A stretch of 64,000 nucleotides of DNA from contig MFNV01000009.1 in the NCBI GenBank assembly GCA_001782165.1, positions 56,123 through 120,122 of the forward strand. The letters are read 5' to 3'. A program made the translations under genes and the position numbers. How positions within the stretch are numbered: the first letter of the stretch is position 1; each line of letters starts with the position of its first letter. This DNA comes from Candidatus Levybacteria bacterium RIFCSPHIGHO2_01_FULL_41_15. Its GTDB lineage: Bacteria; Patescibacteriota; Microgenomatia; Levybacterales; UBA12049. Positions 1-64,000 of this stretch are shown piece by piece. The notes beneath the pieces were generated by a model. It saw nothing but the letters and a program-made list of their open reading frames with translations. It did not search any database and had not been told where the DNA came from.

Positions 1-248
1 CCAAAGTCCAGTCCAGAAATTGCCCTGATCTTGCAGCAACTTTTCCGACAAAAGTTACCTCATCATCCTTAACCCATGATCCCCCTACAGCTGTCCCGGG
101 AACAGATGTCGGAGTCGGAGTTGGGGCAGCTTGAGCAAGGACAGAGTATGGAAGAGCTAATTTAAAGGCTATTAATAAAATTACTAGAAAAGAGAATAAT
201 TTTTTTTTGGGCAGGCCATGCCTGCCGGCGGGCAGGAATTTTTTCATA
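1..248 (-). CDS. Partial CDS (N-terminus; continues beyond window start): secreted protein with basic n-region, hydrophobic signal peptide (…LFSFLVILLIAFKLALPYSVLAQA) and PT-repeat linker
   Basis: Not in the ORF track because it is truncated. Own translation of the minus strand gives ATG at 246-248 directly after the stop (249-251) of the upstream gene, and an open frame to position 1. Confidence 0.4.
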
Positions 249-548
249 TTATTGAAAACCCGGAATATGCAAGACGTCAACCGCTATTACCCTAATAAAA
301 ACAAAACCCAAAACAGCAAGAAGAATTCCGGCTATAGAATAGTAAATATAACTCTTCCCTTTCTCAAGTTGTATGGGCTCTCCCTGAGAGGTAAGAACAA
401 GGTAACCCCCGTAAATTATAAAAAGAAGCGCTACTCCCCCTATAAGCCCGAGTCCGATTCCGTAAAATTTCTCTACAAAGGCAAACGGGTCTTTTGGAAT
501 GCAACCTAAATCAGTTTCAATTCCGTCGACTCCATTGAGACAGGCCAT
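249..548 (-). CDS. Small 2-TM membrane protein, TrbC/VirB2-like pilin family as found in CPR genomes
   Basis: 99 aa with two hydrophobic helices and a conserved '…YGGYLVLTSQGEP…' motif typical of VirB2/TrbC-like pilins. The antisense ORF 207..509 is K/N-rich junk. Confidence 0.45.
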   Translation of the reverse strand: MACLNGVDGIETDLGCIPKDPFAFVEKFYGIGLGLIGGVALLFIIYGGYLVLTSQGEPIQLEKGKSYIYYSIAGILLAVLGFVFIRVIAVDVLHIPGFQ

Positions 549-579
549 ATTCTAATTTTATGGTAGCACAAAAAAAGCG

Positions 580-1473
580 TCAAAACCAATTTCTTTTCTT
601 GCCTTCCTCTTCAAATTTTTTTAATAATTCTCTCTGGTAAGATGTTAATTTATTGGGGATCTGCACTCTTATTTTCAAGTAATGATCGCCTCTTCCTCCT
701 CCTCTGGGATGCGCAACTCCTCTGCCTTTTAGTCTCACCAAAGTCTCGGGCTGAGTTCCGGAAGGAACTTTTATTTTTACAGAGCCATCTATAGTTTCAA
801 CACTTACGGTATCTCCAAGCGCGGCTTTATAAAATGGGAGCTTAAGTTCACTTATTATATCCAAACCTTCTCTTTTAAATCGGGGGTCCTGTCTCACCTG
901 AAGTATTACATCATAATTTCCAAAACGTATTCTTGAACCATCATCAACTCCTCTGGGTATTTTTATATTTTGTGTTTTCCCGTCGATTGTTATTCTTTTT
1001 GTTGTACCGTGAACTGCCTCCATAAAATCAACCTCCAAAGAATAGACAGGTCTTCTCTGTCGCGCGGAAAATGGTGACCCGCCGCCAAAGAACTGTTCAA
1101 AAATTTCAAATGGGTCTGAAAATCCTCCAAAATCAAAATCAAATCCTTCTCCGCCAGTTGTATAGGCATAAGTAAATGGTCCATAACGTTCTGTTGTTTG
1201 CCCTTGAAATCCACCTCCAAATGGCCCAGCTCCTCCGGGAAAACCCTGTGTAAATGCGGCTGAACCAAATTGATCATAAGCTTCCCTTTTTTGAGGATCT
1301 GCTAATACCTCGTAAGCTTGATTTATCTCTTTAAATTTTTCTCCCGCTTCTTTACTTTTGTTTCTGTCAGGGTGGTACTGAAGAGCAAGCTTTCTATAAG
1401 CTTTCTTTACTTCGTCCGCAGTTGCGTTTTTTGAAACTCCTAAAATTTTATAAAAATCTTTTTCTTCTGCCAT
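580..1473 (-). CDS. dnaJ: DnaJ-family co-chaperone (J-domain, G/F-rich region, C-terminal domains; no CxxCxGxG zinc finger, so class B / CbpA-like)
   Basis: J-domain '[33 protein letters not shown]' with the HPD motif, followed by a G/F-rich linker. Position is downstream of dnaK. Confidence 0.9.
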
Positions 1474-1513
1474 AAAATCTCCCTGCCTGCCAGCAGACAG
1501 GCAGGTCTATTAT

Positions 1514-1537
1514 AATATAAAAGCGCGGTAAACGCGC
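1514..1537 (-). terminator. Putative intrinsic terminator after dnaK (GCGCG-UUUAC-CGCGC hairpin followed by UUUUAUAUU on the minus strand)
   Basis: Plus 1523-1537 'gcgcggtaaacgcgc' preceded by a T/A-rich run. On the minus strand this reads as a hairpin plus U-run 30-50 nt after the dnaK stop. Confidence 0.45.
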
Positions 1538-1570
1538 TTACTCTAGTTGCTAATTACTAGTATCTAATTA

Positions 1571-3508
1571 CTAGTTGACTACTTCGCCTTCAACAGGTTC
1601 TTCTGGTTGGTCTTCCGATTTTGATTCTGATTTTTTCTCATCTGTTTTTTCTTCACCATCTCCTGTAGTCTGTTGACTGTTGTCGGTTGGCTGTTGACTG
1701 CCTTGTGGTGAACCTGTCGAACTATACATTGCTTGCCCGACTTTCTGGAGTGAATCCGATAAATCTTTGGTCTTTGTTTCCAAATCTTCTTTAGTCCCCG
1801 TATCAAGAACTGATTTAAGGTCAGAAATTTTATCCTCAACTTCTTTTTTAAGAGTCGGGTCAACCTTATCTCCGGCATCCTTAAGCGTCTTTTCTGCTGT
1901 AAAGATCAGTGAGTCAGCAGCGTTTCTTGTCTCAACTTGTTCTTTTTTCTCTTGATCTTCCTTTGCATGTTCTTCTGCTTGTTTTGTCATTGTCTCAACT
2001 TCTTCGCGTGTCAAGCCGGTTGAGCCTGTTATCTTAATACTTTGCTCTTTACCAGTTGCCTTGTCTTGTGCCTTAACATTTAATATTCCATTTGCATCGA
2101 TATCAAAAGTAACTTCAATTTGGGGAACACCACGAGGCGCAGGAGGAATACCGTCTAGAATAAATCTTCCAAGAGATTTGTTATCTTGTACCATTGGCCT
2201 TTCTCCTTGAAGAACATTTATTTCAACCTGTGTCTGATTATCCGCCGCTGTTGAAAAAACTTGTGATTTGGAACTTGGGATAGTTGTATTCCTAGCAATT
2301 AAAGGTGTTGATACCCCTCCTAAAGTTTCTATTCCCAGAGTCAAAGGCGTAACATCCAAAAGTAAGACATCTTTCACTTCTCCTCCTAACACTCCACCTT
2401 GAATAGCTGCTCCGACTGCAACAACTTCATCCGGGTTAACCGATTTATTTGGCTCATTGTTGAAGAATTTTGTAACGGTTTCGGTTACTTTTGGCATTCT
2501 TGTCATGCCACCAACCAAAACTACTTCGTCAACGTCTGATACTTTAATCCCCGCATCTTTTAGGGCAGCTTCGACTGGTTTGACAGTTTTTTGAATTAAA
2601 CCATCAACAATCTGCTCAAGTTTTGAGCGATTTAAAGTCATTGTAAGATGCAAAGGACTTTCTTTCCCTTGAGTTATAAATGGCTGGTTGATTTGAGTTT
2701 CTTGGGCGCTTGATAATTCAATCTTTGCTTTTTCCGCTGCTTCCCTAAGTCTCTGGAGTGCCTGATGATCGCGCCTTAGATCGACTCCGTTTTCTTTTTT
2801 AAATTCTTCGGCAATATAATTTACTATCACTTGGTCAAAGTCGTCTCCACCAAGATGTGTGTCTCCATTGGTTGATTTTACCTCGTATACTCCTTCTCCA
2901 AGCTCAAGAATTGAGATGTCAAAAGTTCCACCGCCCAAATCATAAACAGCAATTGTATGAGCATTTTTCTTATCAAGGCCATAGGAAAGAGCTGCTGCTG
3001 TTGGTTCGTTAATTATTCGAAGAACTTCAAGTCCTGCAATTTCCCCTGCCTGTTTTGTTGCTTGACGCTGGCTATCATCAAAATAGGCTGGAACTGTAAT
3101 AACCGCTTGTGTGACTTTACCGCCCAAATAGGCCTCGGCATCCGATTTAATTTTCTGAAGAATTTGGGCTGAGATTTCCTGGGGAGTAAATGTTCTTCCC
3201 TCAACTTCAACAACTGCCATCCCGTCGCGACCTGCCTTCACTGCATAGGGGAGCCATTTAATATCGTACTGAACCGACTCGTCTTTAAATTTTCTGCCCA
3301 TTAGTCTTTTTATCGAAAAGATTGTTCTTTTTGGCTTTAAAACAAGCTGGCGTTTGGCAACATCTCCCACAACATGAGAAATCGGATCAACCACTGATGG
3401 GATAACATTTCGTCCCTCTCTTGAATGAATAACCTTGGGGTTTCCCCCTTCCATTACTGCAACTGCCGAATTTGTTGTACCTAAATCTATTCCTATTATT
3501 TTTCCCAT
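1571..3508 (-). CDS. dnaK: Molecular chaperone DnaK (Hsp70)
   Basis: N-terminus '[18 protein letters not shown]', with 'DLGGGTFD' and other Hsp70 signatures. 645 aa. Confidence 0.97.
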
Positions 3509-3550
3509 AAGATTCTAGTTCTTAGTAAACTAGCGACTAGTAACTAGTGG

Positions 3551-4006
3551 CTAATTGCTAGTTGCTAACTTGCCTTGTCCTACAACCACCTGTGCGGGCC
3601 TTAAAAGTTTGTCGTCTAACATATATCCCGGACTTAATTCCTCAAGGACCCTATTTTCTTCTCCCTCACCGGTTTGTACTGCCTCCATAATTGTTGGGTC
3701 AAAGTCTTTATCTTTAGTTTCGATTCTTTTGACTCCCTCCCCATCAAGAACATCAAAAATTTTCATAATACTAAGTTTTAACCCATCATCTTGCGTATGT
3801 TTTAGGGCAAGCTCTAAAGTGTCAAGCGCCGGCAAGATTCTTAGAATCAATCCTCTATTTGCCGATTTTATTAATTCTTCTTTTTCAAGCGCTACTCTTT
3901 TTTCTAAATTTTGGTAATCTGCTAACGTTCTCTTTAACTGTCCTTCAAGCTCTTTCTCTTGTGTTTCTAATTCTTTTGTCTTTTCTTGTTTTGTTTTCTT
4001 CGCCAT
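3551..4006 (-). CDS. grpE: Nucleotide exchange factor GrpE
   Basis: 151-aa coiled-coil N-terminus plus GrpE C-terminal domain. Sits between hrcA and dnaK. Confidence 0.88.
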   Translation of the reverse strand: MAKKTKQEKTKELETQEKELEGQLKRTLADYQNLEKRVALEKEELIKSANRGLILRILPALDTLELALKHTQDDGLKLSIMKIFDVLDGEGVKRIETKDKDFDPTIMEAVQTGEGEENRVLEELSPGYMLDDKLLRPAQVVVGQGKLATSN

Positions 4007-4056
4007 TTTTCATTCTCAATTGTCAATTGTAAATAGTCAATTGTCAATTTGTTAAC

Positions 4057-4794
4057 TTACCATCCTTCAGCCAATTCTTTTATTAAATTACTGAAGTATC
4101 TCACCATAGGCACCACACTGGTATAATTTAATCTTGTGGGTCCTATAACTGCAACCTCCCCTGTTGTATGTTTCGAAGTTTTATAATGACTAAATACAAA
4201 ACCATATGGCCCCGCGAGTCTTGGTCCCAATTCTTCTCCGAACAAAATATGGATATCTTCTTTACTATCGTTCTCGGGAGTCTGGAAAATATTACTAAAG
4301 TATTCCATCTCATCAATGACACTCAAAAGATTCTTTGTTATGTCAATATCAAAAAATTCCGGCATATCTAGGACATTTGAATAACCAGAGCAGAAAAAAT
4401 CTCCATCATCTGTCGTAACAATTGATAAAGCTTTGGTTTTGTCTGCAAGAGATTTTGCAACTTCCTTAAGAAGTTTTTGCTGTTGTTTTCTAAGATCCCA
4501 CACCTTTTCTTTAAGCTCCACCTCTTCAGCAATCGATATTTCTTTTTCCTTCATGAGCTGATTTACATAGAACTTCATACCAGCAGATGTTGGGGTTCTT
4601 CCAGATGAAGAATGGGGTTTCTGAAGATATCCCATTTCTGTAAGTTTAACCATTTCATTTCGGATTGTAGCCGGAGATGCGCTTATATTTCTTTTCTTCT
4701 CCAAAGTTTCAGAACCGACAGGAACTGCTGTTTCGATATACTCCTCGATTAAGTTTTTTAAAATTTCTATCTGTCTTTGAGTCAAGTTGTGCAT
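4057..4794 (-). CDS. hrcA: Heat-inducible transcription repressor HrcA (short form)
   Basis: 'MHNLTQRQIEILKNLIEEYIETAVPVGSETL' is the HrcA winged-helix N-terminus. It is the first gene of the hrcA-grpE-dnaK-dnaJ operon, with a CIRCE element upstream. Confidence 0.85.
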   Translation of the reverse strand: MHNLTQRQIEILKNLIEEYIETAVPVGSETLEKKRNISASPATIRNEMVKLTEMGYLQKPHSSSGRTPTSAGMKFYVNQLMKEKEISIAEEVELKEKVWDLRKQQQKLLKEVAKSLADKTKALSIVTTDDGDFFCSGYSNVLDMPEFFDIDITKNLLSVIDEMEYFSNIFQTPENDSKEDIHILFGEELGPRLAGPYGFVFSHYKTSKHTTGEVAVIGPTRLNYTSVVPMVRYFSNLIKELAEGW

Positions 4795-4842
4795 AATAAA
4801 AACCTAAAGCTTAAATCTTAAATGTCAAAACTCGAGATAAAA

Positions 4843-4869
4843 TTAGCACTAATATAACATGACTGCTAA
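4843..4869 (-). promoter_or_regulatory. CIRCE operator (HrcA binding site) overlapping the -10 of a TTGACA-N17-TATATT promoter for hrcA
   Basis: Plus strand TTAGCACTA-ATATAACAT-GACTGCTAA, against consensus TTAGCACTC-N9-GAGTGCTAA (one mismatch per half-site in gene orientation). The -35 TTGACA is the reverse complement of plus 4875-4880. Confidence 0.7.
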
Positions 4870-5109
4870 GCTCTGTCAAGTAGTATTTTCTGTATCTCTT
4901 TTCTTTTTTTTATTGCCACTCCGCACGCTGAATGCATGATAAGTTAAGCGAACGACTCAGGGGGATTCCTCACAAACCTGTTGAGGAGGGGGTGAAATCA
5001 CCCGAGGAGTGAGCTTAACTTTGAAAGCATGAGGCAAGGCGTGGCAAGAGTTCCTTGTTCTCTTGTCGACACAAGAGAACAAGGAAAAATTTATGCTAAA
5101 CTATTTCTT

Positions 5110-5445
5110 ATGAGAAAAATCAGAAAATTCCTGCCACTACTTTTTCTCGGCCTTTCCCTTCTTGGAATTCTAGTTTTTCTAATTATAAACTTCCCTCCAA
5201 ATTTCTATATGAATTTTGGAATATTAAAGATTAATAGTTTTTACATCTTTTTAATTTCTCTCTTTGTCTCAGGCTTTGGGATTTTTTCTTTTATCTTAAG
5301 GAATTTCCGGCGAGGATTCTTTATAGGCTTATTCTCAGTTGTCTTTTTCTATCTCCGCTACCTTAATCTCACTCATATTTTTTTCCTTATTATGCTTCTT
5401 ATAATCTTTGTTTGTCTTGAACTGTTCTTTATTCATAAAAAATAA
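5110..5445 (+). CDS. Small polytopic membrane protein (about 111 aa, roughly 4 TM), function unknown
   Basis: The track ORF 5029..5445 starts inside a GC-rich hairpin; the internal ATG at 5110 (MRKIRKFLPLLFLG…) is a more plausible start. Hydrophobic throughout. Confidence 0.35.
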   Translation: MRKIRKFLPLLFLGLSLLGILVFLIINFPPNFYMNFGILKINSFYIFLISLFVSGFGIFSFILRNFRRGFFIGLFSVVFFYLRYLNLTHIFFLIMLLIIFVCLELFFIHKK

Positions 5446-5609
5446 TCGTCTTGTCTATAATTTTACTTCCTTAAATAAAAATGTCTGTCTTTTTCATGCT
5501 TTTAGGAAAAAGACGCAGAAAACTCCGCGATGAGAAATAAAAACAGCTTTGAATAGCTTGGTTGAAATAAATCCTTGTTCGCTTTTTCCTTGTCTGATAA
5601 AATTGCTTC

Positions 5610-7064
5610 ATGGACAAACCAAATAAATTTTATATTACGAACGCGATTCCTTATGTCAATGCAAAGCCCCACATCGGACATGCCATGGAGTTTGTGCAGT
5701 CGGATACCATTGCAAGATTTCATAGGCAGATGGGAGAAGACGTTCTTCTTCTTTGCGGTTCTGATGAAAATGCTTTAAAAAATGTTCAGGCCGCAGAAGA
5801 AGAAAAGATTTCTGTGCAGGAACTGGTTGATAAAAATAGCAAGCTTTTTGAAGACCTTGCAAGAAAATTGAATGTTCAATTTGATATTTTTCAAAGAGGA
5901 AGTGACCCAAATCATCATAAATCCTCACAAAAATTGTGGGAACTTTGTTTTAAAAGCGGGGATATCTATAAAAAACAATACACTGGACTCTATTGCGTTG
6001 GTTGTGAACTATTTTATGAAAAGAATGAGCTGAATGAAAAAAGCGAATGTTTCGAACACCCTGGAAAAAAACTTGAGAAGGTTTCAGAGGAAAATTACTT
6101 TTTCAAACTTTCTAAATACCAAGCTGAAATAGGAAAGATTATTAAATCTGATCAAATACAAATTACCCCTGAAAACCGAAAAAAAGAGGTTCTTAATTTT
6201 ATAAAACAGGGCCTTAAGGACATAAGCATATCAAGATCCAACAAGAGAGCCAAAAACTGGGGAGTTTCTGTTCCAAATGATCCGACTCAAAAAATGTATG
6301 TTTGGTTTGATGCTTTAAACATTTATCAAAGCGGAACGGGATTTGCACTAGATGATAAAAAATATAAAAAATGGTGGCCTTGCGACCTTCATGTTATAGG
6401 AAAAGGAATCTTAAGATTTCATGCCATTTACTGGCCTGCTTTTCTTCTATCTGCCGGTCTTGCCCTTCCTAAGAAAATTTTTGTACATGAGTACATAACT
6501 GTAAATGGACAAAAGATGTCAAAAACCTTAGGAAATGTGATCGATCCTCTAAGTTTGATCGAAAAGTATGGCACCGATCCCCTACGTTATTATTTCTTGC
6601 GTCACATATCGCCTTTTGTAGACGGTGATTTTTCGGAAGACAAATTTAAAAAAGTTTATAATTCCGATTTGGCAAACGGGCTTGGAAATCTTATCTCAAG
6701 AGTTTCAAAACTTTGCGAAAATTCTAATTATATTCAGATGGGGTCTGCCTTACGAATTTCGGAGCACTTAATACAAATTGAGGAATACTCAAAGGCAATG
6801 CTCGAGTTTCGTTTTAATGACGCTTTATCTTTTGTTTTTAGAAAAATCGCAGATTTAGATAAATTTATTAACAATGAAAGGCCGTGGGATTTGCTTAAAA
6901 ATGAGGACAGTAGATTAAAATCAATACTTGCTCATTCAGTCGATCAGATTCAGGAAATCGCAGCTCTTTTAGAACCGTTTCTTTCTGAAACCGCCAAAAA
7001 AATCGAAAACCAATTCCAAGGACCAGAAATAGTTTCTCAAAAGCCACTATTTCCGAGAATCTAA
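5610..7064 (+). CDS. metG: Methionyl-tRNA synthetase (class I aaRS, short form)
   Basis: 'PHIGHAME' (HIGH motif), 'KMSKTLGN' (KMSKS motif) and the MetRS anticodon-binding region. Confidence 0.92.
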   Translation: MDKPNKFYITNAIPYVNAKPHIGHAMEFVQSDTIARFHRQMGEDVLLLCGSDENALKNVQAAEEEKISVQELVDKNSKLFEDLARKLNVQFDIFQRGSDPNHHKSSQKLWELCFKSGDIYKKQYTGLYCVGCELFYEKNELNEKSECFEHPGKKLEKVSEENYFFKLSKYQAEIGKIIKSDQIQITPENRKKEVLNFIKQGLKDISISRSNKRAKNWGVSVPNDPTQKMYVWFDALNIYQSGTGFALDDKKYKKWWPCDLHVIGKGILRFHAIYWPAFLLSAGLALPKKIFVHEYITVNGQKMSKTLGNVIDPLSLIEKYGTDPLRYYFLRHISPFVDGDFSEDKFKKVYNSDLANGLGNLISRVSKLCENSNYIQMGSALRISEHLIQIEEYSKAMLEFRFNDALSFVFRKIADLDKFINNERPWDLLKNEDSRLKSILAHSVDQIQEIAALLEPFLSETAKKIENQFQGPEIVSQKPLFPRI

Positions 7065-7100
7065 AGTTTGAATTCTGAATTTTAAATTCTAAATTTTTCT

Positions 7101-7901
7101 ATGGTTGACGTTCATTGTCATTTAAATTTCCATTCTTTTGAAAAAGACTACGATGAAGTTATAAAAAGGGCTTTTAATAAGGGGATTAAAAAAATTATAA
7201 ATGTCGGGACAAAGATCGATTCAAGTCAAAAAGCAGTCGAGCTTGCAGAAAAATATAAAAATTTATACGCGATTATAGGAGTTCATCCTCATCATGCGGA
7301 TAAACTTGAGAAAGATTGGATCGCAAAATTAGAAAAACTTTGTAAAAATTCCAAGGTTGTTGGAATCGGAGAATGCGGAATGGATTTTTATAGATATAAG
7401 TCAAACGGCATTATTGATGTCAAACTTCAAAAAGATGTTTTTGTAAAACAAATTGAGCTTTCCTTAAAACTTAAACTTCCCCTTCAAATCCACAACAGAC
7501 ATGCAGGAAAAGAAATTCTTGATATTTTAAGCCACTATAAAAGTGACTTATTAAACCCGCCGGGAATGTTTCACTGCATGTCGGGAAACCTGGACTTTTT
7601 AAAAAGAGTTCTTGGTCTTGGATTCTACATTGGTTTTGACGGAAATATTACTTATAAAGGTATTGCGCCCGGCGAAGATACGCTACTTTCCGATCTAATT
7701 AAGGCTACCCCCTTCACTAGAATCGTGACTGAAACAGATAGTCCGTTCCTTGCGCCTGTGCCTTTCAGAGGTAGAAGAAATACACCCTCCTATGTTATAA
7801 TCGTTGGGCAATTCATAGCTAAAATTAAAGGGATTTCTTTTGAAAAACTAGAAGAGCAAACGTCCCTCAATGCTGACCGGATTTTTAATTTTAAATCTTA
7901 A
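7101..7901 (+). CDS. tatD: TatD-family metal-dependent DNase/hydrolase
   Basis: 'MVDVHCHLNF' with other His and Asp residues at the positions expected for TatD metal ligands (e.g. GVHPHHAD, HCMSG; an inference, not a database match). 266 aa. Confidence 0.88.
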   Translation: MVDVHCHLNFHSFEKDYDEVIKRAFNKGIKKIINVGTKIDSSQKAVELAEKYKNLYAIIGVHPHHADKLEKDWIAKLEKLCKNSKVVGIGECGMDFYRYKSNGIIDVKLQKDVFVKQIELSLKLKLPLQIHNRHAGKEILDILSHYKSDLLNPPGMFHCMSGNLDFLKRVLGLGFYIGFDGNITYKGIAPGEDTLLSDLIKATPFTRIVTETDSPFLAPVPFRGRRNTPSYVIIVGQFIAKIKGISFEKLEEQTSLNADRIFNFKS

Positions 7902-7910
7902 AACTTATTT

Positions 7911-9404
7911 ATGACAAACTTTTTCAATAAAATTTTTATAAGATATCCTATAAAGACAAGGAGATTGCTTGAGCTTATTCCTGGACTTTTCTCCTGGACA
8001 TTAGTAACATTTCCAGTTTGGGGTTCATTAACTGTTCCCTACGCTGTTGCTTATTTTATTCTTTTTTTTGACATATATTGGCTTTATAAATCTTTCTCTG
8101 TCGCAGTCACATCTTTTATTTCCTCAAATAAAATAAAAGAGTCCGAGCGAGAAAACTGGCTTGAGAAAGCATCTAGTCTTTCGGATTTCAATAAATTAAA
8201 CCACATAGTTATTATTCCAAATTACAGGGAGGGGGTAGAGAAATTAAGGACAACGATTCAAAGTATTGCCATGCAAACGTTTCCAACAAAAAAAATATAT
8301 ATAGTCCTGGCAATGGAAAAAAGAGAGAAGGATGTAGGGAAAAAAGCAGAGGATTTAATAAACGAATTCAGTGGTACATTTGGAGAAATATTTGCAACTT
8401 ATCATCCGGATATAAAAGGGGAAGTAAAAGGGAAATCATCCAACCAGGCTTATGCAGGCAAGATTATCTATAAACTACTTATCGGCTCAGGTAGACTTGA
8501 TATTGATTTTACCACGATATCGTCTGTGGATTCAGATTCAATCTTTGATAAACAATATTTTTCATATCTTACCTACAGCTTTATAGAAGATGAGAAAAGG
8601 TACAACACTTTCTGGCAGTCTGCAAATGTTAATTATAATAATTTTTGGAAGATACCTGCGCCCACCCGCGTCATCGCTTTTTTTGGAAGTATTTGGAGAA
8701 TGGCAGTTCTTATTCAAAAGGATAAACTTGTTTCAAATTCTACTTACTCACTATCGCTTAAGCTTCTTAAGAGAATCGGCTTCTGGGATACAGATGTAAT
8801 TCCTGAAGACTATAGAATTTTTTTCAAAGCATTTTACAGACTAAAAGGTGATGCATGGGTAAAACCCATATTCCTTAAAACCTCGATGGATGCTCCGCTT
8901 TCCAAAACATTTTGGAAAAGTATCAAAAGCAAATACGACCAGGAAAGAAGATGGTCGTGGGGAGTTTCCGATGACCCACTTTTTATCAAATGGTGGCTTA
9001 CGGTTCCCGATGTTCCATTTGTTAGAAAAACAATTATGCTCTACAATGTTCTCATAGATCATTTTCTCTGGCCTGTAAACTGGTTTATAATTACAATTGC
9101 AGCAAATATAATTACATTTTTAAATCCTGTATTCTCAAGGACTACTCTTGGGTATCGTCTCCCAACCATCGCAGGAGCAATTTTGACGACATGTTTGTTT
9201 GCTCTTTTAGTTTTGGTAATTATTGATTTCAGAACAAGACCAAAAAGCCACTCTTTAGGAAGGGTCCGAGAATTTCTTTTTCCTCTTGAATTTATACTTC
9301 TTCCTATAGTTGGATTCTTTTTAAATGCTCTTCCTGCTCTTATATCCCATACACAGCTTATGCTTGGAAAAAAAATTGAATATAAAGTAACAGAGAAGAT
9401 ATGA
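7911..9404 (+). CDS. Processive family-2 glycosyltransferase (membrane-integrated, cellulose-synthase-like)
   Basis: GT2 core 'VIIPNYREG…', a DxD-like 'VDSDS' and the QxxRW motif 'DQERRWSWG'. Multiple N- and C-terminal TM helices. Confidence 0.72.
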   Translation: MTNFFNKIFIRYPIKTRRLLELIPGLFSWTLVTFPVWGSLTVPYAVAYFILFFDIYWLYKSFSVAVTSFISSNKIKESERENWLEKASSLSDFNKLNHIVIIPNYREGVEKLRTTIQSIAMQTFPTKKIYIVLAMEKREKDVGKKAEDLINEFSGTFGEIFATYHPDIKGEVKGKSSNQAYAGKIIYKLLIGSGRLDIDFTTISSVDSDSIFDKQYFSYLTYSFIEDEKRYNTFWQSANVNYNNFWKIPAPTRVIAFFGSIWRMAVLIQKDKLVSNSTYSLSLKLLKRIGFWDTDVIPEDYRIFFKAFYRLKGDAWVKPIFLKTSMDAPLSKTFWKSIKSKYDQERRWSWGVSDDPLFIKWWLTVPDVPFVRKTIMLYNVLIDHFLWPVNWFIITIAANIITFLNPVFSRTTLGYRLPTIAGAILTTCLFALLVLVIIDFRTRPKSHSLGRVREFLFPLEFILLPIVGFFLNALPALISHTQLMLGKKIEYKVTEKI

Positions 9405-10870
9405 AGTTTCTGTCAAAAGCTGAAAAGAGCAAAGATTTTTGGTTTATTTTAATAACCTCAATCTTCTTTTTTATCCTGAGATTCCCCTCCCTTTTTGAGC
9501 CATACTGGTACGGAGACGAGGGAATATATCATGTCTTAGGACTTGGGATAAGACATGGGAGAGTTCTCTACGCAGGTATCTGGGATAATAAACCTCCTCT
9601 TCTTTATTTGATCTATGGTCTTTTCTCTTCGGATCAATTTTACATAAGGCTTTTCTCCCTTATCTTCGGAATTTTATCGACAGTTGTGTTTTTCTTTCTT
9701 GCCAAAAAACTTTTCTACAATGGGAAAGAACACAGCAAGGCTGTCTATTGGTCTTGTGGAGTTTTTGCTCTTCTTTTTGCTCTCCCGCTTCTTGAAGGAA
9801 ATATTGCAAACGCAGAAAATTTTATGCTTCTCCCTATACTTCTTGCCGCGCTTATTATCTTAAAAGATAAAATTAAATCCTCGACTCTTTTTCTGTCAGG
9901 AGTTTTAATTGGAATTGCCTTCCTCTTTAAAATAGTAGGAATCTTTGATTTTGCTGCATTTTTTGCATTCCTTTTTATCCTAAGTCTCCCAAGAAAAATA
10001 GCAAATTTTAAAAAGGTTGTTATAAATTCCGCAGTCAGCCTCTTTCCTTTTATCTTAGGGTTTATCTCCCTTTTTGTTTTAACTTCCCTGTTCTTTCTCG
10101 GAGACGCATTTAAATTTTTCCTGCAAGCCGTATTCGTTCAAAATGTCGGATATGTCGGGTATGGCAATAAATTTCTCATTCCACAAGGACTTTTAATTTT
10201 CAAATTGGTCATTCTCTCCGTCTTCCTGTTTTATCTCTTTATAAAAAGGGGGAATTTTACAAAAACAGCGCTTTTTATCCTTATCTGGTTTTCTTTTTCT
10301 TTATTCAACGCTCTTTTCTCCCAAAGACCCTACACCCACTATCTTTTGGTGCTTATCCCAAGTCTTTCTCTTCTGGTTGGCCTCCTGATTTTTGAGAAAA
10401 AAAATCAAACCATTCCTCTGTCTCTGTTTGTCTTATCACTTTTCTTTATTATTACAAACTTCAATCTTTATGGAAAAACTCCTTTTTACTATCAAAACTT
10501 TTTGTCCTTTATTTTGGGCAGAAAAAGTGTAAGTTCATATAGAGAATTCTTCGACAGAAAAACGTCAAACGATTATGAAATCGCACAGTATGTTAATGCA
10601 AAAACCAGAAAAAATGACCAGATTTTTATTTGGGGCAATAATGCCCAAGTTTACAAACTTACTGATAGACTTCCTCCCGGCAGATATACTGTGGCATATC
10701 ATATAACAGGCTTTAATGATGGGTACAAAAATACCGAAGGTGCTTTAATGAAAGTAAAACCAAGATTCATAATTATTATGGACGGGCAACCGGTTTTTCC
10801 ATTTTCTCTATCTTCATATCAACCAGCGATGAAAATTGGCAGAGGATCTATCTATGAGAGGATTTTTTGA
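9401..10870 (+). CDS. GT-C fold membrane glycosyltransferase (ArnT/PMT-like)
   Basis: About 12 TM segments, with a 'YWYGDEGIY' acidic motif in the first extracytoplasmic loop as in GT-C enzymes. Confidence 0.55.
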   Translation: MKFLSKAEKSKDFWFILITSIFFFILRFPSLFEPYWYGDEGIYHVLGLGIRHGRVLYAGIWDNKPPLLYLIYGLFSSDQFYIRLFSLIFGILSTVVFFFLAKKLFYNGKEHSKAVYWSCGVFALLFALPLLEGNIANAENFMLLPILLAALIILKDKIKSSTLFLSGVLIGIAFLFKIVGIFDFAAFFAFLFILSLPRKIANFKKVVINSAVSLFPFILGFISLFVLTSLFFLGDAFKFFLQAVFVQNVGYVGYGNKFLIPQGLLIFKLVILSVFLFYLFIKRGNFTKTALFILIWFSFSLFNALFSQRPYTHYLLVLIPSLSLLVGLLIFEKKNQTIPLSLFVLSLFFIITNFNLYGKTPFYYQNFLSFILGRKSVSSYREFFDRKTSNDYEIAQYVNAKTRKNDQIFIWGNNAQVYKLTDRLPPGRYTVAYHITGFNDGYKNTEGALMKVKPRFIIIMDGQPVFPFSLSSYQPAMKIGRGSIYERIF

Positions 10871-11207
10871 TGAAGCGGGGAAAGATAAAATTATAACAGG
10901 AGGCTTTTTAATAACCTTCTTTTTGATTTTACTTAGTTTTTCCTATATATTGATTAATTTAAGCTCAATCCCTTCCTATATTCCCCTTTTTAATCAGCTC
11001 CCTTGGGGAGAAGAAAGACTCGGAACGACATTTATGATTTTTTTGCCGACAGGCGGAGTATTATTAATTTCTTTCGTAAATCTTGTTGTTTCTGTCTTTA
11101 TATATTCTAAATCTCAAATGATTGCACGGATGCTTGCAATAACGAGTCTCCTAATCGCTTTTCTTTCTTTTATTTTTATTGTGCGTACAATTAATCTTAT
11201 TACCTAA
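10836..11207 (+). CDS. Small membrane protein, unknown function
   Basis: Hydrophobic 123-aa ORF inside the glycosylation cluster. Overlaps its neighbours by a few bp. Confidence 0.35.
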   Translation: MAEDLSMRGFFDEAGKDKIITGGFLITFFLILLSFSYILINLSSIPSYIPLFNQLPWGEERLGTTFMIFLPTGGVLLISFVNLVVSVFIYSKSQMIARMLAITSLLIAFLSFIFIVRTINLIT

Positions 11208-12274
11208 TGTTTACAAATATAATATTGTTGCCGCTTTTGATTACTTTTATTTCTGTAATATTTTTGACTCCCCTGTCTATAAGCTTTATAAAAAAATTGG
11301 GGCTTATAGACGATCCACGAAAACACAAACATCCTGCAGTAATTCACAAAAAACCCATTCCAAGAGGCGGAGGAATACCTCTTTACCTTGGTGCTTTAAT
11401 TGGGGCTCTTCTTTTTCTCCCAGCTACAAAAGAAGTTGTTTTACTTTTTACAGCAGGGCTGATTGCTCTTTCTGTGGGAATTCTTGACGACAAATTTGAT
11501 CTTTCGCCTTACTTTCGTTTTATTTTTAATATTATTTCGGCTTTAATTGTTGTGGGGGCCGGGATTTCAATACCCTTCGTAACAAATCCATTGGGAGGGA
11601 TTTTTTATCTTGACTCCCTTAGGTTTTCTTTGGATTTTTTAAATATGACCGTTGCTCTTTCAGATGTTATTGCTCTTATCTGGTTAATTTGGGTTATGAA
11701 TATGCTTAACTGGAGTAAGGGCGTGGATGGACAAATGCCAGGAATTATAGGAATATCGGCAGCGGTTATTGGAATTTTAAGCCTTAGATTTCCTGTTGTA
11801 GATCAGACAAATCTTATAACTGCAAAACTTTCTTTTATTTTGTCAGGAGCCGCTTTTGGTTTTCTTATTTTTAATTTTTATCCTGCCAAAATTTTTCCGG
11901 GATACGGAGCGACATCTATTTATCTCATGCTTGGCGCTGTTTCAATTCTTTCAAGCGCCAAACTTGCAACTGCCATTTTGGTAATGGGTGTCCCCATGAT
12001 TGATGGGGCTGTAACTATAATAAGAAGAATTTTAAGCAGGAAGTCTCCTTTTTGGCATGACAGGAAACATCTCCACCATCTTCTTCTGGATGCCGGATTT
12101 GGACAAAGAAGAATTGCGTTGTTTTATTGGATTATTTCTGCTATATTGGGGTCCCTATCGCTTCTTTTATCAAGCAGAGGAAAACTTTTTGCAGTTGTGA
12201 TGGTAACAATTATAGTGGGGGGGATTTTGTTTTTTGTACATTTTGCTTTAAAAAAAGATGAGAATTCTCTATAA
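11207..12274 (+). CDS. MraY/WecA-family polyprenyl-phosphate N-acetylhexosamine-1-phosphate transferase
   Basis: 'GILDDKFDL' (DDxxD) and 'RKHLHHLLLD' (HHH-like) motifs. 10-11 TM helices. Confidence 0.78.
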   Translation: MFTNIILLPLLITFISVIFLTPLSISFIKKLGLIDDPRKHKHPAVIHKKPIPRGGGIPLYLGALIGALLFLPATKEVVLLFTAGLIALSVGILDDKFDLSPYFRFIFNIISALIVVGAGISIPFVTNPLGGIFYLDSLRFSLDFLNMTVALSDVIALIWLIWVMNMLNWSKGVDGQMPGIIGISAAVIGILSLRFPVVDQTNLITAKLSFILSGAAFGFLIFNFYPAKIFPGYGATSIYLMLGAVSILSSAKLATAILVMGVPMIDGAVTIIRRILSRKSPFWHDRKHLHHLLLDAGFGQRRIALFYWIISAILGSLSLLLSSRGKLFAVVMVTIIVGGILFFVHFALKKDENSL

Positions 12275-13199
12275 CATTCTAAGACTTATAAGACCAAGAC
12301 AGTGGATCAAAAATCTTGCCATTTTTGCAGCCATAACCTTCTCCGGAGAATTATTTAATATCCCTGTTTTGACTAATGTTGCTCTCGGATTTCTCGTTCT
12401 TTGTGCTGTTTCCTCTGCAACATATATAGTTAACGATTTCTTTGACATCAAAAGCGACAGGCTCCACCCCTTCAAAAAAGGAAGGCCTCTTGCCCATAAA
12501 GATGTGCCCGTGTCTTTGGCTCTTCTTCTTGCCGGACTTCTTATTTTTGCGTCTTTCTATCTTGCTCTTAAGGTAACAACTGCTTTTCTTATCGTCATTA
12601 TAATTTACTTAATTATTCAAATCTTTTATTCTGTTCTTTTAAAATCGATTGCGGTTTTGGATATTCTTGTAATTGCCTCAGGCTACATACTAAGAGTATA
12701 TGCAGGAGAATTTGCATCAGGATTTCATATCTCTGTTTGGCTTCTTCTCACCGTTATATCGCTTTCTCTGTTTCTGGCTGTTGGCAAAAGAAGATCTGAG
12801 CTTACCTTGGTTTCTCAAGTAAAAGATGTCAATATCGCAAATATTCGAAAATCTCTTTCTCATTATTCGGAGCGTCTTCTTGATGTTTATGCCACAGTTT
12901 TTGCCACCGCGACTTTTGTTTTTTATTCACTTTTCACATTTTTAGAGAATCCGAAAGGATTTCAATTGGGATTAAACATTCTTATTCCGGATTTTCTTCC
13001 AACTTTTTTTTACCGGAAATGGCTAATGATAACAATTATTCCTGTCATCTATGGTCTCATGCGATATATTCAAGATATATATGAAAAACATGAAGGAGAA
13101 AGCCCCGAAAAAGTTCTTTTATCAGATAAGCCTCTTTTGGCAACAGTAATTTTCTGGGTGATTCTTGTTATCGGAATTATTTATTTTGTGAATCCCTAA
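12258..13199 (+). CDS. UbiA-family prenyltransferase (decaprenyl-phosphate phosphoribosyltransferase-like)
   Basis: 'NDFFDIKSDRLHP' is the UbiA NDxxDxxxD motif. Polytopic, and adjacent to the GT-C and WecA genes. Confidence 0.72.
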   Translation: MRILYNILRLIRPRQWIKNLAIFAAITFSGELFNIPVLTNVALGFLVLCAVSSATYIVNDFFDIKSDRLHPFKKGRPLAHKDVPVSLALLLAGLLIFASFYLALKVTTAFLIVIIIYLIIQIFYSVLLKSIAVLDILVIASGYILRVYAGEFASGFHISVWLLLTVISLSLFLAVGKRRSELTLVSQVKDVNIANIRKSLSHYSERLLDVYATVFATATFVFYSLFTFLENPKGFQLGLNILIPDFLPTFFYRKWLMITIIPVIYGLMRYIQDIYEKHEGESPEKVLLSDKPLLATVIFWVILVIGIIYFVNP

Positions 13200-13220
13200 A
13201 ATCAAATTTTTATAGGAACT

Positions 13221-13877
13221 ATGAAGCTACTTTTAACATCATCAGGGATTACGAATAAATCCATAAAAATAGCTTTATTGAAACTCCTTAAAAAACCTTT
13301 TAAAAAATCGAGTTTAACTTTTATTCCGACAGCCGCCAATGTTGAGACGGGAGATAAATCATGGTTAGTTGAAGATATGTATAACTTCAAGAAACTAGGC
13401 TTTGCATCTTTTGATGTGATAGATATTTCCGCAGTGCCAAAGAGCCTATGGCTACCTAGTTTTAAGAATGCGGATATTCTTGTTTTTGGAGGAGGTAATG
13501 TCAAATATTTACTTGAATGGATAAGAAAATCCGGTTTAATAAAATTGCTACCTAAGCTTCTCAAGAATAAAGTTTACGTCGGTATCAGCGCAGGGAGTAT
13601 GGCTGCCGCAAAGACTGTTTCTTTATCAAGCGCGGGGATATTATATTACGAGAAGAAAGGAAAACCAGAAAATATAGAAGGGCTGAGTTTGGTCAACTTT
13701 GAAATAAGACCTCACCTTAACTCCAAATGGTTTCCGAAAGTAAGATTAGATTATCTTGAAAAACTTACGAAAAATAGACCAGTCCAATTCTATGCCATAG
13801 ATGATGATACAGCAGTAAAAGTTGATGGAGATAAAATTGAAATAATCTCAGAAGGGTCTTGGAAAAGATTTAATTAG
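13221..13877 (+). CDS. Peptidase S51 (dipeptidase E / cyanophycinase-like)
   Basis: 'LLTSSGI…', 'ILVFGGGNVKYLL' and 'GISAGSM' (catalytic Ser in GxSAG). Confidence 0.72.
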   Translation: MKLLLTSSGITNKSIKIALLKLLKKPFKKSSLTFIPTAANVETGDKSWLVEDMYNFKKLGFASFDVIDISAVPKSLWLPSFKNADILVFGGGNVKYLLEWIRKSGLIKLLPKLLKNKVYVGISAGSMAAAKTVSLSSAGILYYEKKGKPENIEGLSLVNFEIRPHLNSKWFPKVRLDYLEKLTKNRPVQFYAIDDDTAVKVDGDKIEIISEGSWKRFN

Positions 13878-13882
13878 CATGC

Positions 13883-14704
13883 TTATTCTTTTTCTGCGTA
13901 TTGGGAGCTGACCCAGCCGGTTTTTCCACTTTCTAATTTTATTTTAAACCAACCCTCCCTCTCTTCAATAAGCTCAAAGGTTTGTCTGGGATTGACCCTG
14001 TCTATTTCCGCAGATAACAAAGAGCTATCTTCTCTCACTCTTAAGAATCCCGTAGGCGTTTCAAGAATTAGAATTTTCTGGACAGAAGGGGTTGGAGAAG
14101 CTGAAATGATAGGAAGAGACGATCCGCTTAAGTTTGGACTAACTCCTAGAGAAACGACTGCGTGAAGAGAAAAACCTTTAGAGGTTTTTATCCTTAAAAT
14201 CTTTTCTAAGTAACCATCTTTAATAAGTTTTAGTTCATGGTCGGATTCTGTAATATTTTTAAGAAGAAGCGGAGACTGACCGGCAAGATTGCTGTCAAGA
14301 ATTACATCTGCCTTATCAGGAAATGTAATAACCATAAGATCTGCTTGCCTTTTGCCAGTTTCCTCTAAGGTTATGAGAGAAGAGGAAGCACCATCTCCAA
14401 ATGTTCTATCAAGGACTGTAAGAACACCATTTTCTATCTTAACTTTTTCCTCAAAGGGTTTAAGCTCCCCCTCTTTCGGCACAAGTCTTATGCTATACTC
14501 TCCCATAGAAAACATCTCTTTGTTTTTACATCTGCATAAAGGAGTTTCTCCTATTAGCCTTCCGTTTAGGTAAACTTTGCTTTTTGGAGTTGAGGTTACC
14601 TGCAAAGCACCTTTACCTCCCCGTGGGTTAAGAACAAAGACCAGGCCGGCAAATAGAACAACAGCACCTATGAAAGGGAGAATATAAAGAATTAATTTCC
14701 TCAT
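13883..14704 (-). CDS. Membrane-anchored PEGA-domain protein with C-terminal bacterial SH3-like domain
   Basis: N-terminal TM, 'VTSTPKSKVYLNGRLIGETP' PEGA-like motif, and a C-terminal '…GWFKIKLESGKTGWVSSQY' SH3b-like segment. Confidence 0.5.
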   Translation of the reverse strand: MRKLILYILPFIGAVVLFAGLVFVLNPRGGKGALQVTSTPKSKVYLNGRLIGETPLCRCKNKEMFSMGEYSIRLVPKEGELKPFEEKVKIENGVLTVLDRTFGDGASSSLITLEETGKRQADLMVITFPDKADVILDSNLAGQSPLLLKNITESDHELKLIKDGYLEKILRIKTSKGFSLHAVVSLGVSPNLSGSSLPIISASPTPSVQKILILETPTGFLRVREDSSLLSAEIDRVNPRQTFELIEEREGWFKIKLESGKTGWVSSQYAEKE

Positions 14705-14795
14705 AGGAGATAAAAATCATTATAGCAGAACAAGGGTTTTTCGAGGGACTATTTTATTTAAACTAATCGCTAATTGCTAGTTGCTAATGGCTAAC

Positions 14796-16439
<1,644 letters not shown>

Positions 16440-16469
16440 TTAAATCAATTTTAAATTTTAAATTCCTTG

Positions 16470-16769
16470 CTATTCTAAAATAGCAAGGATGTCTTTCTGC
16501 TCGACAATTGTCCATTCCTCATTACCAACCTTAACATCAGATCCGCCCCATTTTTTATACATAACTTTTTGTCCAACTTTAACCGTCATTGGGATAAGTT
16601 TTCTCTCATCGTCTCTTGCTCCTTCGCCGACAGCCATGATCTTGCCTGTTTGGGGTTTTTCCTTTGCGGTATCTGGAAGAATTATACCGCTTGCGGTTTT
16701 ATCCTCTGTCTCAAGCGGTTTTATAAGAACATTGTCAAAAAGCGGTTTTATTTTTATTTTACTTGCCAT
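16470..16769 (-). CDS. groES: Co-chaperonin GroES
   Basis: 99 aa, 'IKPLFDNVLIKPLE…'. Lies upstream of groEL. Confidence 0.95.
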   Translation of the reverse strand: MASKIKIKPLFDNVLIKPLETEDKTASGIILPDTAKEKPQTGKIMAVGEGARDDERKLIPMTVKVGQKVMYKKWGGSDVKVGNEEWTIVEQKDILAILE

Positions 16770-16835
16770 AACTAAAAATTACTGACCAAAAAAACCTGCC
16801 CGCCATCGGCATTTGCCGAAGGCATTGCAGGCGGG

Positions 16836-16862
16836 TATCACTTGATAAAAGTGATTGCTAAA
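16836..16862 (-). promoter_or_regulatory. Degenerate CIRCE-like operator in the groESL leader
   Basis: Minus strand TTAGCAATC-ACTTTTATC-AAGTGATA, placed immediately downstream of a TTGACA-N17-TATAAAT promoter. Confidence 0.5.
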
Positions 16863-16891
16863 TTTATACAACAAAATGCTTTTTGTGTCAA
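16862..16891 (-). promoter_or_regulatory. groESL sigma-70-type promoter (TTGACA-17-TATAAAT)
   Basis: The reverse complement of plus 16886-16891 is TTGACA, followed by a 17-nt spacer, and the reverse complement of plus 16862-16868 is TATAAAT. Confidence 0.55.
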
Positions 16892-16912
16892 TAACCTATA
16901 GTATAGCACCCT

Positions 16913-17941
16913 TCAGTCGCTCTTCAAAAATTGTAATTCCTTTTTTATTTTTTGGGTCAGTCTATAACTATCTGCGTGATTTAGAAAGCCTAAATAAGCT
17001 GCTATGCTTTGATTAAGCGAGTACTGTAAAATTTTGCCACTCCTGAAATCTTCAATCTTATTTTCTATCTTTTTAAATATTCTATTTCTGGTTTTTGTAC
17101 AAGGCAGAATATGATGTGGTAAAACTATGTATCCTAAGAAATCAATTCCCTGGTTATATTTTCTAATTATTATTTTCTTTGAATGTAAGTCAAGGTTAAG
17201 ATTGTCTCTTAGAAACATTGTAATTATACTAATATACTTGGACAATTTTTTTAAATCTGGATCTAGAATTATAAAATCATCTGCATAACGAATATAATAT
17301 TTAACCTTTAATTTTTGTTTCACAAATTGATCTAGCTCATTAAGATATATATTTGCAAAAAGCTGACTTGTGAGATTTCCTATGGGAATTCCTCTTTCCT
17401 TTGAAAAACTCTTTAGAATATTTTCTAAAAGCCAAGTGAGATTCCCATCTTTTATTTTTCTTTTTATAATCGAAAGAAGAATTGCGTGATCAACGCTTTC
17501 AAAAAACTTTTTAATGTCAAGTTTTAAGACAAAGCAATCTTGTTTGTAATTCTTACTTACTTTCCTTATTAATTTGGAGAGTCTTTTAACAGCTCTGTGA
17601 GTTCCTTTATTAAGTCTGCAGGAATAAGAATCGTAGATAAAAATCTGATCAAAAATAGGTTCAAGGATAGATACTATAGCATGGTGAACTATTCTATCGC
17701 GCACTTGCGCTTTATGGATATGGCGGAATTTAGGATCGTAAATGTTAAAAGCCGTATATTTACCATGTCTGTAATTCCCGCTTTTTAATTTTTTATGAAG
17801 TCCAAAAAGATTATCCTCAAGATTTATTTCAAAAAATCGTACATCTTTCTTTCTTCTTTTGTCTTTCTTAAATTCATCCCATGCTTGAAATAAATTTTCT
17901 ATTGATATAATCTTTAGATAGAGGGTATGAAAAACTTTCAC
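16913..17941 (-). CDS. DGR reverse transcriptase
   Basis: RT motifs 'RDRIVHHAI', 'FVLKLDIKKFFESVDH', 'GIPIGNLTSQLFANIYLNELD' (IGxxxSQ, DGR-specific rather than QGxxxSP) and 'YIRYADDFIIL' (YADD). 342 aa. Confidence 0.85.
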   Translation of the reverse strand: MKVFHTLYLKIISIENLFQAWDEFKKDKRRKKDVRFFEINLEDNLFGLHKKLKSGNYRHGKYTAFNIYDPKFRHIHKAQVRDRIVHHAIVSILEPIFDQIFIYDSYSCRLNKGTHRAVKRLSKLIRKVSKNYKQDCFVLKLDIKKFFESVDHAILLSIIKRKIKDGNLTWLLENILKSFSKERGIPIGNLTSQLFANIYLNELDQFVKQKLKVKYYIRYADDFIILDPDLKKLSKYISIITMFLRDNLNLDLHSKKIIIRKYNQGIDFLGYIVLPHHILPCTKTRNRIFKKIENKIEDFRSGKILQYSLNQSIAAYLGFLNHADSYRLTQKIKKELQFLKSD

Positions 17942-17953
17942 GGCACAAAATTA

Positions 17954-17988
17954 GGACAGGACAGGACAGGACAGGACAGGACAGGACA
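17954..17988. repeat. (GGACA)x7 pentanucleotide microsatellite in the divergent RT/avd promoter region
   Basis: Seven perfect tandem copies, 13-47 nt upstream of the RT start codon. Confidence 0.9.
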
Positions 17989-18041
17989 GTAGTGAGTTTA
18001 ACATACCAATTTTCCAGAAACTTTACGATTTCTACAAATTA

Positions 18042-18332
18042 TTGTACCAATATTTAAAACTGTTTCCTCAGAAAGACCGTTATACTCTCGGGCAGAAAAT
18101 AGATAATCTTTCATTAACAATTTTTGAGATGGTAATTACGGCAGGGGCAATATCAAAAGAAAAAAAGCTTCCATATCTTGAAAAATCCATAGCTACATTA
18201 AATCTCCTGAAAATACTTATAAGACTTGCGAAGGATGTTAGGGCTTTGGACAATAAAAAATATTTAGAACTTCAAGAAAACCTCCAAGAAATTGGAAAAA
18301 TGCTTGGAGGATGGAAAAAATCTCTCCTATAA
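18042..18332 (+). CDS. avd: Accessory variability determinant (Avd-like four-helix-bundle protein)
   Basis: 96 aa with a TTG start. Segments 'LFPQKDRYTLGQKIDNLSLTIFEMVITAG' and '…LQEIGKMLGGWKKSL' parallel Bordetella phage bAvd ('…IAQSIPRKHGVAREMFL…VGRILGSWI'). Divergent to the RT. Confidence 0.65.
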   Translation: MYQYLKLFPQKDRYTLGQKIDNLSLTIFEMVITAGAISKEKKLPYLEKSIATLNLLKILIRLAKDVRALDNKKYLELQENLQEIGKMLGGWKKSLL

Positions 18333-18348
18333 ATAAGGAGATGCAAGG

Positions 18349-18475
18349 CACTTCCTCAGAGCGACCGCCCCAATTCGGATTGTGATTCTGCGGATTCAGA
18401 TCCCGATTGACATTCAGGTTGCCATTCGGATTGCAGTTGGCATTGACCACCTTACCGTCATTGCGCGACCCCAGC
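18349..18475 (-). repeat. DGR template repeat (TR); adenine-bearing strand is the minus strand
   Basis: 127 nt, identical to the VR except at 15 positions, all of which are T on the plus strand (A on the minus strand) in this copy. Its minus-strand translation is Asn-rich (NANCNPNGNLNVN…, AAY codons). Confidence 0.85.
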
Positions 18476-18792
18476 TTTGTTTTGTCCTATGCCATCTTTC
18501 TTTATCACCATGGTTTTTCTTTTAAATGGAATCACCATTGAATTTTATCTGGAAGAAGTCCCGATTTAATCGGAGACACCTTCACCAGCACAGAACAAGA
18601 AGTGTCTTGCTTTTCTTGCGTACTCTTTCAAAAACCTTAATTTTTGAAATTCTGACACAGAGTTGAAAAACAACAATTTCGGCGATCCCAATCCTTGAAT
18701 CGGGATTCATTAACCTACTCTCTTTGCTATAATAGCAGAAAAATAAAAAGTTTAAAAAATTTAAGAAGAATAAAGTATTAAAGGATTAAGTT

Positions 18793-19608
18793 TTATAACA
18801 CTTCCTCAGAGCGACCGCCCCAATCCGGATGGCGATTCTGCGGATACAGACCCCGAAAGACATACAGGTAGCCATACGGATAGCAGTAGGCATAGACCAC
18901 CCTACCGTCAATGCGCGACCCCAGCAGACGTGACCATGTAGAACCTTGGTCAAGATAGTTACCATCTAGAACTTCCATTTGTCTTGAGAAAATAGCATAA
19001 GTTATGAGTCTCTGTCCTCTTGTCCCCTGCAACTCAAAATGTTTCCTAAGTTGGTCTTCGTTTGTGTCAAGGTTTGGGGAATCAATGACACCTTCAACTC
19101 TAATATACCCCGTTCTATCAAACTCATCTTCTATTGGGGTGCCTTCTCGGACACTGTAGTTTTCCAATTCGGGGAACATCTTACCAAGCGTTATGAGACC
19201 TTCTTTTCCCTTAAGTTCTTCTGGTATACCGATTGTAAACGGGGAGAGTTCTATTCCCTTGATGTCGGCAAAAGGTTTTTTTAATCGTTCTTCAGTTGCG
19301 CTGCATGGTGCAATATCAAAAGTGAGACCTTCTTCTCCTCTTGGAACTTGCCAAAAAGCCTTTTGGAAGTTGGTAACTTTCTCAGGACTAAAGGGATTTC
19401 TGTTGAGTTCTTGAGCCGCTCGTCTCAGAAGATCTAGGGGGTCAGGTGGGTAAGACTCTACTTTTTCTTTTTCTCCTTTGCCTTCAGGTAGCGGAACATC
19501 AGAAATACCATGCTTATCTAAAAGCTCCTGTCTTAAGCCAGAAATTGCCCTAGCAATTCCTTTTATCCCCATTCTACTTAGTTCTCTTTCTGCATGTCTT
19601 AGTGACAT
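18793..19608 (-). CDS. DGR target protein (271 aa) with C-terminal variable region (putative C-type-lectin/FGE-like ligand-binding fold)
   Basis: The C-terminal 42 codons are the VR and encode a Tyr-rich segment '…VVYAYCYPYGYLYVFRGLYPQNRHPDWGGRSEEVL'. No signal peptide. The N-terminal domain is unassigned. Confidence 0.75.
   Translation of the reverse strand: MSLRHAERELSRMGIKGIARAISGLRQELLDKHGISDVPLPEGKGEKEKVESYPPDPLDLLRRAAQELNRNPFSPEKVTNFQKAFWQVPRGEEGLTFDIAPCSATEERLKKPFADIKGIELSPFTIGIPEELKGKEGLITLGKMFPELENYSVREGTPIEDEFDRTGYIRVEGVIDSPNLDTNEDQLRKHFELQGTRGQRLITYAIFSRQMEVLDGNYLDQGSTWSRLLGSRIDGRVVYAYCYPYGYLYVFRGLYPQNRHPDWGGRSEEVL
18799..18925 (-). repeat. DGR variable repeat (VR) with a GC-rich IMH-like 3' end
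   Basis: Direct repeat of the TR. The 3' 23 nt (coding-strand GGGGCGGTCGCTCTGAGGAAGTG) are identical between TR and VR, and all mismatches fall at TR adenines. Confidence 0.85.
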
Positions 19609-19732
19609 AGGGTTGGTTTATATCATACTATAAGTTGACTTGTCAATAACCTATAGTAGAAACGTGTCGGCTTCAATCTAATCGGGGTTGACATAACTTT
19701 CTTTCTTTTGTACGATAAATTCAGGTCAAAAT

Positions 19733-20872
19733 ATGTCATTATCGCCAAGACGTCTTATCCTCGTAGGTTTGGCAGTTATTCTCCTTATTGCAATCCCTCT
19801 TACTATTTATCTTGTTCAGAAACAGCAGGAATTAAGAGGAAGAGCCGCTCCTTCAACTACGCTCTCTGTTATGCCGGCAACTAAAACTGCGGCAGTCGGA
19901 CAAACAGTAAGCTTTGATATTGTAGTAAATCCGGGAACAAATCTTGTATCTGTATTGACTTTGGTTATAAATTACGATTCCACCAAACTTGAAACAGGCG
20001 CTTCTGCTTTTGTCAAAAATACAGAGCGGCCCCTAGATCTTATAGGAGATCCTGTCTATACTCCCGGAACGATAACGGCAAATCTTTCAACAGGGATAGA
20101 CACCACCAATGCTATAACTTCCCAAACTACCCTGGCTACAATAACCTTCAAAGCCCTTGCGACAACTGGATCAATTCCGACAGAGATCACCTTTGATCAA
20201 ACCAAGAGTCTTGTTTATCCTTTGGGAGCAGAAGAAAACCTTAATGTACTTAAAACCGTTAATCCTGCACGTTTAACTATAACCGGAGACTCAGCCATTA
20301 CTCCTACTCCAACTCCAACTCCCACGTCAACTCCCACTCCCACTCCAAGCCCAATACCAATCCCTACAATAAGTTCACCCACGCCGACATCTGCTCCGGG
20401 AGGAGGAGGACCGGTCAACCAAAACCCTGTTTGCTCAAGTCTTGTCCTTGACAGATCGTCCTCGGGAACTGCCCCCTATTCCCTGACATTCACGGCTTCT
20501 GGGACCGACTCTGATGGCACGATTACAAAAGTAAACTTTAGTTTTGGAGATGGGACAGTGCAAGATATAACGCAAGGGGGGGGAATAGGAACAAATACTG
20601 TAAATGCCCAAGTCTCTCATATTTATAATACAGCCGGGACATTTACAACGTCGGCAACCCTGACAGACAACAGCGGCGCAACCAGTAACTCTGTAACATG
20701 CAGTCAGACAATTACAGTAATCGCAGGAGGCACAGGAGGAACATCTCCTCCTGTTTTAGCAACACCTACTCCTACAATTGAGCCTTCGGGACCTTCGGAA
20801 ACCATAGTCGGAATAGGACTAATTGGAATACTTCTTACGATAATAGGAGGGGTAATTCTTCTTGCTCTTTAA
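19733..20872 (+). CDS. Cell-surface protein: N-terminal signal/anchor, beta-sandwich domain, PT-rich linker, PKD-like domain, C-terminal TM anchor
   Basis: 'TPTPTPTPTSTPTPTPSP' linker, a PKD-like 'VNFSFGDGT…HIYNTAGTFT' segment, and C-terminal 'PSGPSETIVGIGLIGILLTIIGGVILLAL'. Confidence 0.65.
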   Translation: MSLSPRRLILVGLAVILLIAIPLTIYLVQKQQELRGRAAPSTTLSVMPATKTAAVGQTVSFDIVVNPGTNLVSVLTLVINYDSTKLETGASAFVKNTERPLDLIGDPVYTPGTITANLSTGIDTTNAITSQTTLATITFKALATTGSIPTEITFDQTKSLVYPLGAEENLNVLKTVNPARLTITGDSAITPTPTPTPTSTPTPTPSPIPIPTISSPTPTSAPGGGGPVNQNPVCSSLVLDRSSSGTAPYSLTFTASGTDSDGTITKVNFSFGDGTVQDITQGGGIGTNTVNAQVSHIYNTAGTFTTSATLTDNSGATSNSVTCSQTITVIAGGTGGTSPPVLATPTPTIEPSGPSETIVGIGLIGILLTIIGGVILLAL

Positions 20873-22708
20873 TTAAATCTTAAGAACTGCCAGGAAGGCT
20901 TCTTGGGGGATTTCTACTTGACCAAATCTTTTCATCCGCTTTTTTCCTTTTTTCTGCTTTTCTAAAAGCTTCGTTTTTCTTGTAACATCTCCTCCGTACA
21001 ATTTTGCCGTTACGTCTTTTCGATAAGCAGGGATTGTCTCTCGTGCCAAAATTTTTCCACCAATCCCCCCTTTTATTTTCGCGTAATTAATAACAGCCTG
21101 TATGGGAATCGGAATATTTTGACGGGGGATTTCTTCTTTAAGTTTTGCAACAAGTTTTCTTCCGAATTCATCTGCTTTTTCAGTCGGAATCACCTGAGAT
21201 AAACCTTCAACCGGCTCGTAATTTACAAGAATATCAAGCTTTACCAGTTTGGCCGGACGGTAATCTAAAATTTCAAAATCAAAAGAAGCATACCCGGATG
21301 TTTTAGATTTTAAGTCATCATAATAACCTATCAATATCTCAAGAAGAGGAATAACTGCTTCAATCTTTTGAGATGCTCCTATGCTTTCGGAGTTTTCAAT
21401 TGTCCCCCGTTTACTGTAAACCAACTCATTTATTTGTCCGAAATATTTTTGGGGAGCGAAGATCGTAATCTTCGCATACGGCTCCTTTATCTGAGACTGT
21501 GGGCTTGGACTAAATTCGGAAGGCTTATTGATGATTTTTCCGTCAATAATAAAGTTAACGGAAGGTGAGGCAGCGATAATATCAAGACCGTACTCACGCT
21601 CAAGTCTTTCCTGTGTAATCTGAGCATGCAGAAGTCCAAGAAAGCCTACGCGAAGACCTTGTCCTAAACTTATTGAGGATTCGGGAGAATAGGAAAGCGC
21701 AGCGTCATTGAGTTTTAATTTTTCAAATGCTTCTTTAAGCTTTGGGAAATCTCTGGAATCTGTTGGGAAAAAGGATAAAAACACAACTGGCCTTGGGTTC
21801 TGGTACCCCGGAAGAGGGAGGGCAGGATTTTTTTCCTGAGTTATTGTATCGCCTACATTGACAACTGATAAATCCTTTATATTTGTGACAATAAAACCTA
21901 CTTCTCCTTCCTTTAACTCCTGAGTATAGTAAGGCTTGGGAGTAAGAAAGCCCGCCTGCAAAACATTTCCTTTTGCCTTTGTTGCAAGAAAAGAAATTTC
22001 ATCTCCTACTCTTAGTGATCCGCCGAAAAGCCTAACTGTTGCAACTACTCCTTTATAAGGATCAAGGCTTGAGTCAAAAATCAATACAGAGAGATTAGAG
22101 TCAAGAGTCAAAGATTCGGGAGGAGGAATTTTTTTGACAATTTCATCTAAAAGATTTTTTACATTTTCTCCGGTCTTTGCTGAAACCTTTATTATCTCCT
22201 CTTCTTTAAATCCCAAATCCATAAGTTCAAAAATTGTCTTTTCGATATTTGCAGAAGGCATGTCGATTTTATTGACAATAGGAATAAGGGTAAGGTTGGC
22301 ATTCATTGCAAGATTGAAATTCGAAAGAGTTTGAGCCTGAATTCCCTGTGTCGCATCAACAACTAATATCGCTCCTTCAACAGAGGCAAGAGATCTTGAA
22401 ACTTCGTAGGAAAAATCAACATGCCCGGGAGTATCTATTAAATTTAGAATGTATAATTCAGAATCTATAATTTTTTTATTTTCATTCTGAACTCTAAATT
22501 CTGAACTCTGAATTCTGTATTGGAGTCTTATTGCTTTAAGTTTAATAGTAATCCCGTGTTCTCTCTCAAGCTCAAGACTGTCCAAAATCTGCTCCTCATG
22601 TTTCTGGGGAATGGCACCGCAAATTTCCATGATTCGGTCAGCAAGTGTTGACTTCCCGTGATCAATATGCGCTACAATCGCAAAATTCCGAATGTGATTC
22701 TGATCCAT
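20873..22708 (-). CDS. lepA: Translation elongation factor 4 (LepA)
   Basis: 'IRNFAIVAHIDHGKSTLADR' G-domain and the LepA C-terminal domain. Contains an insertion encoded by a 14-mer tandem repeat. Confidence 0.95.
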   Translation of the reverse strand: MDQNHIRNFAIVAHIDHGKSTLADRIMEICGAIPQKHEEQILDSLELEREHGITIKLKAIRLQYRIQSSEFRVQNENKKIIDSELYILNLIDTPGHVDFSYEVSRSLASVEGAILVVDATQGIQAQTLSNFNLAMNANLTLIPIVNKIDMPSANIEKTIFELMDLGFKEEEIIKVSAKTGENVKNLLDEIVKKIPPPESLTLDSNLSVLIFDSSLDPYKGVVATVRLFGGSLRVGDEISFLATKAKGNVLQAGFLTPKPYYTQELKEGEVGFIVTNIKDLSVVNVGDTITQEKNPALPLPGYQNPRPVVFLSFFPTDSRDFPKLKEAFEKLKLNDAALSYSPESSISLGQGLRVGFLGLLHAQITQERLEREYGLDIIAASPSVNFIIDGKIINKPSEFSPSPQSQIKEPYAKITIFAPQKYFGQINELVYSKRGTIENSESIGASQKIEAVIPLLEILIGYYDDLKSKTSGYASFDFEILDYRPAKLVKLDILVNYEPVEGLSQVIPTEKADEFGRKLVAKLKEEIPRQNIPIPIQAVINYAKIKGGIGGKILARETIPAYRKDVTAKLYGGDVTRKTKLLEKQKKGKKRMKRFGQVEIPQEAFLAVLKI

Positions 22709-22989
22709 AGCAAGAATTATACCAAACCTAGATGCAAACGTGATGAATTAATATTTAATCTGTAAATCTAATGATCTGAATCATTAGATTAAATTACTTC
22801 ATTGGAAGTTTTAAATATGGGGTACTAAAACTTAAACAAGTCATTCAGAAGAAAGCTTATCTTCTTTTAAAAATTATTCGATTATTTTTTTAGAATAGAT
22901 CTCGATATCTTCTTCCTCGAAATATATTTTGAAATCATCAACAGAACTCTTTTTATTCATAGTGGGAAAATTATATCAGAGAGCGAGGA

Positions 22990-23562
22990 TTATATCACGC
23001 TCAGCATTTTATCGATTCTCTTAATTCTTTCCTTGAGAGTTCCGCTTAATAATTCAAATGGAATTTGAGATTCTTTAAAAAACTCTAAAAATGCGTTGTG
23101 AAAAGCTTGTCTTGTATCTTCATCTTCCTGCCGGACTTCATCTTTTTCATATGAGATACCAGCAGGATCCAAAAGAAAAAACTTATGGTAGGTGGGGAGC
23201 CAAAATTTAACTCTTTCCAATAATTCATTTGCTCCTTTTATATTTCCTGTGGATTTTACATAAACCACTGCATCTATTACAGACCTATCGCAGAAAATTA
23301 TCTTTGCTCCTGATTTGTGTGCTTCTTGTTCTCTTGCAAGCATTATGGACTGCACCTTACCTTGGGCTTTCCTACCAAATCTTTCTCTAATGTGTGAATT
23401 TGATTTAAAAAAATCACGGGCTGCCTCATGGACAAAAGCTACGGAAGAATCCTTGCCCATTCTTTTTTTGTATTTCCAAAGAAGAGTAGTTTTTCCCGTA
23501 GCGCTTGTCCCAACAAACGCAATTTTTATTTGTTTTTTATTATTTGATGTTAAGCTCATCAA
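22990..23562 (-). CDS. P-loop NTPase, AAA_28 (NadR-like kinase) family
   Basis: 'IAFVGTSATGKTTLL' Walker A motif. 190 aa. Confidence 0.6.
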   Translation of the reverse strand: MMSLTSNNKKQIKIAFVGTSATGKTTLLWKYKKRMGKDSSVAFVHEAARDFFKSNSHIRERFGRKAQGKVQSIMLAREQEAHKSGAKIIFCDRSVIDAVVYVKSTGNIKGANELLERVKFWLPTYHKFFLLDPAGISYEKDEVRQEDEDTRQAFHNAFLEFFKESQIPFELLSGTLKERIKRIDKMLSVI

Positions 23563-25217
23563 ACTTTAAACCTTGTGCCGTCGAGAGTTTCTTCGGATTT
23601 TGATAGAATTTCTCTCCAATTTCCTATTCTTTTAAAAATAAGAAGGAATGTTGAGGCCTCCTTAACATCAAAAAGCCAGGTTAGAAAAAGGTAAAGAGAT
23701 AAACCTGCAAAAGAAGAAATTCCTGTCAGAATCAAAAGATTAACTGTCCGAGTAGTATCAATAACCAGCTGATCCAAAAGTTTTATGGGAATATAAAGAG
23801 CAAAACCTGTAAAAAAAGTGGCAAAGAAAATTTTTGAAACTGAGAACAAAAATTCAAATTTTTTAAATCCTCCGACTTTGATATCAAAAATAATGAGGGA
23901 TATCAACAAATTTAATATTGATGCTATAGAGAAAGAAATTGCAAGACTTTCGACTCCCGCGTGATAAACAAATATAAAGAGCCAACCCATTCCTATCATA
24001 AGAAAGGTTGTCAAAGCCCCGACAAGAAGAGGTGTCTTGGTATCATGGAGAGCATAAAACCCGCGGGAAACCAAATAGATTAAAGATTGTGCAAAAATTG
24101 AAATACTGAAGAAGGCAACGGTTTTTCCGGTTAAGACCGTTGCCTGCCAATCAAACTGCGATGCTCCATAGACAAGACGCACGATTGGAATTCTCAACAC
24201 CAAAAGAAGGACAGAAATTGGCAAAATTAGATATAGCATTTGATTAAAACTTGTTAGAAAAGTTGTTTTAAAATCTTCAATCTTATCTTTTTCTCGCGAT
24301 AGAACAGGAAAGGCAGCCTGCGCTATTGCCTGCCCTATCAAAACGACTGGGGCAAATGAAAGAGTTTGAGCATAGTCAAAAATAACGTATTTCCTTCCCG
24401 GATCGGACAGAAAAGAAACCAGAGTAACCGTAACAATTGTCCCAAGCTGAAAAATTGCAATTGATAAAGTTCTTGGCCACATAAGCTTTATAATCTGGGC
24501 AATTCCTTTCTCCCTAAAAGAAAAGACAGGATGGAAGGAAAATTTAACGCTTTTCACGAGAGGAATCTGAATCAAAACAAAAATAAGAGCTCCTAGAATT
24601 ACACCATAGGCAGCGGAGAAAATTCCGGCCACAGGATATAAGGTCACTATTGCTATTATGATCCCTAAGTTATATAAGGCAGATGCGATGCCTGGAATAA
24701 AAAAATGATTATATGACTGAAGAACTGCCGAGAAAAAACTTCCTACTATAAAAAGAAGCTCCCCTACTATTATTATTCTCATTAAATTTGCCATAAGAAC
24801 AAGCTGTTCATTATTGAAACCGGGAGCCAAAATTTTTGAAAAATTGTAAGAAAAAATAAAAAGAACAATCGCAAGAACAGAAAAAGCTATAAGACCAAAG
24901 GTAAGAAGGCTCGAGGCTATTCTATGAGCCTTATCATATTCGCCTTTCCCCAAATAATCAGAAAAGACCGGAATAAAAGCAGAGGAAAGGGCACCTGCTA
25001 TGATCAGCTGGAAAAGAAAATCGGGAAGTTTTGATGAAGCCAAATAGACTCCCAAAGTGTTAGAAGCTCCGAATATTGCAACAAGAAGCCTTTGTCTGAC
25101 AAGCCCTAAAATCTGAGACAGAACTATTGTTGCCATTATTATAAAAGCTGCTGTTAAAATGTTTGTTTGTCTTCTAAGAAGTAAGTTGAGGCCTGTTGCG
25201 AGAATATTGCGAGCCAT
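23559..25217 (-). CDS. murJ: Lipid II flippase MurJ (MviN)
   Basis: 14-TM MOP-family protein beginning '…LLRRQTNILTAAFIIMATIVLSQILGLVRQRLLVAIFGAS'. Confidence 0.85.
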   Translation of the reverse strand: MARNILATGLNLLLRRQTNILTAAFIIMATIVLSQILGLVRQRLLVAIFGASNTLGVYLASSKLPDFLFQLIIAGALSSAFIPVFSDYLGKGEYDKAHRIASSLLTFGLIAFSVLAIVLFIFSYNFSKILAPGFNNEQLVLMANLMRIIIVGELLFIVGSFFSAVLQSYNHFFIPGIASALYNLGIIIAIVTLYPVAGIFSAAYGVILGALIFVLIQIPLVKSVKFSFHPVFSFREKGIAQIIKLMWPRTLSIAIFQLGTIVTVTLVSFLSDPGRKYVIFDYAQTLSFAPVVLIGQAIAQAAFPVLSREKDKIEDFKTTFLTSFNQMLYLILPISVLLLVLRIPIVRLVYGASQFDWQATVLTGKTVAFFSISIFAQSLIYLVSRGFYALHDTKTPLLVGALTTFLMIGMGWLFIFVYHAGVESLAISFSIASILNLLISLIIFDIKVGGFKKFEFLFSVSKIFFATFFTGFALYIPIKLLDQLVIDTTRTVNLLILTGISSFAGLSLYLFLTWLFDVKEASTFLLIFKRIGNWREILSKSEETLDGTRFKV

Positions 25218-25251
25218 TGTGTTTTATAGTATAGCATGGTAAAATCTGCGC

Positions 25252-25554
25252 ATGCCAGTAACAAAAAGTGCAAAAAAGAAGCTAAAACAAGACAGAAAGA
25301 GAAGAGAACAAAACAAAAAGTTTGAAGAGCTTCTGAAGACAAAATTAAAAAGAGTCAAAAAAAATCCCTCTGAAAAAACAATACAAGAGGCAATAAAATT
25401 AGTTGATAAGGCAGCAAAGAAGAGATTGATTCATAAAAATAAGGCCTCAAGAATTAAATCTAAACTTTCAAAACTTCTTGCCCTGAAAACTCCAAAGAAA
25501 GCTTTACCAAAAGCTTCCAAAAAAACAAAAAAATCCAAGGCAAAAAAGGCGTAG
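25252..25554 (+). CDS. rpsT: 30S ribosomal protein S20 with Lys-rich C-terminal extension
   Basis: 'MPVTKSAKKKLKQDRKRREQNKKFEELLKT…'. Appears leaderless (TAAAAT 6 nt before the ATG). Confidence 0.82.
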   Translation: MPVTKSAKKKLKQDRKRREQNKKFEELLKTKLKRVKKNPSEKTIQEAIKLVDKAAKKRLIHKNKASRIKSKLSKLLALKTPKKALPKASKKTKKSKAKKA

Positions 25555-25599
25555 TTTATCTTTGACAAAACCCCCGAAAATCCCTAGACTAAAGTTGTA

Positions 25600-26139
25600 A
25601 TGCCTAAAAAATTTTATCCCTCTCTCAATCTTTTAAAGGATAGGGAAGAAAAATTCTTTGATAGATTTATAAGTTGGGCACTAACAATAGGACGCCTCGT
25701 TGTAATTCTAACAGAAATAATTGCACTTTCAGCATTTATTTATAGATTTACTCTGGATCGTCAGCTGATTGATCTTCATTCCCAAATAAAACAGAAAGGA
25801 ATTATTGTTTCTTTTTTAAAAAATAAGGAAGACACATATAGAGACCTGCAGGGAAGACTTTCAATAACTTCGGCTTTTTCTGATTCAGCCAATAGAAAGG
25901 TAAAAATTCTTGAAGATATTATTGGATTTGCTCCTTCGGGAATGAGTTTTAATCGAGTAGATATTTTAGAAAACAGAATAAGCGTTGACGCAAATTTTCA
26001 ATTTATATCTTCACTAAAATCTTTCGTTGATTCCTTAAAGACCTATCAAAATGTAGAAAGTATAAGTATAAATAAGATAGACAATCGGCTCTCAAGTGCT
26101 GTAATTACGGTTAATATTACAGCCGATTTAAAGAAGTGA
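25600..26139 (+). CDS. PilN-like bitopic membrane protein (putative type IV pilus assembly)
   Basis: Single N-terminal TM plus periplasmic domain, and its operon context with the next genes. Homology is weak. Confidence 0.3.
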   Translation: MPKKFYPSLNLLKDREEKFFDRFISWALTIGRLVVILTEIIALSAFIYRFTLDRQLIDLHSQIKQKGIIVSFLKNKEDTYRDLQGRLSITSAFSDSANRKVKILEDIIGFAPSGMSFNRVDILENRISVDANFQFISSLKSFVDSLKTYQNVESISINKIDNRLSSAVITVNITADLKK

Positions 26140-26759
26140 AAATGAAACTAAGCATAGAAAACATTCTTGGAGGAGTAAAGGCAAACAAATACCTTAAATT
26201 TATCCCGGATATTAAAAGGGAGAAGACTCAAAGAATTTCAACCATTGTGCTTTCGCTATTGGCTCTTTCTTTTTTCTCTCTTTTTGCAATAAATCCGACT
26301 CTTTCAACAATTGCAAATTTAAGAAAACAATTATCAGACAGTAAATTTGTTGATGAGAAACTCCAAGGAAAAATCATCAATCTTTCCTCACTCTCCCAAA
26401 AATATAATTTACTTGAGAGCGATATACCAATTGTTTTTGCGGCAATTCCCAAAGAGCCTGAAGCTCCAACTCTTATGGGTCAAATACAGGCTCTGGCACA
26501 AAACTCTAATATAAAAATTGAGAATGCCCAGACTTTTCAAGTTGAAGCAATAAATAAAGACAGAAGTTCAAAAGAGTACATATCTTTTCATTTTACTATT
26601 CAGGGACAAGGTTCCTTCAAGGATACTCTTGATTTTCTTTCATCTTTAGGAAATATGCAGAGGGTAATATCCCTTGATACTATTTCGGTTGGTAAAAAGA
26701 TTAATCAGGAAAATCTTTTGCAGATAGGAATCAAAGGGACTGCATATTTTAAAGAGTGA
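26136..26759 (+). CDS. PilO-like bitopic membrane protein with coiled-coil
   Basis: TM helix followed by a coiled-coil region. Overlapping start and stop codons with its neighbours. Confidence 0.3.
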   Translation: MKMKLSIENILGGVKANKYLKFIPDIKREKTQRISTIVLSLLALSFFSLFAINPTLSTIANLRKQLSDSKFVDEKLQGKIINLSSLSQKYNLLESDIPIVFAAIPKEPEAPTLMGQIQALAQNSNIKIENAQTFQVEAINKDRSSKEYISFHFTIQGQGSFKDTLDFLSSLGNMQRVISLDTISVGKKINQENLLQIGIKGTAYFKE

Positions 26760-27052
26760 TTATGAAACAAAGAGATCTTCTTTTTCTTTCCATATCAACG
26801 TTCGTTTTAATAATTGCCTGGGTGGGATTCAGCATTTACCATAATTCGGTTGCTTCAACAATCTCAGAAAAAGTTGCAGAGAAAATAGCTCCCATAAATC
26901 CAACTTTTGATACAAAAATTATAAATCTGATAAAGGAAAGAGATGCAATTGTTCCTCTTTGGGAAGGAAGGGAAGCTTCCGAGAGCTCTCTGACACCTCC
27001 TGAAGAACCAGCAACAAATCCCGATCAAGAACAAGCTGGTGAAACACCATGA
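26756..27052 (+). CDS. Small bitopic membrane protein, unknown
   Basis: 98 aa with an N-terminal TM. Translationally coupled within the cluster. Confidence 0.35.
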   Translation: MIMKQRDLLFLSISTFVLIIAWVGFSIYHNSVASTISEKVAEKIAPINPTFDTKIINLIKERDAIVPLWEGREASESSLTPPEEPATNPDQEQAGETP

Positions 27053-28398
27053 GAAATACAATCTGGCAAAAAAGAATTCCAACGCTTCTTGGAATACTTT
27101 TTATAACTATAGGCATTGGAATAACAACATACCTTATTAAAACGGGCGTATTGTTTACAACAAAAGCAGGACCCTCCGAAGATCCTCACAATGTCCGAAT
27201 AACAAATATCACAGACAGTTCTTTTACAGTATCCTATACAACAGCGAATAAAGTTGTAGGTTCTGTCAATTACGGCAGGGATCAAGATCTTTCACAAATA
27301 ACGCTTGACGATCGGGATGAAAACGGAACAGTATCAAACTTTTCGATTCACTATATAACAGTTAAGAATTTGGAGCCTCAAACAACGTACTACTTGTCAA
27401 TTAACTCCGGGGGAGAAACATTTACCCAAGATGGATCTTTGTATAGAATTCAGACAGTCTCTCCTATTCCGCGTCTTGGAGAAGAGGATAAATTAATAAG
27501 CGGAAAAATTCTTTTTCCCGATTCATCCACAAGAGAAGCCTTAGTTTATATATCGGCAGATGAAACAAACACTATATCAACCTTAGTAAAAGAAGACGGC
27601 ACCTATTCTATTCTTCTTAATTTATTAAGAGGCAAGGACATGTCTTCCTATTATAGTTTGTCAGAGCAAACTCCCTTTCGCATGTTGGTTGAGGGGCAAA
27701 AAGAGTCGTCAAATGTGAGATTTAATATTCCTCCATCAGGCGCTCTTCCCGACATAGGTTTAGGGAATGAATATGATTTTACTTCCGAAAACTTACCCGA
27801 AGCTACTCAATCCGCGGCAAGTATTTTTTCATCCTTAGATCTTCAGGGACAAACTTCCCCAATGCCAAAAATTTCAATCCCCAAGGAAAATCAGACATTC
27901 ACCGACAATCAACCCAAATTTACCGGCACTGCTGTCCCGCAAAGTTCTATTGAAATAGTTATTCACTCCGATGAAAACATAAGAACACAGGTTACCGCGG
28001 ACCTTAGAGGAAATTGGAGCTTTAGACCCTCCTTACCCCTTTCTCCAGGAGTTCATACTATTACAATAATTGCCAGAGATGCGGGGGGAATATTGCGAAC
28101 AATTACTCAGTCCTTTACTATTTTTGAATCAGGAACACAAGTTGCAGAGGCAGCTACCCCATCTGCTACCCCTGTGGTAACCATCACTCCAACACCCACC
28201 CCGACTATGCAACCTACTCCTACAACAGTGATCATAACTCCGACTCCAACAACGCCACCTCAAGTGACAATTGTCCCCTCTCCCACAATACCTCCTCCCG
28301 GAAACTCATCTGCTCTGCTTTTGGGAATATTGGGCGTAGGACTTTCTGTTTTAGGTTTCTTTATATTACTTCTGTCTAGGGGCGCTTCTTCCTTATGA
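27049..28398 (+). CDS. Surface protein with FN3-like and Ig-like domains, PT-rich linker and C-terminal TM anchor
   Basis: N-terminal TM, 'ITNITDSSFTVSYTT…LEPQTTYYLSINS' FN3-like segment, 'TPTPTPTMQPTPTT' linker and a C-terminal hydrophobic anchor. Confidence 0.5.
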   Translation: MRNTIWQKRIPTLLGILFITIGIGITTYLIKTGVLFTTKAGPSEDPHNVRITNITDSSFTVSYTTANKVVGSVNYGRDQDLSQITLDDRDENGTVSNFSIHYITVKNLEPQTTYYLSINSGGETFTQDGSLYRIQTVSPIPRLGEEDKLISGKILFPDSSTREALVYISADETNTISTLVKEDGTYSILLNLLRGKDMSSYYSLSEQTPFRMLVEGQKESSNVRFNIPPSGALPDIGLGNEYDFTSENLPEATQSAASIFSSLDLQGQTSPMPKISIPKENQTFTDNQPKFTGTAVPQSSIEIVIHSDENIRTQVTADLRGNWSFRPSLPLSPGVHTITIIARDAGGILRTITQSFTIFESGTQVAEAATPSATPVVTITPTPTPTMQPTPTTVIITPTPTTPPQVTIVPSPTIPPPGNSSALLLGILGVGLSVLGFFILLLSRGASSL

Positions 28399-28484
28399 GG
28401 ATAGCAATTGCGGGAGTCGCTCTTTTGCCCACCTTATAAACCTGGTATCGATTTTAAACTTTACTTAAAATCTAAATAAAAAGC

Positions 28485-29693
28485 GTGTATAATCTTCCAG
28501 TATTCTTACAATTTATGAGAAAAAACAAACTTAATGTTTTTTTAATATTTTTTTTAATATTTATAATTACGTTTTTTATCTATTTTATTACTTCTCCAAA
28601 AAATACTTATTTTGATTATTTTACAAGACTTGCATATGCTTTTATTAATCATAGACTTTATCTCACAGAACACCCCTCATGGTTAAGTGAATTAATTCCA
28701 ATAGGAGGGGGATATTTCGTTGTCTATCCCCCTATGCCAGCAGTGTTACTTGTACCTTTTGTTATTTTTTTAGGTGCAGGTATTTCTCAAACTATTTTTT
28801 CTATACTTATTGGAAGTATAAATCCGGTTATATTATATAGCCTTCTCACAAGAATAAAAATAACTACTAAAACAGCACTCATTGCTACGGTTTTCTTTGC
28901 ATTTGGAACAAACTATTGGTTTTTATCCAGTATCGGCTCTGCCTGGTATTTGGCTCACATTGTTGCAATCTTTTTTCTTTTGCTGGCCATAAGAGAAACT
29001 TTTGGTAAACAAAGATTGCTTTTAATAGGCTTACTTTTGGGAGCAAGTTTTTGGTCAAGGTCAACGATAATTTTTACTCTTCCCTTCTTTCTTTTTTATA
29101 TGAAAGGGAAATTCTGGCCTCTTAAAAAAGATTCATTCCAAAATCTCATAATTTTAGCTCTTGGAATAGGTTTTTTTGTTTTTCTCGACGGAATTTATAA
29201 TTATTTAAGGTTTCAAAAAATTAGCCCTCTTTCTCCCTATGAAATGGTACCCGATTTACAAAAAACAGAAGCAATGAGAAAAGGATTATTAAGCTTTGCA
29301 AATATACCAAAACATATAGACGTAATGTTCTTGAGATTACCGAAAATCCAAAACTCCTGGCCTTATGTAATTCCATCCCTATATGGAATGGCAATTTGGT
29401 TTACTTCCCCCGCGATTATTTTAATTTTTAGGGCAAAAAAAACTCTTTTAATGTTTGCCTGCTGGACCGCAATTATTACCACTTTTTTTATGATATCTCT
29501 TTGGGCAGAAGCCGGCTTTTCTCAATTTGGCTATCGGCTTGCTCAAGATTTTATGCCCTTTATAATCATCTTAGTTGCTCTAGGAATAGGTCAAAAGCCG
29601 GGGAAAATTGTTTATTTTCTTCTCTTAATTAGTATCTTAATCAACCTTTGGGGAGTTATAATGATTAACTTTCTAAATACCTGGGTAATTTAA
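28485..29693 (+). CDS. GT-C fold polytopic membrane glycosyltransferase-like protein
   Basis: About 11 TM segments, with conserved Pro/aromatic loops typical of GT-C (PMT_2 / GT87-like) enzymes. Confidence 0.45.
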   Translation: MYNLPVFLQFMRKNKLNVFLIFFLIFIITFFIYFITSPKNTYFDYFTRLAYAFINHRLYLTEHPSWLSELIPIGGGYFVVYPPMPAVLLVPFVIFLGAGISQTIFSILIGSINPVILYSLLTRIKITTKTALIATVFFAFGTNYWFLSSIGSAWYLAHIVAIFFLLLAIRETFGKQRLLLIGLLLGASFWSRSTIIFTLPFFLFYMKGKFWPLKKDSFQNLIILALGIGFFVFLDGIYNYLRFQKISPLSPYEMVPDLQKTEAMRKGLLSFANIPKHIDVMFLRLPKIQNSWPYVIPSLYGMAIWFTSPAIILIFRAKKTLLMFACWTAIITTFFMISLWAEAGFSQFGYRLAQDFMPFIIILVALGIGQKPGKIVYFLLLISILINLWGVIMINFLNTWVI

Positions 29694-29708
29694 TTAATAA
29701 ACTTTAAC

Positions 29709-31055
29709 CTACTTCCAGCTCGTAAACCAAAAATAAGAATCGTACCAACTGGTGCATCCCTGAGGATTTATACACCGAGGTATATGAATTGCCGTCCACA
29801 AAGGAAAGAAATAAACAAATAAAACTAACAACAGAGAAAGAAAAGTTATTACGAATGCTTTACCGATTTTTTGAAACAAAAGTTTATTAAGAACATAACC
29901 CGTTGCAATTGCCAAAAACGGAACTGCCGGCATATAATGATAATAAAACATAATTCTCGGAGAACCAACCCATGGCAGAAAAAACCCAAAATATCCAATA
30001 AGAACTACTGCGATGCCTAAAGTCCTTTTTCTAATGAATTCAAAGAGAAGAAAAATAACTGATACTAACCCAAACCACATAAAAAGCGGGTTGCCCAAGT
30101 TATAAATACTGGCGATCGTATTATCTTTGTAATCTACATAAATCCAAACCGGACGAAGATCAAATACCCATTGAGCCGGGGTTGATTGGGATGGATGATG
30201 TGCCTTAAGACGTGTATGGTACCAATATATCTGTTTCTGCAAGCCAATAAAAGTTTCCGTGTTAAAAACTGACGGGTTGTTTCCGGGAGGAGTATGTTTT
30301 CCGGTAAAAAATGGCAAATAAACAGCTAAATAAACAAGCAAGGGAATAATTAAAAAGAATAAAGGCGCTGCTATTAAATTTTTAATAGCGATTCTTTTGG
30401 AAATATTTTTTTTCCTAAGCTTTAAAATAAGCTCACCTATATATATTATGCCGATTATTTCTACTCCAAAGAGTCCAGTCCATTTTGAAGCGATAGAAAG
30501 TCCCAACGACAAGCCCATTAAAAATTTTCGGTTGTATAAGAAAAATAAGAAAGCGAGCAAAATAAAAAATAAAAGATACATATCGTTCATTGCAATACGC
30601 GACATAACAAGAAGCAAACCATCTAAAGAAGCGGTAAGAGACGCAAATAATGCAATTAAACGGTTTTTAAAAAGTTTATAACTAATTAAGTAAATAAGAA
30701 CTATTACGCCAAAACCAAAAAGGGCTGAAAAAAATCTCCATGCAAAAGCATTATCTCCAAAAATAGACATTGCAATTACCATAAATTCTTTAGCTAAAGG
30801 TGGATGCGTCCATTCATACGCAAATCCTTTCGGAGGAGTGTTCCACCATTCCCACGCAGCCGGATTGCCCTTGAACATTTGTTCTGCGGTAAAAGCATGG
30901 TAAACTTCGTCAAACATATAAGTACTTGGTACATTTAATCTTAGGAGGCGGGTAAAAAATGCAAAGGCAAAAATTATAATTTCGGGAAGCCAGTTTGTTT
31001 TGCTTAAGATTTCTTTAATTAGGTGTTTTACTTTTAATGTGATTACTTTTAACAT
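29709..31055 (-). CDS. Dolichyl/polyprenyl-phosphate-mannose protein mannosyltransferase-like (GT39/PMT family, GT-C)
   Basis: 'FDEVYHAFTA' DE motif in loop 1, plus the polytopic topology. Confidence 0.62.
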   Translation of the reverse strand: MLKVITLKVKHLIKEILSKTNWLPEIIIFAFAFFTRLLRLNVPSTYMFDEVYHAFTAEQMFKGNPAAWEWWNTPPKGFAYEWTHPPLAKEFMVIAMSIFGDNAFAWRFFSALFGFGVIVLIYLISYKLFKNRLIALFASLTASLDGLLLVMSRIAMNDMYLLFFILLAFLFFLYNRKFLMGLSLGLSIASKWTGLFGVEIIGIIYIGELILKLRKKNISKRIAIKNLIAAPLFFLIIPLLVYLAVYLPFFTGKHTPPGNNPSVFNTETFIGLQKQIYWYHTRLKAHHPSQSTPAQWVFDLRPVWIYVDYKDNTIASIYNLGNPLFMWFGLVSVIFLLFEFIRKRTLGIAVVLIGYFGFFLPWVGSPRIMFYYHYMPAVPFLAIATGYVLNKLLFQKIGKAFVITFLSLLLVLFVYFFPLWTAIHIPRCINPQGCTSWYDSYFWFTSWK

Positions 31056-32319
31056 ATCGCTTATTTTTAATAAATAACCGTTGATTTTTAAAATAAACTA
31101 CAATCATAATACCAAAAACAGTAAGTGAAATTATAGAAAAAATCAATTTATAACTTGAGGATATGTCAAAGAGAATGTTTTTCGAAGCTATAGGGTTATT
31201 GTAGATAACGTTGTAGTAATAATATGAATAAAAGAGATTAATAAAATTTACAATTGTAAGTATAATGTAACTTGCTATTATAATTCTTGATTTTAAAATA
31301 CACGCTGAAATAATAAGTAACGCAAAGACTGGAAACAAGTGACGTTCATGAATGCGGGTCAAAAACAAAAAGAACCCAAATGAAGACAGTGCGCTGGCAA
31401 AATAATCTAGCTGTGTTCCTATTCTTACCTTTTTTCTTAAATAAGGAACAAGAATAATACAGAGAACAAATACATATAAAATGTAACTCCAAGTATGGTA
31501 TGGTAAGTTAAACCACATAGTAGTATCCGGCTTCCACCAACCAAATAAAGCCCAAAAATTATATGCGTTAATAGAAGTGTAAGGATAAGTGTTAACCGCG
31601 CTAAGAAAGTGTTTAAATCCTCCAAAAATTGGGTCCGTTGGAAAAAATGGAACAGAAATAAGAAAAAAAACAAGAAAAGTTAATAATAATGCGGACACAT
31701 TTTTTTTTGCCGAAAAACTTTTTATCAATCTAATTAAAATAATCGGAAAAGCCGATAAATTTAAGGGTTTTATAAGAAAAGACAATGTATTTGCTATTGA
31801 CCACTGTTTAATATTACGTCTCTCTTCCAATTGATAAAGGGAGTATATAAATAGAAAAGTGGGGATTGCATCTATTTGTCCCCAAACAGAACTGTTAAAA
31901 ACAGTGCTTGGATTAACCAAATACAGAAGGCTGCCTACCGTAGCCCATTTCTTTGAATATTTATTTATAATGACAAAAATTGTATATGCCGTTAAAATAT
32001 CAAAGATATTGCTGATAACTTTTATGTAGATTTCGAAAGTAATTGAAAAAATAGCAGCTTTGCCAAAAATCACAATAAAGATCTCTGAAAGAACCCACAA
32101 CAAAAAATAGTAAAAAGGTAAATAATCCGCAAAAAAATTGGATGTATAAAAATTAAGAGGACCTACGTCAACAAGCCTAGTCGCCCATGCTTGCCAATCA
32201 TTCATATCTATTTTAAAACTTGGTTGAGTAAATAAAAATATTCGAATAAGTAAAATAAGTATTAGGAATAATTTTAACAGTGGGGGTATTTTCTTGTATT
32301 CTCTTAAAATTTTTTCCAT
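31015..32319 (-). CDS. GT-C-like polytopic membrane protein (putative glycosyltransferase)
   Basis: Polytopic membrane protein lying between the PMT-like and LCP genes. Confidence 0.4.
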   Translation of the reverse strand: MEKILREYKKIPPLLKLFLILILLIRIFLFTQPSFKIDMNDWQAWATRLVDVGPLNFYTSNFFADYLPFYYFLLWVLSEIFIVIFGKAAIFSITFEIYIKVISNIFDILTAYTIFVIINKYSKKWATVGSLLYLVNPSTVFNSSVWGQIDAIPTFLFIYSLYQLEERRNIKQWSIANTLSFLIKPLNLSAFPIILIRLIKSFSAKKNVSALLLTFLVFFLISVPFFPTDPIFGGFKHFLSAVNTYPYTSINAYNFWALFGWWKPDTTMWFNLPYHTWSYILYVFVLCIILVPYLRKKVRIGTQLDYFASALSSFGFFLFLTRIHERHLFPVFALLIISACILKSRIIIASYIILTIVNFINLFYSYYYYNVIYNNPIASKNILFDISSSYKLIFSIISLTVFGIMIVVYFKNQRLFIKNKRYVKSNHIKSKTPN

Positions 32320-32325
32320 TGTTAT

Positions 32326-33435
32326 TTAACTTTGGGGCTTTATAGAGACTGGGCAATTCTCGGTCTTAATTTCACAATCAATATATTTTTGAATCTCGGA
32401 AAAATTACTATTGCCGACTCTCGGTATAAGAACCCACTCGAAGTTATATTCTTCTGATAAATCGGGGTGAACCAAAAGCCCTGCTCTTTGTTTTTGCTGG
32501 TTTCCTATATCAATGACAATGCTTTCAGTTTTTGCTTTTTTCATCTTATTAAAAAGTCTTATGAAATCGTCAAACTCTTTTTCTTTTATATCGGTATCTA
32601 TGCTTTCTTTAAGAATATCGTATAGACCTATAACCTTTGCAGGATTTACCAAGCTTTGAAGAGAAAAAACTTTATCTTTAAAAGCTTTTATGATTTTTTC
32701 CTGCCTTTTGCTTCTTGCAAAGTCTGACCCTTCCTCCCCTTGTCCATGACGGGATCGAACAAACATAAGAGCGGTTTTGCCATCCATACGCTGAAAGCCT
32801 TTACTAAAACGGATATGCATATAACGGCAAGGGAAGGCTTTAAGCTGAGACGATGCTGTTGCAAACTCCTTAAGCTCCTCCTCTGAGTGCCCGCACGGAT
32901 CATCCTCCTTTCCTGTTATCGGATACTCGTAGTCATCAAATGACCGCTCAACATCAACATCAAGACCTCCCACCAGATCAACAGCCTTAACAAATCCGTC
33001 AAAATCTATCAGAAGGGCATAATCAATTGGCTGATTAATTACTTTCCTAACAGCCGCCTTTGCCAATACCAAGCCCCCTCCTTTTCTCTTGTCCTCTCCT
33101 TTGGAATAAGCCGTATTTACCTTCCCAGTTATATCAGGCACCCAAAGATCTCTTGGAATAGAAATAAGTTCAATTTTATCCCCCCCTGAAGAAAGACTTG
33201 CAAAAACTATTGTATCGGTTAGATTGGGCCCCTGATGAGCTCCGCCACCAATGCCCAAGAGAAGAACATTTACATTATGGTCAGTCTTTTTAAGATCTAT
33301 TTCTCTATTGAATAACAGCTGAAACAGAAAAGGAGACAACTTTGCAATTTTAAAAACAGCTTGCCCTGCGAAAAACAAAATTATAATTCCTAAGATCAGC
33401 AAAATAATTTTTTGGGGATTTTTATTTTTACGCAT
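32326..33435 (-). CDS. LytR-CpsA-Psr (LCP) family glycopolymer phosphotransferase
   Basis: N-terminal TM followed by an LCP domain '…NVLLLGIGGGAHQGPNLTDTIVFASL…ISIPRDLWV'. Confidence 0.8.
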   Translation of the reverse strand: MRKNKNPQKIILLILGIIILFFAGQAVFKIAKLSPFLFQLLFNREIDLKKTDHNVNVLLLGIGGGAHQGPNLTDTIVFASLSSGGDKIELISIPRDLWVPDITGKVNTAYSKGEDKRKGGGLVLAKAAVRKVINQPIDYALLIDFDGFVKAVDLVGGLDVDVERSFDDYEYPITGKEDDPCGHSEEELKEFATASSQLKAFPCRYMHIRFSKGFQRMDGKTALMFVRSRHGQGEEGSDFARSKRQEKIIKAFKDKVFSLQSLVNPAKVIGLYDILKESIDTDIKEKEFDDFIRLFNKMKKAKTESIVIDIGNQQKQRAGLLVHPDLSEEYNFEWVLIPRVGNSNFSEIQKYIDCEIKTENCPVSIKPQS

Positions 33436-34138
33436 TCTTTATAATTTCTACGAATTCTCGTGGATCAAGACTCGCCTGTCCTACTAACGCACCCTCTATG
33501 TTTGGCTGGGAGAAAAAAGAGGCAACATTGTCTGAATTTACACTTCCACCATATAGAATTTTTATTTCCCCAATCCGTTCTTTTATTTTACCAGCATACA
33601 AATTTGAATCTTCCGGAGAATCAGGTTTGTATTCTCCTCCGCCGCTAATCGCATCGGGGGGCTCATAAACAAACAATATTTCCTCAGATCTTCCTATAAT
33701 TTGTCTTCCTCTATTAACATAAGAGTCCAATTGTGACAAATCGCTAATACAAAGAATGGGCATGATTTTGTATTCCAAAAGAAGCTTTATTTTTTCAATA
33801 ACATCATCATCGTTCTCATTAAAATATTTCCTTCTTTCAGAATGACCAACAATACAATACTTAACTAATCCGCTTATCATTTGTGCTGTTACTTCTCCTG
33901 TATAAGCTCCTTCTCTAAATTTAGAAACATTCTGAGCGCCAAGCTTGAATGGCAATTTATGATTTACAATATATGATTTAAGATTTGGAAGAAGAGTAAA
34001 CGAGGGACAAAGTATGATTTCTTTATATTCTATATGTGATATTTGATATTTGATATTTGATATTTCCTCAAGCCATTCCTCTGCCTCATTGATTGTTTTG
34101 TTGGATTTCCAGTTAGCTATAATAAAAAGTTTTTTCAT
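33428..34138 (-). CDS. tpiA: Triosephosphate isomerase
   Basis: 'IIANWKSN', 'IVGHSERR' and 'YEPP…AIGGG'. Contains an in-frame (TGATATT)x4 repeat. Confidence 0.9.
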   Translation of the reverse strand: MKKLFIIANWKSNKTINEAEEWLEEISNIKYQISHIEYKEIILCPSFTLLPNLKSYIVNHKLPFKLGAQNVSKFREGAYTGEVTAQMISGLVKYCIVGHSERRKYFNENDDDVIEKIKLLLEYKIMPILCISDLSQLDSYVNRGRQIIGRSEEILFVYEPPDAISGGGEYKPDSPEDSNLYAGKIKERIGEIKILYGGSVNSDNVASFFSQPNIEGALVGQASLDPREFVEIIKNA

Positions 34139-34251
34139 ACATTCGGTATACTCAGTATGATCTCTTCGAGCCTGAGCCTCAGAGCCGATGGCCTGAGCAA
34201 AGTCGAAGGGTCATATGTTAAAATCAATAAGCAGTTTATCTATTATAGATT

Positions 34252-36090
34252 ATGGGTGAAGACTTTCTCAAGGATTTAAACCGAGAGCAGCAAGAAGCAG
34301 TCAAACATGCACAGGGACCTTCCATAATTCTCGCAGGAGCAGGTTCAGGAAAAACCCGAGTCCTTACCTACAAGGTTGTTTATCTAATAAAAGAGTTGGG
34401 AATTAATCCTGAGAATATCTTAATGGTCACCTTCACCAACAAAGCCGCAAATGAAATGCGGGGAAGAATCCAGAAACTTGTTCCTACGTCTCCTACGGTT
34501 GCAACCTTTCATTCTCTTTCAAGTAAAATCCTAAGACGCGATGGAATTCACATCAGCATTCCCCCAAATTTTGTCATTTATGACGAGCAGGATCAGACCG
34601 AGGCCTTAAAAGAAGCTATGCGAATTTTGGATATATCTTTTCGGGATTTTAAACCCTCATCTGTTCTTTCGACAATATCAGAGGCAAAAAACGAGCTTGT
34701 TACAGATGTAGAATATACAAGTTATGCCCACGGCTACTTTCAGGAAACAGTTGCTAGAATCTATCCTGTTTACCAAAAGACTCTCAAAGAAAATAATGCT
34801 TTGGATTTTGATGATTTAATTTTAAAAACTATTTATCTTTTTGATGAAAATCCTCAAATTCTTAAAAAATATCAGGATAAATTTCAATACATATTAATTG
34901 ATGAGTATCAGGATACAAACCACGCCCAGTTTATTTTGACAAAAATGCTTTCGGGAGAATCTGGATCCCCCAATGTTTGCATAGTGGGAGATTTCTCTCA
35001 AAGCATTTATAGTTGGCGCGGAGCAGATTTTAAAAATCTTACTAAGTTTAGGGAGGATTTTAAAGATGCACAAACTTTTTCCCTTTCCCAAAATTACAGA
35101 TCGACCCAGAAAATACTTGATGCCGCAGGATCCGTAATTTCCAAAAATACTTCCCATCCCGTTTTGGAACTTTGGACGGAAAATCCAAAAGGCGAAAATG
35201 TAGTTTTGTATGAAGCCCTAAACGAACACGATGAGGCAGAATTTATAGTCAATCAAATAATGGAAACAGGATATAAAAAAAGAGATCTAAAATTTTCAGA
35301 TTTTGCAGTTCTTTATAGAACCAATGCGCAATCAAGGGCAATTGAGGAGGTTTTTCTTCACAAAGGACTCCCTTATATTCTTATCGGAGGAACAAGATTC
35401 TATGAAAGGCGCGAAATAAAAGATGTTTTGGCATACTTAAGGCTTTTGGCAAATCCCAAAGATAAGATATCCTTCAAAAGAATAGAAAAACTTGGCAAGG
35501 GAAGATTTAAGAAATTTGAAGAATTTCAGAAAGAATTTCTTCCCAAAACTGAAAATCTCAAAACAATTGAAATCCTTGATCTTATTCTTGTAAAAACCGA
35601 TTATCTATCTTTGTATGATGAGAAGGACGAGGAAGAAAGACAAAGGCTTGAGAATATAAAGGAGCTTCGCTCAGTTGCAATAGAGTTTCCCGATTTAACT
35701 ACCTTTTTGGAAAATGTTTCCTTGGTTGAACAAGAGTATTTGCCCGACCATCCCAAAAACGGAGAAAAAAAGGATGCGGTTAATCTGATGACACTTCATG
35801 CTGCAAAAGGGCTTGAGTTTCACGCAGTATTTATGGTAGGCATGGAAGAGGGGCTTTTTCCGCATTCCCGAAGTCTTATGGACAGGAATGAACTTGAGGA
35901 GGAAAGAAGGCTTTGCTATGTAGGGATGACAAGAGCTGAAGAAAAATTATTCCTGACATATTCAAGGAGAAGGTTATTTTTCGGCCAGAGAACTTCAAAT
36001 ATTGTTTCAAGGTTCATTTTGGAATTGCCCGAGAAAGTTATTTCGCAAAACATTAGGTTAATGACAGAAGATTCTTCGGAATTTTTATGA
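34252..36090 (+). CDS. pcrA: ATP-dependent DNA helicase, UvrD/PcrA/Rep family
   Basis: 'ILAGAGSGKTRVLTYKV' and other helicase motifs including 'TLHAAKGLEF'. Confidence 0.92.
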   Translation: MGEDFLKDLNREQQEAVKHAQGPSIILAGAGSGKTRVLTYKVVYLIKELGINPENILMVTFTNKAANEMRGRIQKLVPTSPTVATFHSLSSKILRRDGIHISIPPNFVIYDEQDQTEALKEAMRILDISFRDFKPSSVLSTISEAKNELVTDVEYTSYAHGYFQETVARIYPVYQKTLKENNALDFDDLILKTIYLFDENPQILKKYQDKFQYILIDEYQDTNHAQFILTKMLSGESGSPNVCIVGDFSQSIYSWRGADFKNLTKFREDFKDAQTFSLSQNYRSTQKILDAAGSVISKNTSHPVLELWTENPKGENVVLYEALNEHDEAEFIVNQIMETGYKKRDLKFSDFAVLYRTNAQSRAIEEVFLHKGLPYILIGGTRFYERREIKDVLAYLRLLANPKDKISFKRIEKLGKGRFKKFEEFQKEFLPKTENLKTIEILDLILVKTDYLSLYDEKDEEERQRLENIKELRSVAIEFPDLTTFLENVSLVEQEYLPDHPKNGEKKDAVNLMTLHAAKGLEFHAVFMVGMEEGLFPHSRSLMDRNELEEERRLCYVGMTRAEEKLFLTYSRRRLFFGQRTSNIVSRFILELPEKVISQNIRLMTEDSSEFL

Positions 36091-37106
36091 AGCCTCAGGA
36101 TTTTAACAAAAACGTGAATCACCCGCTCCAAAGCTACGAATGGGGGAAATTCAGAGAAAAAACAGGCATTAAAGTTATAAGAGGCGGTGATTTTCAACTT
36201 ACAATTCATAAAATTCCCTATCTTCCGTGGACTATTGGTTATCTGCCAAAAGGAAAGTTGCCCGATAAAAAACTTGTCGAAGAACTTAAAAAAATCGGTA
36301 AAGAAAATCACTGCATCTTGATCCAACTCGAGCCAAATGTTGAGAAAATTTCAAATTTAAAATTTCAAATTTCAAATTTAGGCATGGTGCCTGCAGCGCA
36401 TCCTCTCTTTACAAAATATACTTTCATTCTAGATCTCACAAAGAGTGAAGATGAATTGTTAAAAGTAATGCATCCTAAGACCCGTTACAACATAAAAGTA
36501 GCACTTAAACACGGAGTCGAAGTTATTGAGTATGATTCAGATGAAGCTTTTAAAGCTTATTTAAAATTAACCGAGGAAACTACCAGAAGACAAAAATTCT
36601 ACGCCCACACTCAAGATTACCATAAAAAAATGTGGGAGATTTTGAAATCTGAAAATGGAAAATCAATGATAAATGATAAATGGAAAATGGAAAATTTTAA
36701 TCGCTTAACTGCCTATTTGCTACTTGCGAAATATCGAAAAACGAAGAACAAAAAACCAATAACTTTAGTCGCTTGGATCTTGTTTACCTTCAAAGACACT
36801 CTCTACTATCCTTACGGCGCGTCATCAACTGAACATCGAGAAACAATGGCAAGTAATCTTATGATGTGGGAAACAATAAGATTTGGTAAAAAACTGGGTC
36901 TTGCGAAATTTGACATGTGGGGAGCGTTAGGGTCCGACCCTGATCCAAAAGACCCTTGGTACGGCTTCAATAAATTTAAACAAGGCTATGGCGGAAAACC
37001 CGTAGAATTTGTGGGAAGTTATGATTTAGTTATCAATCCTGTCTTATATAATCTTTATAAAGTAGCCAACAAAATCAGATGGGCTATTCTAAAATTTAAA
37101 AAATAG
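36087..37106 (+). CDS. FemAB-family peptidoglycan interpeptide-bridge aminoacyltransferase-like protein
   Basis: 339 aa with FemABX-like conserved blocks ('YEWGKF…', 'WETIRFGKKLG…FDMWG'). Confidence 0.6.
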   Translation: MKPQDFNKNVNHPLQSYEWGKFREKTGIKVIRGGDFQLTIHKIPYLPWTIGYLPKGKLPDKKLVEELKKIGKENHCILIQLEPNVEKISNLKFQISNLGMVPAAHPLFTKYTFILDLTKSEDELLKVMHPKTRYNIKVALKHGVEVIEYDSDEAFKAYLKLTEETTRRQKFYAHTQDYHKKMWEILKSENGKSMINDKWKMENFNRLTAYLLLAKYRKTKNKKPITLVAWILFTFKDTLYYPYGASSTEHRETMASNLMMWETIRFGKKLGLAKFDMWGALGSDPDPKDPWYGFNKFKQGYGGKPVEFVGSYDLVINPVLYNLYKVANKIRWAILKFKK

Positions 37107-37114
37107 CTATCCTT

Positions 37115-37345
37115 ATGATATATATATATAATTATATGAGAAAAGAATATGGTCTCTTTATTGTTGGCGTTATTTTAATAGCTTTCTCCATAGTCCCTGC
37201 GCCGGAAGTTGTATGCATCAAATCTCCATGCGGGGGCTCAGAATATCTTTTTGGGATCATACCTAGCATTTGGGCATCCATTCTAGGAGTCATTCTGGTA
37301 ATAGTATCTCTTGGTTTGATTATTAAAAAGAAACCTAAACAGTAA
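37115..37345 (+). CDS. Small 2-TM membrane protein
   Basis: 76-aa hydrophobic ORF. Confidence 0.4.
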   Translation: MIYIYNYMRKEYGLFIVGVILIAFSIVPAPEVVCIKSPCGGSEYLFGIIPSIWASILGVILVIVSLGLIIKKKPKQ

Positions 37346-37350
37346 CTCTC

Positions 37351-37863
37351 TTAGAATTTGTAAAGAAACAGATTATCCTTAATCCTTGATTCATAATTCT
37401 TAATTCCTAATTCATACTTACGACTCACGATCCTTGTTCCTTTTTTTAATTCTTTCTTAAACTTTGGCAAAAGTTTTTCAAGAGCTTTGGGGACAAGATA
37501 AACTACTACAACCGTTGCCTTTGATAAATCGGTCTTGAAAAAATCTTCCTGTCTTATCTCAACTTTATTTAGTAGATTATTAAACCAAACCCTAATTCTT
37601 GCTATCCAAACTCGCAGAGGATCAATCTCTATTCCAACCCCCTTAGCCCCAAACTCTTTTGCTGCTGTTATAAGAAATGTTCCGTCTCCGCATCCGAGAT
37701 CATAAACAAGGTCTGACCTTGTAATCTTGGCCAATTTACAAATCTCTCTTGCAATTTTTCTATTTGTTCTCCACCACGGCGCCCATGGGCTGTCCGGCGG
37801 CCAAACCGCAGATAAAATTAATAGCAGAAAAATAATTATCAATAATAAGATCAGTTCAAGCAT
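37351..37863 (-). CDS. Class I SAM-dependent methyltransferase with N-terminal TM helix
   Basis: 'VYDLGCGDGTFLITAA' (motif I) and 'VVVVYLVP' (motif II-like). Confidence 0.72.
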   Translation of the reverse strand: MLELILLLIIIFLLLILSAVWPPDSPWAPWWRTNRKIAREICKLAKITRSDLVYDLGCGDGTFLITAAKEFGAKGVGIEIDPLRVWIARIRVWFNNLLNKVEIRQEDFFKTDLSKATVVVVYLVPKALEKLLPKFKKELKKGTRIVSRKYELGIKNYESRIKDNLFLYKF

Positions 37864-37991
37864 CCTAACTAAAATCTCAAACTCAAAGCACCAAATCCTA
37901 AATAATATTTAATTTCAAATTACCGAAACCCAAAACGGTTTAATATTTGTATTTTGTATTTTGAATTTATTTGGAATTTGTAATTTTGGAT

Positions 37992-38282
37992 TTAAAATTT
38001 ATAAACAACTTTCCCTATAATCTGTTGTCTAGATATCCAACCAATTTTCTTACTATCGAAACTGTCTTTAATATTATCTCCTTCTAAAAAACAACTGTCA
38101 CTTTTTATCTTCGATATTCTTTTGATATAAGTTTTGCCCTTATATTTAAACACTGCAACATCTCCAACCTTAGGTTTTAAAAATATATAAGGGATAGGGC
38201 TTGCCAAAACTGTCTGCCCGTTTTTCAAAAAGGGCTCCATGCTGTGACCAACTACTCGAAATCTAGCCAGAAGGGAAAACAT
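37992..38282 (-). CDS. sodX: Ni-SOD maturation endopeptidase (SodX, S26/S24-fold)
   Basis: 'VVGHSMEP…GDNIKDSFDSKKIGWI' signal-peptidase-like Ser/Lys dyad region. 96 aa, no TM, directly downstream of sodN. Confidence 0.6.
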   Translation of the reverse strand: MFSLLARFRVVGHSMEPFLKNGQTVLASPIPYIFLKPKVGDVAVFKYKGKTYIKRISKIKSDSCFLEGDNIKDSFDSKKIGWISRQQIIGKVVYKF

Positions 38283-38390
38283 GCTTCTTAATTTTCAATT
38301 TGAAATTTGAAATTTGAAATCAATTTTGAATGCTTTAAATTTAAAAAATTTAGATTTGAATGAAAATTAGAAATTAAAAATTTAAAATTA

Positions 38391-38894
38391 CTACTTGTGG
38401 CTTACAATTTCACCTTCCGTAGGATAGCCTGAAGAAACGCGTACAGGTTCTAAATTTTTTGTTTTATAAAATATTTCAGCAATTTGCATAGTAGCATCAA
38501 GCAATTTTTTTGCAGCATCGATATCTATATTTTGGCGTGTTTTGATAGAAAGCATAACCCCCTCTTCAATTAGAGATTTCAAATTCGGAAACTTTTTAAA
38601 ATGCTCGTCTTTGAAGTAATCATTTTCCAAAGTTCCAAGCTCTTCTTCGACTAATTCCCCGTGCTCTTCTTTAACGCGAGTTAACCTTGCAATCTGGGAT
38701 ATAATTCTTTTTCTTTCTTCAAAATCCGGCTCTTGTCTTGAGGGCTTTAATTCATCAAGCATATTTGTCATGCGAAGAACAGTATGTGCTGCCATTTGTG
38801 CATTATGAGGATCATAAATTCCGCAGGGAATATCACAATGCGTAAACGCTGTCTGCTCCGGCAAAAATTTTGAGATTAAACTAAAAATCTTCAC
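38391..38894 (-). CDS. sodN: Nickel-containing superoxide dismutase precursor
   Basis: '…AFT|HCDIPCGIYDP' Ni-hook motif (His-Cys-x-x-Pro-Cys-Gly-x-Tyr) after a short propeptide. Confidence 0.85.
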   Translation of the reverse strand: MKIFSLISKFLPEQTAFTHCDIPCGIYDPHNAQMAAHTVLRMTNMLDELKPSRQEPDFEERKRIISQIARLTRVKEEHGELVEEELGTLENDYFKDEHFKKFPNLKSLIEEGVMLSIKTRQNIDIDAAKKLLDATMQIAEIFYKTKNLEPVRVSSGYPTEGEIVSHK

Positions 38895-38958
38895 AGCAAC
38901 CCCATTATACCACCCTCCATCAAAGATTAATAAGAAACTCGTATGAGATAAGGAAAAC

Positions 38959-39273
38959 TTGACAGATCCGTTGATCTTAAGTTATATAGATATTATGACC
39001 AATAAGATTCTGTATTGGGGAATAGGAATCCTAGTACTTATTCTGGCCCTCGGAGGGTATCTTTTACTATCAAGACCGGGAAATTTAAAGTATCTCCAAG
39101 AAGAAAAGCAGGCCGCTCCTCTTACAAGACAGAATGCTGATTCATCCCTACAGCAAACAGAATCAAACATAGAGACTCAGTTAAATCAGGCAGATCAGGA
39201 TCTTAAAGCAGCTGAAGAAGCAGATATTTCCACGCAAACACAGGAAGATTTAAGCACGATAAATGGTTTATGA
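38959..39273 (+). CDS. Bitopic membrane protein, unknown
   Basis: N-terminal TM with a Q/E-rich tail. Confidence 0.4.
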   Translation: MTDPLILSYIDIMTNKILYWGIGILVLILALGGYLLLSRPGNLKYLQEEKQAAPLTRQNADSSLQQTESNIETQLNQADQDLKAAEEADISTQTQEDLSTINGL

Positions 39274-40064
39274 GGAAAATCTTAATTGTATTTATAACAT
39301 TTGCAATAGGGTTTAATTTTATTCCCACTGTCTCGGCTCAGTTTAATGTCGATAAAATCCGCGAACAGATTAATAAAGAAATAGGAAGACTCGAGAAGAA
39401 AGCAAGCACAGCCGCTGACAATCAAGAAAAGCGGCTTTCAAAAATCAAAGAGACCGCAGGAAAACTTATAGACAAGAGGGTAAATGATCTTAATAAACTT
39501 TTGACAAGAATTGAGAATGACAAAAAATTATCGACAGAAGAAAAAACAACTCTTAAGGCCGGGATTCAGGCATCTATAGATGGGCTAGCGGCACTTAAAG
39601 CCAAAATTCAGGCAGATACCGATATTGATACTGCAAAACAGGATACAAAAACCATTATTACAAGCTACTATGTTTACAAAATTTTTATCCCAAAAATCAG
39701 ACTCTCGATTGCAATAAGCACTCTTGAGGAATTGTCGACAAACTTATCCTCCTTATCAAATGAGATACAAAATCTTATAGATACCCTCAAAAACGAAGGC
39801 AAAGATGTGTCAAGCTTAGAACAGCTTCTTGATGATATGACCTCAAGAATCCAAGCCATAAATACAACTCTTTTAAATGACAAAACAAAGCTTGCCTCTA
39901 TAACTTTATCAACATCTGATGCAACTCCTATTTTCGTTGAGGTAAGGCAAGATTTGGCAAAAGTGAGAAGCGAATTTGCCAAGATAAGATACGATATAGC
40001 TCAAATGAGGGCAGACTTCAAGATAGTTTTAAAAACTTCAAAAGGCGCTTCCGTGACTCCCTAG
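39270..40064 (+). CDS. Secreted coiled-coil protein, unknown
   Basis: Signal peptide 'MRKILIVFITFAIGFNFIPTVSAQ' followed by heptad-rich sequence. Confidence 0.5.
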   Translation: MRKILIVFITFAIGFNFIPTVSAQFNVDKIREQINKEIGRLEKKASTAADNQEKRLSKIKETAGKLIDKRVNDLNKLLTRIENDKKLSTEEKTTLKAGIQASIDGLAALKAKIQADTDIDTAKQDTKTIITSYYVYKIFIPKIRLSIAISTLEELSTNLSSLSNEIQNLIDTLKNEGKDVSSLEQLLDDMTSRIQAINTTLLNDKTKLASITLSTSDATPIFVEVRQDLAKVRSEFAKIRYDIAQMRADFKIVLKTSKGASVTP

Positions 40065-40231
40065 CTTTTGCGCATAAAATCAAGAACTACCGAAACTGCC
40101 ATTAGCACAACTCCTATCCAAACATTTGCCAAAGACGGGATAAGTACCGCAATCAAAAGCCCCAAACCAAGCCCAAACAAACTGTGTATTAACACATGGG
40201 GAGTAAAACACTCTTTCATTTTTGCATTCAT
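40061..40231 (-). CDS. Possible small (56 aa) 2-TM membrane protein
   Basis: Own translation gives MNAKMKECFTPHVLIHSLFGLGLGLLIAVLIPSLANVWIGVVLMAVSVVLDFMRKS. It is below the track's length cut-off. Confidence 0.25.
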   Translation of the reverse strand: MNAKMKECFTPHVLIHSLFGLGLGLLIAVLIPSLANVWIGVVLMAVSVVLDFMRKS

Positions 40232-40288
40232 AAAATAATCACACCCCCTCCAGCTCCAGAGCTTTAAAATAAACTCAATAACAACATC

Positions 40289-40507
40289 TTACTTGGCACT
40301 GCAGATCTTACAGTCCTTCATGTGGGTTGCAGCAATATAAACCGCTGAAAGACCTACCAGAACATAAACAAGCTTTGTCAGACCTGAACCTGCTCCCAAA
40401 ATTAAAGCTACAACATCAAGATTTAAAAGACCGACCAATCCCCAATTTAATGCACCTATAATTGTAAGAGTAAAGGTTACCATGTGAAGCGCTTTCATCC
40501 TCATCAC
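40289..40507 (-). CDS. DUF378-family small membrane protein
   Basis: '…IIGALNWGLVGL…LVYVLVGLSAVY' is typical of the DUF378 family. Confidence 0.55.
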   Translation of the reverse strand: MMRMKALHMVTFTLTIIGALNWGLVGLLNLDVVALILGAGSGLTKLVYVLVGLSAVYIAATHMKDCKICSAK

Positions 40508-40555
40508 CTCCTTTCTCTTCTATCTTAGGCATATTCTTAAAAAATAATCAAGGGA

Positions 40556-40939
40556 TCAACTTGACTTAGTTTGTACAAGCTGAAAATAATTACCCTCCGG
40601 ATCCTCAAAAGTCGCTATAAATCCGTAGTCTTCAACATGATATATATCCTGAACTAACTTGACTTTCTCCTTTTTAAGCTTCCTGACATCTTTTTTAATA
40701 TCGTCCACTTCAAAATTAATTATAGTCCTTTGCGGATTCTTGTTTTTTCCTTTCACCTCCGAGTGGTCTATAATATAAAGATTGCTTCCGCTTTTCATCT
40801 CAAAAACATAAATTGATTCATCGTGCTCACCCATTATTCCTTCAAAGCTTACCTTAAGACCGATTTTTTTCACATAGAAATCCGAAAGCTTCGCAGCATC
40901 TGATGAAAAAAAGTTTATTCCTTCAATTCCTTTTATCAT
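40556..40939 (-). CDS. VOC-family (glyoxalase/bleomycin-resistance) protein
   Basis: 127 aa with a paired βαβββ-type sequence pattern. Confidence 0.65.
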   Translation of the reverse strand: MIKGIEGINFFSSDAAKLSDFYVKKIGLKVSFEGIMGEHDESIYVFEMKSGSNLYIIDHSEVKGKNKNPQRTIINFEVDDIKKDVRKLKKEKVKLVQDIYHVEDYGFIATFEDPEGNYFQLVQTKSS

Positions 40940-41063
40940 ATTTCACCCCCTTTCCTTGGAAGATTTATTATGTGCAAGGATTTATATTCTGTCAATATGT
41001 CTTTTTTACTTCAGGGCCCAAATTGTAGCCTCTTTTATAAATTTGAGATTAAATATAAGACGA

Positions 41064-41747
41064 TTATTTGGAGGCAAGATTAAAGACTGAAAAATAACTA
41101 TTCATTGTCCCGCATCCGTACTGCCATTTACTATTTAGGATATTTTCTCTGTGTCCTGCCGTTGATTTTGCCCACCCCTCATTTACTACATAATCAGGTG
41201 TCCTCTGATCACTTGATGAAAAAGTTACCTCCCCCATTGATTTAAATTCTGACTGGGATTTGAAATATTTATCAAACCCAGCATGATTATCAAGACTTCC
41301 AAGAGAAATTAGTTCACTCAATCTGCTTTGTGAAATAGAGCAAAGAGTTCCGCTTGACAACAATTCTGAAATGCCGTTTGATCGCCTGAAAGCATTCACC
41401 GAGTTTAATAAATCAGAAGAACTTGAAGGCTGATTATTGTTCTCTTCTTTGCCCAAAATAGGAGGGGCTATGGGGGTCGGCAAAAAACTATTCGGAGTTC
41501 TGGTTGGGATTGGAGTTGGGATTAAGGCTGGAGTCGGGGTTGGAATTATTTTAAACTCGGGGACATCCACTTTTGATTCTGAAGCGGCCTTGATTGATTT
41601 TTCGATTTTCTGATCCCCTGTTGAAAAAGATACTAGAGCAAAAAACAAAAGGATAAAAAGGGTTGAAGAAATTCTGGGAAATTTACTTAAAAATTTTACT
41701 GCTTCTAAAAATATTTCTTTTGAAAAATGGGCAGTTTTAGACATCAA
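41064..41747 (-). CDS. Secreted CAP (SCP/PR-1-like) domain protein with PT-rich linker
   Basis: C-terminal '…STAGHRENILNSKWQYGCG' CAP signature and an N-terminal signal/anchor. Confidence 0.55.
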   Translation of the reverse strand: MMSKTAHFSKEIFLEAVKFLSKFPRISSTLFILLFFALVSFSTGDQKIEKSIKAASESKVDVPEFKIIPTPTPALIPTPIPTRTPNSFLPTPIAPPILGKEENNNQPSSSSDLLNSVNAFRRSNGISELLSSGTLCSISQSRLSELISLGSLDNHAGFDKYFKSQSEFKSMGEVTFSSSDQRTPDYVVNEGWAKSTAGHRENILNSKWQYGCGTMNSYFSVFNLASK

Positions 41748-41932
41748 TATCCCAAAATAGATTTTCTGTTGTTTGACGGGTTACTGTCCGGCTTGGTTTT
41801 AAGATGAGAATTGATAAATTTTCCTGTCGCCTTTCTTATGTATCCACTCTGAAGATAAAGCATGCCACCGTTTTTATATTTCCTGCGAGTTTTTCTCTTG
41901 GGCAAACGGGATGGGGCTTGTTTGCCAACCAT
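41744..41932 (-). CDS. Small basic protein, unknown
   Basis: 62 aa, rich in K and R. No confident family assignment. Confidence 0.3.
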   Translation of the reverse strand: MVGKQAPSRLPKRKTRRKYKNGGMLYLQSGYIRKATGKFINSHLKTKPDSNPSNNRKSILGY

Positions 41933-41973
41933 ATATTTTATAATAACAACCTATAGAATATTTTGCAAACAGG

Positions 41974-42117
41974 TTATTTAATTGCTCCTCCTCCCGGATC
42001 CCACCTTCCATGCTCATCCCGGGTATTTTTGGTCCTTTTACTCAAGATAAAATTCCCTTCTCCATCATGGCAAAAGAAAACTACCCCAACACCAATATAT
42101 TCAACTCCCTCTTCCAT
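41974..42117 (-). pseudogene. Truncated NUDIX hydrolase remnant (N-terminal 47 aa only)
   Basis: 'MEEGVEYIGVGVVFFCHDGEGNFILSKR…GRWDPGGGAIK*' stops just before where the Nudix box would be. No continuation in any other frame. Confidence 0.35.
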
Positions 42118-42154
42118 CTCTTTGACCCTTCTGATTCTTGCAAACTTACTATAA

Positions 42155-42535
42155 CTATTTAACCAGCTCCTTAAGGTTTTTTGGGAAACCGCGCAAAAGC
42201 AAAAGTGCAAGGGGTGCTCCCCAATTTGTCCATCTTTCTACAAAATCCCATATCGGCTCTCCCACCAATGGCCTTACAAGTGCGGTCCAGAATCCCCAAA
42301 AGACAGCCCATAGAAGCGCCAACTTAACAGGCTTTACCAAAACAATAAGTGCTATTAATAAATCCAACAAACCTATAAGAACCAGAAGTTGAGAAGCCAT
42401 GACATTATCCGCACCTGTTAATTGCTGGACCCATCCAATCCACTGCTTTTTTCCCTGAAGGGCAAAAGTACCGTGTCCTAAGAATTCTCCTGCGACTACT
42501 ATTCGTAAAACCCATTGAACTTTATCATTATTCAT
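42155..42535 (-). CDS. Polytopic membrane protein, unknown
   Basis: 126 aa with 3-4 TM helices. Confidence 0.45.
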   Translation of the reverse strand: MNNDKVQWVLRIVVAGEFLGHGTFALQGKKQWIGWVQQLTGADNVMASQLLVLIGLLDLLIALIVLVKPVKLALLWAVFWGFWTALVRPLVGEPIWDFVERWTNWGAPLALLLLRGFPKNLKELVK

Positions 42536-42590
42536 TTTTCAATCGAGTCTGACTCGATTTTCACCTCCCTCCCTAATTTTATAAATTCGG

Positions 42591-43169
42591 TTATGGTCTT
42601 AGCCATGATGATGCGGAGATAACTAAAAAGATTCCAGATGCATTCAGGATAAAGGATAAGATTAAAAATTTGTAAGTTTTCATTCTTGAAATACCCATCA
42701 AACTTACTCCAATCTCATCCGGAAGAGGAGATGCGATAATTATTGCTCCGAAGACAGGAAACGTCCAGCTGAAGTATTTTGTGTGGAGAATCCTTACGAG
42801 ATGATTGTTGTGATCTATATGATTATAAATAGCTTTTAATTCCCCTGCCAAATTATCTCTTACAAATCGGAAGATTGTAAAATCTCCCAATACTGCTCCG
42901 AGTCCTGCAAAAATTCCAATTTCAACCGGAGATAATTTTTCCGAAAGAACAAGTAGAATCACACCACCCGTTGCTACTGTAAAAGTTGAAACGAATAAAA
43001 TTCCGGCTATAAAAGCTCCTATATAACCTAAGTCCCCCAAACCCAGAAGAAACTGATGAAATGATTCCAAACGGAAAAGGATTACGGCAATTATCAATGA
43101 AACGCCTAGGAGAGATAAATTTTTATACTTTAAGTGCTGCCAAAAATTAACCACATCAAGGGTTAACAA
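42591..43169 (-). CDS. Polytopic membrane protein, unknown
   Basis: 192 aa, hydrophobic. Confidence 0.45.
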   Translation of the reverse strand: MLTLDVVNFWQHLKYKNLSLLGVSLIIAVILFRLESFHQFLLGLGDLGYIGAFIAGILFVSTFTVATGGVILLVLSEKLSPVEIGIFAGLGAVLGDFTIFRFVRDNLAGELKAIYNHIDHNNHLVRILHTKYFSWTFPVFGAIIIASPLPDEIGVSLMGISRMKTYKFLILSFILNASGIFLVISASSWLRP

Positions 43170-43170
43170 A

Positions 43171-43368
43171 CTATTTTTTGCTCTTTACAAGAACATTTGC
43201 CGAAAGAGCAAAAAAACCTGCGACAACAAGAGCAACGATGCTTGCCCACATTGGGACGACCCAGTTGCCCAAAGTTGCCTGCCAGCCAAAGATGAGTCTT
43301 AAAAGATGAAGTATGGCAATACCTGCAAAGACTATTCCTGAAAATTGGATATATCCTTTCCCTTTCAT
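43171..43368 (-). CDS. Small 2-TM membrane protein
   Basis: 65 aa. Confidence 0.4.
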   Translation of the reverse strand: MKGKGYIQFSGIVFAGIAILHLLRLIFGWQATLGNWVVPMWASIVALVVAGFFALSANVLVKSKK

Positions 43369-43440
43369 TTCCTCACCTCCTTAAAATACCTGTATTCCTA
43401 GAATAGAACTTTTTAATTACCTAAGTCAACTCCTTTAGTC

Positions 43441-43938
43441 TTAGGTAATTTTCAATATTTTTCCTATAACAAGCCCTATTGCTGTGGTTATTCCACCAAG
43501 GCTCAATATCTCAAAAGCGCTAGGAATAGGATTGACTTTTACCATTTTTGCTTTAAGAAAACCTAGGATAAAAAGACCAACAAGAGCAGATATTACGCTT
43601 ATGCTGGCAGAGGCAGGAAGCGGAAAAATAACAACCGGGATAACAGGAACAAGCCCTCCTAGAAAATAAGAAACAAACATCAAAGAACCGACAATATAAA
43701 GATTGTCTGTATGTCTTCCTGTTTTGTCCATCTGATGAACTGATTTCTCGCTCTGGTATTGTCCGACTCCCATTGACAGAGCTTCTACAATTATTGTGAC
43801 TATTCCCGCAAGAACTACCGTATCTTTGTGATTGGATCCTGCAGCAACTCCTGCCACAACTCCTGTTGTTGAAACTAGTGCATCCTGGAAACCAAAAATA
43901 ATGCTTCTTAAATAATCTTCATGAATATCTTTAAACAT
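43441..43938 (-). CDS. VIT1/CCC1-family iron/manganese transporter
   Basis: 'GFQDALVSTTGVVAGVAAG' family signature. Polytopic. Confidence 0.72.
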   Translation of the reverse strand: MFKDIHEDYLRSIIFGFQDALVSTTGVVAGVAAGSNHKDTVVLAGIVTIIVEALSMGVGQYQSEKSVHQMDKTGRHTDNLYIVGSLMFVSYFLGGLVPVIPVVIFPLPASASISVISALVGLFILGFLKAKMVKVNPIPSAFEILSLGGITTAIGLVIGKILKIT

Positions 43939-43973
43939 AAAATTATTATAACAGAAGACAAAGCGGTTGCTGC

Positions 43974-44720
43974 CTATTCAACAATTATATACCCATTCAT
44001 TATGGCTTCATGGGCGGAACAATGGTAAGGATAAATTCCGAAAGTACTAAAAGTTAAAGAGTAGGAATCTCCCTTTTTAAGAGCTTTTGAATTTTGATTT
44101 GGATAATAAGTATGGGCCGGATGTGAATCCGTATTTACATAATGCTCCGCCTCATCATCATTTACCCATGTTACTCTTGTTCCCTTGTTTATCTTAATGT
44201 CCATCGGCACAAACTTAATTTGTGACATACTAATTGTTACTTCTTTCTTGTCTGTCATATCCTCAAATGAAGATTTTAAATTTTTATCTACAGCAAATTG
44301 AAAATGCCCATCATGACAAGTCCTATCCGGCCAGCAAGCATTGTAGAAAACAGTATAAGTTCCATCCGGGGAATTGGGATCCATATTTCTTCTCATTGAA
44401 AGTTTGTTCCCGTCAATTACTGTCTCGCCTACGCCGTAATCTTTTCCATCTTTTTCAATTTTTATTTCGGAAGGTTTTGCCAAATCAAAGTTAAAATTTA
44501 TAACAACATTCACAGGAGCTCCCGCAAGAGTTAAGGCATGCTCCGGGGCATTGCTTTCATAATGAGCGCTTTTTTTAGGAGTGGCAAAAGAAGCAGAGGA
44601 AGAGCTTTCTTGGGAGGAAGTATTAATGGCTGGGGTTGGTGATGAGGGTCTATTCAAAAGTAAATAACCCCCTCCAAAAACAACCGCAACTGCTGCTATC
44701 AAAATTATTACCCTATTCAT
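43974..44720 (-). CDS. Secreted cupredoxin (blue-copper) domain protein
   Basis: C-terminal 'YHCSAHEAIMNGYIIV' type-1 Cu ligand set (Cys, His, Met) and an N-terminal signal peptide. Confidence 0.68.
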   Translation of the reverse strand: MNRVIILIAAVAVVFGGGYLLLNRPSSPTPAINTSSQESSSSASFATPKKSAHYESNAPEHALTLAGAPVNVVINFNFDLAKPSEIKIEKDGKDYGVGETVIDGNKLSMRRNMDPNSPDGTYTVFYNACWPDRTCHDGHFQFAVDKNLKSSFEDMTDKKEVTISMSQIKFVPMDIKINKGTRVTWVNDDEAEHYVNTDSHPAHTYYPNQNSKALKKGDSYSLTFSTFGIYPYHCSAHEAIMNGYIIVE

Positions 44721-44812
44721 CCAGTTTTTGTTGTACCTTTTTTAAAAAACGCTGTCAAACTCTATTTTCGTTTATTGATATGGTTCTCACGAAGAAATTA
44801 TAGCAGCCTAAT

Positions 44813-45040
44813 TTAGGCTATTTTGATACTAATTCTCTGGTATTTTCTTAAGTTTACTCTTTTTTGTCTCTCGTCGGTATTCTTTATTCTTAATGCGGTT
44901 TCCCTGTCTATTCTATCCTGGCATTTTTTATCAAGACATCTATATTCTTGGGTCGTGACAGGCGTTCTTGATCCTTCAATCATTTCAATTTTCTCCCGAA
45001 GCAATATTAATCTCCCACTACACTGAGCACAATATCTCAT
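44813..45040 (-). CDS. Zn-ribbon protein, unknown
   Basis: CxxC…CxxC pairs (CAQC … CLDKKC). Confidence 0.4.
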   Translation of the reverse strand: MRYCAQCSGRLILLREKIEMIEGSRTPVTTQEYRCLDKKCQDRIDRETALRIKNTDERQKRVNLRKYQRISIKIA

Positions 45041-45291
45041 ATTTTTGAAGTATGTTTTTAGGACATGGAATTAATAGATAGAGGAAACTAAAAAGGGGCC
45101 TTTTTTAATTAGATCTAGAATTAATTCCTTTCTAATTGTACCACATTTTGGGAAAAAATTCCGGGGGGATTAATATCAAATTTTTCTTGAAGATTTCAGA
45201 TCGGAATCTTGAGAAACTTCACGACTTTTTACGAAAACAGGAGACCCAATGGCACCCTCCATCTTCATGAAAAAATTATAGCAGGCGTGTC

Positions 45292-45720
45292 CTATTTTTC
45301 TATTTTAAGAATTTCAAAACCTTTCCTAATTGCATTTCCTTCATCGTCATTATCTGCAAAATAATTACCAATCTCATTTTCCGAGATCCACTTGTAATCT
45401 TCGTGATCTTTTTTTCTAATTCTGATTTCCTGACTGGGATTCTTCATCTTAGCTAAATATAAAACTTCAATAACATGATCGGAATCATTGTTCATAATAT
45501 AAGTAAACTCAAAATACGGCTTTCTAAGTATTATTTTCATATTAAACTCTTCCTGCATTTCTCTTTTTAAACATTCCTCCAGTGTTTCGCCAAATTCAAC
45601 ATGACCACCGGGCAATTCCCATTTTCCGGGCAAAAAAGATTTAGTCTTAGCGCGTTTGCCAATCAAAGCTTTTCCGTCTTTGTAGAGAAAAACACATGCA
45701 GTTATTATTTGCCTCTTCAT
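45292..45720 (-). CDS. NUDIX hydrolase
   Basis: 'GKWELPGGHVEFGETLEECLKREMQEEFNM' Nudix box. Confidence 0.85.
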   Translation of the reverse strand: MKRQIITACVFLYKDGKALIGKRAKTKSFLPGKWELPGGHVEFGETLEECLKREMQEEFNMKIILRKPYFEFTYIMNNDSDHVIEVLYLAKMKNPSQEIRIRKKDHEDYKWISENEIGNYFADNDDEGNAIRKGFEILKIEK

Positions 45721-45747
45721 GAAGCAATTATAGCAGGAGAGAAATTA

Positions 45748-46371
45748 TTAAAATCCTAGTTTTTTGTTTACGAGGATAAATCTTATTTTTCTGTCCAACA
45801 TTGGATTTTCTCCTTTAAAAATCAGAATTTTGTTAAGTGAGGTTCCCGATCCGTATTTTTGCATCATATGTTCATTTTCAAGCGGAACTACATATTCCTC
45901 CAAACGCTCCATCGCGGCTTTTAAAGATGGCACGATCTTCTGGGCTCCGACAACAAATATAAGATTTTGCGAAGTAGAGGCTATATGAGGCAACTGGCTT
46001 GCGGTGTTTGAGGCAACTATAAATTCTCCATTTTCTAAAAGAGCGTGAACACTCCCCAAATAGTAATCAGAGAGCGCGGCTTGTTTGCGAAGCATTGATT
46101 GCTTGATGGGATCTTTTTCCTCAACGATTGCTTTGTGTATGTTATTCCATCTGTGCTCTCCGGACTTAAGATAATCAACGAATCCTATTTGCTCAAGCGT
46201 AACCGAAGATCCATTCATAACTGAAGCGCCCTTCGGAATTAGTTCTTTAATCTCTGATAGCGCATCCTCTGCTTTTTCTACAACAAAGACCTCATACCCC
46301 TTATTCTCAAGCGAAGATTTTGTTCTTTCAATTGTACTTCGGTCTGCTAACTTACCCCAATTATTTTTCAT
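45748..46371 (-). CDS. LUD-domain (LutC-like) protein
   Basis: 207-aa pattern typical of YkgG/LutC. Confidence 0.6.
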   Translation of the reverse strand: MKNNWGKLADRSTIERTKSSLENKGYEVFVVEKAEDALSEIKELIPKGASVMNGSSVTLEQIGFVDYLKSGEHRWNNIHKAIVEEKDPIKQSMLRKQAALSDYYLGSVHALLENGEFIVASNTASQLPHIASTSQNLIFVVGAQKIVPSLKAAMERLEEYVVPLENEHMMQKYGSGTSLNKILIFKGENPMLDRKIRFILVNKKLGF

Positions 46372-46640
46372 ATTAACTATGTATTAGATCCTTAAATTAG
46401 GAAGAGTTCCCAAAGAAGCTCTATTTGCGTCGCTTGCTTTTTTTATTAGCAAGCATTTCGTATTTTATCGCAAGTCTTTTTTTGGTTTTATATGAGTGGG
46501 TTCTTTTCATTTTCCCAACTCCTGTATCTCTTTTTGCCATAGATACAATTATACTATTTTATAAGCAGCATTACTAAGACTAAAACCAAACCAATCGATG
46601 TCACTGGTAAAGTGATCTTCCCTAATGTGATAGCATAAAT

Positions 46641-48002
46641 GTGATGGCAATAAAAAAATACCCCCTACAAGCTTTTGTAAGATGGAAGCACGTGTTTGGA
46701 AAAACGTATTTAATCATCGTGCCTATCGCCGCATTACTGGTTGCTGCTGTCCTTTTTATCCTGCAATCCAGTAATCTGAAGAGTTCTATGGCGGAGTTTA
46801 CCGGGGAAATCAGCGGGCTTGCGCCATTAACCAATGGTACCGCCTCACGAAGCGCAATTATTAATATTGTAGACCCAGGTACAGCACAACTTATTGTCGG
46901 AAAAGAAGTTAAAGATAATCTTTCTTCATACCAAATAAAAGCCTCTCCCGGCTGGAGGATGGCAATCCTGAAAGTGTGGGATTTTGACAGCAAAAAAATG
47001 TATGTTGGCGCAAGCAGGGCTTTTAATGTTTCAGAGGGGGAAACCTATAAGGCAAACATTGTAGTTAAAGAAACAGGAACCTTCAATGATATTTCCGCTG
47101 CAGTGTCTATTAAACCCGCTATCTTCGATATCTTTCATACGCTCTCCAAAAGTTTAATTGCCTATGCGGCAGAAGAAAAACCGGTTCTCGTTGTAATCCA
47201 CAAGCCCGGACCACACGGGCCATATTCATTCGAGGTATCAGTTATTGAGACAATCTTGGCTATTGATGGCAATTATGTGCAAGCGATCGACGAACAATCA
47301 TTGGGTGTGGTCGGAGAAGAGCGCAACTTGGAAAGCCTTACTCCGGATGCTTACGGCGACTTTACACCCCGCAACCCGAATTTCGTTGTGGAACTGGATA
47401 TAAAATTTAAAGTTAACTGGCCGGTAGTGACAATTTCGTTAATAAATGTGGGAAATCAGGAAGTAATCTGGAAAGATACAACAGATTCTAGAGTAGAGAC
47501 GAAGGCTTATGGTTTTAGTAATGTTGTTGAGCTTGCCGCGGACAAATTAGTTAAAAGTCTTAGCGGAAAAGGTCCTAATCCGGTGCAGTTTCCCAAATTT
47601 ACTCCATCAGTCCCAAAACCGGTGAAGTCTCCTGCAGAATGGGGGGCAAGGATGCGAAAAGCACTCGGTCTGGACAAGCAATCCGAATCCGGTACGGGTG
47701 TAGCTGGGCCCCAGACGGGCTCAGGGCCTCAATCACCGCCGCCTCCAACCACAATTTCTCCCTGTGATTTTAATGGCTTTATCAGCTGTAGAGATAAGTT
47801 CAATTTGCAGGGTTGTATAGATGCATGTCCGTTGGTTAATAAAACGTGCCCTGAAGGTACATCTCCTGATACGGAATGCAAAGAAACAGACGGGGAATGT
47901 TCAAATAAGTGCTGGAACCAGGGAAGCTCTCATGGCTCCCAGTGCGCGGCTATGAACCACTGTTCAATGAAAGAAGTTGAGGATCGTCTGCGCGCACAAT
48001 AA
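46641..48002 (+). CDS. Secreted/anchored protein with Cys-rich C-terminal module, unknown
   Basis: N-terminal signal anchor and a C-terminal cluster of about 14 Cys residues. Confidence 0.5.
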   Translation: MMAIKKYPLQAFVRWKHVFGKTYLIIVPIAALLVAAVLFILQSSNLKSSMAEFTGEISGLAPLTNGTASRSAIINIVDPGTAQLIVGKEVKDNLSSYQIKASPGWRMAILKVWDFDSKKMYVGASRAFNVSEGETYKANIVVKETGTFNDISAAVSIKPAIFDIFHTLSKSLIAYAAEEKPVLVVIHKPGPHGPYSFEVSVIETILAIDGNYVQAIDEQSLGVVGEERNLESLTPDAYGDFTPRNPNFVVELDIKFKVNWPVVTISLINVGNQEVIWKDTTDSRVETKAYGFSNVVELAADKLVKSLSGKGPNPVQFPKFTPSVPKPVKSPAEWGARMRKALGLDKQSESGTGVAGPQTGSGPQSPPPPTTISPCDFNGFISCRDKFNLQGCIDACPLVNKTCPEGTSPDTECKETDGECSNKCWNQGSSHGSQCAAMNHCSMKEVEDRLRAQ

Positions 48003-48014
48003 AAAATCCATTAA

Positions 48015-48088
48015 TGCTCCTCCGGGAGGATTCGAACCTCCGACCAATCGCTTAACAGGCGAGTGCTCTACCACTGAGCTACAGAGGA
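48015..48088 (-). tRNA. tRNA-Asn (anticodon GTT); CCA not encoded
   Basis: Hand-folded. Acceptor TCCTCTG/CGGAGGA, D-arm GCTC-AGTGGTA-GAGC, anticodon loop CTGTTAA, T-arm GGAGG-TTCGAAT-CCTCC. Confidence 0.85.
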
Positions 48089-48170
48089 AGGTGAAGATAT
48101 TTTACCATTTAAGATCACCAAAATCCATATCTTGCTTCATTTATAATTGCCCCGTGAATTTGAAATCTTG

Positions 48171-48809
48171 TTATTTTTTATTTCTATTTTGAGTTAAAGT
48201 GACCAAAAATGCTATAGAAAACGGAATAATATAAAGAATTCCTCCCCATCCCAGCCAGTTTGTATATTGTCTTACCGTCTCGTTTGTTTTGTCAATAAAG
48301 TTAAAATCTAAGATATACCACAGCTGTATATTTTTGATATGCATTACATATTCGTGGAAAATTTTTGGGGCAGCAATAGAAAATACAATAAACAGCCAGA
48401 CTGCTTTTGATTTTGAAATAATTTGTCGGCCAGAAATCTTTAAAAATATAAGAGACCAGATAAAAAAGTTCTCAAAAACATTGGGAAAGAAAAACAACAG
48501 AGGTTTTATGTTAAAAATAAAAAAGAGGAGTACCCCGCTTGCCCGCAAAAAATAAAAAAATACCGCGATTTTTTTTGCAAGAATATCTTTCCAGCGGTTT
48601 ACCGTAACTGCGGCAATGGTCAGATAGATCATGTCCATTACCTTATCCCAAGTCTGGTAAAAATCATAACTGAAGTCTTTTGATGTATGTAGAAAATCCC
48701 AATCATACCCGTCCAGAAGAGCAGATAGCAAAATACCAGGAAGGGGCCACTTAAAGATAAGAAGTGCGGCAGAGATTCTAATCAGAGAAAATATTAGAAA
48801 AGATTCCAT
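48171..48809 (-). CDS. Polytopic membrane protein, unknown
   Basis: 212 aa, hydrophobic. Confidence 0.45.
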   Translation of the reverse strand: MESFLIFSLIRISAALLIFKWPLPGILLSALLDGYDWDFLHTSKDFSYDFYQTWDKVMDMIYLTIAAVTVNRWKDILAKKIAVFFYFLRASGVLLFFIFNIKPLLFFFPNVFENFFIWSLIFLKISGRQIISKSKAVWLFIVFSIAAPKIFHEYVMHIKNIQLWYILDFNFIDKTNETVRQYTNWLGWGGILYIIPFSIAFLVTLTQNRNKK

Positions 48810-48888
48810 TTTTAATCTTCCGATCTATTTTACCATTACTAACAACTTTTGTTTGAAAAGCAAGAAGCATAATTATATACTGGTATAG

Positions 48889-50070
48889 GTGCAGATTAAG
48901 AATTTTAAAGCCCCATCCTTTCTCCCTGTTATAAAAACAAAGCTGCCTATTTTTTTTGCTTCTATATTAGTGGTATTGTCCATTGTTTTTATATTCTTCA
49001 TAAGCTCCTCCCAGACCGCAATAAAAGACGCAAGCATTAAAAACGCAGATCTTGAGAAAAAAATAAAAAACTTAAGTAGTGAGCTTTCAAAACTAAAAAA
49101 CCAAGACCAATATAAGGCAAACCAAGAACTTAAAACCAATATTAATAACATAGAAAATACTTATAAAGAGTCTCTGGGAATTTATAACAGGATGGCCGAT
49201 CTAAGGGCTCAAAACGTAAAAACTGCGGATTTTGAGAAGCAATTTGCTAAAGTCTTAAATTACTTATCAACTCTTAATTATTCATCAGCCAGTGCAGATC
49301 TTAAACTTCTTTCTGAAAATATTAAAAAGTCCGAAGACAGTCTTGTACAAGCTGAGATTGCTCAAATTGCCAACGTTGCTGTCAATAATAGTGCGCCCGG
49401 CGCTGGCTTCTCCCAGCAAAAAGTAGAAACAGAAAGAGGCGAATTTTTGGTATCTTTGGTAGCAGCAGATTTAAACTCAACCCGCGTTCTTGTAGATACA
49501 GCATCAGACGGCGATTGTCGGAATAACTGTCCTGTTTTGCCCTTGGCTACTTATGTGTCTCGCTCCGGAGGATTTGCAGGAATTAATGGTTCATATTTTT
49601 GTCCACCTGATTATCCAAGCTGTGCCGGAAAAGTAAATTCTTTTGACACTCTACTTATGAATAAGAATAAGGTTTATTTCAACTCCGATAATAATGTCTA
49701 CAGCAACGTTCCGCTTGTTTATTTCACTGGCAATACTATGGGAGTTCGGGGGCGCTCATCGGATTGGGGCAGAGACACAGGGGTTGATAGCGTAATTGCA
49801 ATGCAGACCTTGCTTGTGTCAGGCGGCAACCCCACGGGAGCTGTCGGAATAAGGGGAGCAAAAACTTTTATTGGAGCAAGAGGAAACATGGTCTATATCG
49901 GGGTTGTCTATAACGCGACATTTAATGAAGCGGGAATTGTACTTAAAACAATGGGAATTGATAACGCACTTAATCTTGATCAGGGAGGATCAACTGCCCT
50001 CTGGTACGGAGGTTACAAGGCAGGTCCCGGCCGCAACCTTCCCAACGCCGTGGTTTTTGTTCGGAAATAA
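48889..50070 (+). CDS. Membrane-anchored phosphodiester glycosidase (NAGPA-like) family protein
   Basis: C-terminal '…ALNLDQGGSTALWYGG…LPNAVVFV', with an N-terminal TM and coiled-coil. Confidence 0.55.
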   Translation: MQIKNFKAPSFLPVIKTKLPIFFASILVVLSIVFIFFISSSQTAIKDASIKNADLEKKIKNLSSELSKLKNQDQYKANQELKTNINNIENTYKESLGIYNRMADLRAQNVKTADFEKQFAKVLNYLSTLNYSSASADLKLLSENIKKSEDSLVQAEIAQIANVAVNNSAPGAGFSQQKVETERGEFLVSLVAADLNSTRVLVDTASDGDCRNNCPVLPLATYVSRSGGFAGINGSYFCPPDYPSCAGKVNSFDTLLMNKNKVYFNSDNNVYSNVPLVYFTGNTMGVRGRSSDWGRDTGVDSVIAMQTLLVSGGNPTGAVGIRGAKTFIGARGNMVYIGVVYNATFNEAGIVLKTMGIDNALNLDQGGSTALWYGGYKAGPGRNLPNAVVFVRK

Positions 50071-51156
50071 CTATCCTAAATAATCTTTTAATTTATTTCC
50101 CCTACTTGGGTGACGTAACTTCCGAAGAGCTTTTGCTTCAATTTGTCTTATTCGCTCACGGGTTACCGCAAACATCTTTCCAACCTCTTCCAAGGTCTTT
50201 GGTTTTCCATCTTTTAAGCCAAACCTTTCCTCAAGGACTCTCCTTTCTCGATCCGATAAAGTTGATAAAACCTGATCCACTTGTTCTTTGAGAAGTTCAC
50301 GGGATGCTGAGTCAAAAAGAGTTGGAGCAGTCGTATCATGTATAAAATCTCCAAGCCTTGAATCTTCCTCATCTCCGACAGGTGATTCCAAAGATGCAGG
50401 TTCTTGGGAAATTTTTATAATCTCCATTGCCTTGTCTGGATCAATTCCCAAGACTTTTGCAACCTCTTCAGGTGCTGGCTCCCGGCCCAATTCCTGCATA
50501 AGTTTTCGGGATGCCCTTAAAAACCTATTTATATTCTCGACCATATGGACCGGGATCCGGATTGTTCTTGCCTGATCGGCAATTGCACGGGTTATGGATT
50601 GGCGAATCCACCAAGTAGCATATGTTGAAAATTTATAACCGCGCCTCCAATCATATTTCTCAACTGCGCGTATCAAACCTTGATTTCCTTCTTGAATAAG
50701 ATCAAGCAGTGTCAAACCGCGGCCGACATATTTTTTAGCAATTGATACAACCAAACGCAGGTTTGAATTTATAAGGATTTTCTTTGCCTCCTCATCTGCC
50801 TTTTCCACTCTTTTGGCAAGAGAAATCTCTTGTTCAAAATTAAGAAGGGGAATTCTTCCGATTTCTTTAAGATACATCCTTACAGGGTCTGAGATCGTTC
50901 CTTCTGTAAGAACAGTAAGTGCCTCAAGTTCTCTTTCCAAATCCTCTATAGGTTTTTCACTCTCCTGATCCTGGGAAACTGATTCAAAAACATCAACATC
51001 AAGCTTTAAAAGTTTGTCATAGAGTAAGTCAAGCTCATCTATGTGTTCTTCAGGACGCGGAAAAATTGCCAGTATTTCATCCTGGGTAATATACCCTCTT
51101 TTTTTGGCAGAATTCACAATATCTCTTAAAAACGCTGCAGTTTTTTTAATCCTCAT
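50071..51156 (-). CDS. rpoD: RNA polymerase primary sigma factor
   Basis: Region 2 '[35 protein letters not shown]' and the region 4 helix-turn-helix. Confidence 0.95.
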
Positions 51157-51181
51157 GCTAAATCTATTTTACCACAATAAC

Positions 51182-52972
51182 CTATAATTTTGAAGCTGAA
51201 TTTACGGCCCTAAGAAGCTTAAGAAGTGAATCCAATTCTTTCTGAAGGACAAGTCTTTCCTTAGGTTGCCTCTGATTTAGGTTTTGGGATATACTTCTTA
51301 TTTTATTTCTGATATTTAAAACCTTAAGTTCATCTAGTACCTTCTCAACTTCTTCCTGATATTTTTTATCATCTTCAATCTTGGGAAGGGAAAAAAGAAA
51401 ACAAATGTCAAAGAGGGGTAAAATTTCTTTGGGAAGAGTTTTTGCGAATTTTTTCTCATCAAACTTTTCATTTCTCGCAAGATAGGCAGTAAGATTTTCG
51501 AGAATTTTTTTATAGGAGGGGGTATCAAAAGAATAATCAGAAAGATTTTTGAATACTAAGGCTGCCATCTCTTTTGGATTCTTCCCCTGAATGATAAGCG
51601 ATGTCAAATATTCCTCAAGAATTTCTTTTCTTGTTTTTTTGTCCTTCCCTATAGGAAACTCGGGAATTTGTGCCTCTTTTCTTAAGACTTTTTCAAGTTC
51701 CTTCAGAAGGCTATCAAAAGTTACTTCAAGTCTTAAAGAAAGTAATTTAAGATAGTGTTCTTTTACAATCTCGTTATCAATAAGAGATATAAAAGGCAGA
51801 AGATTTCCTGTTATTTTTTTCTTTCCTTCTCCCGTCTGTCTGTCAAATTTATTAAGGAAACTGTCAATCAAAAAGTCGTATATTCCTATATCTTTTTTAA
51901 GTGCTTTTTTGAAAAATAGAGGGTCTTTTTTGATTGCCTCATCAGGATCCTTAAAAGTTCCAAGATCTATTATTGTGGTGGTAAGGTCTTTCTTTTCAAG
52001 AGCTGCTAAGCTTCTTTTTATAGCCTCAAAACCTGCCTCATCCTGATCAAGACATAACGTCACTTTTTCGGCAAATCTTGACAGAAGAGAGACCTGATTC
52101 TCCGTAAGTGCCGTTCCTTTTATTGCAACAACATTCTTAATCCCTTGTGAATAACAGGAAATAACATCAAACTCTCCCTCAACTATTATTGCCCGGCTGT
52201 TTTTCTTAATCTCCTCTTTGGCAAGATTAAGCCCGAAAAACATACTTCCCTTGTGGTATGCAAGGGTATCCCGTGTATTTACATATTTTGACCCCGCCAA
52301 AGGCGGGGCTGATTCTCTTTCTTCTCTTAAAATCCGTCCTGAAAAAGCAACAAGATTATCTCTGTGATCATAAATTGGAAACATTATTCTGTCTCTAAAG
52401 AAATCTACAATTCTTCCTCCCTTTGAAAAAGAAAGACCTGATTCTAAAAGATCGGAAGGTTTATATTTTTTCTTTTCTATTAAAAATTTGGAGAGCGCAT
52501 ATCCCCTGCCCGGAGAATAACCTATTTTAAATGTTTCAATGAGCTTTGGGCTGATTTTCCTTTTATAAAGATATGAGAGCGCTTTTTTCCCAAGCGGGTG
52601 CTTTGTCAAAACGAAATGGTAAAAATCAGAGGAAAGATTATTTAATTTATAGATCTTTTCTTTTTGGGATGTTCCCTGTTTGACAAAATCGGTCTCTGAA
52701 AGCTCAACTCCTGCCTTCCTTGCAAGTATTCTTAAAGCCTCGATAAATTCGAGTTTTTCATATTCCATTAGAAACGTGTAGCAATCTCCACCCTTGCCGC
52801 AGCCAAAACAATGCCAAATCTGTCTTTCCGGAGATACCACAAAAGAAGGTGTTTTTTCGTTATGGAAAGGGCAAAGAGCCTTAAAATTCCTTCCCATTTT
52901 CTTAAGGGGAATATATTCGCTTATCAAAGAAGGCAAATCTATCTTTTCCCTAACTCTTGCAACTTCGTCCAT
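51182..52972 (-). CDS. dnaG: DNA primase
   Basis: 'CPFHNEKTPSFVVSPERQIWHCFGCGKGGD' zinc-binding domain and the TOPRIM 'IVEGEFD'. Confidence 0.93.
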   Translation of the reverse strand: MDEVARVREKIDLPSLISEYIPLKKMGRNFKALCPFHNEKTPSFVVSPERQIWHCFGCGKGGDCYTFLMEYEKLEFIEALRILARKAGVELSETDFVKQGTSQKEKIYKLNNLSSDFYHFVLTKHPLGKKALSYLYKRKISPKLIETFKIGYSPGRGYALSKFLIEKKKYKPSDLLESGLSFSKGGRIVDFFRDRIMFPIYDHRDNLVAFSGRILREERESAPPLAGSKYVNTRDTLAYHKGSMFFGLNLAKEEIKKNSRAIIVEGEFDVISCYSQGIKNVVAIKGTALTENQVSLLSRFAEKVTLCLDQDEAGFEAIKRSLAALEKKDLTTTIIDLGTFKDPDEAIKKDPLFFKKALKKDIGIYDFLIDSFLNKFDRQTGEGKKKITGNLLPFISLIDNEIVKEHYLKLLSLRLEVTFDSLLKELEKVLRKEAQIPEFPIGKDKKTRKEILEEYLTSLIIQGKNPKEMAALVFKNLSDYSFDTPSYKKILENLTAYLARNEKFDEKKFAKTLPKEILPLFDICFLFSLPKIEDDKKYQEEVEKVLDELKVLNIRNKIRSISQNLNQRQPKERLVLQKELDSLLKLLRAVNSASKL

Positions 52973-53319
52973 AATTTTAAGATTTAAAGCAGGTCTATTT
53001 TATCACTCGTAGAATGAGTTTAAAACTACCCAAAATTTGGCTAAGGCTCTTCAAGTTTTCTAAAATATTTTACTGCAAACTTGACAAAATCTTAATACTA
53101 TTTATATGTGATCAAAAATCGTTGATATGTGGATCTGTTTTGATTTTATTAAAGGAGTATCATCATAAATTGAATAAATTTTTTATCAAAAATTTTTATT
53201 GTCAAAGTAGAAACAATTATGGAATCGATACGCCCCGAACATAGCACTAATTACCGAGAATTTCCCGACTTTATCCCGAATGCGAAGCAAAGCCATGCGC
53301 TTTGGAACGATTCACAATT

Positions 53320-54492
53320 TTACGCATAGCTTTTTCCGACGTTTGTGACTAAGATGCTGTGAGGATGGCTTTCTGCCAAAGATGCCTGTGTTATTTGAAT
53401 AAATTTTCCCTTTTTCCAAAGCTCTTTTATGCTCCTTGCCCCTACATAATACATCCCTGATTTTATTCCACCGATTGCCTGAGCAGCTAAATCCTCTACT
53501 TTTCCTTTGACAGGAACCAAACCTTCAACTCCCTCTGCAATTAGAACTCTGTCTTTATAATCTTTGTTATGAAACTCTCCTTCTGATTTCACCTTTGCTC
53601 CCTTTTTCATAGCTCCCTCTGATCCCATTGCCCTGTACTCTTTAAAATAAAATCGTTTTTGTCTTTTTTCCAAAATACTTAAAAACCTTTGAGGAACCTG
53701 TTCTCGCTTAAGTATCAGAACTCTTCCAGGAGATTCTAAGGCAGATGCAAAAAAACTTCCCATCATAACAGTTGATGCGCCACAAGCTAAGGCTTTTACA
53801 ATATCGCCTGAATATTTTATTCCGCCGTCTGCAATAATCGGAACATTTGCATTTTTTGCGACTTTTGAGATTTCCATAATGGCAGTAATTTGAGGGACAC
53901 CCATTCCAGAAATTATTCTTGTTGTGCAGATTGCGCCAGGTCCCATACCGACTCGCAAGCCATCTGCTCCCACTTGAATTAAAGCTTTTGCCCCATCCCT
54001 TGTTGCAATATTTCCCGAAATTACTTCTACTTTTTTAAAATTCTTTTTTATATATTTTGTTGCGTCAATAACTGCCTTTGAAAACCCATGAGCCGAATCA
54101 ACAACTATTACATCGATTCCAGCTTTAACCAAAGCCTCTGCTCGTTTTTCAAAGTTGCTCGCGCCGACTGCAGCTCCAACAATTAATTTTTGAGCCTTAA
54201 CCTTTTTAACTTCTTTCGCCTGATTTTCTATAGTTAAGTTGCGATGGATAATCCCGGCTCCTCCTAATTTTGCCAAAGCTATGGCAAGTTTTGCTTCAGT
54301 AACTGTGTCCATTGGGGAAGAAACAAAAGGAATAGAAAGTTTTGTTTTCTTAGTGAGTTGAGTTGATAACTCTATCTCAGGACGAGTAAAATCCGAGTAA
54401 CCGGGCACAAGAAGAACATCATCAAATGTCAGTCCCAAAGAAAATACGCTAGTACTGAGCGGAGTCGAATGTACAGATTTTTGAGGCTCCAT
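53320..54492 (-). CDS. guaB: IMP dehydrogenase family protein (CBS-less form)
   Basis: '…[13 protein letters not shown]' catalytic Cys loop and '[14 protein letters not shown]'. About 390 aa. Confidence 0.85.
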
Positions 54493-54640
54493 AATTTACT
54501 ATATAGGCAATCTTTTACTTTGTCAAGCGCAGCGAAGACCCCTCTTTAATCGCTCCGTGAGCCGTTCCGCCAACTGGCGGATGAAAAGGAGAACGGGGAG
54601 ATTGGTGGGGTCAAGATTTTAAAAATGCTATTATAAATAT

Positions 54641-54700
54641 ATGCTGGCAAAGGTAAATTCATCGGCGATTATGCGACTTATCAATTTGACAAGGTGTGAG
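54641..54700 (+). pseudogene. Decayed duplicate of the comM 5' end (first 10 codons MLAKVNSSAI identical to intact comM)
   Basis: 54639-54654 is identical over 16 nt to 55341-55356, then about 65% identical for roughly 40 nt. The frame closes after 37 codons. Confidence 0.4.
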
Positions 54701-54722
54701 ATAATATCTATGATTACAGCAT

Positions 54723-54917
54723 ATGAAAATCGTAGATCTATCAAAATTGCTTAAAAAATATAAATCAGGCTGGGTGGCAATAGATAAAAAAAACAAGGTT
54801 GTGGCTCACGGAAAAACTTTTGCCTTAACTTGTCAAAAAATTAAAAATACAAAAGACATCTTGCTTGTTCCTGCTTCTAAAAACTACTTTGGCTTTGTAA
54901 CCACATGTAATGGCTAA
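54723..54917 (+). CDS. Small DUF5678-like protein
   Basis: '…KYKSGWVAIDKKNKVVAHGKTF…' (my recollection is that this family often pairs with retropepsin-like proteases). Confidence 0.4.
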   Translation: MKIVDLSKLLKKYKSGWVAIDKKNKVVAHGKTFALTCQKIKNTKDILLVPASKNYFGFVTTCNG

Positions 54918-55308
54918 ATATCCATATTTTTCCCCAGACAATAAAACATTCAAGCCATGGATTAAGATATCTCTTGGATATAGAAAGACTCACAAAGTAA
55001 GTCCGGGTGTAATTGCGCTCGTTGATTCGGGTGCAGATGTTTGTTTTTGCAAAGAGGATATTGGAATTTGGTTGGGAATTAATTTTTCAAGAAAAGAACA
55101 GACAATTTTTACTACCGCAAACAGAAGTACGTTCCGAGCCAAAAAAGAAACGATTACATTATATGCCTGTGGCAAAAACTATGAGTGCCTCTTTTATTTT
55201 ACTAACGATTTGCCCCATGAAACACCAATTATTCTTGGGCAAGTGGGCTTCTTCGATCATTTTAAAATTACTTTTGATTTAAGAAATAAAGAGATAGAAA
55301 TCCTCTAG
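54910..55308 (+). CDS. Retropepsin-like aspartic protease (clan AA)
   Basis: 'VIALVDSGADVCF' D(S/T)GA active-site motif. 132 aa. Confidence 0.62.
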   Translation: MAKYPYFSPDNKTFKPWIKISLGYRKTHKVSPGVIALVDSGADVCFCKEDIGIWLGINFSRKEQTIFTTANRSTFRAKKETITLYACGKNYECLFYFTNDLPHETPIILGQVGFFDHFKITFDLRNKEIEIL

Positions 55309-55342
55309 CTTATCTTCATAATCTTTCTGTTATAATTTTTAT

Positions 55343-56938
55343 ATGCTGGCAAAGGTGAATTCCAGTGCGATTGTCGGACTTGATGCAGTGCCGATTGAGG
55401 TTGAAGTTGATATTGCCTCACAAGGACTGCCTTCTTTCACGATAGTGGGGCTTCCGGATAAGGCTGTTGAAGAATCAAAAGAGAGAGTAAGATCTGCTAT
55501 TAAAAACTCAGGGGCTGACTTTCCTGCCAAAAGAATAACTGTCAATCTTGCACCTGCCGATCTTCCAAAAGAAGGACCTTCCTATGATCTTCCTATAGCA
55601 ATAGGAATTCTTCTTGCAAATGGTCAATTTGAGGCCGATATTTCCGATGCTCTGTTTATAGGAGAGCTTGCTTTAGATGGTAGACTTAGGCATACCAACG
55701 GTATTTTATCCCAGATAATAATGGCAAAAAATAGAAGAATTAAAAGAGTTTTTATTCCCGAAAAAGATGTAAAAGAAGCTTCAATTTTGACGGGTATCAA
55801 GATTTATCCTGCCGACAATCTTATTTCTCTTCTTAAACATTTCTCAGGCGAAGAAGAGATTGCACCTGCAAAAAATATTAATATAGATTCCCTATCAAAA
55901 GACGTTTCGTTTGACTTTGATATGGCAGATGTCAAAGGGCAGGAGCAGGCAAAAAGGGCTTTTGAAATTGCAGCAGCAGGTGCTCACAATATTTTAATTA
56001 AAGGCCCGCCGGGCTCTGGAAAAACAATGCTTGCCCGAACGCTTCCCTCCATTCTACCCCGTCTTACTTTTGATGAAGCTTTGGAAGCAACCCGAATCTA
56101 TAGCATCTCAGGGCTTTTAGACAACAACGCTCTCATAATTAAAAGGCCTTTCCGCGCACCGCACCATACGACTTCTCATGTAGGACTTATAGGCGGAGGA
56201 ACATATCCTAAGCCTGGAGAAATTTCTCTTGCCCACCGCGGCGTTTTATTTTTGGATGAGTTTCCTGAATTCCCCCGCTTCGTCCTTGAGGCTTTAAGAC
56301 AACCAATGGAAGATGGGATTATAACAATTTCAAGATCATCAGGCCGGCTTAAATTCCCTGCCAAATTCATGTTGGTTGCCGCACAGAATCCATGCCCGTG
56401 TGGCTATCTTGGGGACAAGTCAAATAAATGCAAGTGTTTATACAGTCAAATTATCAAATATCAAAAGAGGGTCTCGGGACCTCTTCTTGATAGGATTGAC
56501 ATTCATCTTGAAATCCAGCCGGTTAGAACTGATAAACTAACGGCAGATGATAAAAGCCTGCCCGCCCACCAGCGGGTAAAAACCTCAAAAGAAATCCAAA
56601 AGAAGGTACAGAATGCTAGAGATATCCAGCTTAAAAGATTTAAAAGCAACTTGTCTGCTCGCCTCGCGGCGGAGCGGACCGGCAGGCAGGGAAAAATTAC
56701 TTCAAATTCCGAAATGTCAACAAGAGACATAAAGGAACTTTGCAAGCTATCCGAAGAGTGTTTGGAAATTTTAAGGCTTGCGGTTGCGCGCATGAGCCTT
56801 TCGGCAAGATCTTATTATAAAACTATTAAGCTTGCCCGGACAATTGCAGATTTAGAAGAGATAAAAGAAATAAAACCTGTTCATGTCGCAGAAGCTCTGC
56901 AGTATAGACCAAGGCAAGAAACAACAATCAGTTATTAG
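55343..56938 (+). CDS. comM: YifB/ComM Mg-chelatase-like AAA+ ATPase
   Basis: ChlI-like AAA+ ATPase with Walker A 'GPPGSGKTM'. Typical family length (531 aa). Confidence 0.9.
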   Translation: MLAKVNSSAIVGLDAVPIEVEVDIASQGLPSFTIVGLPDKAVEESKERVRSAIKNSGADFPAKRITVNLAPADLPKEGPSYDLPIAIGILLANGQFEADISDALFIGELALDGRLRHTNGILSQIIMAKNRRIKRVFIPEKDVKEASILTGIKIYPADNLISLLKHFSGEEEIAPAKNINIDSLSKDVSFDFDMADVKGQEQAKRAFEIAAAGAHNILIKGPPGSGKTMLARTLPSILPRLTFDEALEATRIYSISGLLDNNALIIKRPFRAPHHTTSHVGLIGGGTYPKPGEISLAHRGVLFLDEFPEFPRFVLEALRQPMEDGIITISRSSGRLKFPAKFMLVAAQNPCPCGYLGDKSNKCKCLYSQIIKYQKRVSGPLLDRIDIHLEIQPVRTDKLTADDKSLPAHQRVKTSKEIQKKVQNARDIQLKRFKSNLSARLAAERTGRQGKITSNSEMSTRDIKELCKLSEECLEILRLAVARMSLSARSYYKTIKLARTIADLEEIKEIKPVHVAEALQYRPRQETTISY

Positions 56939-56967
56939 TTATTCGTTGTTAGTTATTAGTTTGAATT

Positions 56968-59334
56968 ATGGAAAAAGGCCTGTCCCCCCAAGAAGTTGAG
57001 GAAAATCTTCTTAAATTTGGCAAAAATACTATAAGGGAGAAAAAATCAGCCTCCAAGATTCAGCTTTTCTTTTCCCAATTTCCAAGCTTTATAAATGGCA
57101 TTTTATTTTTGGCTTCTCTTTTTTCATTCTATATCGGCAACCTCGTCGATGGATCATTAATCTTGGTAATTTTAATCCTCTCCGCTTCTTTCTCCTTTCT
57201 TCAGGAATATAGAGCCGAGAAGGAACTTGAAAAATTAAAAAATCTAATCGCTCCTATGAGTCGCGTTATAAGAAACGGCAGGGAAGAAGAAATTTCAAGC
57301 TCTGATATAGTACCGGGGGATTTGGTAATCCTAAATGAGGGAGATAAAATCCCGGCAGACGGAACAATTGTTCGCAGTTCTAATTTCGAAATTGATGAGT
57401 CAGTGATCACGGGCGAATCTGCCTCTATTATAAAAGACTCACATGAAGAGGTTTTTTCAGGCACCTTAGTTATCAAAGGCAAAGCGCATATAAAAATTAC
57501 AAAGACGGGGAGGGATTCAAGACTTGGGCAAATAGCAGAAACTTTATCTCAAATAAAAGCTGAAAAAACCCCTCTTCAAAAACAATTAGACAAAGTAGGA
57601 AAAGTAATCTCCGTAATAATCGTTATCATCGCCTTTCTTTTAGTGCCTATTGGTATATCAAACGGTCTTCATTTTTTCCCCTTACTTCTTCTTGCGATTA
57701 GCATTGCGGTTGCGGCAATCCCTGAAAGTCTTCCCGCAGTTATTACAATAACTTTGGCGATTGGAACGTCAAGGATGGCAAAAAATAAAGCAATTGTCAG
57801 GAAAATGGCATCGGTTGAAACACTTGGAGCCGTTCAAATTCTTCTTATTGATAAGACAGGAACGTTAACCCAAAACTCAATGAGAGTCAAAAACTTCTAT
57901 CTTTTAGACAGGAAAAAATTAAAACAGCTTCTCATGAGTGCAGTCCTAGGAAACACAGCCTCTTTAATAGAAAAAGCATCGGAGGGAAGATTTGATATCG
58001 TAGGAGACCGTACAGATGGAGCAGTTCTTCTCTGGGCAAAGGAGCAAAACGGCGATATAAAATCCCTTATCGACGGCGGGAAAATAATTGAGGAAAATAC
58101 TTTTGATCAGAAAACAAAAACTATAAGTACAGTTTTTGAACAAAATAATAAAAGGTATGTTTTTGTAAGAGGCGCTCCGGAGTCAATCCTTGAAAAAAGT
58201 AAAGTCTCAGAGCTTGAAAAAAATAAAATAAATAAAATAATTGAAAATTATGCAGGGCAAGGCTTGCGAGTCATAGGGTTTGGTTCAAAAATTGAAGATC
58301 ACGAAAGAATAACAGACAGAAACCACATAGAAGATAACTTGGAATTCTTGGGAATCGTAGGTATTCATGATGCTCCAAGACCTGAGGCAAGGGAAGCAGT
58401 CGAGAGTGCGAAAAAAGCCGGGATAAAGGTAGTAATGGTGACAGGAGATAATGAGCTTACCGCCCTGGCTATTGCAAAAGAGGTAGGCCTAATTGATAAA
58501 GATGAGGATGTTATAACAGGAGAGGAACTTTTAAGAATGACCGATGAAGAACTTATAAAAATCATTGAAAAGACAAGAATTTTCGCAAGAACAACTCCTG
58601 AGGATAAATTAAGATTAACTACATTGTTTAAAAACTTAGGATACATAGTCGGTGTTACGGGAGACGGTGTCAATGATGCGCTTGCTCTTAAAAAAGCTGA
58701 CGTGGGAGTTGCGATGGGGCAAAAAGGTACTGATGTTGCCAAGCAAGCAAGTGATATTGTGCTAATGGATGACAGTTTCGCAACGCTTATAAAAGCCGTC
58801 CTTGAAGGAAGGACAATCTATAATAATATAGTCAAATCAATTGTCTATCTTCTTTCAGGGAATTTATCAGAACTCTCGCTTATTTTTTTTGGACTTTTGC
58901 TTGGGCTTCCCTCTCCTCTTCTTCCCACACAAATTCTTTGGGTAAATCTAATAACAGACGGACTTCCGGCGCTTGCCCTGGCAAGCGACTACAGAAATAA
59001 AAGAGTGCTGGCAGATTTACCCCGCGATCCGAAGGAACCGATATTGGGAAATGGAAGACTTATTTTTATAAGCTTCGTGGGCTTTGCAGTTTCAGGAATT
59101 TTAATTGTGCTTTTTTCTATCCTTCTTAAATCCTATTCTGAGGTTTTTTCAAGAACTGTAATCTTTAATCTTCTCGTTCTTTTTCACTTTGGAATAGTAA
59201 TGTTGGTACGCGGACGGGAGATGTTCTCTCCCAATAAATTCTTGTATATCTCGCTTTTAATTATTCTAGCTCTTCAAATTGCAATTACCTTTGTACCTAA
59301 TCTTTCGAAGATCTTTCACCTCGGGTTAAACTAA
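56968..59334 (+). CDS. P-type cation-transporting ATPase (type II-like)
   Basis: 'DKTGTLTQN' phosphorylation motif and 'GDGVNDALALKKADVGVAMG' hinge. Confidence 0.9.
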   Translation: MEKGLSPQEVEENLLKFGKNTIREKKSASKIQLFFSQFPSFINGILFLASLFSFYIGNLVDGSLILVILILSASFSFLQEYRAEKELEKLKNLIAPMSRVIRNGREEEISSSDIVPGDLVILNEGDKIPADGTIVRSSNFEIDESVITGESASIIKDSHEEVFSGTLVIKGKAHIKITKTGRDSRLGQIAETLSQIKAEKTPLQKQLDKVGKVISVIIVIIAFLLVPIGISNGLHFFPLLLLAISIAVAAIPESLPAVITITLAIGTSRMAKNKAIVRKMASVETLGAVQILLIDKTGTLTQNSMRVKNFYLLDRKKLKQLLMSAVLGNTASLIEKASEGRFDIVGDRTDGAVLLWAKEQNGDIKSLIDGGKIIEENTFDQKTKTISTVFEQNNKRYVFVRGAPESILEKSKVSELEKNKINKIIENYAGQGLRVIGFGSKIEDHERITDRNHIEDNLEFLGIVGIHDAPRPEAREAVESAKKAGIKVVMVTGDNELTALAIAKEVGLIDKDEDVITGEELLRMTDEELIKIIEKTRIFARTTPEDKLRLTTLFKNLGYIVGVTGDGVNDALALKKADVGVAMGQKGTDVAKQASDIVLMDDSFATLIKAVLEGRTIYNNIVKSIVYLLSGNLSELSLIFFGLLLGLPSPLLPTQILWVNLITDGLPALALASDYRNKRVLADLPRDPKEPILGNGRLIFISFVGFAVSGILIVLFSILLKSYSEVFSRTVIFNLLVLFHFGIVMLVRGREMFSPNKFLYISLLIILALQIAITFVPNLSKIFHLGLN

Positions 59335-59428
59335 ATTTAAAAACTTAAGAACAACTCAAAAGAGGTAATGTTAGGAGACTCAGATTGGGCAATTATATCA
59401 GAAGAATCGGGGGAGATTTTGAAAGCAA

Positions 59429-59971
59429 TTAATTTTGATCCGGTCTTCTAAAGACTACCGTTATTCCTTCACTCTTGTCTTTTGTTATGCCCTCTATCTC
59501 TGTAAATCCGAATTCCACTGCTAGTCTACCAGTCCAGGTAGATCTTGCAGCATCTTCAGGATCAAATCCTTCCTTAAGCATTTCTGAATACTGATCGTAA
59601 TTGCTAGAGGCAAATTTATCAAGACTTGGCACCCAATATGTAGAAATTCTGTCAATTTCATAACCATTGGCTATAAAGTATTCATATGCGAAAATTAAAA
59701 ATTTTCTTGCAAACAAATCCGGATGCCTTTCTCCTGTTATGTATCTTCGGGTAAAGACAACTGCTATAAAGGTGCCCTCGGAAACTTTAGCATACATATG
59801 ATACCAACTGAACTCCTCATCTTCTATTTCAATAAAGTTACTTCTGATATAGTAATGCAAAGATTTTCCGGATCCACCCTTTGTTACACCTCTTGTATTT
59901 AGCGGTAGGTCTTTAAAAGGAATGCCATATTCCCCTTCAATGTATGGATATCCAACTTTACTCTCAACCAT
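59429..59971 (-). CDS. Hypothetical cytoplasmic protein
   Basis: 180-aa ORF. No confident family. Confidence 0.4.
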   Translation of the reverse strand: MVESKVGYPYIEGEYGIPFKDLPLNTRGVTKGGSGKSLHYYIRSNFIEIEDEEFSWYHMYAKVSEGTFIAVVFTRRYITGERHPDLFARKFLIFAYEYFIANGYEIDRISTYWVPSLDKFASSNYDQYSEMLKEGFDPEDAARSTWTGRLAVEFGFTEIEGITKDKSEGITVVFRRPDQN

Positions 59972-60017
59972 AGGGGAAGATTATAAATCCGGGGAAGGAA
60001 ATTATCAAATCGGGCAA

Positions 60018-61049
60018 TTATATCAGCTTTTGTTGGGGGGAGGATTTCGGTGGGGTTTTGCCGAGGTGTTCGTAGGCGACGGGTGTTGCGACCCGACCTC
60101 TTGGCGTTCTTTTGACGAATCCAATTTGAAGAAGATATGGTTCGATAACCTCCTCAATTGTTCCAATATCCTCTGATATTGTCGATCCGATTGTCTCAAG
60201 TCCGACAGGCCCTCCTGCGTGTTTATCAATAATTGCTTTTAGAAATCTTCGATCAGAACTGTCAAGCCCCATACTATCAACTTCAAGCATCGCAAGTGCT
60301 TCTTTGACAAGTTCGCTTGTAATTTTTCCCTCACCTCTCACTTGCGCAAAATCCCGTGCTCTTTTTAGTAATTTCAAACTTATACGCGGTGTTCCTCTTG
60401 CCCTTTTGGCAATTTGTCGAACACTCTCCTTATCAATTGAAACTTTAAGTTTTTTTGCGGCATTTTCAATAATTGTTTCTAAATCCTTTGGATCATAAAA
60501 GCTTAAACGGTGAACTACGCCAAACCTGTCCCGAAGAGGAGCAGACATAAGACCGATTCTGGTTGTTGCGCCGATTATCGTAAACTGCGGAAGCTCTAAT
60601 CTTAACGTCCGGGCGGAAGGACCTTTTCCCAAAATTATATCGAGTGCATAGTCTTCCATGGCAGGATATAAAGTTTCCTCAACCACTTTATTAAGCCTAT
60701 GAATCTCATCGATAAACAAAATGTCTCCTTTTTCAAGATTTGTAAGAATAGATGCAAGGTCTCCGGCTCTCTCAATTGCAGGACCAGATGTTACTCTTAT
60801 ATTTGCGCCCATTTGTTTGGCAACAAGATGAGAAAGAGTAGTCTTTCCAAGTCCCGGAGGTCCGTAGAGAAGTATATGCTCGATTGCCTCTTTTCTTTTT
60901 TTGGCGGCATCAATTGCAATATGCAAGGATTCCTTAACTTGTTTTTGCCCCAGAAACCCTGTCCAGTCTGAAACCCTTAAAGAGGTAAATAATATCTGTT
61001 CTTCAGGAGTTTCCTGTTCATCTAGTTTAATCTGTTTCTTGCTTAGCAT
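60018..61049 (-). CDS. ruvB: Holliday junction branch migration ATPase RuvB
   Basis: '[13 protein letters not shown]' AAA+ Walker A in a RuvB-length protein. Confidence 0.95.
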
Positions 61050-61147
61050 AATTTTAAATTTTTAATTCTTAATTTTTATTGAATTTTTAATGTTTTAAGT
61101 TTTAAAATTTAGATTTTATTTAAAATTTCAAATTTCAAATTCTAAAT

Positions 61148-61723
61148 TTACTTGCCAAGGTATTTCAATGCAAGCCTTATCTTCTCTTCAACACTCTCTA
61201 TCTTCTTGTCAATATTTTTGAGGGCTTCCCCTGCTTCTTTTGAAGAAAACCCAAAACTTTTAAGAACAGCTAAAACTTCTTTTGCTTCCCCGTCTCCCTC
61301 TTGTAATAAATCGAGCTCCTCAAGGCTTCCTACTTTACTCTTAAGTTCGATTATTAATTTTTGTGCATTCTTGGTCCCAAGACGAGGAATTGCTGTAAAG
61401 AAAGAGACATCTGCTTTGGCAATTGCAGATATTATTGAGTCTCTATTCCCAAAGGAGAAAATGTTTACTGCGATACGAGGTCCGATTCCTGAAACTCCTA
61501 TTATTTGTTCAAACAGTTTTAAATCTAAAGGATCGGAAAATCCGAAGAGCTCTAAAGCATCTTCCCGAACATGAGTATAGGTATAGACTTCGATTTCTTG
61601 ATTAATTTTTGCTTTTCCCAAAACCTCAGACGGTACAGTCACCTTATATCCTACGCCTTGCGTATCAATCACAATTGAAGCATTGTCAAAATACTTTACT
61701 TTTCCTTTTATAAAACCGATCAT
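61148..61723 (-). CDS. ruvA: Holliday junction DNA helicase RuvA
   Basis: 'MIGFIKGKV…GVGYKV', HhH 'GIGPRIA'. Confidence 0.9.
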   Translation of the reverse strand: MIGFIKGKVKYFDNASIVIDTQGVGYKVTVPSEVLGKAKINQEIEVYTYTHVREDALELFGFSDPLDLKLFEQIIGVSGIGPRIAVNIFSFGNRDSIISAIAKADVSFFTAIPRLGTKNAQKLIIELKSKVGSLEELDLLQEGDGEAKEVLAVLKSFGFSSKEAGEALKNIDKKIESVEEKIRLALKYLGK

Positions 61724-62202
61724 AAGCTTAATCTTTTGTTCGAAAAAAGATATGTTAGTCCGACAGCCAGTGCGTCCGCGGTATCATCGGGTTTTGGGAC
61801 AGAATTTAAGTTTAAAATTGTTTTTACCATTTTCCCCATTTGTGCTTTTTCTGCTCTTCCATAGCCCGTCACTGCGATTTTAACCTGAAGAGGAGTGTAG
61901 ATTGCAAGAGGTATGTTTTTTTCTGCTCCTGCAAGAAGAATTACTCCTCGTGCTTGTCCTACAATAAAAGCAGTCTTTGCATTGGTATTGAAAAAAAGCT
62001 CTTCAATTGCCATCGAATCTGGCGAATATTTTTCAATAAGTTTTAATATTTCGCTATAGATTTTTTTGAGCCGGTACTCTACATCATCCTTTGAACTCGT
62101 CTCAATGCACCCGAAGTTTTGACTTTTGACTTTTGACTTTTGACTTTCGATTACTCCCCATCCTGTTCTTGCAATTCCTGGATCAATACCCAAAACCCGC
62201 AT
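61720..62202 (-). CDS. ruvC: Crossover junction endodeoxyribonuclease RuvC
   Basis: 'MRVLGIDPGIARTGWGVIE'. Contains an in-frame (TTTTGAC)x4 repeat insertion. Confidence 0.9.
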   Translation of the reverse strand: MRVLGIDPGIARTGWGVIESQKSKVKSQNFGCIETSSKDDVEYRLKKIYSEILKLIEKYSPDSMAIEELFFNTNAKTAFIVGQARGVILLAGAEKNIPLAIYTPLQVKIAVTGYGRAEKAQMGKMVKTILNLNSVPKPDDTADALAVGLTYLFSNKRLSL

Positions 62203-62353
62203 AAGTTATTTTCATTATAGCACCTTGTAAAATAGCTAGCTTTGAGTTAAAATAAATCCTTAATAGTTTGCTCATCTAATTATTTATGGTGAGCAAAGCT
62301 TGCCCTGAGTTTATCGAAGGGTCGAATAAACTTGTATTGAGCGGAGGACAAGT

Positions 62354-63115
62354 ATGAAACGGGAAAATCTGAAAGTAGAAAAAAGAAAAGTCTTAGGTAA
62401 AAAGGTTAAGAAACTTCGAAAAGAAGGAATTCTTCCTGCAAATATTTATGGCAGGGGCTTTAAGTCTTTATCTGTTCAGGTTCCGGTAAAAGAATTTGGA
62501 AAAGTCTTTGGAGAAGCCGGAGAAACAGGGCTTGTTGACCTTCAGGTTGATAGCCAGACAATTCCTGTTCTCATTCATAACGTTCAAACTGATTACCTTG
62601 GCAATCCGCTTCATACAGACTTCTATAAAGTGAATCTTAAGGAAAAAGTCAAAACAATGGTGCCTATAGAAATTGTTGACGAGCCAAAAGCAGTTGTCGA
62701 TAAGGTGGGACTTTTAATTAAGATCTTAAACGAGGTTGAGGTTGAAGCTCTTCCTGCAGAACTTCCTGAAAAAATTGAAGTGAATGTTGAAAATCTTGCA
62801 AATGTTGATGATCAGATTACAGTTGGCGATTTAAAAACGCTGGAAGGTGTTGCTATTTTAACCGACCCTTCGCAAGTTATTGTAAAAATCGAAGAATTAG
62901 TTTCAAAAGAAGCAGAGGAACTCGCAAAAGAGGAGGCTGCCGCAGCTGAAGAGGCTAAAGCAGAGAAAGCTGCCGAGGCAGGCGAAGTACCTGTGGAAGG
63001 CATCGAAGGAGAAGCTCCGGCAGAAGAAGCAAAGACCGAAGAAAAACCCGAGGACCTGTCTGCCGACAAGGCAGGAAAGAAAGACTCGGCAGCTGAACCA
63101 AAACCTGAAGGATAA
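62354..63115 (+). CDS. rplY: 50S ribosomal protein L25 / general stress protein Ctc (long form with acidic tail)
   Basis: 'LKVEKRKVLGKKVKKLRKEGILPANIYGRG…' L25 fold with an E/A/K-rich C-terminus. Confidence 0.85.
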   Translation: MKRENLKVEKRKVLGKKVKKLRKEGILPANIYGRGFKSLSVQVPVKEFGKVFGEAGETGLVDLQVDSQTIPVLIHNVQTDYLGNPLHTDFYKVNLKEKVKTMVPIEIVDEPKAVVDKVGLLIKILNEVEVEALPAELPEKIEVNVENLANVDDQITVGDLKTLEGVAILTDPSQVIVKIEELVSKEAEELAKEEAAAAEEAKAEKAAEAGEVPVEGIEGEAPAEEAKTEEKPEDLSADKAGKKDSAAEPKPEG

Positions 63116-63122
63116 AACCCCT

Positions 63123-63824
63123 ATGACACTTATAGAGGCAAGGAAACAAACTCCAAAAGAAGCTGACTTGGGACACAGACAAACTCCTCTTGATCAAGTC
63201 TTTAGCACTGTTTGCCAACAATTTGATCTTAAACTTACACAGGGAGATTTACTGGGATCTGTTAATAATCCCGACGCAAATATGGGCCGTTCAATTGTGA
63301 TCTCTCTTTTGTTAAAGTCAGGCGTAGTTCCATACAATATTAGTCTTTTGTTTCACAACATCAAACTCGACGCTATTAAAGATCTAAACCAAAGAATAGG
63401 TGAACTTGAGCAAGCTTACCCTGGATTCAGAGATGTCATGCACAGTCTGGGAGATACTATTGATGTTTTAAGAGAAAGAAGAAATGTCGCGAAGATACAA
63501 CAACAGATTAGGACGGTATCGGAAAGATTCACGGCAAGCCCAGATGGATTTTATAAGAGGGGTAGAATATTACCCCCAACAGAAATCCAAATTGCTATCT
63601 ACCTTGCAAACCAAGCAGGATTATCTATTAAAGAAGTATGTGTTGTCTTGGAAATCAAAGATGAAGGAACAGTAAAACACAGCCTTGTAAGAGTGGCACA
63701 ACAACTCTCAAGGGATCCGGAATTTAAGGAGGAACTAACAGATGCAGAGGATAAAGTAGATGCAATAAGAGCAAAAAGAGAGCTTCAGCAGGCAATATCC
63801 CAAAGAATATCTAGGGGTTACTAA
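63123..63824 (+). CDS. Hypothetical protein with putative helix-turn-helix
   Basis: 233 aa. 'IAIYLANQAGLSIKEVCVVLEI' resembles an HTH. Confidence 0.4.
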   Translation: MTLIEARKQTPKEADLGHRQTPLDQVFSTVCQQFDLKLTQGDLLGSVNNPDANMGRSIVISLLLKSGVVPYNISLLFHNIKLDAIKDLNQRIGELEQAYPGFRDVMHSLGDTIDVLRERRNVAKIQQQIRTVSERFTASPDGFYKRGRILPPTEIQIAIYLANQAGLSIKEVCVVLEIKDEGTVKHSLVRVAQQLSRDPEFKEELTDAEDKVDAIRAKRELQQAISQRISRGY

Positions 63825-63829
63825 CTCTA

Positions 63830-64000
63830 ATATCTATATAATATCTTTTCAAGTTTTCTTCCCTCTCTAAAATTTGGATCTATCTGTAAGGTTTTTTCTA
63901 AATATTTTTCTGCTTTATCAAAATTTTTAAGCTGGTGGTTTAGAAGGGCAAGCTTAAAATATGCGTCCCTGTAATTTGGGTAGTTTATTAATGATGATTC
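63830..64000 (-). CDS. Partial CDS (C-terminus): TPR-repeat protein
   Basis: Own translation: …DAYFKLALLNHQLKNFDKAEKYLEKTLQIDPNFREGRKLEKILYRY*. Confidence 0.4.

Follow-up and report, generated by a model that had tools for sequence, protein, structure and literature searches.

The DNA analysed here is a 64-kb window from the genome of a tiny groundwater bacterium, Candidatus Levybacteria (CPR), compared with ten 20.8-kb syntenic relatives. It carries two chaperone operons, one dnaK-type and one groESL, which are neighbouring and co-oriented. The array-bearing hrcA-grpE-dnaK-dnaJ operon (580..4794, minus strand) comprises hrcA (4057-4794), grpE (3551-4006, stop codon 3551-3553), dnaK (1571-3508, stop codon 1571-1573) and a dnaJ-like gene (580-1473), all on the minus strand, and its synteny holds at the related loci recovered. 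The groES-groEL operon (14796..16769, minus strand) consists of groES (16470-16769) and groEL (14796-16436, stop codon 14796-14798), also on the minus strand, with synteny in L207-L216. The assignment of grpE, dnaK and groEL in an earlier note on this DNA holds.

Both operons have upstream operators. A true CIRCE operator, TTAGCAGTC-N9-TAGTGCTAA in the sense orientation, lies upstream of hrcA at 4843..4869, where it overlaps the hrcA promoter TTGACA-17-TATATT (4851-4879), and is conserved in 30 distinct relatives. The groES operator is a CIRCE variant, TTAGCAATCACTT-N5-AAGTGAT (16837..16862, minus strand), which is conserved in those syntenic relatives whose sequence reaches the equivalent position.

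The 19-mer GCTAATTGCTAGTTGCTAA occurs at 3550-3568 and 14769-14787, and its 11-mer core CTAGTTGCTAA at 1543-1553, exactly where the earlier note had placed them. The first 19-mer copy spans the grpE stop codon (3551-3553) and the last five grpE codons, the second lies 9-27 nt past the groEL stop (14796-14798), and the 11-mer lies 18-28 nt past the dnaK stop (1571-1573). This recurrence is far beyond chance: at up to three mismatches the 19-mer has 4 matches against 0.01 expected, and CTARTTRCTAR at up to one mismatch has 17 against 8.4, with neither count reached in any of 100 shuffles. Thirteen of the 17 CTARTTRCTAR matches fall within three arrays of 7-nt repeats. The proposal of a discrete conserved element fails here, in that all three sites are segments of 7-nt tandem arrays, a generic class in this genome. 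The 19-mer identity is one between two arrays of a single unit family, not between copies of a unique element.

Each of the three sites consists of five to eight head-to-tail 7-nt units (8, 5 and 5) with the sense unit YTAGCAA / YAAYTAG, and the arrays begin at, or just within, the grpE, dnaK and groEL stop codons. TRF assigns a period of 7 to the arrays at grpE and groEL, while the dnaK array is seen from sequence and motif matches. The eight-unit array of the grpE tail and grpE-dnaK spacer (3514..3569, minus strand), which contains the 19-mer at 3550-3568, reads in the sense direction GTTAGCA, ACTAGCA, ATTAGCC, ACTAGTT (units 1-4) and ACTAGTC, GCTAGTT, TACTAAG, AACTAGA (units 5-8), followed by ATCTT-ATG of dnaK. 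The non-conserved end of GrpE, KLATSN*, is encoded within this array, whose sense-type units occupy the first half and inverted-type units the second, producing a weak dyad. The five-unit array at the dnaK 3' end and 3'-UTR (1543..1577, minus strand), which contains the 11-mer at 1543-1553, begins in the last dnaK codons and reads CAACTAG, TAATTAG, ATACTAG, TAATTAG, CAACTAG in sense; in the first CAACTAG, AAC-TAG is the Asn-stop of dnaK. The groEL 3' array (14763..14795, minus strand), directly past the stop, contains the 19-mer at 14769-14787 and has the sense sequence TAA-G, TTAGCCA, TTAGCAA, CTAGCAA, TTAGCGA, TTAG-TTTAAAT.

Different units make up the arrays in the hrcA-grpE spacer (4012..4049; sense CAATTGA, 5.4 copies) and the groES-groEL spacer (16444..16465; sense AATTTAA), and sense TTTAAGA-type units lie in the hrcA 5'-UTR, in the interval between CIRCE and the start codon (4803..4825), all on the minus strand. 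Downstream of the dnaK array is a terminator-like hairpin, AAGCGCG-TTTAC-CGCGCTT with a U-run (1521..1539, minus strand), and then TATAAT, an architecture conserved across the clade. A GC-rich hairpin, CCTGCCTG..CAGGCAGG (1482..1505, minus strand), adjoins the dnaJ Shine-Dalgarno sequence GGGAG and is also found in L130 and L132.

Period 7 is in excess throughout the material. The window holds five strict period-7 arrays, against 0-1 for each other period compared (4-12), and in the window and its ten relatives period-7 arrays occupy 31/160 spacers, whereas other periods account for 2-5 and shuffled sequence for 0.3. Many heptamer unit families coexist in one genome, most with an AATT core. 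Arrays are mostly non-coding, with a minority inside the coding sequences of RuvC and TIM, where they correspond to protein loops. Arrays of the (YTAGCAA)n type also occur at no fewer than 120 unrelated loci in other phyla, namely Acidobacteriota, Cyanobacteria, Planctomycetota, Bacteroidota and Clostridia, and after uvrA in another Patescibacterium; (TTAGCAA)n is found in Microseira, Stigonema, Hormoscilla and other cyanobacteria.

In the orthologous spacers of 80 + 10 relatives, unit and copy number vary, and the spacer is sometimes missing. At ~89% DnaK identity, the dnaK-dnaJ spacer carries units such as CAACTAG, TAAGAAT, CATTTAA, ATTTCTA and TTCAGAA. An array orthologous to that 3' of groEL is present in L207 only, and L213 and L216 lack any TAGC/YTAG-type array. 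Some relatives keep TAGC/YTAG arrays at the same spacers, and one spacer is 92% identical between the window and L137, compared with 68% for the grpE coding sequence. The block before the dnaK ATG, GCTAGTTWACTAA..ACTAGAATATT, recurs in several relatives in the alignment, and 19-21-mers are identical between distant spacers within the window, within L207 and within L180. Array copy number did not vary across six metagenome assemblies representing the same strain. At orthologous positions, many relatives carry other units or lack a spacer altogether. The three sites fit a heptanucleotide SSR or STRR-like class, being tandem, with an excess of period 7, several unit families and turnover between relatives.

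Within the window and the ten relatives (11 genomes), period-7 arrays of the TAGC/YTAG type are restricted to the spacers of the chaperone operons, 14/79 against 0/92 others (Fisher 1e-5, ignoring phylogeny), in agreement with the earlier placement of the motif on chaperone transcripts. Among strict arrays the TAGC/YTAG type accounts for 7/26 in chaperone transcription units against 0/30 outside (p ~0.003) and 0/17 for those of the 30 in the immediate neighbourhood (p ~0.02), both values again ignoring phylogeny. These arrays appear at differing spacers of the same chaperone operons among genomes, and heptamer arrays of any unit are denser in chaperone spacers (26/76 vs 5/84 elsewhere). A single TAGC array lies upstream of metRS in L185. 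Chaperone confinement, the shared 19-21-mers, the L137 spacer, the block at the dnaK ATG, the lack of polymorphism and the chaperone array density lend some support to selection on sequence over pure neutrality. A heat-shock-specific function for the arrays is possible. Of the idea of a common signal on these transcripts, the location in intercistronic spacers and 3'-UTRs stands, and the operator part does not, with neither HAIR nor CIRCE geometry found.

The arrays do not show consistent RNA structure. The grpE-dnaK array of the window folds at -15.6 kcal/mol (z = -0.56), no better than shuffles, and the groEL 3' array (z = +1.1) has no predicted RNA structure, whereas the dyad arrays of relatives form long imperfect hairpins at z = -2.3 to -4.0. 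The alignment of relatives yielded no covariation-supported consensus structure. Rfam returned no match at E <=1 for positions 1-20000, and tRNA was the only known RNA family in the whole window. RNA thermometers (ROSE, fourU) were considered and rejected, with no match to a curated model and with hairpins that stop 10-20 nt short of the AUG.

On balance, the shared 19-mer and 11-mer are probably pieces of STRR/LSSR-type heptanucleotide arrays produced by slippage, with at most a cis role on the mRNA that would be independent of exact sequence. Replication slippage would both create the arrays and drive their turnover, and a 7-nt bias of slippage was proposed earlier (Mrazek 2007, as cited in PMC4679880 and PMC4692102). 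Local spread of a unit family between arrays of the two neighbouring chaperone operons may account for the 19-21-mers that are identical within a genome. Any function of the arrays would be cis-acting on mRNA and largely sequence-independent, and they may serve to fill out spacers and 3'-UTRs. A sense array with an inverted one behind it could fold into a long imperfect hairpin ahead of dnaK or groEL, through which the processing, stability or translation of each cistron might be set.

A sequence-specific cis element, broadly in line with the earlier note, is a less likely explanation. TAG(C) heptads would then be a multivalent recognition platform on the dnaK-operon and groESL mRNAs or their DNA, through which a putative RNase, RNA-binding protein or second regulator co-ordinates both operons post-transcriptionally. 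Consistent with this are a unit family that, in 11 genomes, stays within chaperone transcription units, the reappearance of arrays at different spacers of the same operons, the 19-21-mers common to spacers within a genome and the spacer shared with L137, which is more conserved than flanking coding sequence. However, other units or a missing spacer are found in many relatives, L213 and L216 have no array of this type, and two sub-families (TAGCAA and TAGCGT) would require different specificities. The array upstream of metRS in L185, the generic occurrence of identical arrays in other phyla and the inconsistent structure also argue against such an element. In addition, dnaK and groESL are neighbours, making local spread possible, and the supporting statistics ignore phylogeny.

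Arrays before dnaK and groEL could also take the place of a Shine-Dalgarno sequence as translation leaders or ribosome standby sites, with S1 or a Csp-like protein perhaps helping to bring in ribosomes. TAGC-type dnaK leaders lack a GGAGG-like motif and end in the recurring ACTAGAATATT-ATG block, and an analogous proposal, together with scarce Shine-Dalgarno sequences, exists for the TAACTGA repeats of Beggiatoaceae (PMC4679880). There are experimental hints in Nostoc as well. This role is nevertheless improbable, as two of the three sites lie 3' of genes, ahead of terminator-like hairpins or promoters and not of starts, and at grpE-dnaK many relatives show either a normal AAAGGA Shine-Dalgarno sequence or genes that are coupled directly, 0-7 nt apart. 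Quite improbable, too, is a lineage-specific "heptad code" in Levybacteria, in which TAG(C) arrays confined to the dnaK and groESL transcripts hop between spacers, stay homogeneous within a genome and are read by a putative RNA- or DNA-binding factor or RNase that co-ordinates chaperone stoichiometry post-transcriptionally; simple-sequence repeats would then serve to mark a regulon.

It is very unlikely that the arrays are auxiliary HrcA sites, in which TTAGCAA(C/T)T units mimic the CIRCE left arm TTAGCA(A/C/G)TC and recruit HrcA inside the operons. Such sites would explain the restriction to chaperone operons; TTAGCA is common to the units and CIRCE, and TTAGCAAT agrees with the groES operator arm at 8/9 positions. 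However, all 30 occurrences of the CIRCE geometry [CT]TAGC-N17-GCTA[AG] across the sequences compared coincide with the true hrcA operator, none falls in an array, and the 3' arrays have no inverted partner. Nor do units and operator co-vary, because TAGCGT-type genomes retain TTAGCA in CIRCE. The arrays were likewise rejected as CIRCE elements proper (TTAGCACTC-N9-GAGTGCTAA), a geometry that none of them forms.

A role as three-frame stop insulators, with TAG or TAA in the units halting ribosomes in all frames after an ORF, is extremely unlikely. YTAG units do place TAG in all three frames, because 7 = 1 modulo 3. However, among 68 arrays just past stop codons, a stop is present on the sense strand in 51 and on the antisense strand in 54, a lack of sense bias that reflects just AT-richness, and the common units AATTCAA and TTCAGAA have no sense stop.

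The CTAGTT-N7-AACTAG sequence described earlier upstream of dnaK is present at 3515-3533, but its reading as an HspR/HAIR operator, prompted by the N7 spacing only, is effectively refuted: the site is intercistronic, between grpE and dnaK, whereas promoter and CIRCE sit upstream of hrcA; the N7 spacing follows from the 7-nt period and the palindromic CTAG; HAIR (CTTGAGT-N7-ACTCAAG) has 0 matches at <=3 mismatches vs 2.85 expected by chance; the window ORFs scanned gave no Pfam/NCBIfam match to the MerR/HspR family; and the operon is already equipped with HrcA and CIRCE.

As a heat-shock operator the arrays do not hold up. What the locus presents is a streamlined CPR genome riddled with 7-nt tandem arrays, in operon spacers and even in enzyme loops, with a concentration in two chaperone operons and one unit family private to them. 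Heptamer repeats have been a recurrent, unexplained feature of bacterial genomes since 1990, and a small conserved syntenic locus with dozens of relatives provides a natural experiment on mutational origin versus cis-regulatory use. Were the chaperone-specific family to prove functional, heat-shock control in these not-yet-culturable bacteria would gain a further, post-transcriptional level.

REP-type stabiliser hairpins are intercistronic or 3' elements with conserved palindromes in many copies, and the B. subtilis dnaK operon mRNA, which undergoes processing, offers a comparison for an intercistronic or 3' stabiliser hairpin. Like REP-type elements, the Levybacteria arrays lie between cistrons or before terminators, and the dyad arrays of relatives fold into long imperfect hairpins. 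They differ in that their sequence is not conserved, shuffled sequence folds as well as the hairpin in the window, and the 3' arrays are unstructured. Another comparison is with heptad-repeat operators, in which unit number tunes regulation. One example is the omega-repressor heptads of pSM19035. The TTTTGAT heptads of ctxAB, another example, are bound by ToxR/H-NS (bioRxiv 10.1101/2021.05.14.444153). The arrays share contiguous 7-bp units, both direct and inverted, with the ctxAB and pSM19035 operators; those are promoter-located and have a known binding protein, whereas the arrays lie inside transcription units and have no known binder.

The closest parallels come from the literature on the heptamer repeat class (PMC4679880, PMC4692102, bioRxiv 10.1101/2022.06.06.494920). 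Like the GGGAATC/GGGGAYT repeats of Xanthomonas and Nostoc (Rehm 2015, PMC4692102), the arrays are intergenic heptamers kept at corresponding gene boundaries across related species while varying widely in length and sequence, and some form inverted pairs; unlike those G-rich, G-quadruplex-forming repeats, they are AT-rich and have no G-quadruplex potential. The TAACTGA repeats of marine Beggiatoaceae (MacGregor 2015, PMC4679880), for which a post-transcriptional role was proposed as a hypothesis, are similarly short (2-6 unit) arrays in transcribed spacers with a patchy phylogenetic distribution, and often adjoin start codons without a Shine-Dalgarno sequence. In Beggiatoaceae one unit dominates genome-wide and the downstream genes show no functional pattern, whereas in Levybacteria there are many units, arrays begin at stops and lie before starts equally often, and one unit family tracks the chaperone operons. 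The STRR heptamers of heterocystous cyanobacteria and the 7-nt "long simple sequence repeats" (Mazel 1990 and Mrazek 2007, as cited in PMC4692102 and PMC4679880) are, in those citing accounts, alike in their head-to-tail 7-nt units, few to tens of copies, mostly intergenic position, several unit families per genome, over-represented period 7 and fast change in length and sequence between relatives. Set against the same accounts, the Levybacteria arrays are distinguished by a reduced CPR host genome, by AT-rich, AATT-centred units and by their concentration in the intercistronic spacers of two chaperone operons, to which one family is confined.

All three sites are, in mRNA sense, runs of 7-nt units joined head-to-tail. 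The 19-mer GCTAATTGCTAGTTGCTAA is present at 3550-3568 and 14769-14787 and its 11-mer core CTAGTTGCTAA at 1543-1553, as the earlier note claimed, and the genes were named correctly there: hrcA (4057-4794), grpE (3551-4006), dnaK (1571-3508), a dnaJ-like gene (580-1473), groES (16470-16769) and groEL (14796-16436), all on the minus strand. With up to three mismatches, the 19-mer has 4 matches in the window against 0.01 expected, and the relaxed form CTARTTRCTAR has 17 against 8.4, 13 of them inside the three sites; counts so far above expectation confirm that the observation is not due to chance. The array covering the grpE end and the grpE-dnaK spacer (minus strand) reads GTTAGCA, ACTAGCA, ATTAGCC, ACTAGTT, ACTAGTC, GCTAGTT, TACTAAG, AACTAGA, then ATCTT and the dnaK ATG, and it encodes the non-conserved GrpE tail KLATSN-stop, which sits past the family's conserved ...RPAQVxVG end. 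The dnaK-end array (minus strand) reads CAACTAG, TAATTAG, ATACTAG, TAATTAG, CAACTAG before a terminator-like hairpin, and the groEL 3' array, past the stop codon on the same strand, reads TTAGCCA, TTAGCAA, CTAGCAA, TTAGCGA, TTAG. Because the sites are heptamer runs, the identity of the 19-mer amounts to two arrays of one unit family agreeing, and the CTAGTT-N7-AACTAG dyad arises automatically from the 7-nt period and the palindromic CTAG. CTAG is strongly depleted across the whole window (65 observed, ~217 expected from base composition); 9 of the 65 fall in the three arrays, which are therefore local exceptions to CTAG avoidance.

Heptamer arrays look like a genome-wide habit of the source organism, a groundwater member of the Levybacteria (CPR/Patescibacteria). 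Tandem Repeats Finder (TRF) reports ~20 further period-7 arrays in the window with differing units, among them ATTGTCA between hrcA and grpE, AATTTTA between groES and groEL, and TCTAAAT, ATATTTG, AAATTTC, AATTTGA and TTTTGAC elsewhere. The longest, ~14 units of AATTTTA, fills nearly all of the ruvA-ruvB spacer (61050-61149). A lag-match scan of the window gives five strict arrays for period 7 and 0-1 for each of the other periods from 4 to 12. Once ten syntenic relatives are added to the window, a period-7 array is present in 31 of 160 spacers, where the other periods each reach 2-5 and shuffled sequence 0.3. With open reading frames (ORFs) taken from our own greedy calls, arrays at 62114-62152, 34031-34068, 36345-36381, 36661-36695 and 1670-1700 lie within genuine coding sequence, in RuvC (AGTCAAA x4, encoding ESQKSKVKSQN), triose-phosphate isomerase (encoding ISNIKYQISHI), a FemAB-like protein and the DnaK C-terminal tail, which argues for a strong mutational drive to 7-nt duplication. 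Of 38 distinct units, 18 have an AATT core (7.7 +/- 2.2 once each unit is shuffled), as do 42 of 68 arrays 3' of stop codons (window and loci L127-L216); TTAGCAA, or AATTAGC in another register, belongs to an AATT-NNN superfamily. In the hrcA-grpE array (4019-4055), CAATTGA units repeatedly spell TTGACA, and the promoter-like matches TTAACA-18-TACAAT and TTGACA-17-GACAAT lie just upstream of grpE, so this array could double as a predicted internal promoter.

Conservation was assessed in 80 hrcA-grpE-dnaK-dnaJ loci of relatives (GrpE 47-69% identical) and in ten 20.8-kb syntenic loci carrying the dnaK operon and groESL, 11-13 kb apart. Heptamer arrays fill the intercistronic spacers throughout the clade; the unit itself is not conserved. 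Among relatives with DnaK roughly 84-90% identical, the post-dnaK unit is CAACTAG/CAATTAG in L127, L132 and L134, as in the window, and TAAGAAT (L129/L208), CATTTAA (L130), ATTCAAA (L138), ATTTCTA (L150, L163), TTTAAAA (L168), TTCAGAA (L169) or CGTCTAG (L180) in others. The window-type grpE-dnaK array is retained in L137, L129/L208, L132, L210, L159 and L172/L175, but many relatives have other units there and in roughly a third the spacer is merely 0-7 nt. The window-type groEL 3' array is common only to L207 among the syntenic relatives. The grpE-dnaK spacer of L137 is 92% identical to that of the window, against 68% for the grpE coding sequence and 80% for the dnaK 5' end. No strain-level copy-number variation was seen in six same-strain assemblies, which are identical, and a longer grpE-dnaK gap in L005 reflects merely a different gene call over identical spacer sequence. 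In L137 (147-250), a ~60-nt GC-rich palindromic insert (CCCCGGCCTCGACAAGCGCCCGC...GGGGCGGGCAGG) splits the hrcA-grpE array and may be a small mobile palindrome.

What survives of the proposed shared chaperone-transcript element is a bias in unit type, carried by heptamer arrays and not by a discrete element. Counted over the window and its ten syntenic relatives, period-7 TAGC or a threefold period-7 YTAG is found in 14 of 79 chaperone-adjacent spacers and 0 of 92 others (Fisher p = 1e-5, with related genomes counted as independent, as in all our enrichment statistics), with one further match deep within coding sequence. Of the strict arrays, this type accounts for 7 of the 26 that lie in chaperone transcription units and for 0 of the 30 elsewhere (p ~0.003); set against just the 17 closest to those units, again with 0, p is ~0.02. 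The family shifts spacer among relatives: it lies at hrcA-grpE and the groEL 3' end in L207, with a 21-mer in common; at hrcA-grpE alone in L214, whose groEL 3' array has another unit; at groES-groEL in L209/L211, as a TAGCGT sub-type; and at hrcA-grpE and grpE-dnaK in L212. In L180 the hrcA-grpE and dnaK-dnaJ spacers share a 21-mer. The closeness of the L137 spacer to that of the window counts on the same side. Arrays of all types are also denser in chaperone spacers (26/76 vs 5/84), although most of these are orthologous spacers that enter the count more than once.

We consider it moderately probable that these patterns reflect slippage birth and turnover, local spread of one family and, if there is any role, one in cis on the mRNA that does not depend on sequence. 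Slippage would create and renew heptamer arrays where transcribed spacers tolerate them; a single unit family would spread locally, from spacer to spacer, within two neighbouring chaperone operons; and any function would be that of a spacer or hairpin, the exact sequence being immaterial.

A sequence-specific signal on chaperone transcripts is an unlikely, if credible, alternative, and a role of the arrays as leaders lacking a Shine-Dalgarno sequence is more doubtful still. The restriction of TAGC/YTAG units to chaperone spacers is what such a signal would give, but the dnaK operon and groESL are adjacent, so local spread, a live alternative, could produce the same pattern; moreover, L185 has one TAGC array upstream of metRS, and L213 and L216 have no array of this type at all. 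No array of this kind accompanies ClpB, encoded three genes beyond dnaJ. Beyond the clade, TAGCAAYTAGCAAYTAG was scanned over 185,579 species genomes and found at at least 120 loci. Hosts among the matches listed include Acidobacteriaceae (~60% GC), Cyanobacteria, Planctomycetota, Bacteroidota, Clostridia and one other Patescibacterium, with its array 3' of uvrA. Scatter over dozens of unrelated loci was what the earlier note itself took to mark a generic repeat, and on that measure the motif counts as one. A chaperone-like match lies within 8 kb of the array at 5 of the 120 matches listed, a mild enrichment at best; one of the five, L071, looks from the sequence beside its array like a locus of isc type, not a heat-shock one, and its dnaK-like gene would then be hscA. 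The AT-rich array is present in many Acidobacteriaceae genomes, whose GC content is ~60%. An acidobacterial locus (L023:6140-6267) has ~20 units of AGCAATT directly 3' of a dnaJ-like gene, and L066 (1750-2050) has TTAGCAA arrays, sense and inverted, either side of the hrcA promoter region.

At the RNA level, a common hairpin was not supported: the fold of the window grpE-dnaK spacer, at -15.6 kcal/mol, does not beat its shuffled versions (z = -0.56), and the groEL 3' array shows no structure (z = +1.1). Across eight grpE-dnaK spacers of TAGC type, RNAalifold yielded no more than a consensus of 7 pairs that lacks useful covariation, the repeat alignment being ambiguous. In relatives, spacers with sense-then-inverted arrays before dnaK or groEL fold as long imperfect hairpins (z = -2.3 to -4.0). 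Rfam gave no match at E up to 1 in positions 1-20000, and one tRNA and nothing else in the whole window.

What folds strongly 3' of dnaK is not the array but the hairpins, terminator-like and GC-rich. At 1482-1539 of the window and in the dnaK-dnaJ spacers of loci L127-L216, the clade-wide order is a variable heptamer array, a GAGCGCG-N5-CGCGCTTTT hairpin, TATAAT, a Shine-Dalgarno sequence and the dnaJ ATG, which suggests a terminator or attenuator with an internal dnaJ promoter. The window, L130 and L132 have an extra GC-rich hairpin (CCTGCCTG..CAGGCAGG) overlapping the dnaJ Shine-Dalgarno sequence, and a similar one lies upstream of groES in the window (~16795-16835) and in L212.

The arrays as HrcA half-sites are disfavoured despite their TAGC units, since all 30 occurrences of the CIRCE geometry ([CT]TAGC-N17-GCTA[AG]) in the data set are at the hrcA operator and none lies within an array. 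The window has one true CIRCE, overlapping the hrcA promoter. The groES operator (16837-16862) is a variant, TTAGCA(A/G)TCACTT-N5-AAGTGAT, whose right arm is unlike the canonical GAGTGCTAA; it is kept in syntenic relatives whose fetched sequence extends that far. Beside groES, a module resembling a diversity-generating retroelement occupies 16913-18332 of the window: a minus-strand reverse-transcriptase (RT) ORF at 16913-17941, which matches a group-II-intron RT/maturase model below its cutoff (6.6e-44), and a divergent plus-strand bAvd-like ORF (18042-18332; PF22296, 5e-19), separated by a perfect (AGGAC)x7.4 repeat (17953-17989). Syntenic relatives reaching beyond groES have other genes there, with a PKD/cohesin gene in several. 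An HspR HAIR operator, proposed from the dyad's half-site spacing, is likewise disfavoured: the consensus has 0 matches in the window, the N7 spacing is a by-product of the heptamer period, and no MerR-family protein was found among the window ORFs scanned. A three-frame stop insulator is disfavoured too, as stops show no sense-strand excess (51 of 68 sense, 54 of 68 antisense).

The element is thus a set of heptanucleotide simple sequence repeat (SSR) arrays, here in a CPR genome. It belongs to the same class as the STRR of cyanobacteria, the 7-nt "long SSRs" of many bacteria, the TAACTGA repeats of Beggiatoaceae and the GGGAATC repeats of Xanthomonas.

Follow-up and report, generated by a model that had tools for sequence, protein, structure and literature searches.

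The 64-kb stretch of Levybacteria (CPR) DNA analysed here (the window) carries a compact DGR cassette inside the promoter region of groESL, flanked by two perfect 18-bp copies of an element of that promoter. The arrangement is probably the outcome of one insertion at the boundary between the -35 box and the spacer of the groESL promoter, which would have duplicated the element and left each copy serving a promoter, that of groESL on one side and that of the DGR target gene on the other.

An 18-bp direct repeat at both ends of the cassette

The sequence TGTCAATAACCTATAGTA has two exact matches on the + strand of the window, 2755 bp apart from start to start (Table 1). Their number remains two when up to three mismatches are allowed; the chance expectation for the 18-mer in the window is 0.04, and two or more matches occurred in 0 of 100 shuffles. 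The repeat is exactly 18 bp long, with different neighbouring bases on either side, and on the gene strand it reads TACTATAGGTTA followed by TTGACA, with which both copies end. The spacing of 2755 bp is found in all four contigs of the window's population that span both ends, and the groES-proximal copy is seen in the other six; these contigs derive from independent assemblies, and the presence of the same structure across so many of them rules out an assembly artefact.

A first-pass annotation of this DNA had described the 18-mer as a duplicate that delimits a block of RT, avd, TR and target, with TTGACA at a proper distance from a -10 box in both places. Both observations were borne out: the copies are exact with only DGR parts between them, and the spacers read as 17 nt for groES and 18 nt for the target. 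The same annotation noted a related motif upstream of rpoD. The letters TATAGGTTATTG are indeed present there (51175-51186, - strand), overlapping the dnaG stop codon, but they are a weak partial match that lacks TTGACA and has another architecture.

Table 1. Features of the groESL-DGR locus, with positions in the window.
Feature	Position	Strand	Remarks
groES and groEL	16470-16769 and 14796-16436 (span 14796..16769)	-	
GC-rich hairpin followed by U7	16788..16834	-	groES leader; terminator- or attenuator-like; predicted fold
CIRCE-like inverted repeat TTAGCAATC-N9-AAGTGATAC	16835..16861	-	groES leader; kept in relatives; hairpin in predicted fold
groESL -10, TATAAAT	16862..16868	-	17 nt after TTGACA; kept in relatives as TGTATAAAT
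groES-proximal 18-mer copy	16886..16903	-	TACTATAGGTTA and -35 TTGACA (16886-16891); exact match
Inserted DGR cassette proper	16904..19640	-	2737 bp between the repeats: target -10, target with VR, spacer, TR, avd (opposite strand), simple-sequence repeat, RT
RT	16913..17941	-	342 aa; motifs IGNLTSQ and YADD; Pfam RVT_1, E = 5.4e-25
(GGACA)7 simple-sequence repeat	17953..17989	.	between the divergent avd and RT genes
avd	18000..18332	+	opposite strand to RT and target; Pfam bAvd, E = 2.3e-21
TR	18349..18475	-	template repeat; 127-nt pair with VR
DGR target gene	18793..19608	-	271-aa ORF; VR (18799-18925) at the 3' end
Extended -10 of target promoter, TGATATAAA	19617..19625	-	18 nt after TTGACA, 8 nt before ATG
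Target-proximal 18-mer copy	19641..19658	-	-35 (19641-19646) and 12-nt upstream element of the DGR target promoter; exact match
Divergent promoter, TTGACA-17-TACGAT	19688-19716	+	promoter of the cohesin/PKD gene
Cohesin/PKD membrane protein gene	19733-20872	+	native left neighbour of the groES promoter in relatives

Gene content of the cassette

The 2.7-kb retroelement between the 18-mers is a bona fide DGR, consisting of a target gene with VR, a TR, avd and an RT gene. TR and VR are 88% identical over 127 nt, and every difference within the repeat (16/16) is an adenine in TR that is another base in VR. The translated RT satisfies both DGR-type motifs, [I/L/V]GxxxSQ and YxDD, and its stop codon falls 9 nt short of the 18-mer. 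The start of avd is uncertain, the first canonical start codon being the TTG at 18042. The GGACA unit is present in 7, 10 or at least 11 copies in different contigs of the same population. A Pfam search with the 271-aa target matched no family, and an Rfam search of positions 16300-20000 returned nothing.

Enzymes of mobility were looked for between the 18-mers by open reading frames and Pfam, which give only RT, avd and target, with no transposase and no tyrosine or serine recombinase. The 25 longest inverted-repeat pairs listed include no terminal inverted repeats at the cassette ends. RVT_1 is the sole Pfam domain of the RT, with no endonuclease domain, and the right end of the cassette (...GACTGAAGGGTGCTA) has no A-tract.

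Promoters of groESL and of the target gene

Both promoters fit a sigma-70-type pattern of TTGACA and a TATAAT-like hexamer spaced by 17±1 nt: TTGACA-17-TATAAAT for groES, and TTGACA-18-TATAAA, with TG preceding TATAAA, for the target. Consensus spacing and conservation are what suggest promoter use of the two 18-mers, each of which now appears to serve a promoter. The target mRNA is probably leaderless, because the -10 lies so close to the ATG. The block CTTATAGT(A/G)TG(A/G)TATAAA-N7-9-ATG is kept in most cassettes of this DGR family, whatever their locus.

The inverted repeat in the groES leader resembles TTAGCACTC-N9-GAGTGCTAA in degenerate form, with 8/9 and 6/9 matches in its two arms, and has no equivalent at the target promoter. 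The hairpin that follows it also occurs in a DGR-less relative (L062) and, in a shorter form, in L132 and L017. Since the duplicated 18 bp do not include the CIRCE-like operator, heat-shock control would not have been inherited by the DGR target, and the part that the two promoters have in common is the -35 and the 12 bases upstream of it. Heat-shock co-regulation of the target with groESL, in the form suggested by the first-pass annotation, was rejected on this ground.

The 18-mer in related genomes

Comparison with relatives indicates that, in a clade of Levybacteria, the groESL promoter has ancestrally contained the 18-mer as an extended -35 element, which selection maintains. About 30 Levybacteria genomes that lack the DGR have it at the same place upstream of groES, and its conservation across orthologous groES promoters exceeds the neutral expectation. 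Near-matches in 1.37 Mb of DNA around the relatives' groESL are located at groES in 30 of 32 cases. This figure, together with the presence of only two matches in the window when three mismatches are allowed, rules out a generic promoter motif. Another 11 metagenome contigs have an exact copy of the 18-mer some 110 nt upstream of rpoB, a gene outside the 64-kb window. Because of these copies it would be a housekeeping promoter element not restricted to groES, yet not a frequent generic one. A search of the literature found no paper with this motif.

Empty and filled sites

The gene order lepA, cohPKD, groES, groEL, PEGA is kept at 80 loci of relatives, with RT, avd and target at none of them (0/80); the groES promoters there have one copy of (T/A)ACTATAGGTTATTGACA, which is the exact 18-mer in L011, L014, L029 and L071. 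In this empty-site layout the cohesin/PKD gene is followed by its divergent promoter, one 18-mer, the groES -10 and groES; a metagenome scan added about 17 further single-copy sites. In one close pair, empty L118 and filled L119, identity is 98.4% on the groES side (1098 nt) and 94% on the other (694 nt). At the target-proximal copy, the outer side is joined to the native cohPKD promoter context, as in empty sites, and the inner side to the cassette. The repeat consists of host sequence that is present at both ends of the insert and single at empty sites, as in a target-site duplication. The search of DGR-less relatives for an empty site, which had been proposed as a check, was positive, and the reading of the repeat as a duplicated insertion site is upheld by the single 18-mer between the divergent cohesin/PKD promoter and the groES -10. 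In the window's own population no DGR-free variant was seen: RT lies upstream in 10 of the 10 places listed, from 19 contigs with the exact GroES.

Cassettes at the same site in other lineages

Two further lineages, L091/L108 and L095/L119, have a cassette at the same site, with RTs that are 68.5% (L091 lineage) and 70.2% (L095 lineage) identical to that of the window. Both 18-mers are perfect in both lineages, and the adjacent intergenic DNA has accumulated substitutions and indels; this difference points to purifying selection on both copies. The target-side copy is thus perfect in three lineages with RTs only 69-70% identical, in agreement with the other suggestion of the first-pass annotation, that a copy of the upstream element of the groESL promoter serves the target. 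Homology between the right cassette ends of the window's lineage, L091 and L095 extends as far as the 18-mer.

The avd-RT region of L091 is 94-97% identical to that of L119, against about 80% for lepA, and sequence identity of this degree documents cassette exchange. No recombination breakpoint was found at the 18-mer in this pair; identity drops about 60 nt inside the 3' end of RT. In the GroEL tree the DGR-positive lineages do not form a single clade. The histories of GroEL and LepA disagree, a sign of recombination that makes a count of gains and losses on the tree unreliable; gain or loss is a direction that we infer for the individual presence/absence differences.

Related cassettes at other loci

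In other CPR genomes the same compact cassette occupies different places in the chromosome. At four of these loci (L098-L101) a conserved extended -10 follows TTGACA at an unchanged distance, and the 12-nt element and flanking repeats are absent, no repeat rising above the shuffle level. The RT closest to that of the window (P0002, 79% identical) is also at another locus, and this locus diverges from that of the window's lineage immediately after a shared end, ...TGCTA. A series of filled, partial and empty sites at pnp/AAA (L099, L138, L139) has no duplication, and duplication is therefore not a general property of the cassette family; a general target-site duplication is ruled out by this series and by the four loci without repeats. 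All that the pnp/AAA series has is a remnant with the target alone and, at the right junction, a short overlap of TATAG.

Origin of the duplication

The two readings offered by the first-pass annotation, a duplicated insertion site and a target gene provided with a groESL promoter element, are supported as two sides of one event, for which we infer the following course. A compact cassette of target with VR, TR, avd and RT, already having its own leaderless target promoter with TTGACA and extended -10, would have entered the groESL promoter between the -35 and the spacer. At least 12 upstream bases would have been duplicated, and TTGACA either duplicated with them or common to both partners as microhomology. 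The essential groESL operon would have kept an intact promoter, made of the right copy and its own spacer, -10 and CIRCE-like operator, while at the left copy the upstream element would have been fused to the -10 of the cassette and so gained by the DGR target. Purifying selection would then have held the copies identical, each serving a promoter, and because of this selection the extent of the repeat may reflect the functional element and not necessarily the length of the original duplication. The simplest account of the patchy distribution among close relatives would be precise loss by recombination between the two 18-mers, with allele replacement through homologous recombination in the conserved flanks, both of which would give back a single-copy, empty site.

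Several observations count against this scheme. The cassette encodes no enzyme able to make an 18-bp staggered duplication, the pnp/AAA series has no duplication, the DGR-positive lineages are polyphyletic in the GroEL tree, and the RT of the window resembles an RT from another locus more closely than those that share its site. Given these RT relationships, a single ancient insertion needs many losses or later cassette exchange.

It is unlikely that insertion played no part, the 18-mer being a standard strong housekeeping promoter that the target acquired separately, by promoter swapping, convergence or local tandem duplication, with only incidental bracketing of the cassette. The recurrence of the exact 18-mer in diverged genomes at groES and at rpoB, operons unrelated to each other, does suggest a reusable promoter module under strong selection, and since the cassette family has TTGACA at the same position already, only 12 bases are left to explain. 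Convergence on 12 further identical bases is nevertheless very unlikely, and the motif is essentially confined to groES, both in the window and in the 1.37 Mb from relatives, and missing from the four related cassettes elsewhere. Furthermore, the second copy is exactly where a duplication would place it, with native cohPKD context outside and cassette inside.

We consider it improbable that the 18-mer is an att site, at which a site-specific mobile unit, perhaps a former one, entered the groES promoter independently in several lineages, with the repeats as attL/attR core and with precise excision. Such entries would agree with the occurrence of site and repeats in three lineages despite RT identities of only 69-70%, with the closest relative of the window's RT (79%) being at a different locus, with differences in presence among very close relatives, with the polyphyly of the DGR-positive lineages in the GroEL tree and with the spread of the cassette family over many chromosomal sites. 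However, no recombinase or transposase accompanies RT, avd and target between the repeats, none of the 11 rpoB-linked exact 18-mers is occupied, and cassettes at other loci lack the 12-nt element and the flanking repeats; for these reasons the description of the repeats as an att-like boundary is not supported. In addition, the high-identity boundary between L091 and L119 is inside the RT gene, pointing to ordinary homologous recombination, and right junctions are homologous in all three lineages, as expected of one event.

Target-primed reverse transcription leaves target-site duplications of variable length, about 7-20 bp, and 18 bp is within the range typical of non-LTR retrotransposons. 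Retrotransposition by this route, with an RNA intermediate copied by the RT that the cassette encodes, is very improbable all the same, even with target, TR and RT on one strand and open to co-transcription: the insert contains the -10 box of its own promoter, and every transcript from that promoter would start downstream of this box, avd is on the opposite strand, endonuclease domain, 3' A-tract and duplications at other loci are lacking, and DGR RTs are described as domesticated, their mobility lost (PMC8632793).

A single insertion into the groESL promoter stays the preferred reading. A bolder proposal, which we regard as speculative and rather doubtful, is that the cassettes of this family form, or formed until recently, a discrete mobile unit landing at the -35 of host promoters, with its own TTGACA as microhomology and with duplication of the upstream element; as a corollary, the 18-mer would be recognised by a CPR-wide transcription factor not yet described, or would be an RNA polymerase contact, in either case common to groESL, rpoBC and the DGR. 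If this were true, the host operon would survive and the DGR target would be plugged into a strong housekeeping promoter, and the direct repeats would permit precise excision and exchange between lineages.

Comparison with known systems

The prevailing view of DGRs is that they are domesticated retroelements without remaining mobility (PMC8632793), and the locus described here, a clean pair of filled and empty sites with the footprint of a duplication, is relevant to how DGR cassettes reach new chromosomal sites in CPR bacteria. It illustrates how an insertion in the promoter of an essential operon can be tolerated, the duplication restoring the promoter, and it points to a way in which the target of a DGR can be connected to an element of a housekeeping promoter. 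The conserved 18-nt element, at groES in Levybacteria and at rpoB in other metagenome contigs, is also a handle on the transcription signals of uncultured organisms.

Compact DGRs of CPR/Patescibacteria, with a target with C-terminal VR, TR, Avd and RT, have been surveyed in global metagenomes (PMC8144416). The cassette resembles them in its DGR-motif RT, its bAvd, the adenine-only differences between TR and VR, the VR at the 3' end of a small target and the chromosomal location. It differs from them in lying inside the essential groESL promoter between perfect 18-bp direct repeats of host promoter sequence, in having avd on the opposite strand and in the variable simple-sequence repeat between avd and RT. 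Neither direct repeats or empty sites for DGR cassettes nor a link between a DGR and a groEL promoter were found reported in the literature.

Like the target-site duplications of insertion sequences and transposons, the 18-mer is a short direct repeat of host sequence around an insert and is single at empty sites. Such duplications are typically 2-14 bp, and 18 bp is longer than usual; the present length may have been set by selection and not by the width of the original stagger. Unlike those elements, the cassette has no transposase and no terminal inverted repeats, and its repeat, which is also a functional element, has been conserved through a long period of evolution.

Integration of islands and prophages in tRNA genes duplicates the 3' end of the gene and so restores it. 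As at such att-flanked insertions, an essential element has been hit, the needed part is duplicated and precise excision is possible; the differences are that no integrase is present, that the duplicated part is the -35 and upstream region and not a gene end, and that the rpoB copies are unused.

With the groESL operons of the HrcA/CIRCE type the locus shares a sigma-70-type promoter followed by a leader inverted repeat resembling TTAGCACTC-N9-GAGTGCTAA, although here the inverted repeat is degenerate and outside the duplicated segment. Finally, as in the hybrid promoters made by insertion sequences with an outward-facing -35, a -35 and a -10 of different origin meet at the junction. The roles are reversed, however: resident DNA gives the -35 and upstream element and the cassette gives the -10, with a full second copy left to the resident gene.

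The repeat flanking the DGR cassette

An exact 18-mer (TGTCAATAACCTATAGTA), consisting on the gene strand of a 12-nt upstream element and the -35 hexamer TTGACA, is present twice in the 64-kb window, at 16886-16903 (the right copy, proximal to groES) and 19641-19658 (the left copy, proximal to the DGR target gene); no third match was found there with up to three mismatches allowed. By chance 0.04 occurrences would be expected in the window, and two matches did not arise in any of 100 shuffles. The copies are 2755 bp apart, with identity ending exactly at 18 bp on either side, and, as the first-pass annotation had stated, they delimit the DGR block of RT, avd, TR and target (table). GroEL relatives and a source name assign the window to Candidatus Levybacteria, within the CPR. 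Two 18-mers 2755 bp apart are found in all four contigs of the window population that span both ends, and RT lies upstream of groES at all ten places listed among 19 contigs encoding an identical GroES. Because this filled structure recurs across contigs of the population, an assembly artefact was ruled out as its source.

Features of the DGR cassette and its flanks in the window
Feature	Position	Strand	Remarks
Cohesin/PKD membrane-protein gene	19733-20872	+	Own promoter, directed away
Left 18-mer, TACTATAGGTTA-TTGACA	19658-19641	-	
Target promoter -10, TGATATAAA	18 nt past left TTGACA	-	8 bases ahead of target ATG
DGR target gene	19608-18793	-	271 aa, VR as 3' end
VR	18925-18799	-	3' end of target gene
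TR	18475-18349	-	Separated from target by spacer
avd	about 18000-18332	+	RT, TR and target run on the other strand; Pfam bAvd
(GGACA)7 tract	17953-17989		Between divergent avd and RT
RT	17941-16913	-	RVT_1
Right 18-mer	16903-16886	-	Nine bases past RT
groES -10, TATAAAT	17-nt spacer past right 18-mer	-	
CIRCE-like inverted repeat	16861-16835	-	Downstream of groES -10
GC-rich hairpin with U-run (U7)	16834-16788	-	Between CIRCE-like repeat and groES; groEL after groES

Pfam assigns the RT to RVT_1 and its translation contains the motifs IGNLTSQ and YADD; all 16 of the 16 TR/VR differences are at TR adenines; the element is a genuine DGR by each feature tested (RT motifs, bAvd, TR/VR). In L001, the JGI assembly of the window's population, the VR (7845-7971) has N at four positions, two of them matching TR adenines, while other assemblies have the window's VR; these calls hint at VR heterogeneity within the population, i.e. 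an active DGR.

The gap between avd and RT is almost wholly taken up by a simple-sequence repeat, which was compared across the window and the contigs L004, L005, L009 and L091-L097. There are 7 copies of GGACA in the window and 10 or at least 11 in other contigs of its population; the repeat is also present in L097, which bears the closest RT homologue, and lineages with an RT of 69-70% identity have (GT)10-13 of variable length instead. The repeat looks like a contingency (phase-variable) tract that would control RT/avd expression. The avd frame (17955-18332, + strand) has no in-frame ATG, GTG or TTG ahead of TTG 18042, the Pfam bAvd match begins about 11 codons before this TTG, and further upstream the frame runs uninterrupted across the repeat tract to a stop at 17952; translation may begin at a non-canonical codon (ATA/ATT).

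Empty sites in relatives

The order lepA, cohesin/PKD (reverse strand), groES, groEL, PEGA is kept in 80 loci of other species, and RT, avd or target was found in none of these 80 lepA-PEGA regions. In about 30 of the 80 relatives' genomes the groES -35 region reads (T/A)ACTATAGG(T/G/A)TA-TTGACA, and four relatives (L011, L014, L029, L071) have the exact 18-mer at groES. The divergent cohesin/PKD promoter lies directly upstream of the relatives' single groES element. When the window was compared with them, the outer side of the left copy proved to be native cohesin/PKD promoter context, and the sequence downstream of the right copy the spacer, -10 and operator native to groES. Since the flanks match native context on either side, the relatives represent the empty site with one copy, and the groES copy is the ancestral one. 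Within 1.37 Mb of relatives' loci, 30 of 32 matches to the 18-mer (three mismatches or fewer) are at the groES promoter. The first of two readings offered earlier, that the repeat is a duplicated insertion site, was borne out: empty sites have one copy and filled sites two, and the proposed check on relatives without a DGR at the locus revealed a single 18-mer between the cohesin/PKD promoter and the groES -10.

A short perfect hairpin, CCCCGAT-TAG-ATCGGGG, lies between the cohesin/PKD and groES promoters in several relatives (L029, L062, L091, L132), and the window has a degenerate form of it, CCCCGATTAGATTGAAGCCG, at 19659-19687. The strong, GC-rich groES-leader hairpin with U7 (16788-16834) is equal in the DGR-less L062, shorter in L132 and L017 and absent in most relatives, and has no Rfam match.

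The 18-mer across metagenomes

The JGI collection yielded 36 stretches with the exact 18-mer. Seventeen are single-copy groES promoters, nearly all adjoining the cohesin/PKD promoter (empty sites); two have a DGR between copies about 2.75 kb apart (L108, L119), one is a left junction of the filled type (L122), and five are miscellaneous. The remaining 11 (L103, L104, L107, L110, L121, L125, L129, L131, L134-L136) carry it ahead of rpoB at a distance of about 110 nt, with a leader of hairpin and U-run after it; in two of these, Pfam verified the gene product as RpoB. Behind the rpoB-linked 18-mer are a conserved ACACTCT box, a hairpin and 7-8 U, an arrangement like that of a transcription attenuator or small leader RNA. 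From its distribution, the 18-mer can be described as an extended promoter conserved at two housekeeping operons. It was not found in any paper of the literature searched. A generic promoter motif was ruled out by the class counts (groES and rpoB) and by the 30 of 32 near-matches at groES. The related motif noted earlier upstream of rpoD, TATAGGTTATTG, is indeed present at 51175-51186 (- strand), but it lacks TTGACA and is a weak partial match; it corresponds to the first part of the element, overlaps the stop codon of dnaG, and lies 19 nt ahead of the rpoD ATG, with TGGTAAAAT directly after.

Probable selection on both copies and predicted expression of the target

RT homologues 68.5% (P0004) and 70.2% (P0003) identical to the window RT in pairwise alignment are located at the same position in the lineages L091-L094/L108 and L095/L119, with a perfect 18-mer at both cassette ends. 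The intergenic DNA beside these 18-mers has accumulated substitutions and indels between lineages, and the groES spacer differs too. At roughly 30% neutral divergence, identity of 18/18 bases in two copies and three lineages is unexpected without selection, which argues that both copies are functional and maintained by selection. The second earlier reading, that the target gene uses the groESL upstream promoter element, is likewise supported by the perfect left copy in three lineages.

Past the left copy the target promoter is conserved as TCAACTTATAGTATG(A/G)TATAAA, eight bases and ATG; so short a distance from -10 to ATG suggests a leaderless target mRNA. The duplicated segment comprises only the -35 and the 12 upstream bases. 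Because the CIRCE-like operator lies outside it and the target promoter lacks an equivalent, the suggested link between diversification and heat shock is not supported. The shared element, also found at rpoB of other metagenome contigs, plausibly confers strong housekeeping transcription. No terminator separates the RT stop codon from the groES promoter in the window, so transcripts of the DGR may extend into groESL.

Cassette boundaries and cassettes at other loci

Related compact cassettes were found at unrelated chromosomal sites, adjoining a UvrD-type helicase (L098), between pnp and an AAA ATPase (L099), after suf genes (L100) and after a sugar transferase (L101). All four have TTGACA at an equal distance from the target -10, which is CTTATAGTGTGATATAAA or nearly so in L098-L100 and more diverged in L101. 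The promoter of the cassette family, TTGACA-N5-6-CTTATAGTGTGATATAAA (19609-19646 in the window), is followed by ATG after 7-9 bases without a Shine-Dalgarno sequence, L101 being the most diverged, which suggests that its target mRNAs are leaderless. The 12 upstream bases are absent from all four, and none has flanking direct repeats above the shuffle level. Since all four have TTGACA, the -35 is intrinsic to the cassette and to the groES promoter alike; on this comparison the minimal duplication at groES would be the 12-nt element, while TTGACA was either copied along with it or acted as microhomology where the left junction formed.

The closest RT, P0002 (79% identical), is upstream of a UvrD helicase gene; its locus and the window share '...TGCTA' a few bases past the RT stop and diverge thereafter, a comparison that fixes the right cassette end. 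Homology between the right ends in the window, L091 and L095 extends as far as the 18-mer, which fits a single original event.

At the pnp/AAA locus, L099 has a full cassette, L138 (AAA protein 91% identical) a target gene with a VR-like segment (remnant at 4968-6000) with TR, avd and RT not found nearby, and L139 (88% identical) only an unrelated 358-nt spacer. States such as L138 may represent a DGR in decay, or a target served in trans. The left end in L099 is TTGACA abutting the pnp stop codon, and its right junction is a few-base overlap with host sequence (TATAG). Comparison of the three contigs revealed no duplication, so that the cassette family is not generally marked by one as at groES. 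At groES a duplication makes sense, since an essential operon can tolerate an insertion between -35 and -10 only if its promoter is restored.

Gain, loss and recombination

A LepA subclade (79-85% identity) holds three DGR-positive and several DGR-negative lineages, and the DGR-positive lineages are non-monophyletic in the GroEL tree. Empty L118 and filled L119 are 98.4% identical on the groES side, and the GroEL proteins of empty L014 and filled L091 are 96.4% identical. By these measures, cassette presence and absence are out of step with the host tree. The conflict between GroEL and LepA histories indicates recombination and makes the trees unreliable for event counts.

The cassettes themselves are mosaic: the avd-RT part of L091 and L119 is 94-97% identical, where lepA and groES reach about 80% and about 83%, the identity step lies inside the RT 3' end and not at the 18-mer, and the L095 target has a 5' part similar to the window's. 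This argues that ordinary homologous recombination moves cassette segments between lineages; whole filled or empty alleles are probably exchanged in the same way, and recombination between the two 18-mers would delete the cassette precisely. In five relatives (L071, L111, L062, L072, L102), GroEL shares only 71-74% identity with that of the window, with LepA 79-86% identical and a groES promoter region near-equal to that of close relatives; either recombination seems to be concentrated at groESL, as in a hot spot, or groEL seems to have been replaced.

Origin of the duplication and comparison with known systems

We consider it fairly probable that the two earlier readings, both essentially right, describe one event, in which a DGR cassette would have entered the groESL promoter at the -35/spacer boundary and duplicated the conserved extended -35 element, with selection then maintaining both copies. 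The att-like boundary proposed with the first reading is not supported: the cassette has no recombinase, and other copies of the 18-mer are unoccupied. Arrival by retrotransposition is unlikely, as the insert brings along its own promoter's -10, has avd in antisense orientation, and lacks both an endonuclease domain and an A-tail.

DGRs are described in reviews as domesticated elements that have lost mobility (PMC8632793), and a global survey mentions only sporadic transfers (PMC8144416); no report of flanking repeats of this type around DGR cassettes was found in the literature searched. Unlike transposons, the cassette has no transposase or terminal inverted repeats. The flanking repeat, single at empty sites and double at filled ones, behaves like a target-site duplication or att pair; the lack of such repeats around related cassettes sets it apart from both.

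Follow-up and report, generated by a model that had tools for sequence, protein, structure and literature searches.

The diversity-generating retroelement (DGR) of Bordetella phage BPP-1, with the order mtd-avd-TR-brt, is the prototype of its class, and in it a spacer RNA (Sp) downstream of the template repeat (TR) primes cDNA synthesis. In the msr-msd RNA of retrons, the template is preceded by a structured non-coding region and has its 3' end base-paired to a 5' segment. Simple-sequence contingency loci, such as the CTCTT repeats of Neisseria opa and the tetranucleotide repeats of Haemophilus, are a further point of reference for the element described here. Among DGRs of candidate-phyla-radiation (CPR) bacteria, the arrangement TR-(avd)-RT with avd on the opposite strand has been designated architecture B3 and is typical (Wu et al. 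2018, PMC5758913), while their targets typically possess neither a transmembrane segment nor a known domain (PMC8144416). Avd-binding stem-loops downstream of the TR have been reported in many DGRs, CPR ones included (bioRxiv 10.1101/2023.10.23.563531).

The locus considered here lies within a 64,000-nucleotide stretch of a ‘Candidatus Levybacteria’ genome, which was analysed as a whole and is referred to below as the window. It is flanked by lepA and a PKD-cohesin gene on one side and by groES/groEL on the other, and its gene order is target/VR (variable repeat), leader, TR, avd (on the reverse strand) and reverse transcriptase (RT). The host is patescibacterial, its genome having been recovered from Rifle groundwater. 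We read the region as a complete chromosomal DGR of CPR type and, taking this together with the mechanism and the control of avd proposed below, put the probability of the joint reading at roughly 85%. The initial annotation had already described a complete element comprising RT, Avd, TR and a target with its VR, and all of its coordinates and counts hold. The same layout is widespread: avd is reversed and directly upstream of the RT in 80/80 RT-related metagenome loci with enough upstream sequence, and 55 of those 80, together with the window and locus L013, have a TR adjoining avd and an A-biased VR. As a DGR the element is ordinary, since TR-(avd)-RT is the published architecture B3, and the DGR as such adds nothing; its interest lies in two features of possible control and priming, a repeat in avd and a leader RNA, neither of which is mentioned in the DGR survey texts consulted, PMC5758913 and PMC8144416 among them.

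The RT gene (16913..17941, minus strand) encodes 342 aa from a GTG start, carries IGNLTSQ as motif 4 and a YADD motif, and matches Pfam RVT_1 at 5.4e-25. Its best match in the PDB is 8ub7, the bRT of BPP-1 (E 1.9e-46, residues 8-329), in which IGSLTSQ aligns to IGNLTSQ, against 3.3e-20 for the second-best match, a group II RT, and about 1e-20 for group II and retron RTs in general. These comparisons place the RT in the DGR clade, as had been expected. An NCBIfam search of the RT found no dedicated DGR-RT match, the top model being a group II one at 150 bits against a cutoff of 300.

A repeat search of the window returned one 127-nt direct repeat (18349-18475 / 18799-18925, 88% identical), and a search of the 64 kb with A masked found no third copy. 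The TR (18349..18475, minus strand; 127 nt) holds 33 adenines, and the VR (18799..18925, minus strand) forms codons 230-270 of the 271-aa target ORF. Compared base by base, the repeats differ at 15 positions, at every one of which (15/15) the plus strand of the 18349 copy reads T and its minus strand A; the minus-strand changes from TR to VR are A>T at ten positions, A>G at four and A>C at one, and all 15 lie at codon position 1 or 2. Because the TR has 33 A among its 127 bases and all 15 mismatches fall on A, the hypergeometric probability is P = 8.9e-11. In the VR frame the TR translates to LGSRNDGKVVNANCNPNGNLNVNRDLNPQNHNPNWGGRSEEV, with 12 AAY codons for Asn, and the VR to LGSRIDGRVVYAYCYPYGYLYVFRGLYPQNRHPDWGGRSEEV; the adenine design of the TR allows about 4e17 possible peptides. 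The final 26 nt of TR and VR are identical, GC-rich and invariant, and stand in the IMH position. Both the adenine-specific signature of the pair and the Asn-rich TR peptide read from its AAY codons were thereby borne out.

The target gene (18793..19608, minus strand; 271 aa) encodes a helical N-terminal region followed by a C-terminal domain holding the VR. In the predicted model this domain has the C-type-lectin / FGE-like fold that had been anticipated, and a Foldseek search of the target against the PDB gave no significant match. Neither a signal peptide nor a transmembrane segment was found in the 271-aa protein, which is cytoplasmic-looking. The family numbers at least 495 cluster representatives and has no Pfam model. 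The suggestion that this may be a new target type was overstated, as targets lacking a transmembrane segment or a known domain are the published norm for CPR DGRs (PMC8144416).

Evidence of recent activity comes from an independent assembly (L007), which matches the window at all but 20 of 7816 nt, those 20 all lying in the VR and at TR-adenine sites; outside the VR there are 0 differences in 7.7 kb. The TR of L007 is identical to that of the window, and its VR mismatches this TR at 18 positions, 18/18 at A. A further sequence (P0024) represents a third VR allele, making three alleles on otherwise identical sequence, and across the target family the variable columns coincide with TR-A codons. 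The initial annotation had predicted VR variation at TR-adenine positions only, to be sought by read mapping; the independent assembly, used in its place, displays exactly this. As the 20 differences all lie at TR-adenine sites of the VR, the element was active very recently, and assemblies of the same strain, carrying different VR alleles with TR-adenine differences only, show that it has rewritten its target very recently.

The accessory gene is less straightforward. Its body (18003..18332, plus strand), with the conserved Avd sequence IPIFQKLYDFYK...GKMLGGWKKSLL, scores 69.2 bits against Pfam bAvd (PF22296), above the gathering score of 40, and 71.7 bits against NCBIfam DivGenRetAVD (NF033474), just short of the equivalog cutoff of 80; a PDB search found no direct sequence match. 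The profile match assigns the protein to the bAvd family of four-helix-bundle accessory proteins. The Avd ORF proposed initially (18042..18332) is thus real, but the conserved sequence begins earlier, at about 18003, whereas the first canonical start codon in frame, a TTG inside helix 1, comes only at 18042. No ATG, GTG or TTG precedes the conserved N-terminal Avd helix in frame in the window, L001 or L013, and apart from this absent start avd is intact. NCBI annotates a 109-aa Avd (P0176) starting at the ATA codon at 18003. Gene callers truncate or mis-start avd genes of this kind.

The ATG that would start avd lies at 17927..17929 (plus strand), overlapping the RT N-terminus head to head. 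Between it and the avd body is a simple sequence repeat (SSR), (GACAG)7 (17955..17989, plus strand), a putative slipped-strand ON/OFF switch that is OFF here. The tract (TRF score 74, 100% matches) is, by the thresholds applied, the only SSR in the window other than poly-T or (AT)n, and on the other strand it is part of the 5' untranslated region of the RT, whose start codon follows after 13 nt. When repeat number was simulated, ATG 17927 was out of frame with the avd body at 7 units and in frame at 2, 5, 8 or 11, and in relatives without an SSR an ATG precedes the DIPIF motif by 4-15 codons. A frame-shifting repeat occurs in about half of 74 related loci with enough upstream sequence, 34 of them carrying (CA)n, Cn, (CAGA)n or (GACAG)n at the avd spot, which accounts for 33 of the 36 SSRs found in 423 kb. 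The avd frame is ON in 3 of these loci and OFF in 31, an excess with a binomial P of 9e-4 assuming independent loci, although the ON/OFF count is not phylogenetically independent. Tract length is polymorphic between L043, (GT)7, and L044, (GT)6, with 100% identical flanks, and between the otherwise identical L064 (G9) and L065 (G10). Avd proteins in the ON frame, with predicted repeat-encoded peptides (GQDRT, HT, PPP, RQTD), make up 41 of the 120 best matches; among database proteins, P0183 matches the OFF locus L020 at 100% identity over residues 11-132 and represents its ON allele, and in the sister lineage L099/P0175 a (GACAG)2 tract is in frame and a 126-aa Avd starts MKNFHGTKLGQDSSEFNIPIF from the same ATG. 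In the window strain all assemblies (5/5) have 7 units, OFF, one with a base change inside the tract, and length polymorphism was not seen among them. Their VR alleles nevertheless differ. ON cells may be a minority hidden by consensus assemblies, some Avd may be made through transcriptional slippage or from the ATA codon or internal TTG 18042, or the RT here may need less Avd than that of BPP-1. In some poly-C loci a TTG stands at the conserved motif and could act as the start.

The second feature is a structured leader RNA 5' of the TR (18476..18722, minus strand, the 5' end being inferred from a promoter-like site), about 230 nt long with covarying structure. On the minus strand it comprises helices P1 (18685-18706) and P2 (18618-18658), a long-range helix (18587-18597 with 18483-18493), helix P4 (18534-18538 with 18510-18514) and a near-invariant single-stranded AUAAAAUUCA at ~18539-18548. 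Over 44 non-redundant loci, 36 of its 41 pairs have compensatory changes; pairing reaches 94.3% compared with 40-47% in slid controls, and covariation 0.776 compared with 0.11-0.19. An Rfam search of 16700-19800 on both strands gave no match at E<=1. The leader motif AAGCAAGACACUUCUUG (18596..18612, minus strand) is complementary to the TR 3' end and the next 6 nt (AGGAAGUGCCUUGC, 18343..18356, minus strand), inside the never-mutated IMH-like end, where three A's within the paired segment never vary. The predicted energy of this duplex is -10.85 kcal/mol for cognate and -7.60 kcal/mol for non-cognate pairs (0/10000 permutations). Upstream is a promoter-like site conserved in relatives (18729..18756, minus strand; TTTAAA, 16 nt, extended -10 TGcTATTAT), and directly after the TR is a weak terminator-like hairpin with a T-run (18323..18341, minus strand) that overlaps the avd stop codon, antisense avd beginning 16 nt downstream of the TR. 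Where the gap between TR and avd is at least 35 nt, a strong bidirectional terminator separates the two in most such relatives.

From these elements we infer the promoter, the transcript ends and a priming role for the leader. A promoter in the VR-TR spacer would drive a separate transcript of ~400 nt made up of the 230-nt structured leader, followed by the TR and a short tail. In this RNA the leader would adopt its covarying helices, with one segment pairing to the TR 3' boundary, and, by analogy with the TR:Sp duplex of BPP-1, such pairing would set where cDNA synthesis begins. RT-Avd would then copy the TR, misincorporating opposite A, and the resulting cDNA would replace the VR. As avd would be translated from ATG 17927 only at 2, 5, 8 or 11 (GACAG) units, 7 being OFF, slipped-strand mispairing would turn on Avd, and hence mutagenesis, in rare cells, and switching Avd off again would fix the VR variant.

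Several other explanations have to be set against this reading. An ordinary duplication or gene-conversion tract, with no template/variable pair, would require nothing beyond the direct repeat that is indeed there, but is refuted by the mismatch spectrum and has practically no chance of being right: mismatches lie at adenines of one copy only in both the window and L007, the invariant copy does not code for protein and is Asn-rich when read in frame, the repeat has a DGR RT and Avd as neighbours, and the same pattern recurs in the 55 related loci. A decaying DGR, in which repeat expansion has frameshifted avd and the TR/VR differences record past activity only, draws some support from the lack of an in-frame avd start in 5/5 assemblies of the strain and from the related SSR loci, 31/34 of which are also out of frame. 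It is nonetheless highly improbable, because the identity of L007 and the window over 7.8 kb bar the 20 VR sites means that rewriting postdates their last shared ancestor, without any other mutation. Moreover, the avd body is kept at the protein level with synonymous substitutions, the Pro of IPIF being CCA, CCG or CCT; RT and TR are intact; and the occurrence of four repeat types at the same position across the clade with a conserved upstream ATG is unlike random decay. A weightier objection, though still an unlikely one, accepts an active DGR and denies that the repeat is a translational switch: Avd would start at ATA 18003 or the internal TTG 18042, and the repeat would be just spacer or untranslated sequence, with a possible effect on how strongly the divergent avd and RT genes are transcribed. 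The NCBI gene model with its ATA start, the proximity of the repeat to the RT start codon, the differing VR alleles in a strain whose every assembly is ‘OFF’ and the TTG of some poly-C loci all fit this explanation, and, lying within the RT 5' untranslated region, the repeat may act on the RT instead or as well. Yet the supposed initiator is an Ile codon that varies between ATT, ATA and ATC, and is a Thr codon (ACT) in L028, so it is not conserved as an initiator, and TTG 18042 is CTG in L001. Repeat-free relatives all begin with an ATG a few codons before the motif, and where a repeat is present an ATG lies upstream of it in exactly one frame (34/34 loci) with its peptide, e.g. MHTDKDI, conserved. 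Many database Avd proteins read through the repeat in this ATG frame, and ON and OFF forms occur within the same lineage.

For the leader, the competing view places the functional RNA elements within antisense avd, on the downstream side of the TR as with Sp in BPP-1, and takes the leader to be no more than a promoter, 5' untranslated or stability element. The precedent of BPP-1, where the primer is 3' of the TR, and the survey reporting Avd-binding stem-loops on that side (bioRxiv 10.1101/2023.10.23.563531) speak for it, as does an 8-bp stem (CCUCCAAG/CUUGGAGG, 18281-18310) in antisense avd, 39 nt after the TR, that recurs in L001 and L013. This stem, however, coincides with the conserved LQE...LGG codons, so that coding constraint alone could explain it, and in most relatives with the wider gap the bidirectional terminator parts the TR from avd altogether. 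The 36 covarying pairs of the leader are far above what a plain untranslated region would have, and one of its segments pairs specifically with the TR 3' boundary; we regard a downstream location as rather improbable and favour a leader that would position cDNA synthesis.

Extended to the large CPR DGR clade as a whole, the proposal is that avd is a contingency locus, mostly OFF and stochastically ON, and that the cDNA-positioning RNA domain has moved 5' of the template in retron-like fashion, forming a new structured RNA family; we would give this wider claim even odds. If avd is such a locus, a targeted hypermutator would be under the control of a random switch, and this would account for the retention of useful VR variants. 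The avd repeat would offer a concrete and easily tested answer to how a host restrains its DGR and keeps a good variant from immediate overwriting, an answer supported by four repeat units, ON and OFF alleles of one lineage and a strong OFF excess. Together with its pairing to the TR 3' end, the covarying leader would likewise define the RNA needed to reconstitute a CPR DGR, a definition useful both for the mechanism and for DGR-based mutagenesis tools, and suggest that surveys restricted to the region downstream of the TR looked on the wrong side for this architecture.

Compared with the known systems, the element shares with BPP-1 the RT clade (E 1.9e-46 to bRT, with the IGxxxSQ motif), an Avd of the bAvd family, a TR of about 130 nt with adenine-only TR-to-VR differences, and an invariant GC-rich 3' end common to TR and VR at the IMH position. 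It departs from BPP-1 in that avd is on the opposite strand, between TR and RT, and carries a frameshifting repeat; the RNA pairing with the TR 3' end sits upstream of the TR rather than downstream like Sp; the identity of the last 26 nt leaves no IMH/IMH* distinction within the repeat; and no GC-rich hairpin follows the VR. Whereas BPP-1 is a phage that diversifies a tail fibre, this element is chromosomal in a CPR bacterium and its target is no tail fibre. Nor does the target have sequence similarity to Treponema denticola TvpA and other C-type-lectin/FGE-like DGR variable proteins, or to Pfam FGE-sulfatase and DUF1566, and unlike TvpA-type proteins it has no lipoprotein or secretion signal. 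From the CPR DGRs of architecture B3 (PMC5758913) and DGR clade 2 (Roux et al. 2021, PMC8144416), with which it has a patescibacterial groundwater host in common, it does not differ at the level of survey description, and its source genome belongs to the data set that those surveys mined. The likeness to retron msr-msd RNA is one of topology only, a putative priming region upstream of the copied part, and is an analogy and not membership, as the RT is of a different clade, no retron family of Rfam matches and the product takes the place of a VR in the chromosome. With simple-sequence contingency loci it shares a perfect tract of penta-, tetra-, di- or mononucleotide units placed directly behind the start codon, where gain or loss of a unit shifts the frame, as well as tracts that vary in length while the remaining sequence is identical, and a lineage represented by both ON and OFF alleles. 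Unlike the classic examples, the host is a CPR bacterium and switching is a prediction; and the gated gene encodes neither a surface antigen nor a restriction-modification enzyme but the accessory protein of a targeted hypermutator, so that one stochastic switch would control another diversity generator.

The window holds one 127-nt direct repeat, at 18349-18475 and 18799-18925, whose copies are 88% identical. Read on the minus strand they differ at 15 positions, and at all 15 the 18349 copy has A (A>T at 10, A>G at four and A>C at one); with 33 adenines among its 127 bases, the probability that 15 random mismatches would all fall on A is 8.9e-11. The initial annotation had taken these copies as the template repeat (TR) and variable repeat (VR) of a diversity-generating retroelement (DGR), and its account of the pair, coordinates and adenine-only mismatches included, is borne out in every detail. 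No third copy of the TR was found in the window by an adenine-masked search. The VR (18799-18925, minus strand) forms codons 230-270 of the 271-aa target ORF (18793-19608, minus strand), where each of the 15 changes affects codon position 1 or 2. Translated in the VR frame, the TR gives LGSRNDGKVVNANCNPNGNLNVNRDLNPQNHNPNWGGRSEEV, with 12 AAY codons.

The reverse transcriptase (RT) ORF (16913-17941, minus strand) and the Avd ORF (18042-18332, plus strand) lie where they had been placed. The RT matches Pfam RVT_1 (5.4e-25), and by far its closest solved structure is the Bordetella phage DGR RT 8ub7 (E 1.9e-46, residues 8-329), followed by group II and retron RTs at about 1e-20; its IGNLTSQ motif aligns to IGSLTSQ of the phage enzyme. 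The Avd ORF passes the Pfam bAvd cutoff (69.2 bits, cutoff 40), scores slightly below that of the NCBIfam Avd equivalog (71.7 bits, cutoff 80) and has no sequence match in the PDB.

A hypothetical protein of 'Candidatus Levybacteria bacterium RIFCSPLOWO2_01_FULL_38', A2958_00910, matches the target at 100% identity, which places the window in a candidate phyla radiation (CPR) genome from Rifle groundwater. The target has no match in Pfam, NCBIfam or PDB sequences. A word-indexed search returned 20 relatives and a profile search at least 495 cluster representatives. Their alignment reveals a conserved framework, WSRLLGSR..G.V..A.....G.L.V......P......GGRSEEV, between whose residues the hypervariable columns are the TR-adenine codons. 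AlphaFold gave an unusable model from the 20-sequence alignment (pLDDT 48.7) and one with pLDDT 95.7 and pTM 0.83 from a deeper alignment of 135 family members taken from the profile search; Pfam scans of these 135 members and a profile search against PDB sequences gave no meaningful match. Neither the target (maximum Kyte-Doolittle 0.59) nor 134 of the 135 aligned members contain a hydrophobic segment, and in the one exception the stretch lies inside the VR. The suggestion that this is a new target type is weak, as the fold is the expected one and targets lacking known domains are typical, though no Pfam model covers this large family. Roux et al. 2021 (PMC8144416) described a Patescibacteria-restricted DGR clade with targets typically lacking transmembrane or known domains, in which new lectin-fold variants are to be expected.

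The 20-sequence target alignment led to six genome loci. RT and avd are adjacent to the target in one of these (L013), another (L017) shows an Avd-like match of 21 residues and none to an RT, and the remaining four have neither RT nor avd in flanks of up to 5 kb; no RT was called within 6 kb of the database proteins P0020 and P0009. Target homologues at patescibacterial loci L004/L015, L006, L014, L016 and L018 are 32-60% identical and have hypervariable-looking C-termini; their examined flanks (up to 5-6 kb) contain neither RT nor avd nor TR. They may be orphans, or may serve as remote targets for a DGR at some other place in their genomes.

Activity was judged by comparing independent assemblies, in place of read mapping. 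The 90% cluster of the target contains three full-length sequences distinct from the window protein, one (P0021) with a single change outside the VR and two (P0022 and P0024) with changes in the VR only. The DNA of one of these variants, from an independent ENA assembly (L007), shows 20 substitutions against the window in 7816 nt, all within 18825-18912, and is otherwise identical. Its TR is that of the window; between this TR and the L007 VR there are 18 mismatches, all of them at adenines. With no change in 7.7 kb and 20 in 88 nt, the VR must have been rewritten very recently. The window VR allele recurs unchanged in two other assemblies, and overall 23 of the 33 TR adenines vary, while the three in the last 9 nt are invariant. 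The element is a genuine and recently active DGR, as had been proposed.

One flank of the cassette carries lepA and a gene for a membrane-anchored cohesin/PKD protein, the other groES-groEL, and since this synteny is kept in a relative with 62% target identity the element is chromosomal and vertically inherited. The cohesin/PKD gene beside the target (19733-20872, plus strand) encodes 379 aa comprising cohesin and PKD domains, linkers rich in Thr and Pro, and a membrane anchor at the N-terminus; it is syntenic with the DGR in related loci L001-L003 and L007-L009. Minus-strand order runs target/VR, 323-nt spacer, TR, avd (opposite strand), RT, which is architecture B3, TR-(avd)-RT, found in 90% of the CPR set of Wu et al. 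2018 (PMC5758913). An RT alignment was used to collect 80 related metagenome loci at 50-71% identity. Reversed avd lies immediately upstream of the RT in all 74 that have sufficient upstream sequence; a TR and an adenine-biased VR were found in 55 of the 80, as well as in the window and L013, with 3-80 nt between the TR and the avd 3' end and a few-nt overlap in one locus. The target could be aligned to that of the window in only four. Ten loci (L039, L040, L066, L069, L071, L072, L075, L078, L079 and L083) have TR and VR on opposite strands; in L075 and L078 the VR lies upstream of the TR, in the other eight downstream of the RT. A further locus (L098) has two VRs (2983-3102 and 5959-6079) for one TR. 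This varied placement indicates that target arrangement is fluid within the RT clade and TR-(avd)-RT fixed. Considered purely as a DGR, the window element is thus routine: it belongs to a CPR type that is known and has been well surveyed, and its data set had been mined for such elements before. Its interest is raised not by the DGR as such but by two further features, a repeat that may gate avd and a leader RNA 5' of the TR.

Conserved Avd sequence starts at 18003 (IPIFQKLYDFYK), and no in-frame ATG, GTG or TTG occurs from the preceding stop (17952) to 18042. The NCBI annotation (A2958_00905, protein P0176, 109 aa) starts at the ATA codon at 18003. This Ile codon is ATT, ATA or ATC among relatives and Thr (ACT) in L028, and so is not a conserved initiator; an ATA start was rejected on this ground. 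Other gene callers choose the internal TTG at 18042, for a product of 96 aa, and numerous Avd entries in the database, 91-109 aa long, appear to be truncated in a similar way. Directly upstream of the conserved sequence lies (GACAG)7 (17955-17989, plus strand), the top-scoring perfect tandem repeat in the window and, at the thresholds of the count over related loci described below, its sole simple repeat other than poly-T or (AT)n. Upstream of the tract, an ATG at 17927 is out of frame with avd at seven units and would be in frame at 2, 5, 8 or 11.

The window also contains many short tandem arrays of 7-nt period, such as ATTGTCA x5, CTAATTG x4.6 and AATTTTA x14.7, at 4012-4049, 7060-7097, 14763-14794, 34032-34065, 36346-36379, 37378-37413, 38297-38390, 56930-56961, 61050-61149 and 62117-62147; several sit exactly in intergenic gaps, and they have a common period and no common sequence. 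A 14-nt-period repeat (22441-22517) inside the lepA ORF (20873-22708), in its N-terminal part around IQSSEFRVQNENKK, appears to be inserted when compared with a typical LepA.

Among the 74 related loci, 34 carry a repeat at the same spot as (GACAG)7, whether (CA)6-14, C9-11, (CAGA)8 or (GACAG)7, and this spot accounts for 33 of the 36 above-threshold simple repeats in 423 kb of related loci. The other 40 lack it, and in the majority an ATG precedes the DIPIF motif by 4-15 codons. In all 34 repeat loci one of the three frames has an ATG just 5' of the repeat, and the peptide it encodes is often conserved (MHTDKDI). Avd is in frame with this ATG (ON) in three and out of frame (OFF) in 31, fewer ON than the expected one third (P 9e-4, assuming independence of the loci, which does not fully hold). 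Tract length varies where the surrounding sequence does not, with (GT)7 in L043 and (GT)6 in L044, whose 500-nt flanks on either side match at 100%, and G9 in L064 and G10 in L065. When the predicted in-frame Avd was searched against protein databases, 41 of the best 120 matches read through the repeat as predicted, for example MNNY..GQDRTGQDRTGQDRTG..FNIPIF, ..HTHTHT..DIPIF, ..PPP.. and ..RQTDRQTD... One database protein, P0175, is 87% identical to the predicted Avd and begins MKNFHGTKLGQDSSEFNIPIF; the corresponding DNA, L099, shares 88% identity with the window and carries (GACAG)2, which is in frame. For the OFF locus L020 the ON allele is a further database protein, P0183, which matches the L020 avd body at 100% identity.

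From these comparisons we conclude that the tract is a putative slipped-strand frame switch in avd, with the window allele OFF. Programmed ribosomal frameshifting is unlikely, as the OFF alleles would require shifts in both directions; transcriptional slippage is possible at the poly-C tracts. Five assemblies of the window strain all have seven units, one with a base change, and yet their VRs differ, which implies either that ON cells are a minority or that some Avd arises in another way. Only 13 nt separate the tract from the RT start codon downstream, and it may influence the RT as well. The literature searched yielded no paper in which simple repeats or phase variation are connected with DGRs or Avd.

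The second feature lies in the VR-TR spacer, where the DNA is better conserved between the window and L001, with long 100% stretches, than the flanking proteins (62-79%). A leader of about 230 nt directly 5' of the TR (region 18476-18756, including a promoter-like site at 18756-18729, minus strand, of TTTAAA, 16 nt and TGcTATTAT) can be aligned in 44 non-redundant loci. Of the 41 base pairs predicted by RNAalifold, 36 show compensatory changes; 94.3% of alignment cells are paired against 40-47% when partners are slid by 1-3 columns, the covariation score is 0.776 against 0.11-0.19, and none of 500 shuffles equalled the observed values. The predicted minus-strand elements are helix P1 (18685-18706), helix P2 (18618-18658), a long-range helix (18587-18597 with 18483-18493), helix P4 (18534-18538 with 18510-18514) and a near-invariant single-stranded AUAAAAUUCA at about 18539-18548. 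Rfam gave no match at E<=1 over the whole region, leader included.

Just 5' of the long-range helix, the segment AAGCAAGACACUUCUUG (18596-18612, minus strand) complements the last 8 nt of the TR and the following 6 nt (18343-18356), and the equivalent segments pair in nearly all loci despite divergent sequences. Cognate duplexes average -10.85 kcal/mol against -7.60 for non-cognate ones (0 of 10000 permutations) and -6.07 for the leader segment with its own TR interior. Directly after the TR come a weak hairpin and T-run (18341-18323, minus strand), and most relatives with a TR-avd gap of at least 35 nt have a strong bidirectional terminator there. Leader and TR would form a separate RNA of about 400 nt. 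Within antisense avd, an 8-bp inverted repeat, CCUCCAAG...CUUGGAGG (18281-18310, minus strand), overlaps the Avd LQE...LGG codons and cannot be separated from coding constraint. At L034 and L081 the non-coding TR-avd gap holds the complement of the MLGGW codons, giving a 10-12-bp hairpin and T-run.

Both the gating of avd and the leader RNA, as proposed here, draw on broad comparative evidence; neither was found in the literature or databases searched, and both can be tested on existing data. In a survey of other DGRs the region examined ran from 40 nt before the TR to 100 nt after it (bioRxiv 10.1101/2023.10.23.563531). In the Bordetella phage prototype BPP-1 the priming spacer (Sp) lies downstream of the TR, whereas in the architecture of the window that side is occupied by antisense avd. 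The leader:TR-3' duplex may set the initiation site, the role of the TR:Sp duplex in BPP-1, and such a role fits the never-mutated adenines that lie within it.

Follow-up and report, generated by a model that had tools for sequence, protein, structure and literature searches.

A (GGACA)n tract within avd as a probable translational phase-variation switch of a CPR-type DGR

The window, that is, the whole 64-kb stretch of DNA that was analyzed, harbors a CPR-type DGR (architecture B3) of a Levybacteria-like organism (Table 1). The RT ORF matched Pfam RVT_1 (E=5e-25) and its translation contains IGNLTSQ, which conforms to the DGR-type motif [I/L]GxxxSQ. The call of a DGR-type RT is based on these two properties; the top NCBIfam match was a group II RT model, under cut-off, as is expected for DGR RTs. 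An identical RT protein is found on 15 public contigs. The accessory protein Avd matched both NCBIfam NF033474 (DivGenRetAVD; 86.4 bits, cut-off 80) and Pfam bAvd (E=2e-21), and a homologue search provided 454 sequences. TR and RT occupy the same strand and avd lies between them on the opposite strand. The ORF list and the family matches confirm the first-pass annotation in its reading of avd (+) and RT (-) as divergent genes, an arrangement that was head-to-head in every related locus with an RT match. A scan of metagenomes did not recover a locus of the same species, the best identity being 79%.

Table 1. Features of the DGR locus, in window coordinates.
Feature	Coordinates	Strand	Basis or remark
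RT gene, 342 aa, GTG start 17941, IGNLTSQ motif	16913..17941	-	ORF list, Pfam RVT_1
TGATATAAT, extended -10-like element, candidate avd promoter	17903..17911	+	15 nt upstream of avd ATG, within RT codons 11-13
Predicted avd start ATG 17927 and first nine codons (MKNFHGTKL), conserved	17927..17953	+	position in relatives, deposited proteins
(GGACA)7 microsatellite in avd 5' coding region	17954..17988	+	TRF, pattern search with shuffles
TAG stop ending the ATG-17927 frame after 21 codons at n=7 (OFF)	17990..17992	+	in-silico translation
Avd core (SEFNIPIFQKLYDFYK...GGWKKSLL, stop 18330-18332)	17991..18332	+	bAvd/NF033474 matches, homologues
Hairpin UCUCCU-UAUUUAU-AGGAGA plus U-run, immediately 3' of TR, overlapping the avd stop	18313..18341	-	terminator scan, MFE fold
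H6 3' strand (GAAGUGcCUUGC), last 6 nt of TR plus 6 nt beyond	18343..18354	-	pairs with 18599-18611
Template repeat (TR), 127 nt, 33 adenines	18349..18475	-	TR/VR alignment
Conserved structured RNA leader, ~245 nt, directly 5' of TR	18476..18722	-	alignments, RNAalifold, nhmmer
TR-RNA promoter: TTTAAA, 16 nt, TATTAT with upstream TG (extended -10 TGCTATTAT at 18729-18737)	18729..18756	-	promoter scan
Target gene, 271 aa	18793..19608	-	ORF list; VR 18799-18925 at 3' end

The target gene had no Pfam or NCBIfam match, and the VR at its 3' end stops 6 nt before the stop codon. TR and VR differ at 15 sites over 127 nt, and 15/15 are adenines of the minus-strand TR. Consequently, the template strand is antisense to avd, and the earlier assignment of the adenine-bearing strand to the minus strand was correct; the same orientation was found in 87 of the 89 related loci with a detectable TR/VR pair. 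Furthermore, a second version of the VR exists in L121, which matches the window at all but 20 of 3291 nt, the 20 sites all being in VR, and whose VR differs from TR at 18 positions, all of them adenines. Judged from these sequences, adenine-directed diversification of the VR is ongoing and the DGR is active in the window strain.

The first-pass annotation had placed the origin of a leftward TR transcript in the 18480-18790 stretch or the target gene; in support of the former, both a conserved extended -10 promoter and a conserved, covarying leader were located in that stretch. The promoter motif TGnTAnnnT is conserved in the alignment of VR-TR spacers, with phased CTTTG/T-tracts upstream (18740-18790). 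A leader profile searched with nhmmer had matches in 100 of 122 sequences (121 fetched loci plus the window), always abutting TR. RNAalifold recovered 33 pairs in the leader, 29 of which had compensatory changes; 89.1% of cells were paired, as compared with 43-55% when slid, and none of 500 shuffles reached the observed value. Two helices define the relationship of the leader with the TR. In helix H3, positions 18587-18598 pair with 18482-18493, and in H6 the adjacent leader motif AGCAAGACACUUC (18599-18611) pairs across the TR 3' end. Helix H6 is present in the MFE fold, has co-varying examples, and gained support from duplex energies, which separated cognate from non-cognate pairings in 75 loci (p=5e-21). 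The leader contains further covarying hairpins, and a GACACU sequence is conserved at the junction of two of its helices; two variable hairpins appeared only in single-sequence folds, the RNAalifold structure of the MAFFT alignment being without them. A scan of 16800-19800 against Rfam 15 at E<=1 produced no match.

The hairpin that follows the TR is a candidate TR-RNA terminator and/or Avd-binding stem-loop; the TR RNA is predicted to begin near 18722 and to end near 18315. About one terminator-like match of this kind is expected by chance; many relatives have strong hairpins at this post-TR position, stronger than that of the window. Synonymous-codon entropy along avd was at background level, with a slight dip at codons 98-102 and no extra synonymous-site constraint, and therefore lent no support to an Sp-like RNA antisense to the 3' end of avd, a candidate that was rejected. 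The hairpin and U-run right after TR, their counterparts in relatives, and the unconstrained synonymous sites of avd leave the proposal that the TR RNA runs antisense through avd into RT without support.

The avd gene and RT had been described as separated by a shared intergenic or promoter region of 100 bp. This region is artefactual and stems from reading TTG 18042 as the first codon of avd. Matches to bAvd and NF033474, the two Avd profiles, already begin at the IPIF codons (~18003-18009), and a start at TTG 18042 would delete the first 11 profile-matched residues (helix 1). The avd frame is open back to 17955, with ATG, GTG and TTG absent in frame between 17955 and 18042. An in-frame ATG was present upstream of the Avd core in 58 of 63 related loci that are free of repeats. 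Position was scored in 48 of these 58, and in nearly all of the 48 the ATG adjoins the RT start or shares 0-18 nt with it. The overlap in relatives is 15 nt in 19 loci, 9 nt in 9 and 0 nt in 6; in the window, ATG 17927 overlaps the RT start codon head-to-head by 15 nt, within the first five RT codons. The deposited proteins P0001 and P0124 begin MKNFHGTKLGQD. Sequence and comparison with relatives identify ATG 17927 as the predicted start of avd, and the (GGACA)n tract consequently sits between this conserved ATG and the Avd core. Note that the NCBI annotation of P0002, a protein for which no DNA entry was found, starts avd at ATA 18003 ('MPIFQ...'), so weak non-canonical initiation may occur. 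Re-initiation or programmed +1 frameshifting at CAG-TAG-TGA was rejected as a general mechanism, given that there is no in-frame start, no slippery site by inspection, and no conservation of this context in relatives. The promoter scan made no call for the candidate avd promoter because no -35 satisfied the scan rule; the element was read directly from the sequence, and similar TGAnnTAAn strings occur at the equivalent place in relatives.

The presence of the (GGACA)7 tract, already pointed out in the first-pass annotation, was confirmed by TRF and a pattern search. In TRF it is the top-scoring microsatellite of the window, a single perfect array at 17953-17989 with a period of 5, 7.4 copies and 100% matches, and the 15-mer GGACAGGACAGGACA is confined to this array (expected 0.01 in shuffles). 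Relative to the two genes, the tract is placed 27 nt after the avd ATG and 12 nt ahead of the RT start codon, GTG 17941. Since its unit is 5 nt long, every unit gained or lost shifts the frame. In-silico translation of n=2 to 12 joined the Avd core to the frame of ATG 17927 for n = 2 mod 3 and for no other n. Alleles with n = 2, 5, 8 or 11 therefore encode full-length Avd (ON), in which the tract translates as GQDRT repeats; n = 7 or 10 leads to a TAG just past the tract and n = 6 or 9 to a junk frame (OFF). The tract has the makings of a contingency locus, namely a unit that is not a multiple of three, placed within an ORF and downstream of a start codon assigned here by comparison.

Copy number varies within the strain. 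Alleles of the window strain have n=7, n=10 and n=8, and a sister strain (P0001/L119) has n=2, which is ON. The n=7 allele is that of the window and of several further assemblies, recurring in at least five independent ones, and n=10 is carried by two (L002 and L005), which differ from the window in the tract alone or in little else. The n=8 allele is known from protein alone, a deposited 136-aa sequence (P0124, SRR3989344) that is identical to the predicted n=8 ON product, the DNA alleles of the strain being n=7 and n=10. A second pair of loci with identical flanks, L094 (29-nt CA tract, OFF) and L095 (27 nt, ON), repeats the pattern. As in contingency loci, length polymorphism toggles the frame among otherwise identical genomes (n=7 and 10 versus 8; L094 versus L095). 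Errors of assembly or sequencing at a short repeat are an extremely improbable source of these differences. Some contigs do break in or near the tract (L004 starts inside it) and L123 carries a single-base interruption (GGACA x3, TGACA, GGACA x3), but tracts of 35-50 nt are shorter than the read length, n=7 and n=10 recur in independent assemblies, the n=8 protein comes from a separate data source, and the phenomenon extends to dozens of unrelated assemblies. The earlier suggestion of a phase-variation switch is thus upheld in essence, copy number being polymorphic in the strain and repeats being found at the same place in orthologous loci. It fails as a matter of promoter spacing; the mechanism is probably a switch of the avd frame. 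The promoter scan detected no promoter-like pair flanking the GGACA tract, and the tract, 35 nt here and 15-100 nt in relatives, is downstream of the avd ATG.

Comparison with other Microgenomates extends this pattern. There were 38 unique related loci with a repeat tract located exactly between the conserved ATG and the Avd core, including tracts of (CA)n, ACAGA, ACAG, AATC and poly-C, with six different unit types. Tract density was 2.83 per kb in the ATG-core interval versus 0.092 per kb in the flanks, a 31-fold enrichment. Frame offsets between ATG and core were uniform in repeat loci (10/15/13), and an in-frame ATG was found in 9/37 of them versus 58/63 of the repeat-free loci (Fisher p=3e-12). 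The ON fraction of repeat loci, 9/38, was slightly but not significantly lower than one third.

The sequences on both sides of the tract bear on whether it is translated. An alternative reading holds that the tract is untranslated leader or promoter DNA whose length tunes transcription or the RT 5' UTR, with Avd starting downstream (ATA 18003, ATT 18009 or TTG 18042) at any n. Uniform frames would also be expected of non-coding DNA, the tract does sit upstream of the RT start codon, the GenBank entry P0002 is annotated from an ATA codon, and the VR changed on an n=7 background. However, in the 28 OFF loci the linker from tract to core was free of stops in the core frame in every case (0/177 codons versus 50/331 in other frames, p=2e-10), and the segment from ATG to tract was likewise free of stops in the ATG frame of OFF loci (0/196 versus 41/353, p=7e-9). 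The conserved ATG is retained and directly abuts the tract in several loci (ATGCCCCCCCCC), and the deposited ON proteins P0001, P0006, P0011 and P0124 read straight through it. Tracts of 15-100 nt are in addition too long to be accommodated between a -35 and a -10, and the TTG 18042 start incurs the loss of helix 1 residues noted above. We consequently regard an untranslated tract as unlikely.

The same flanks, stop-free in their own frames, weigh against a neutral origin, in which the tracts would be mutational hot spots at head-on overlapping starts and OFF alleles would be broken avd genes of decaying DGRs. About two thirds of the repeat-bearing loci are out of frame, as decay would have it, and L016 and L017 are out of frame with degenerate repeats and no long tract left. 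OFF loci nevertheless retain intact RT, Avd core, TR, VR and leader RNA, and the VR of the window strain shows turnover. Moreover, tracts of six unit types share one 100-nt position and are enriched there 31-fold, which argues for selection for mutability. A neutral origin appears even less plausible than an untranslated tract.

We consider it probable that the tract mediates slipped-strand translational phase variation of Avd, which would gate mutagenic homing. Slipped-strand mispairing at replication would produce frequent and reversible changes in tract length. Since a change in copy number sets Avd in or out of frame, the DGR appears to be gated by a heritable and random on/off switch. If RT needs Avd for cDNA synthesis in CPR DGRs, by analogy with Bordetella phage, then adenine-mutagenic copying of the TR RNA, and with it the rewriting of the target gene's VR, would be confined to ON cells. 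Most cells, including those with the n=7 allele of the window, would be silent, and a minority would be diversifying. Related Microgenomates may use their own tracts, (CA)n, ACAGA, ACAG, AATC or poly-C, for the same switch. One observation runs against the proposal: the DNA alleles of the strain, n=7 and n=10, are both OFF, yet the VR was diversified on the n=7 background. This requires either transient ON episodes or some synthesis of Avd in the OFF state.

Adenine mutagenesis of a functional gene, if left unchecked, should come at a cost. A switch on an accessory subunit that is heritable, reversible and stochastic would, if true, be a simple bet-hedging answer, and across Microgenomates it seems to have arisen independently with at least six repeat units. 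There is also a practical corollary for annotation: about two thirds of these genomes have avd truncated or assigned a wrong start by gene callers. The broader proposition joins two parts, that DGR activity in Microgenomates is a contingency trait by which a subpopulation diversifies and that the CPR DGR RNA is circularly permuted, with an Sp-like domain 5' of TR; taken jointly, we hold the case for it to be evenly balanced.

How much of this is new can be gauged from the literature. Architecture B3, TR-(avd)-RT with a reversed avd, is defined in the Figure 5 legend of Wu et al. 2018 (Nucleic Acids Res 46:11; PMC5758913) and makes up 90% of the CPR DGRs in that study. The order and orientation described there are those of the present locus: target/VR, spacer, TR, reversed avd and RT. 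The first-pass annotation had called the architecture unusual, which is true relative to Bordetella phage BPP-1 but not as a novelty, since B3 was already published and all of the ~100 fetched relatives share it. Neither avd repeat tracts, nor start codons that overlap, nor a leader RNA preceding TR are mentioned in the excerpted text of Wu et al. (PMC5758913), and a literature search combining DGRs with phase variation or simple sequence repeats returned general reviews only, within a scope that did not extend to Paul et al. 2017 (Nat Microbiol 2:17045), the main paper on CPR DGRs. Within that scope, the repeat-tract result appears to be new; the architecture is not.

In phage BPP-1, the DGR RNA is composed of the avd 3' end, TR and Sp (Handa et al., PMC6182149; bioRxiv 10.1101/2023.10.23.563531); the Rfam RT-10 motif (PMC5737381) was also considered. 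As in BPP-1, a single strand forms adjacent duplexes with the TR 3' end (H6) and with a segment upstream of TR (H3), and the TR is looped out. However, the Sp strand of BPP-1 is downstream of TR, whereas its equivalent here is ~120 nt upstream of TR, in the 245-nt leader. Unlike BPP-1, only ~16 nt and one hairpin separate TR from the reversed avd, and there is no structured spacer RNA between TR and the RT gene. The 5' Sp-like domain is presumably the priming domain of the CPR DGR RNA, and a permuted RNA would, if true, explain how avd can sit reversed between TR and RT. We infer cDNA priming from the leader, with the branch or priming nucleotide predicted to lie in GACACU at 18601-18606; such priming, if it occurs, would broaden a mechanistic model that is based on Bordetella phage and offer a compact RNA module for engineering CPR-type DGRs.

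The (TA)n repeat between the divergent promoters of Haemophilus hifA and hifB is a promoter-spacer switch. Another promoter example, with distal repeats, is NadA (PMC2791445). The DGR locus resembles promoter-spacer switches in having a divergent pair of genes with a microsatellite between the ORFs as annotated, which was the model of the first-pass annotation. It differs from them in that the tract is downstream of the avd ATG, is translated in ON alleles and, at 15-100 nt, is too long for a spacer.

Contingency loci, on which general reviews are available (PMC11868660, PMC3546556), can carry their repeats early in the coding region. Neisseria opa genes have (CTCTT)n pentamers in the stretch for the signal peptide, (CAAT)n is found in Haemophilus lic1, and Campylobacter has poly-G tracts. 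The avd tract is like them: its unit is not divisible by three and follows closely on the start codon, copy number sets the frame, and ON and OFF alleles coexist in a strain. Most known contingency loci, however, act on surface structures or on restriction-modification genes in host-associated pathogens. In the present case, the gene that would be switched encodes an accessory subunit, that of a mutagenic retroelement, and the bacteria are groundwater CPR with a free-living or episymbiotic life.

The diversity-generating retroelement (DGR) of the window is flanked by GroES/GroEL and LepA genes, and the named proteins closest to its own are those of Candidatus Levybacteria. It encodes a reverse transcriptase (RT; RVT_1 match, E=5e-25, with the IGNLTSQ motif) and an accessory protein, Avd (Pfam bAvd, E=2e-21), which clears the NCBIfam equivalog NF033474 with 86.4 bits against a cut-off of 80. 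The template repeat (TR) and variable repeat (VR) differ by 15 mismatches, all 15 at adenines of the minus-strand TR. The layout is summarized in the table. Next to the target gene, a plus-strand gene (19733-20872) specifies a likely surface protein that combines Cohesin and PKD domains and has hydrophobic, seemingly membrane-spanning stretches at both termini; its (ACTCCA)8 Thr-Pro linker repeat (20300-20348) is not a frame switch because the 6-nt unit keeps frame.

Features of the DGR locus and of the predicted TR RNA (window positions)
Feature	Position	Strand	Remarks
Target gene, 271 aa	19608-18793	minus	VR is its last 127 nt
VR	18925-18799	minus	3' end of target gene
VR-TR spacer, 323 nt	between VR and TR	minus	non-coding
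Conserved promoter and ~245-nt covarying structured leader	18476-18756	minus	leader runs from promoter to TR
Extended -10 promoter TGnTAnnnT	18737-18729	minus	window copy TGCTATTAT; TTTAAA 16 nt upstream
TR	18475-18349	minus	
avd	between TR and RT	plus	opposite strand to TR, RT and target gene
(GGACA)7 tract	17954-17988		
RT gene	17941-16913	minus	

These coordinates bear out the first-pass annotation in that avd and RT are divergent and the TR template strand, with its adenines on the minus strand, is antisense to avd. That annotation observed the layout correctly but called it unusual. We aligned Avd homologues and retrieved 80 species-level genome loci and 32 metagenome loci; avd and RT were head-to-head in all related loci having an RT match. 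A TR/VR pair was detectable in 89 loci. In 87 of them the adenine strand of the TR was antisense to avd; the TR usually lies 4-76 nt past the avd stop and the VR some 210-480 nt beyond it, sometimes more than 1 kb away or elsewhere. Wu et al. (2018; PMC5758913) describe this layout as architecture B3, 'TR-(avd)-RT', in 90% of their CPR DGRs. It is therefore the norm for the clade and already published.

The start of avd required revision. The ORF list places it at TTG 18042, which we reject since Avd profile matches already begin upstream, at the IPIF codons (18003-18012). From there the frame is open back to 17955 and holds no ATG, GTG or TTG. In 58 of 63 repeat-free relatives an ATG precedes the core by 12-48 nt in the same frame. 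Where its position was scored (48 loci), this ATG nearly always touches the RT start codon of the opposite strand or overlaps it; the overlap measures 15 nt (19 loci), 9 nt (9 loci), 0 nt (6 loci), 12 nt (3 loci) or 18 nt (2 loci). Start-codon overlaps of 0-18 nt are the rule among about 100 CPR DGRs; the promoter of each gene must consequently sit inside the other. The same holds in the window, where ATG 17927 overlaps GTG 17941, the start of RT, by 15 nt. Within this overlap (17927-17941) ATGAAAAACTTTCAC is the reverse complement of GTGAAAGTTTTTCAT, and Avd and RT thus both start M-K-x-F-H. The Avd core is in a different frame from ATG 17927, and translation from this ATG would stop at TAG 17990, directly after the GGACA tract.

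This tract is a perfect pentamer array of 7.4 copies and the best microsatellite in 64 kb (chance expectation of the 15-mer, 0.01). The window also carries a long degenerate AT-rich 7-nt array (AATTTTA x14.7, 71% matches; 61050-61149) and further short, dispersed 7-nt arrays (e.g., 34032-34065, 36346-36379 and 62117-62147). In-silico translation from the conserved ATG gave full Avd of 126-141 aa (ON) when the GGACA copy number n was 2, 5, 8 or 11, a peptide of 16-26 aa when it was 4, 7 or 10, and a junk product of 36-51 aa when it was 3, 6, 9 or 12. The window allele (n=7) is thus predicted to be OFF. Two deposited proteins confirm that ON forms exist: P0001, from a sister strain with n=2 (DNA L119; N-terminus MKNFHGTKLGQDSSEFNIPIFQ), and P0124 (SRR3989344), which matches at every residue the product predicted for n=8 in the window strain. 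Among contigs with the identical RT, n is 7 in several samples and 10 in two assemblies, the latter differing from the window, tract aside, by at most one substitution. Together with the n=8 protein, they make the strain polymorphic (n = 7, 8, 10). One same-strain assembly has an interrupted tract (L123:601-635; GGACA x3, TGACA, GGACA x3), which should make the tract more stable in its OFF frame, or may be an assembly error. Several public contigs of the strain break in the tract (L004 starts at 17972) or in the VR-TR spacer near the VR (L002 and L005 end at 18755), a pattern that fits population heterogeneity at tract and VR fragmenting assemblies.

In 38 unique related Microgenomates loci, a simple repeat separates the conserved ATG from the Avd core. 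The repeat units are (CA)7-28, GGACA/CAGGA (7-10 copies), ACAGA (6-20), ACAG/CAGA (4-9), AATC (19) and poly-C of 7-11 nt, the last immediately after the ATG in several loci. Tract density was 2.83 per kb in the 140 nt upstream of the core and 0.092 per kb in the flanks. ATG-to-core frame offsets of 0, 1 and 2 occurred in 10, 15 and 13 repeat loci; 9 repeat loci are ON. The ATG was in frame in 9/37 repeat loci versus 58/63 repeat-free loci (Fisher p=3e-12). Both flanks of the tract are maintained as coding sequence in the 28 OFF loci: between tract and core, stops occupied 0/177 codons of the core frame versus 50/331 in other frames (p=2e-10), and between ATG and tract 0/196 codons of the ATG frame versus 41/353 (p=7e-9). 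Both sides have therefore been kept coding though mutually out of frame, which reads as the classical signature of a phase-variable gene and speaks against an untranslated leader. Pairs within a species appear to make the switch visible: with identical flanks, avd is OFF in L094, whose CA tract has 29 nt, and ON in L095 (27 nt); L010 and L092 are one CA unit apart. In two loci (L016:1087-1139 and L017:3959-4012) avd is out of frame with the conserved ATG and retains only a degenerate repeat remnant, e.g., CAGGACAGG; these may be locked-OFF alleles or express Avd another way. In another (L083:3913-4006), with (CA)28 upstream and its own ATG 6 nt before the core, avd has apparently freed itself from the switch as the tract grew.

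That the tract sets the frame of avd we infer wholly from sequence, the direct observations being tract position, frame arithmetic, polymorphism, open flanks and the contrast between repeat-bearing and repeat-free loci. Slipped-strand mispairing would alter n, and Avd would be produced in ON cells only. In phage BPP-1, Avd is required with RT for cDNA synthesis (PMC6182149); if the same holds here, mutagenic homing would be limited to a subpopulation. The phase-variation switch proposed in the first pass survives in part: n is polymorphic and tracts recur in relatives, but the switch would be one of frame inside the avd coding region. Seen from the RT gene, the tract is 12 nt upstream of GTG 17941 and so also falls within the 5' UTR or promoter region of RT; nothing that we found speaks for or against an effect on RT. 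L121, a contig from another sample, matches the window across 3291 nt apart from 20 adenine-templated sites, all in the VR (L121:2258-2384, the counterpart of 18799-18925), and each VR differs from the TR at adenines only. This pattern shows recent mutagenic homing in the strain. The main caveat of the switch reading is that both contigs are n=7 OFF although their VRs differ, implying either transient ON episodes or some Avd made in the OFF state.

The VR-TR spacer is of conserved length (about 210-480 nt in nearly all loci) and alignable across phyla-level groups of Patescibacteria. Upstream of its promoter, phased CTTTG/T-tract repeats of ~10-nt spacing (18740-18790, minus), kept in relatives, may represent curved DNA, an UP-like element or an array of binding sites. 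RNAalifold (24 sequences) predicted 33 pairs in the leader, 29 with compensatory changes; 89.1% of cells were paired versus 43-55% with partners slid, and the covariation score was 0.70 versus 0.15-0.22; none of 500 shuffles attained the observed values. The leader profile matched 100 of 122 sequences (121 fetched loci and the window's own copy), always adjoining the 5' side of the TR, even in two loci with inverted TR. In predicted helix H6, the conserved leader motif AGCAAGACACUUC (18611-18599) pairs with the last 6 nt of the TR and 6 nt beyond (18354-18343). Many co-varying examples occur among relatives, and cognate duplexes (-11.2 kcal/mol) are far stronger than those of non-cognate partners (-7.3 kcal/mol; 75 loci, p=5e-21). 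The H6-forming strand runs directly into H3, whose partner is the 12 nt just upstream of the TR, and the window MFE fold has both helices enclosing the TR. Because a hairpin plus U-run (18341-18313) directly follows H6 and no synonymous-site constraint was seen in avd, we would place the end of the TR RNA near the avd stop and see no need for this RNA to run antisense through avd, as had been supposed.

Taken singly, DGRs, architecture B3 and repeat-driven phase variation are already known. In the literature covered, to which Paul et al. 2017, the key CPR paper, does not belong, we found no report of an avd repeat switch or a phase-variable DGR component, and the frame switch should clearly interest those who work on DGRs or CPR bacteria. 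Rfam 15, which would take in motifs RT-1 to RT-19 of Weinberg et al. (PMC5737381) if all were deposited, gave no match to the leader/TR RNA region. The analysis in a Ghosh-lab preprint (bioRxiv 10.1101/2023.10.23.563531) reached only 40 nt upstream of the TR and 100 nt downstream, and such a leader would therefore be missed. In BPP-1, spacer RNA (Sp) positions 47-56 pair with the TR 3' end and 59-70 with a segment upstream of the TR (same preprint). Similarly, one leader strand is predicted here to pair with the TR 3' end and with a segment upstream of the TR; unlike in BPP-1, however, this Sp-like strand lies upstream of the TR.
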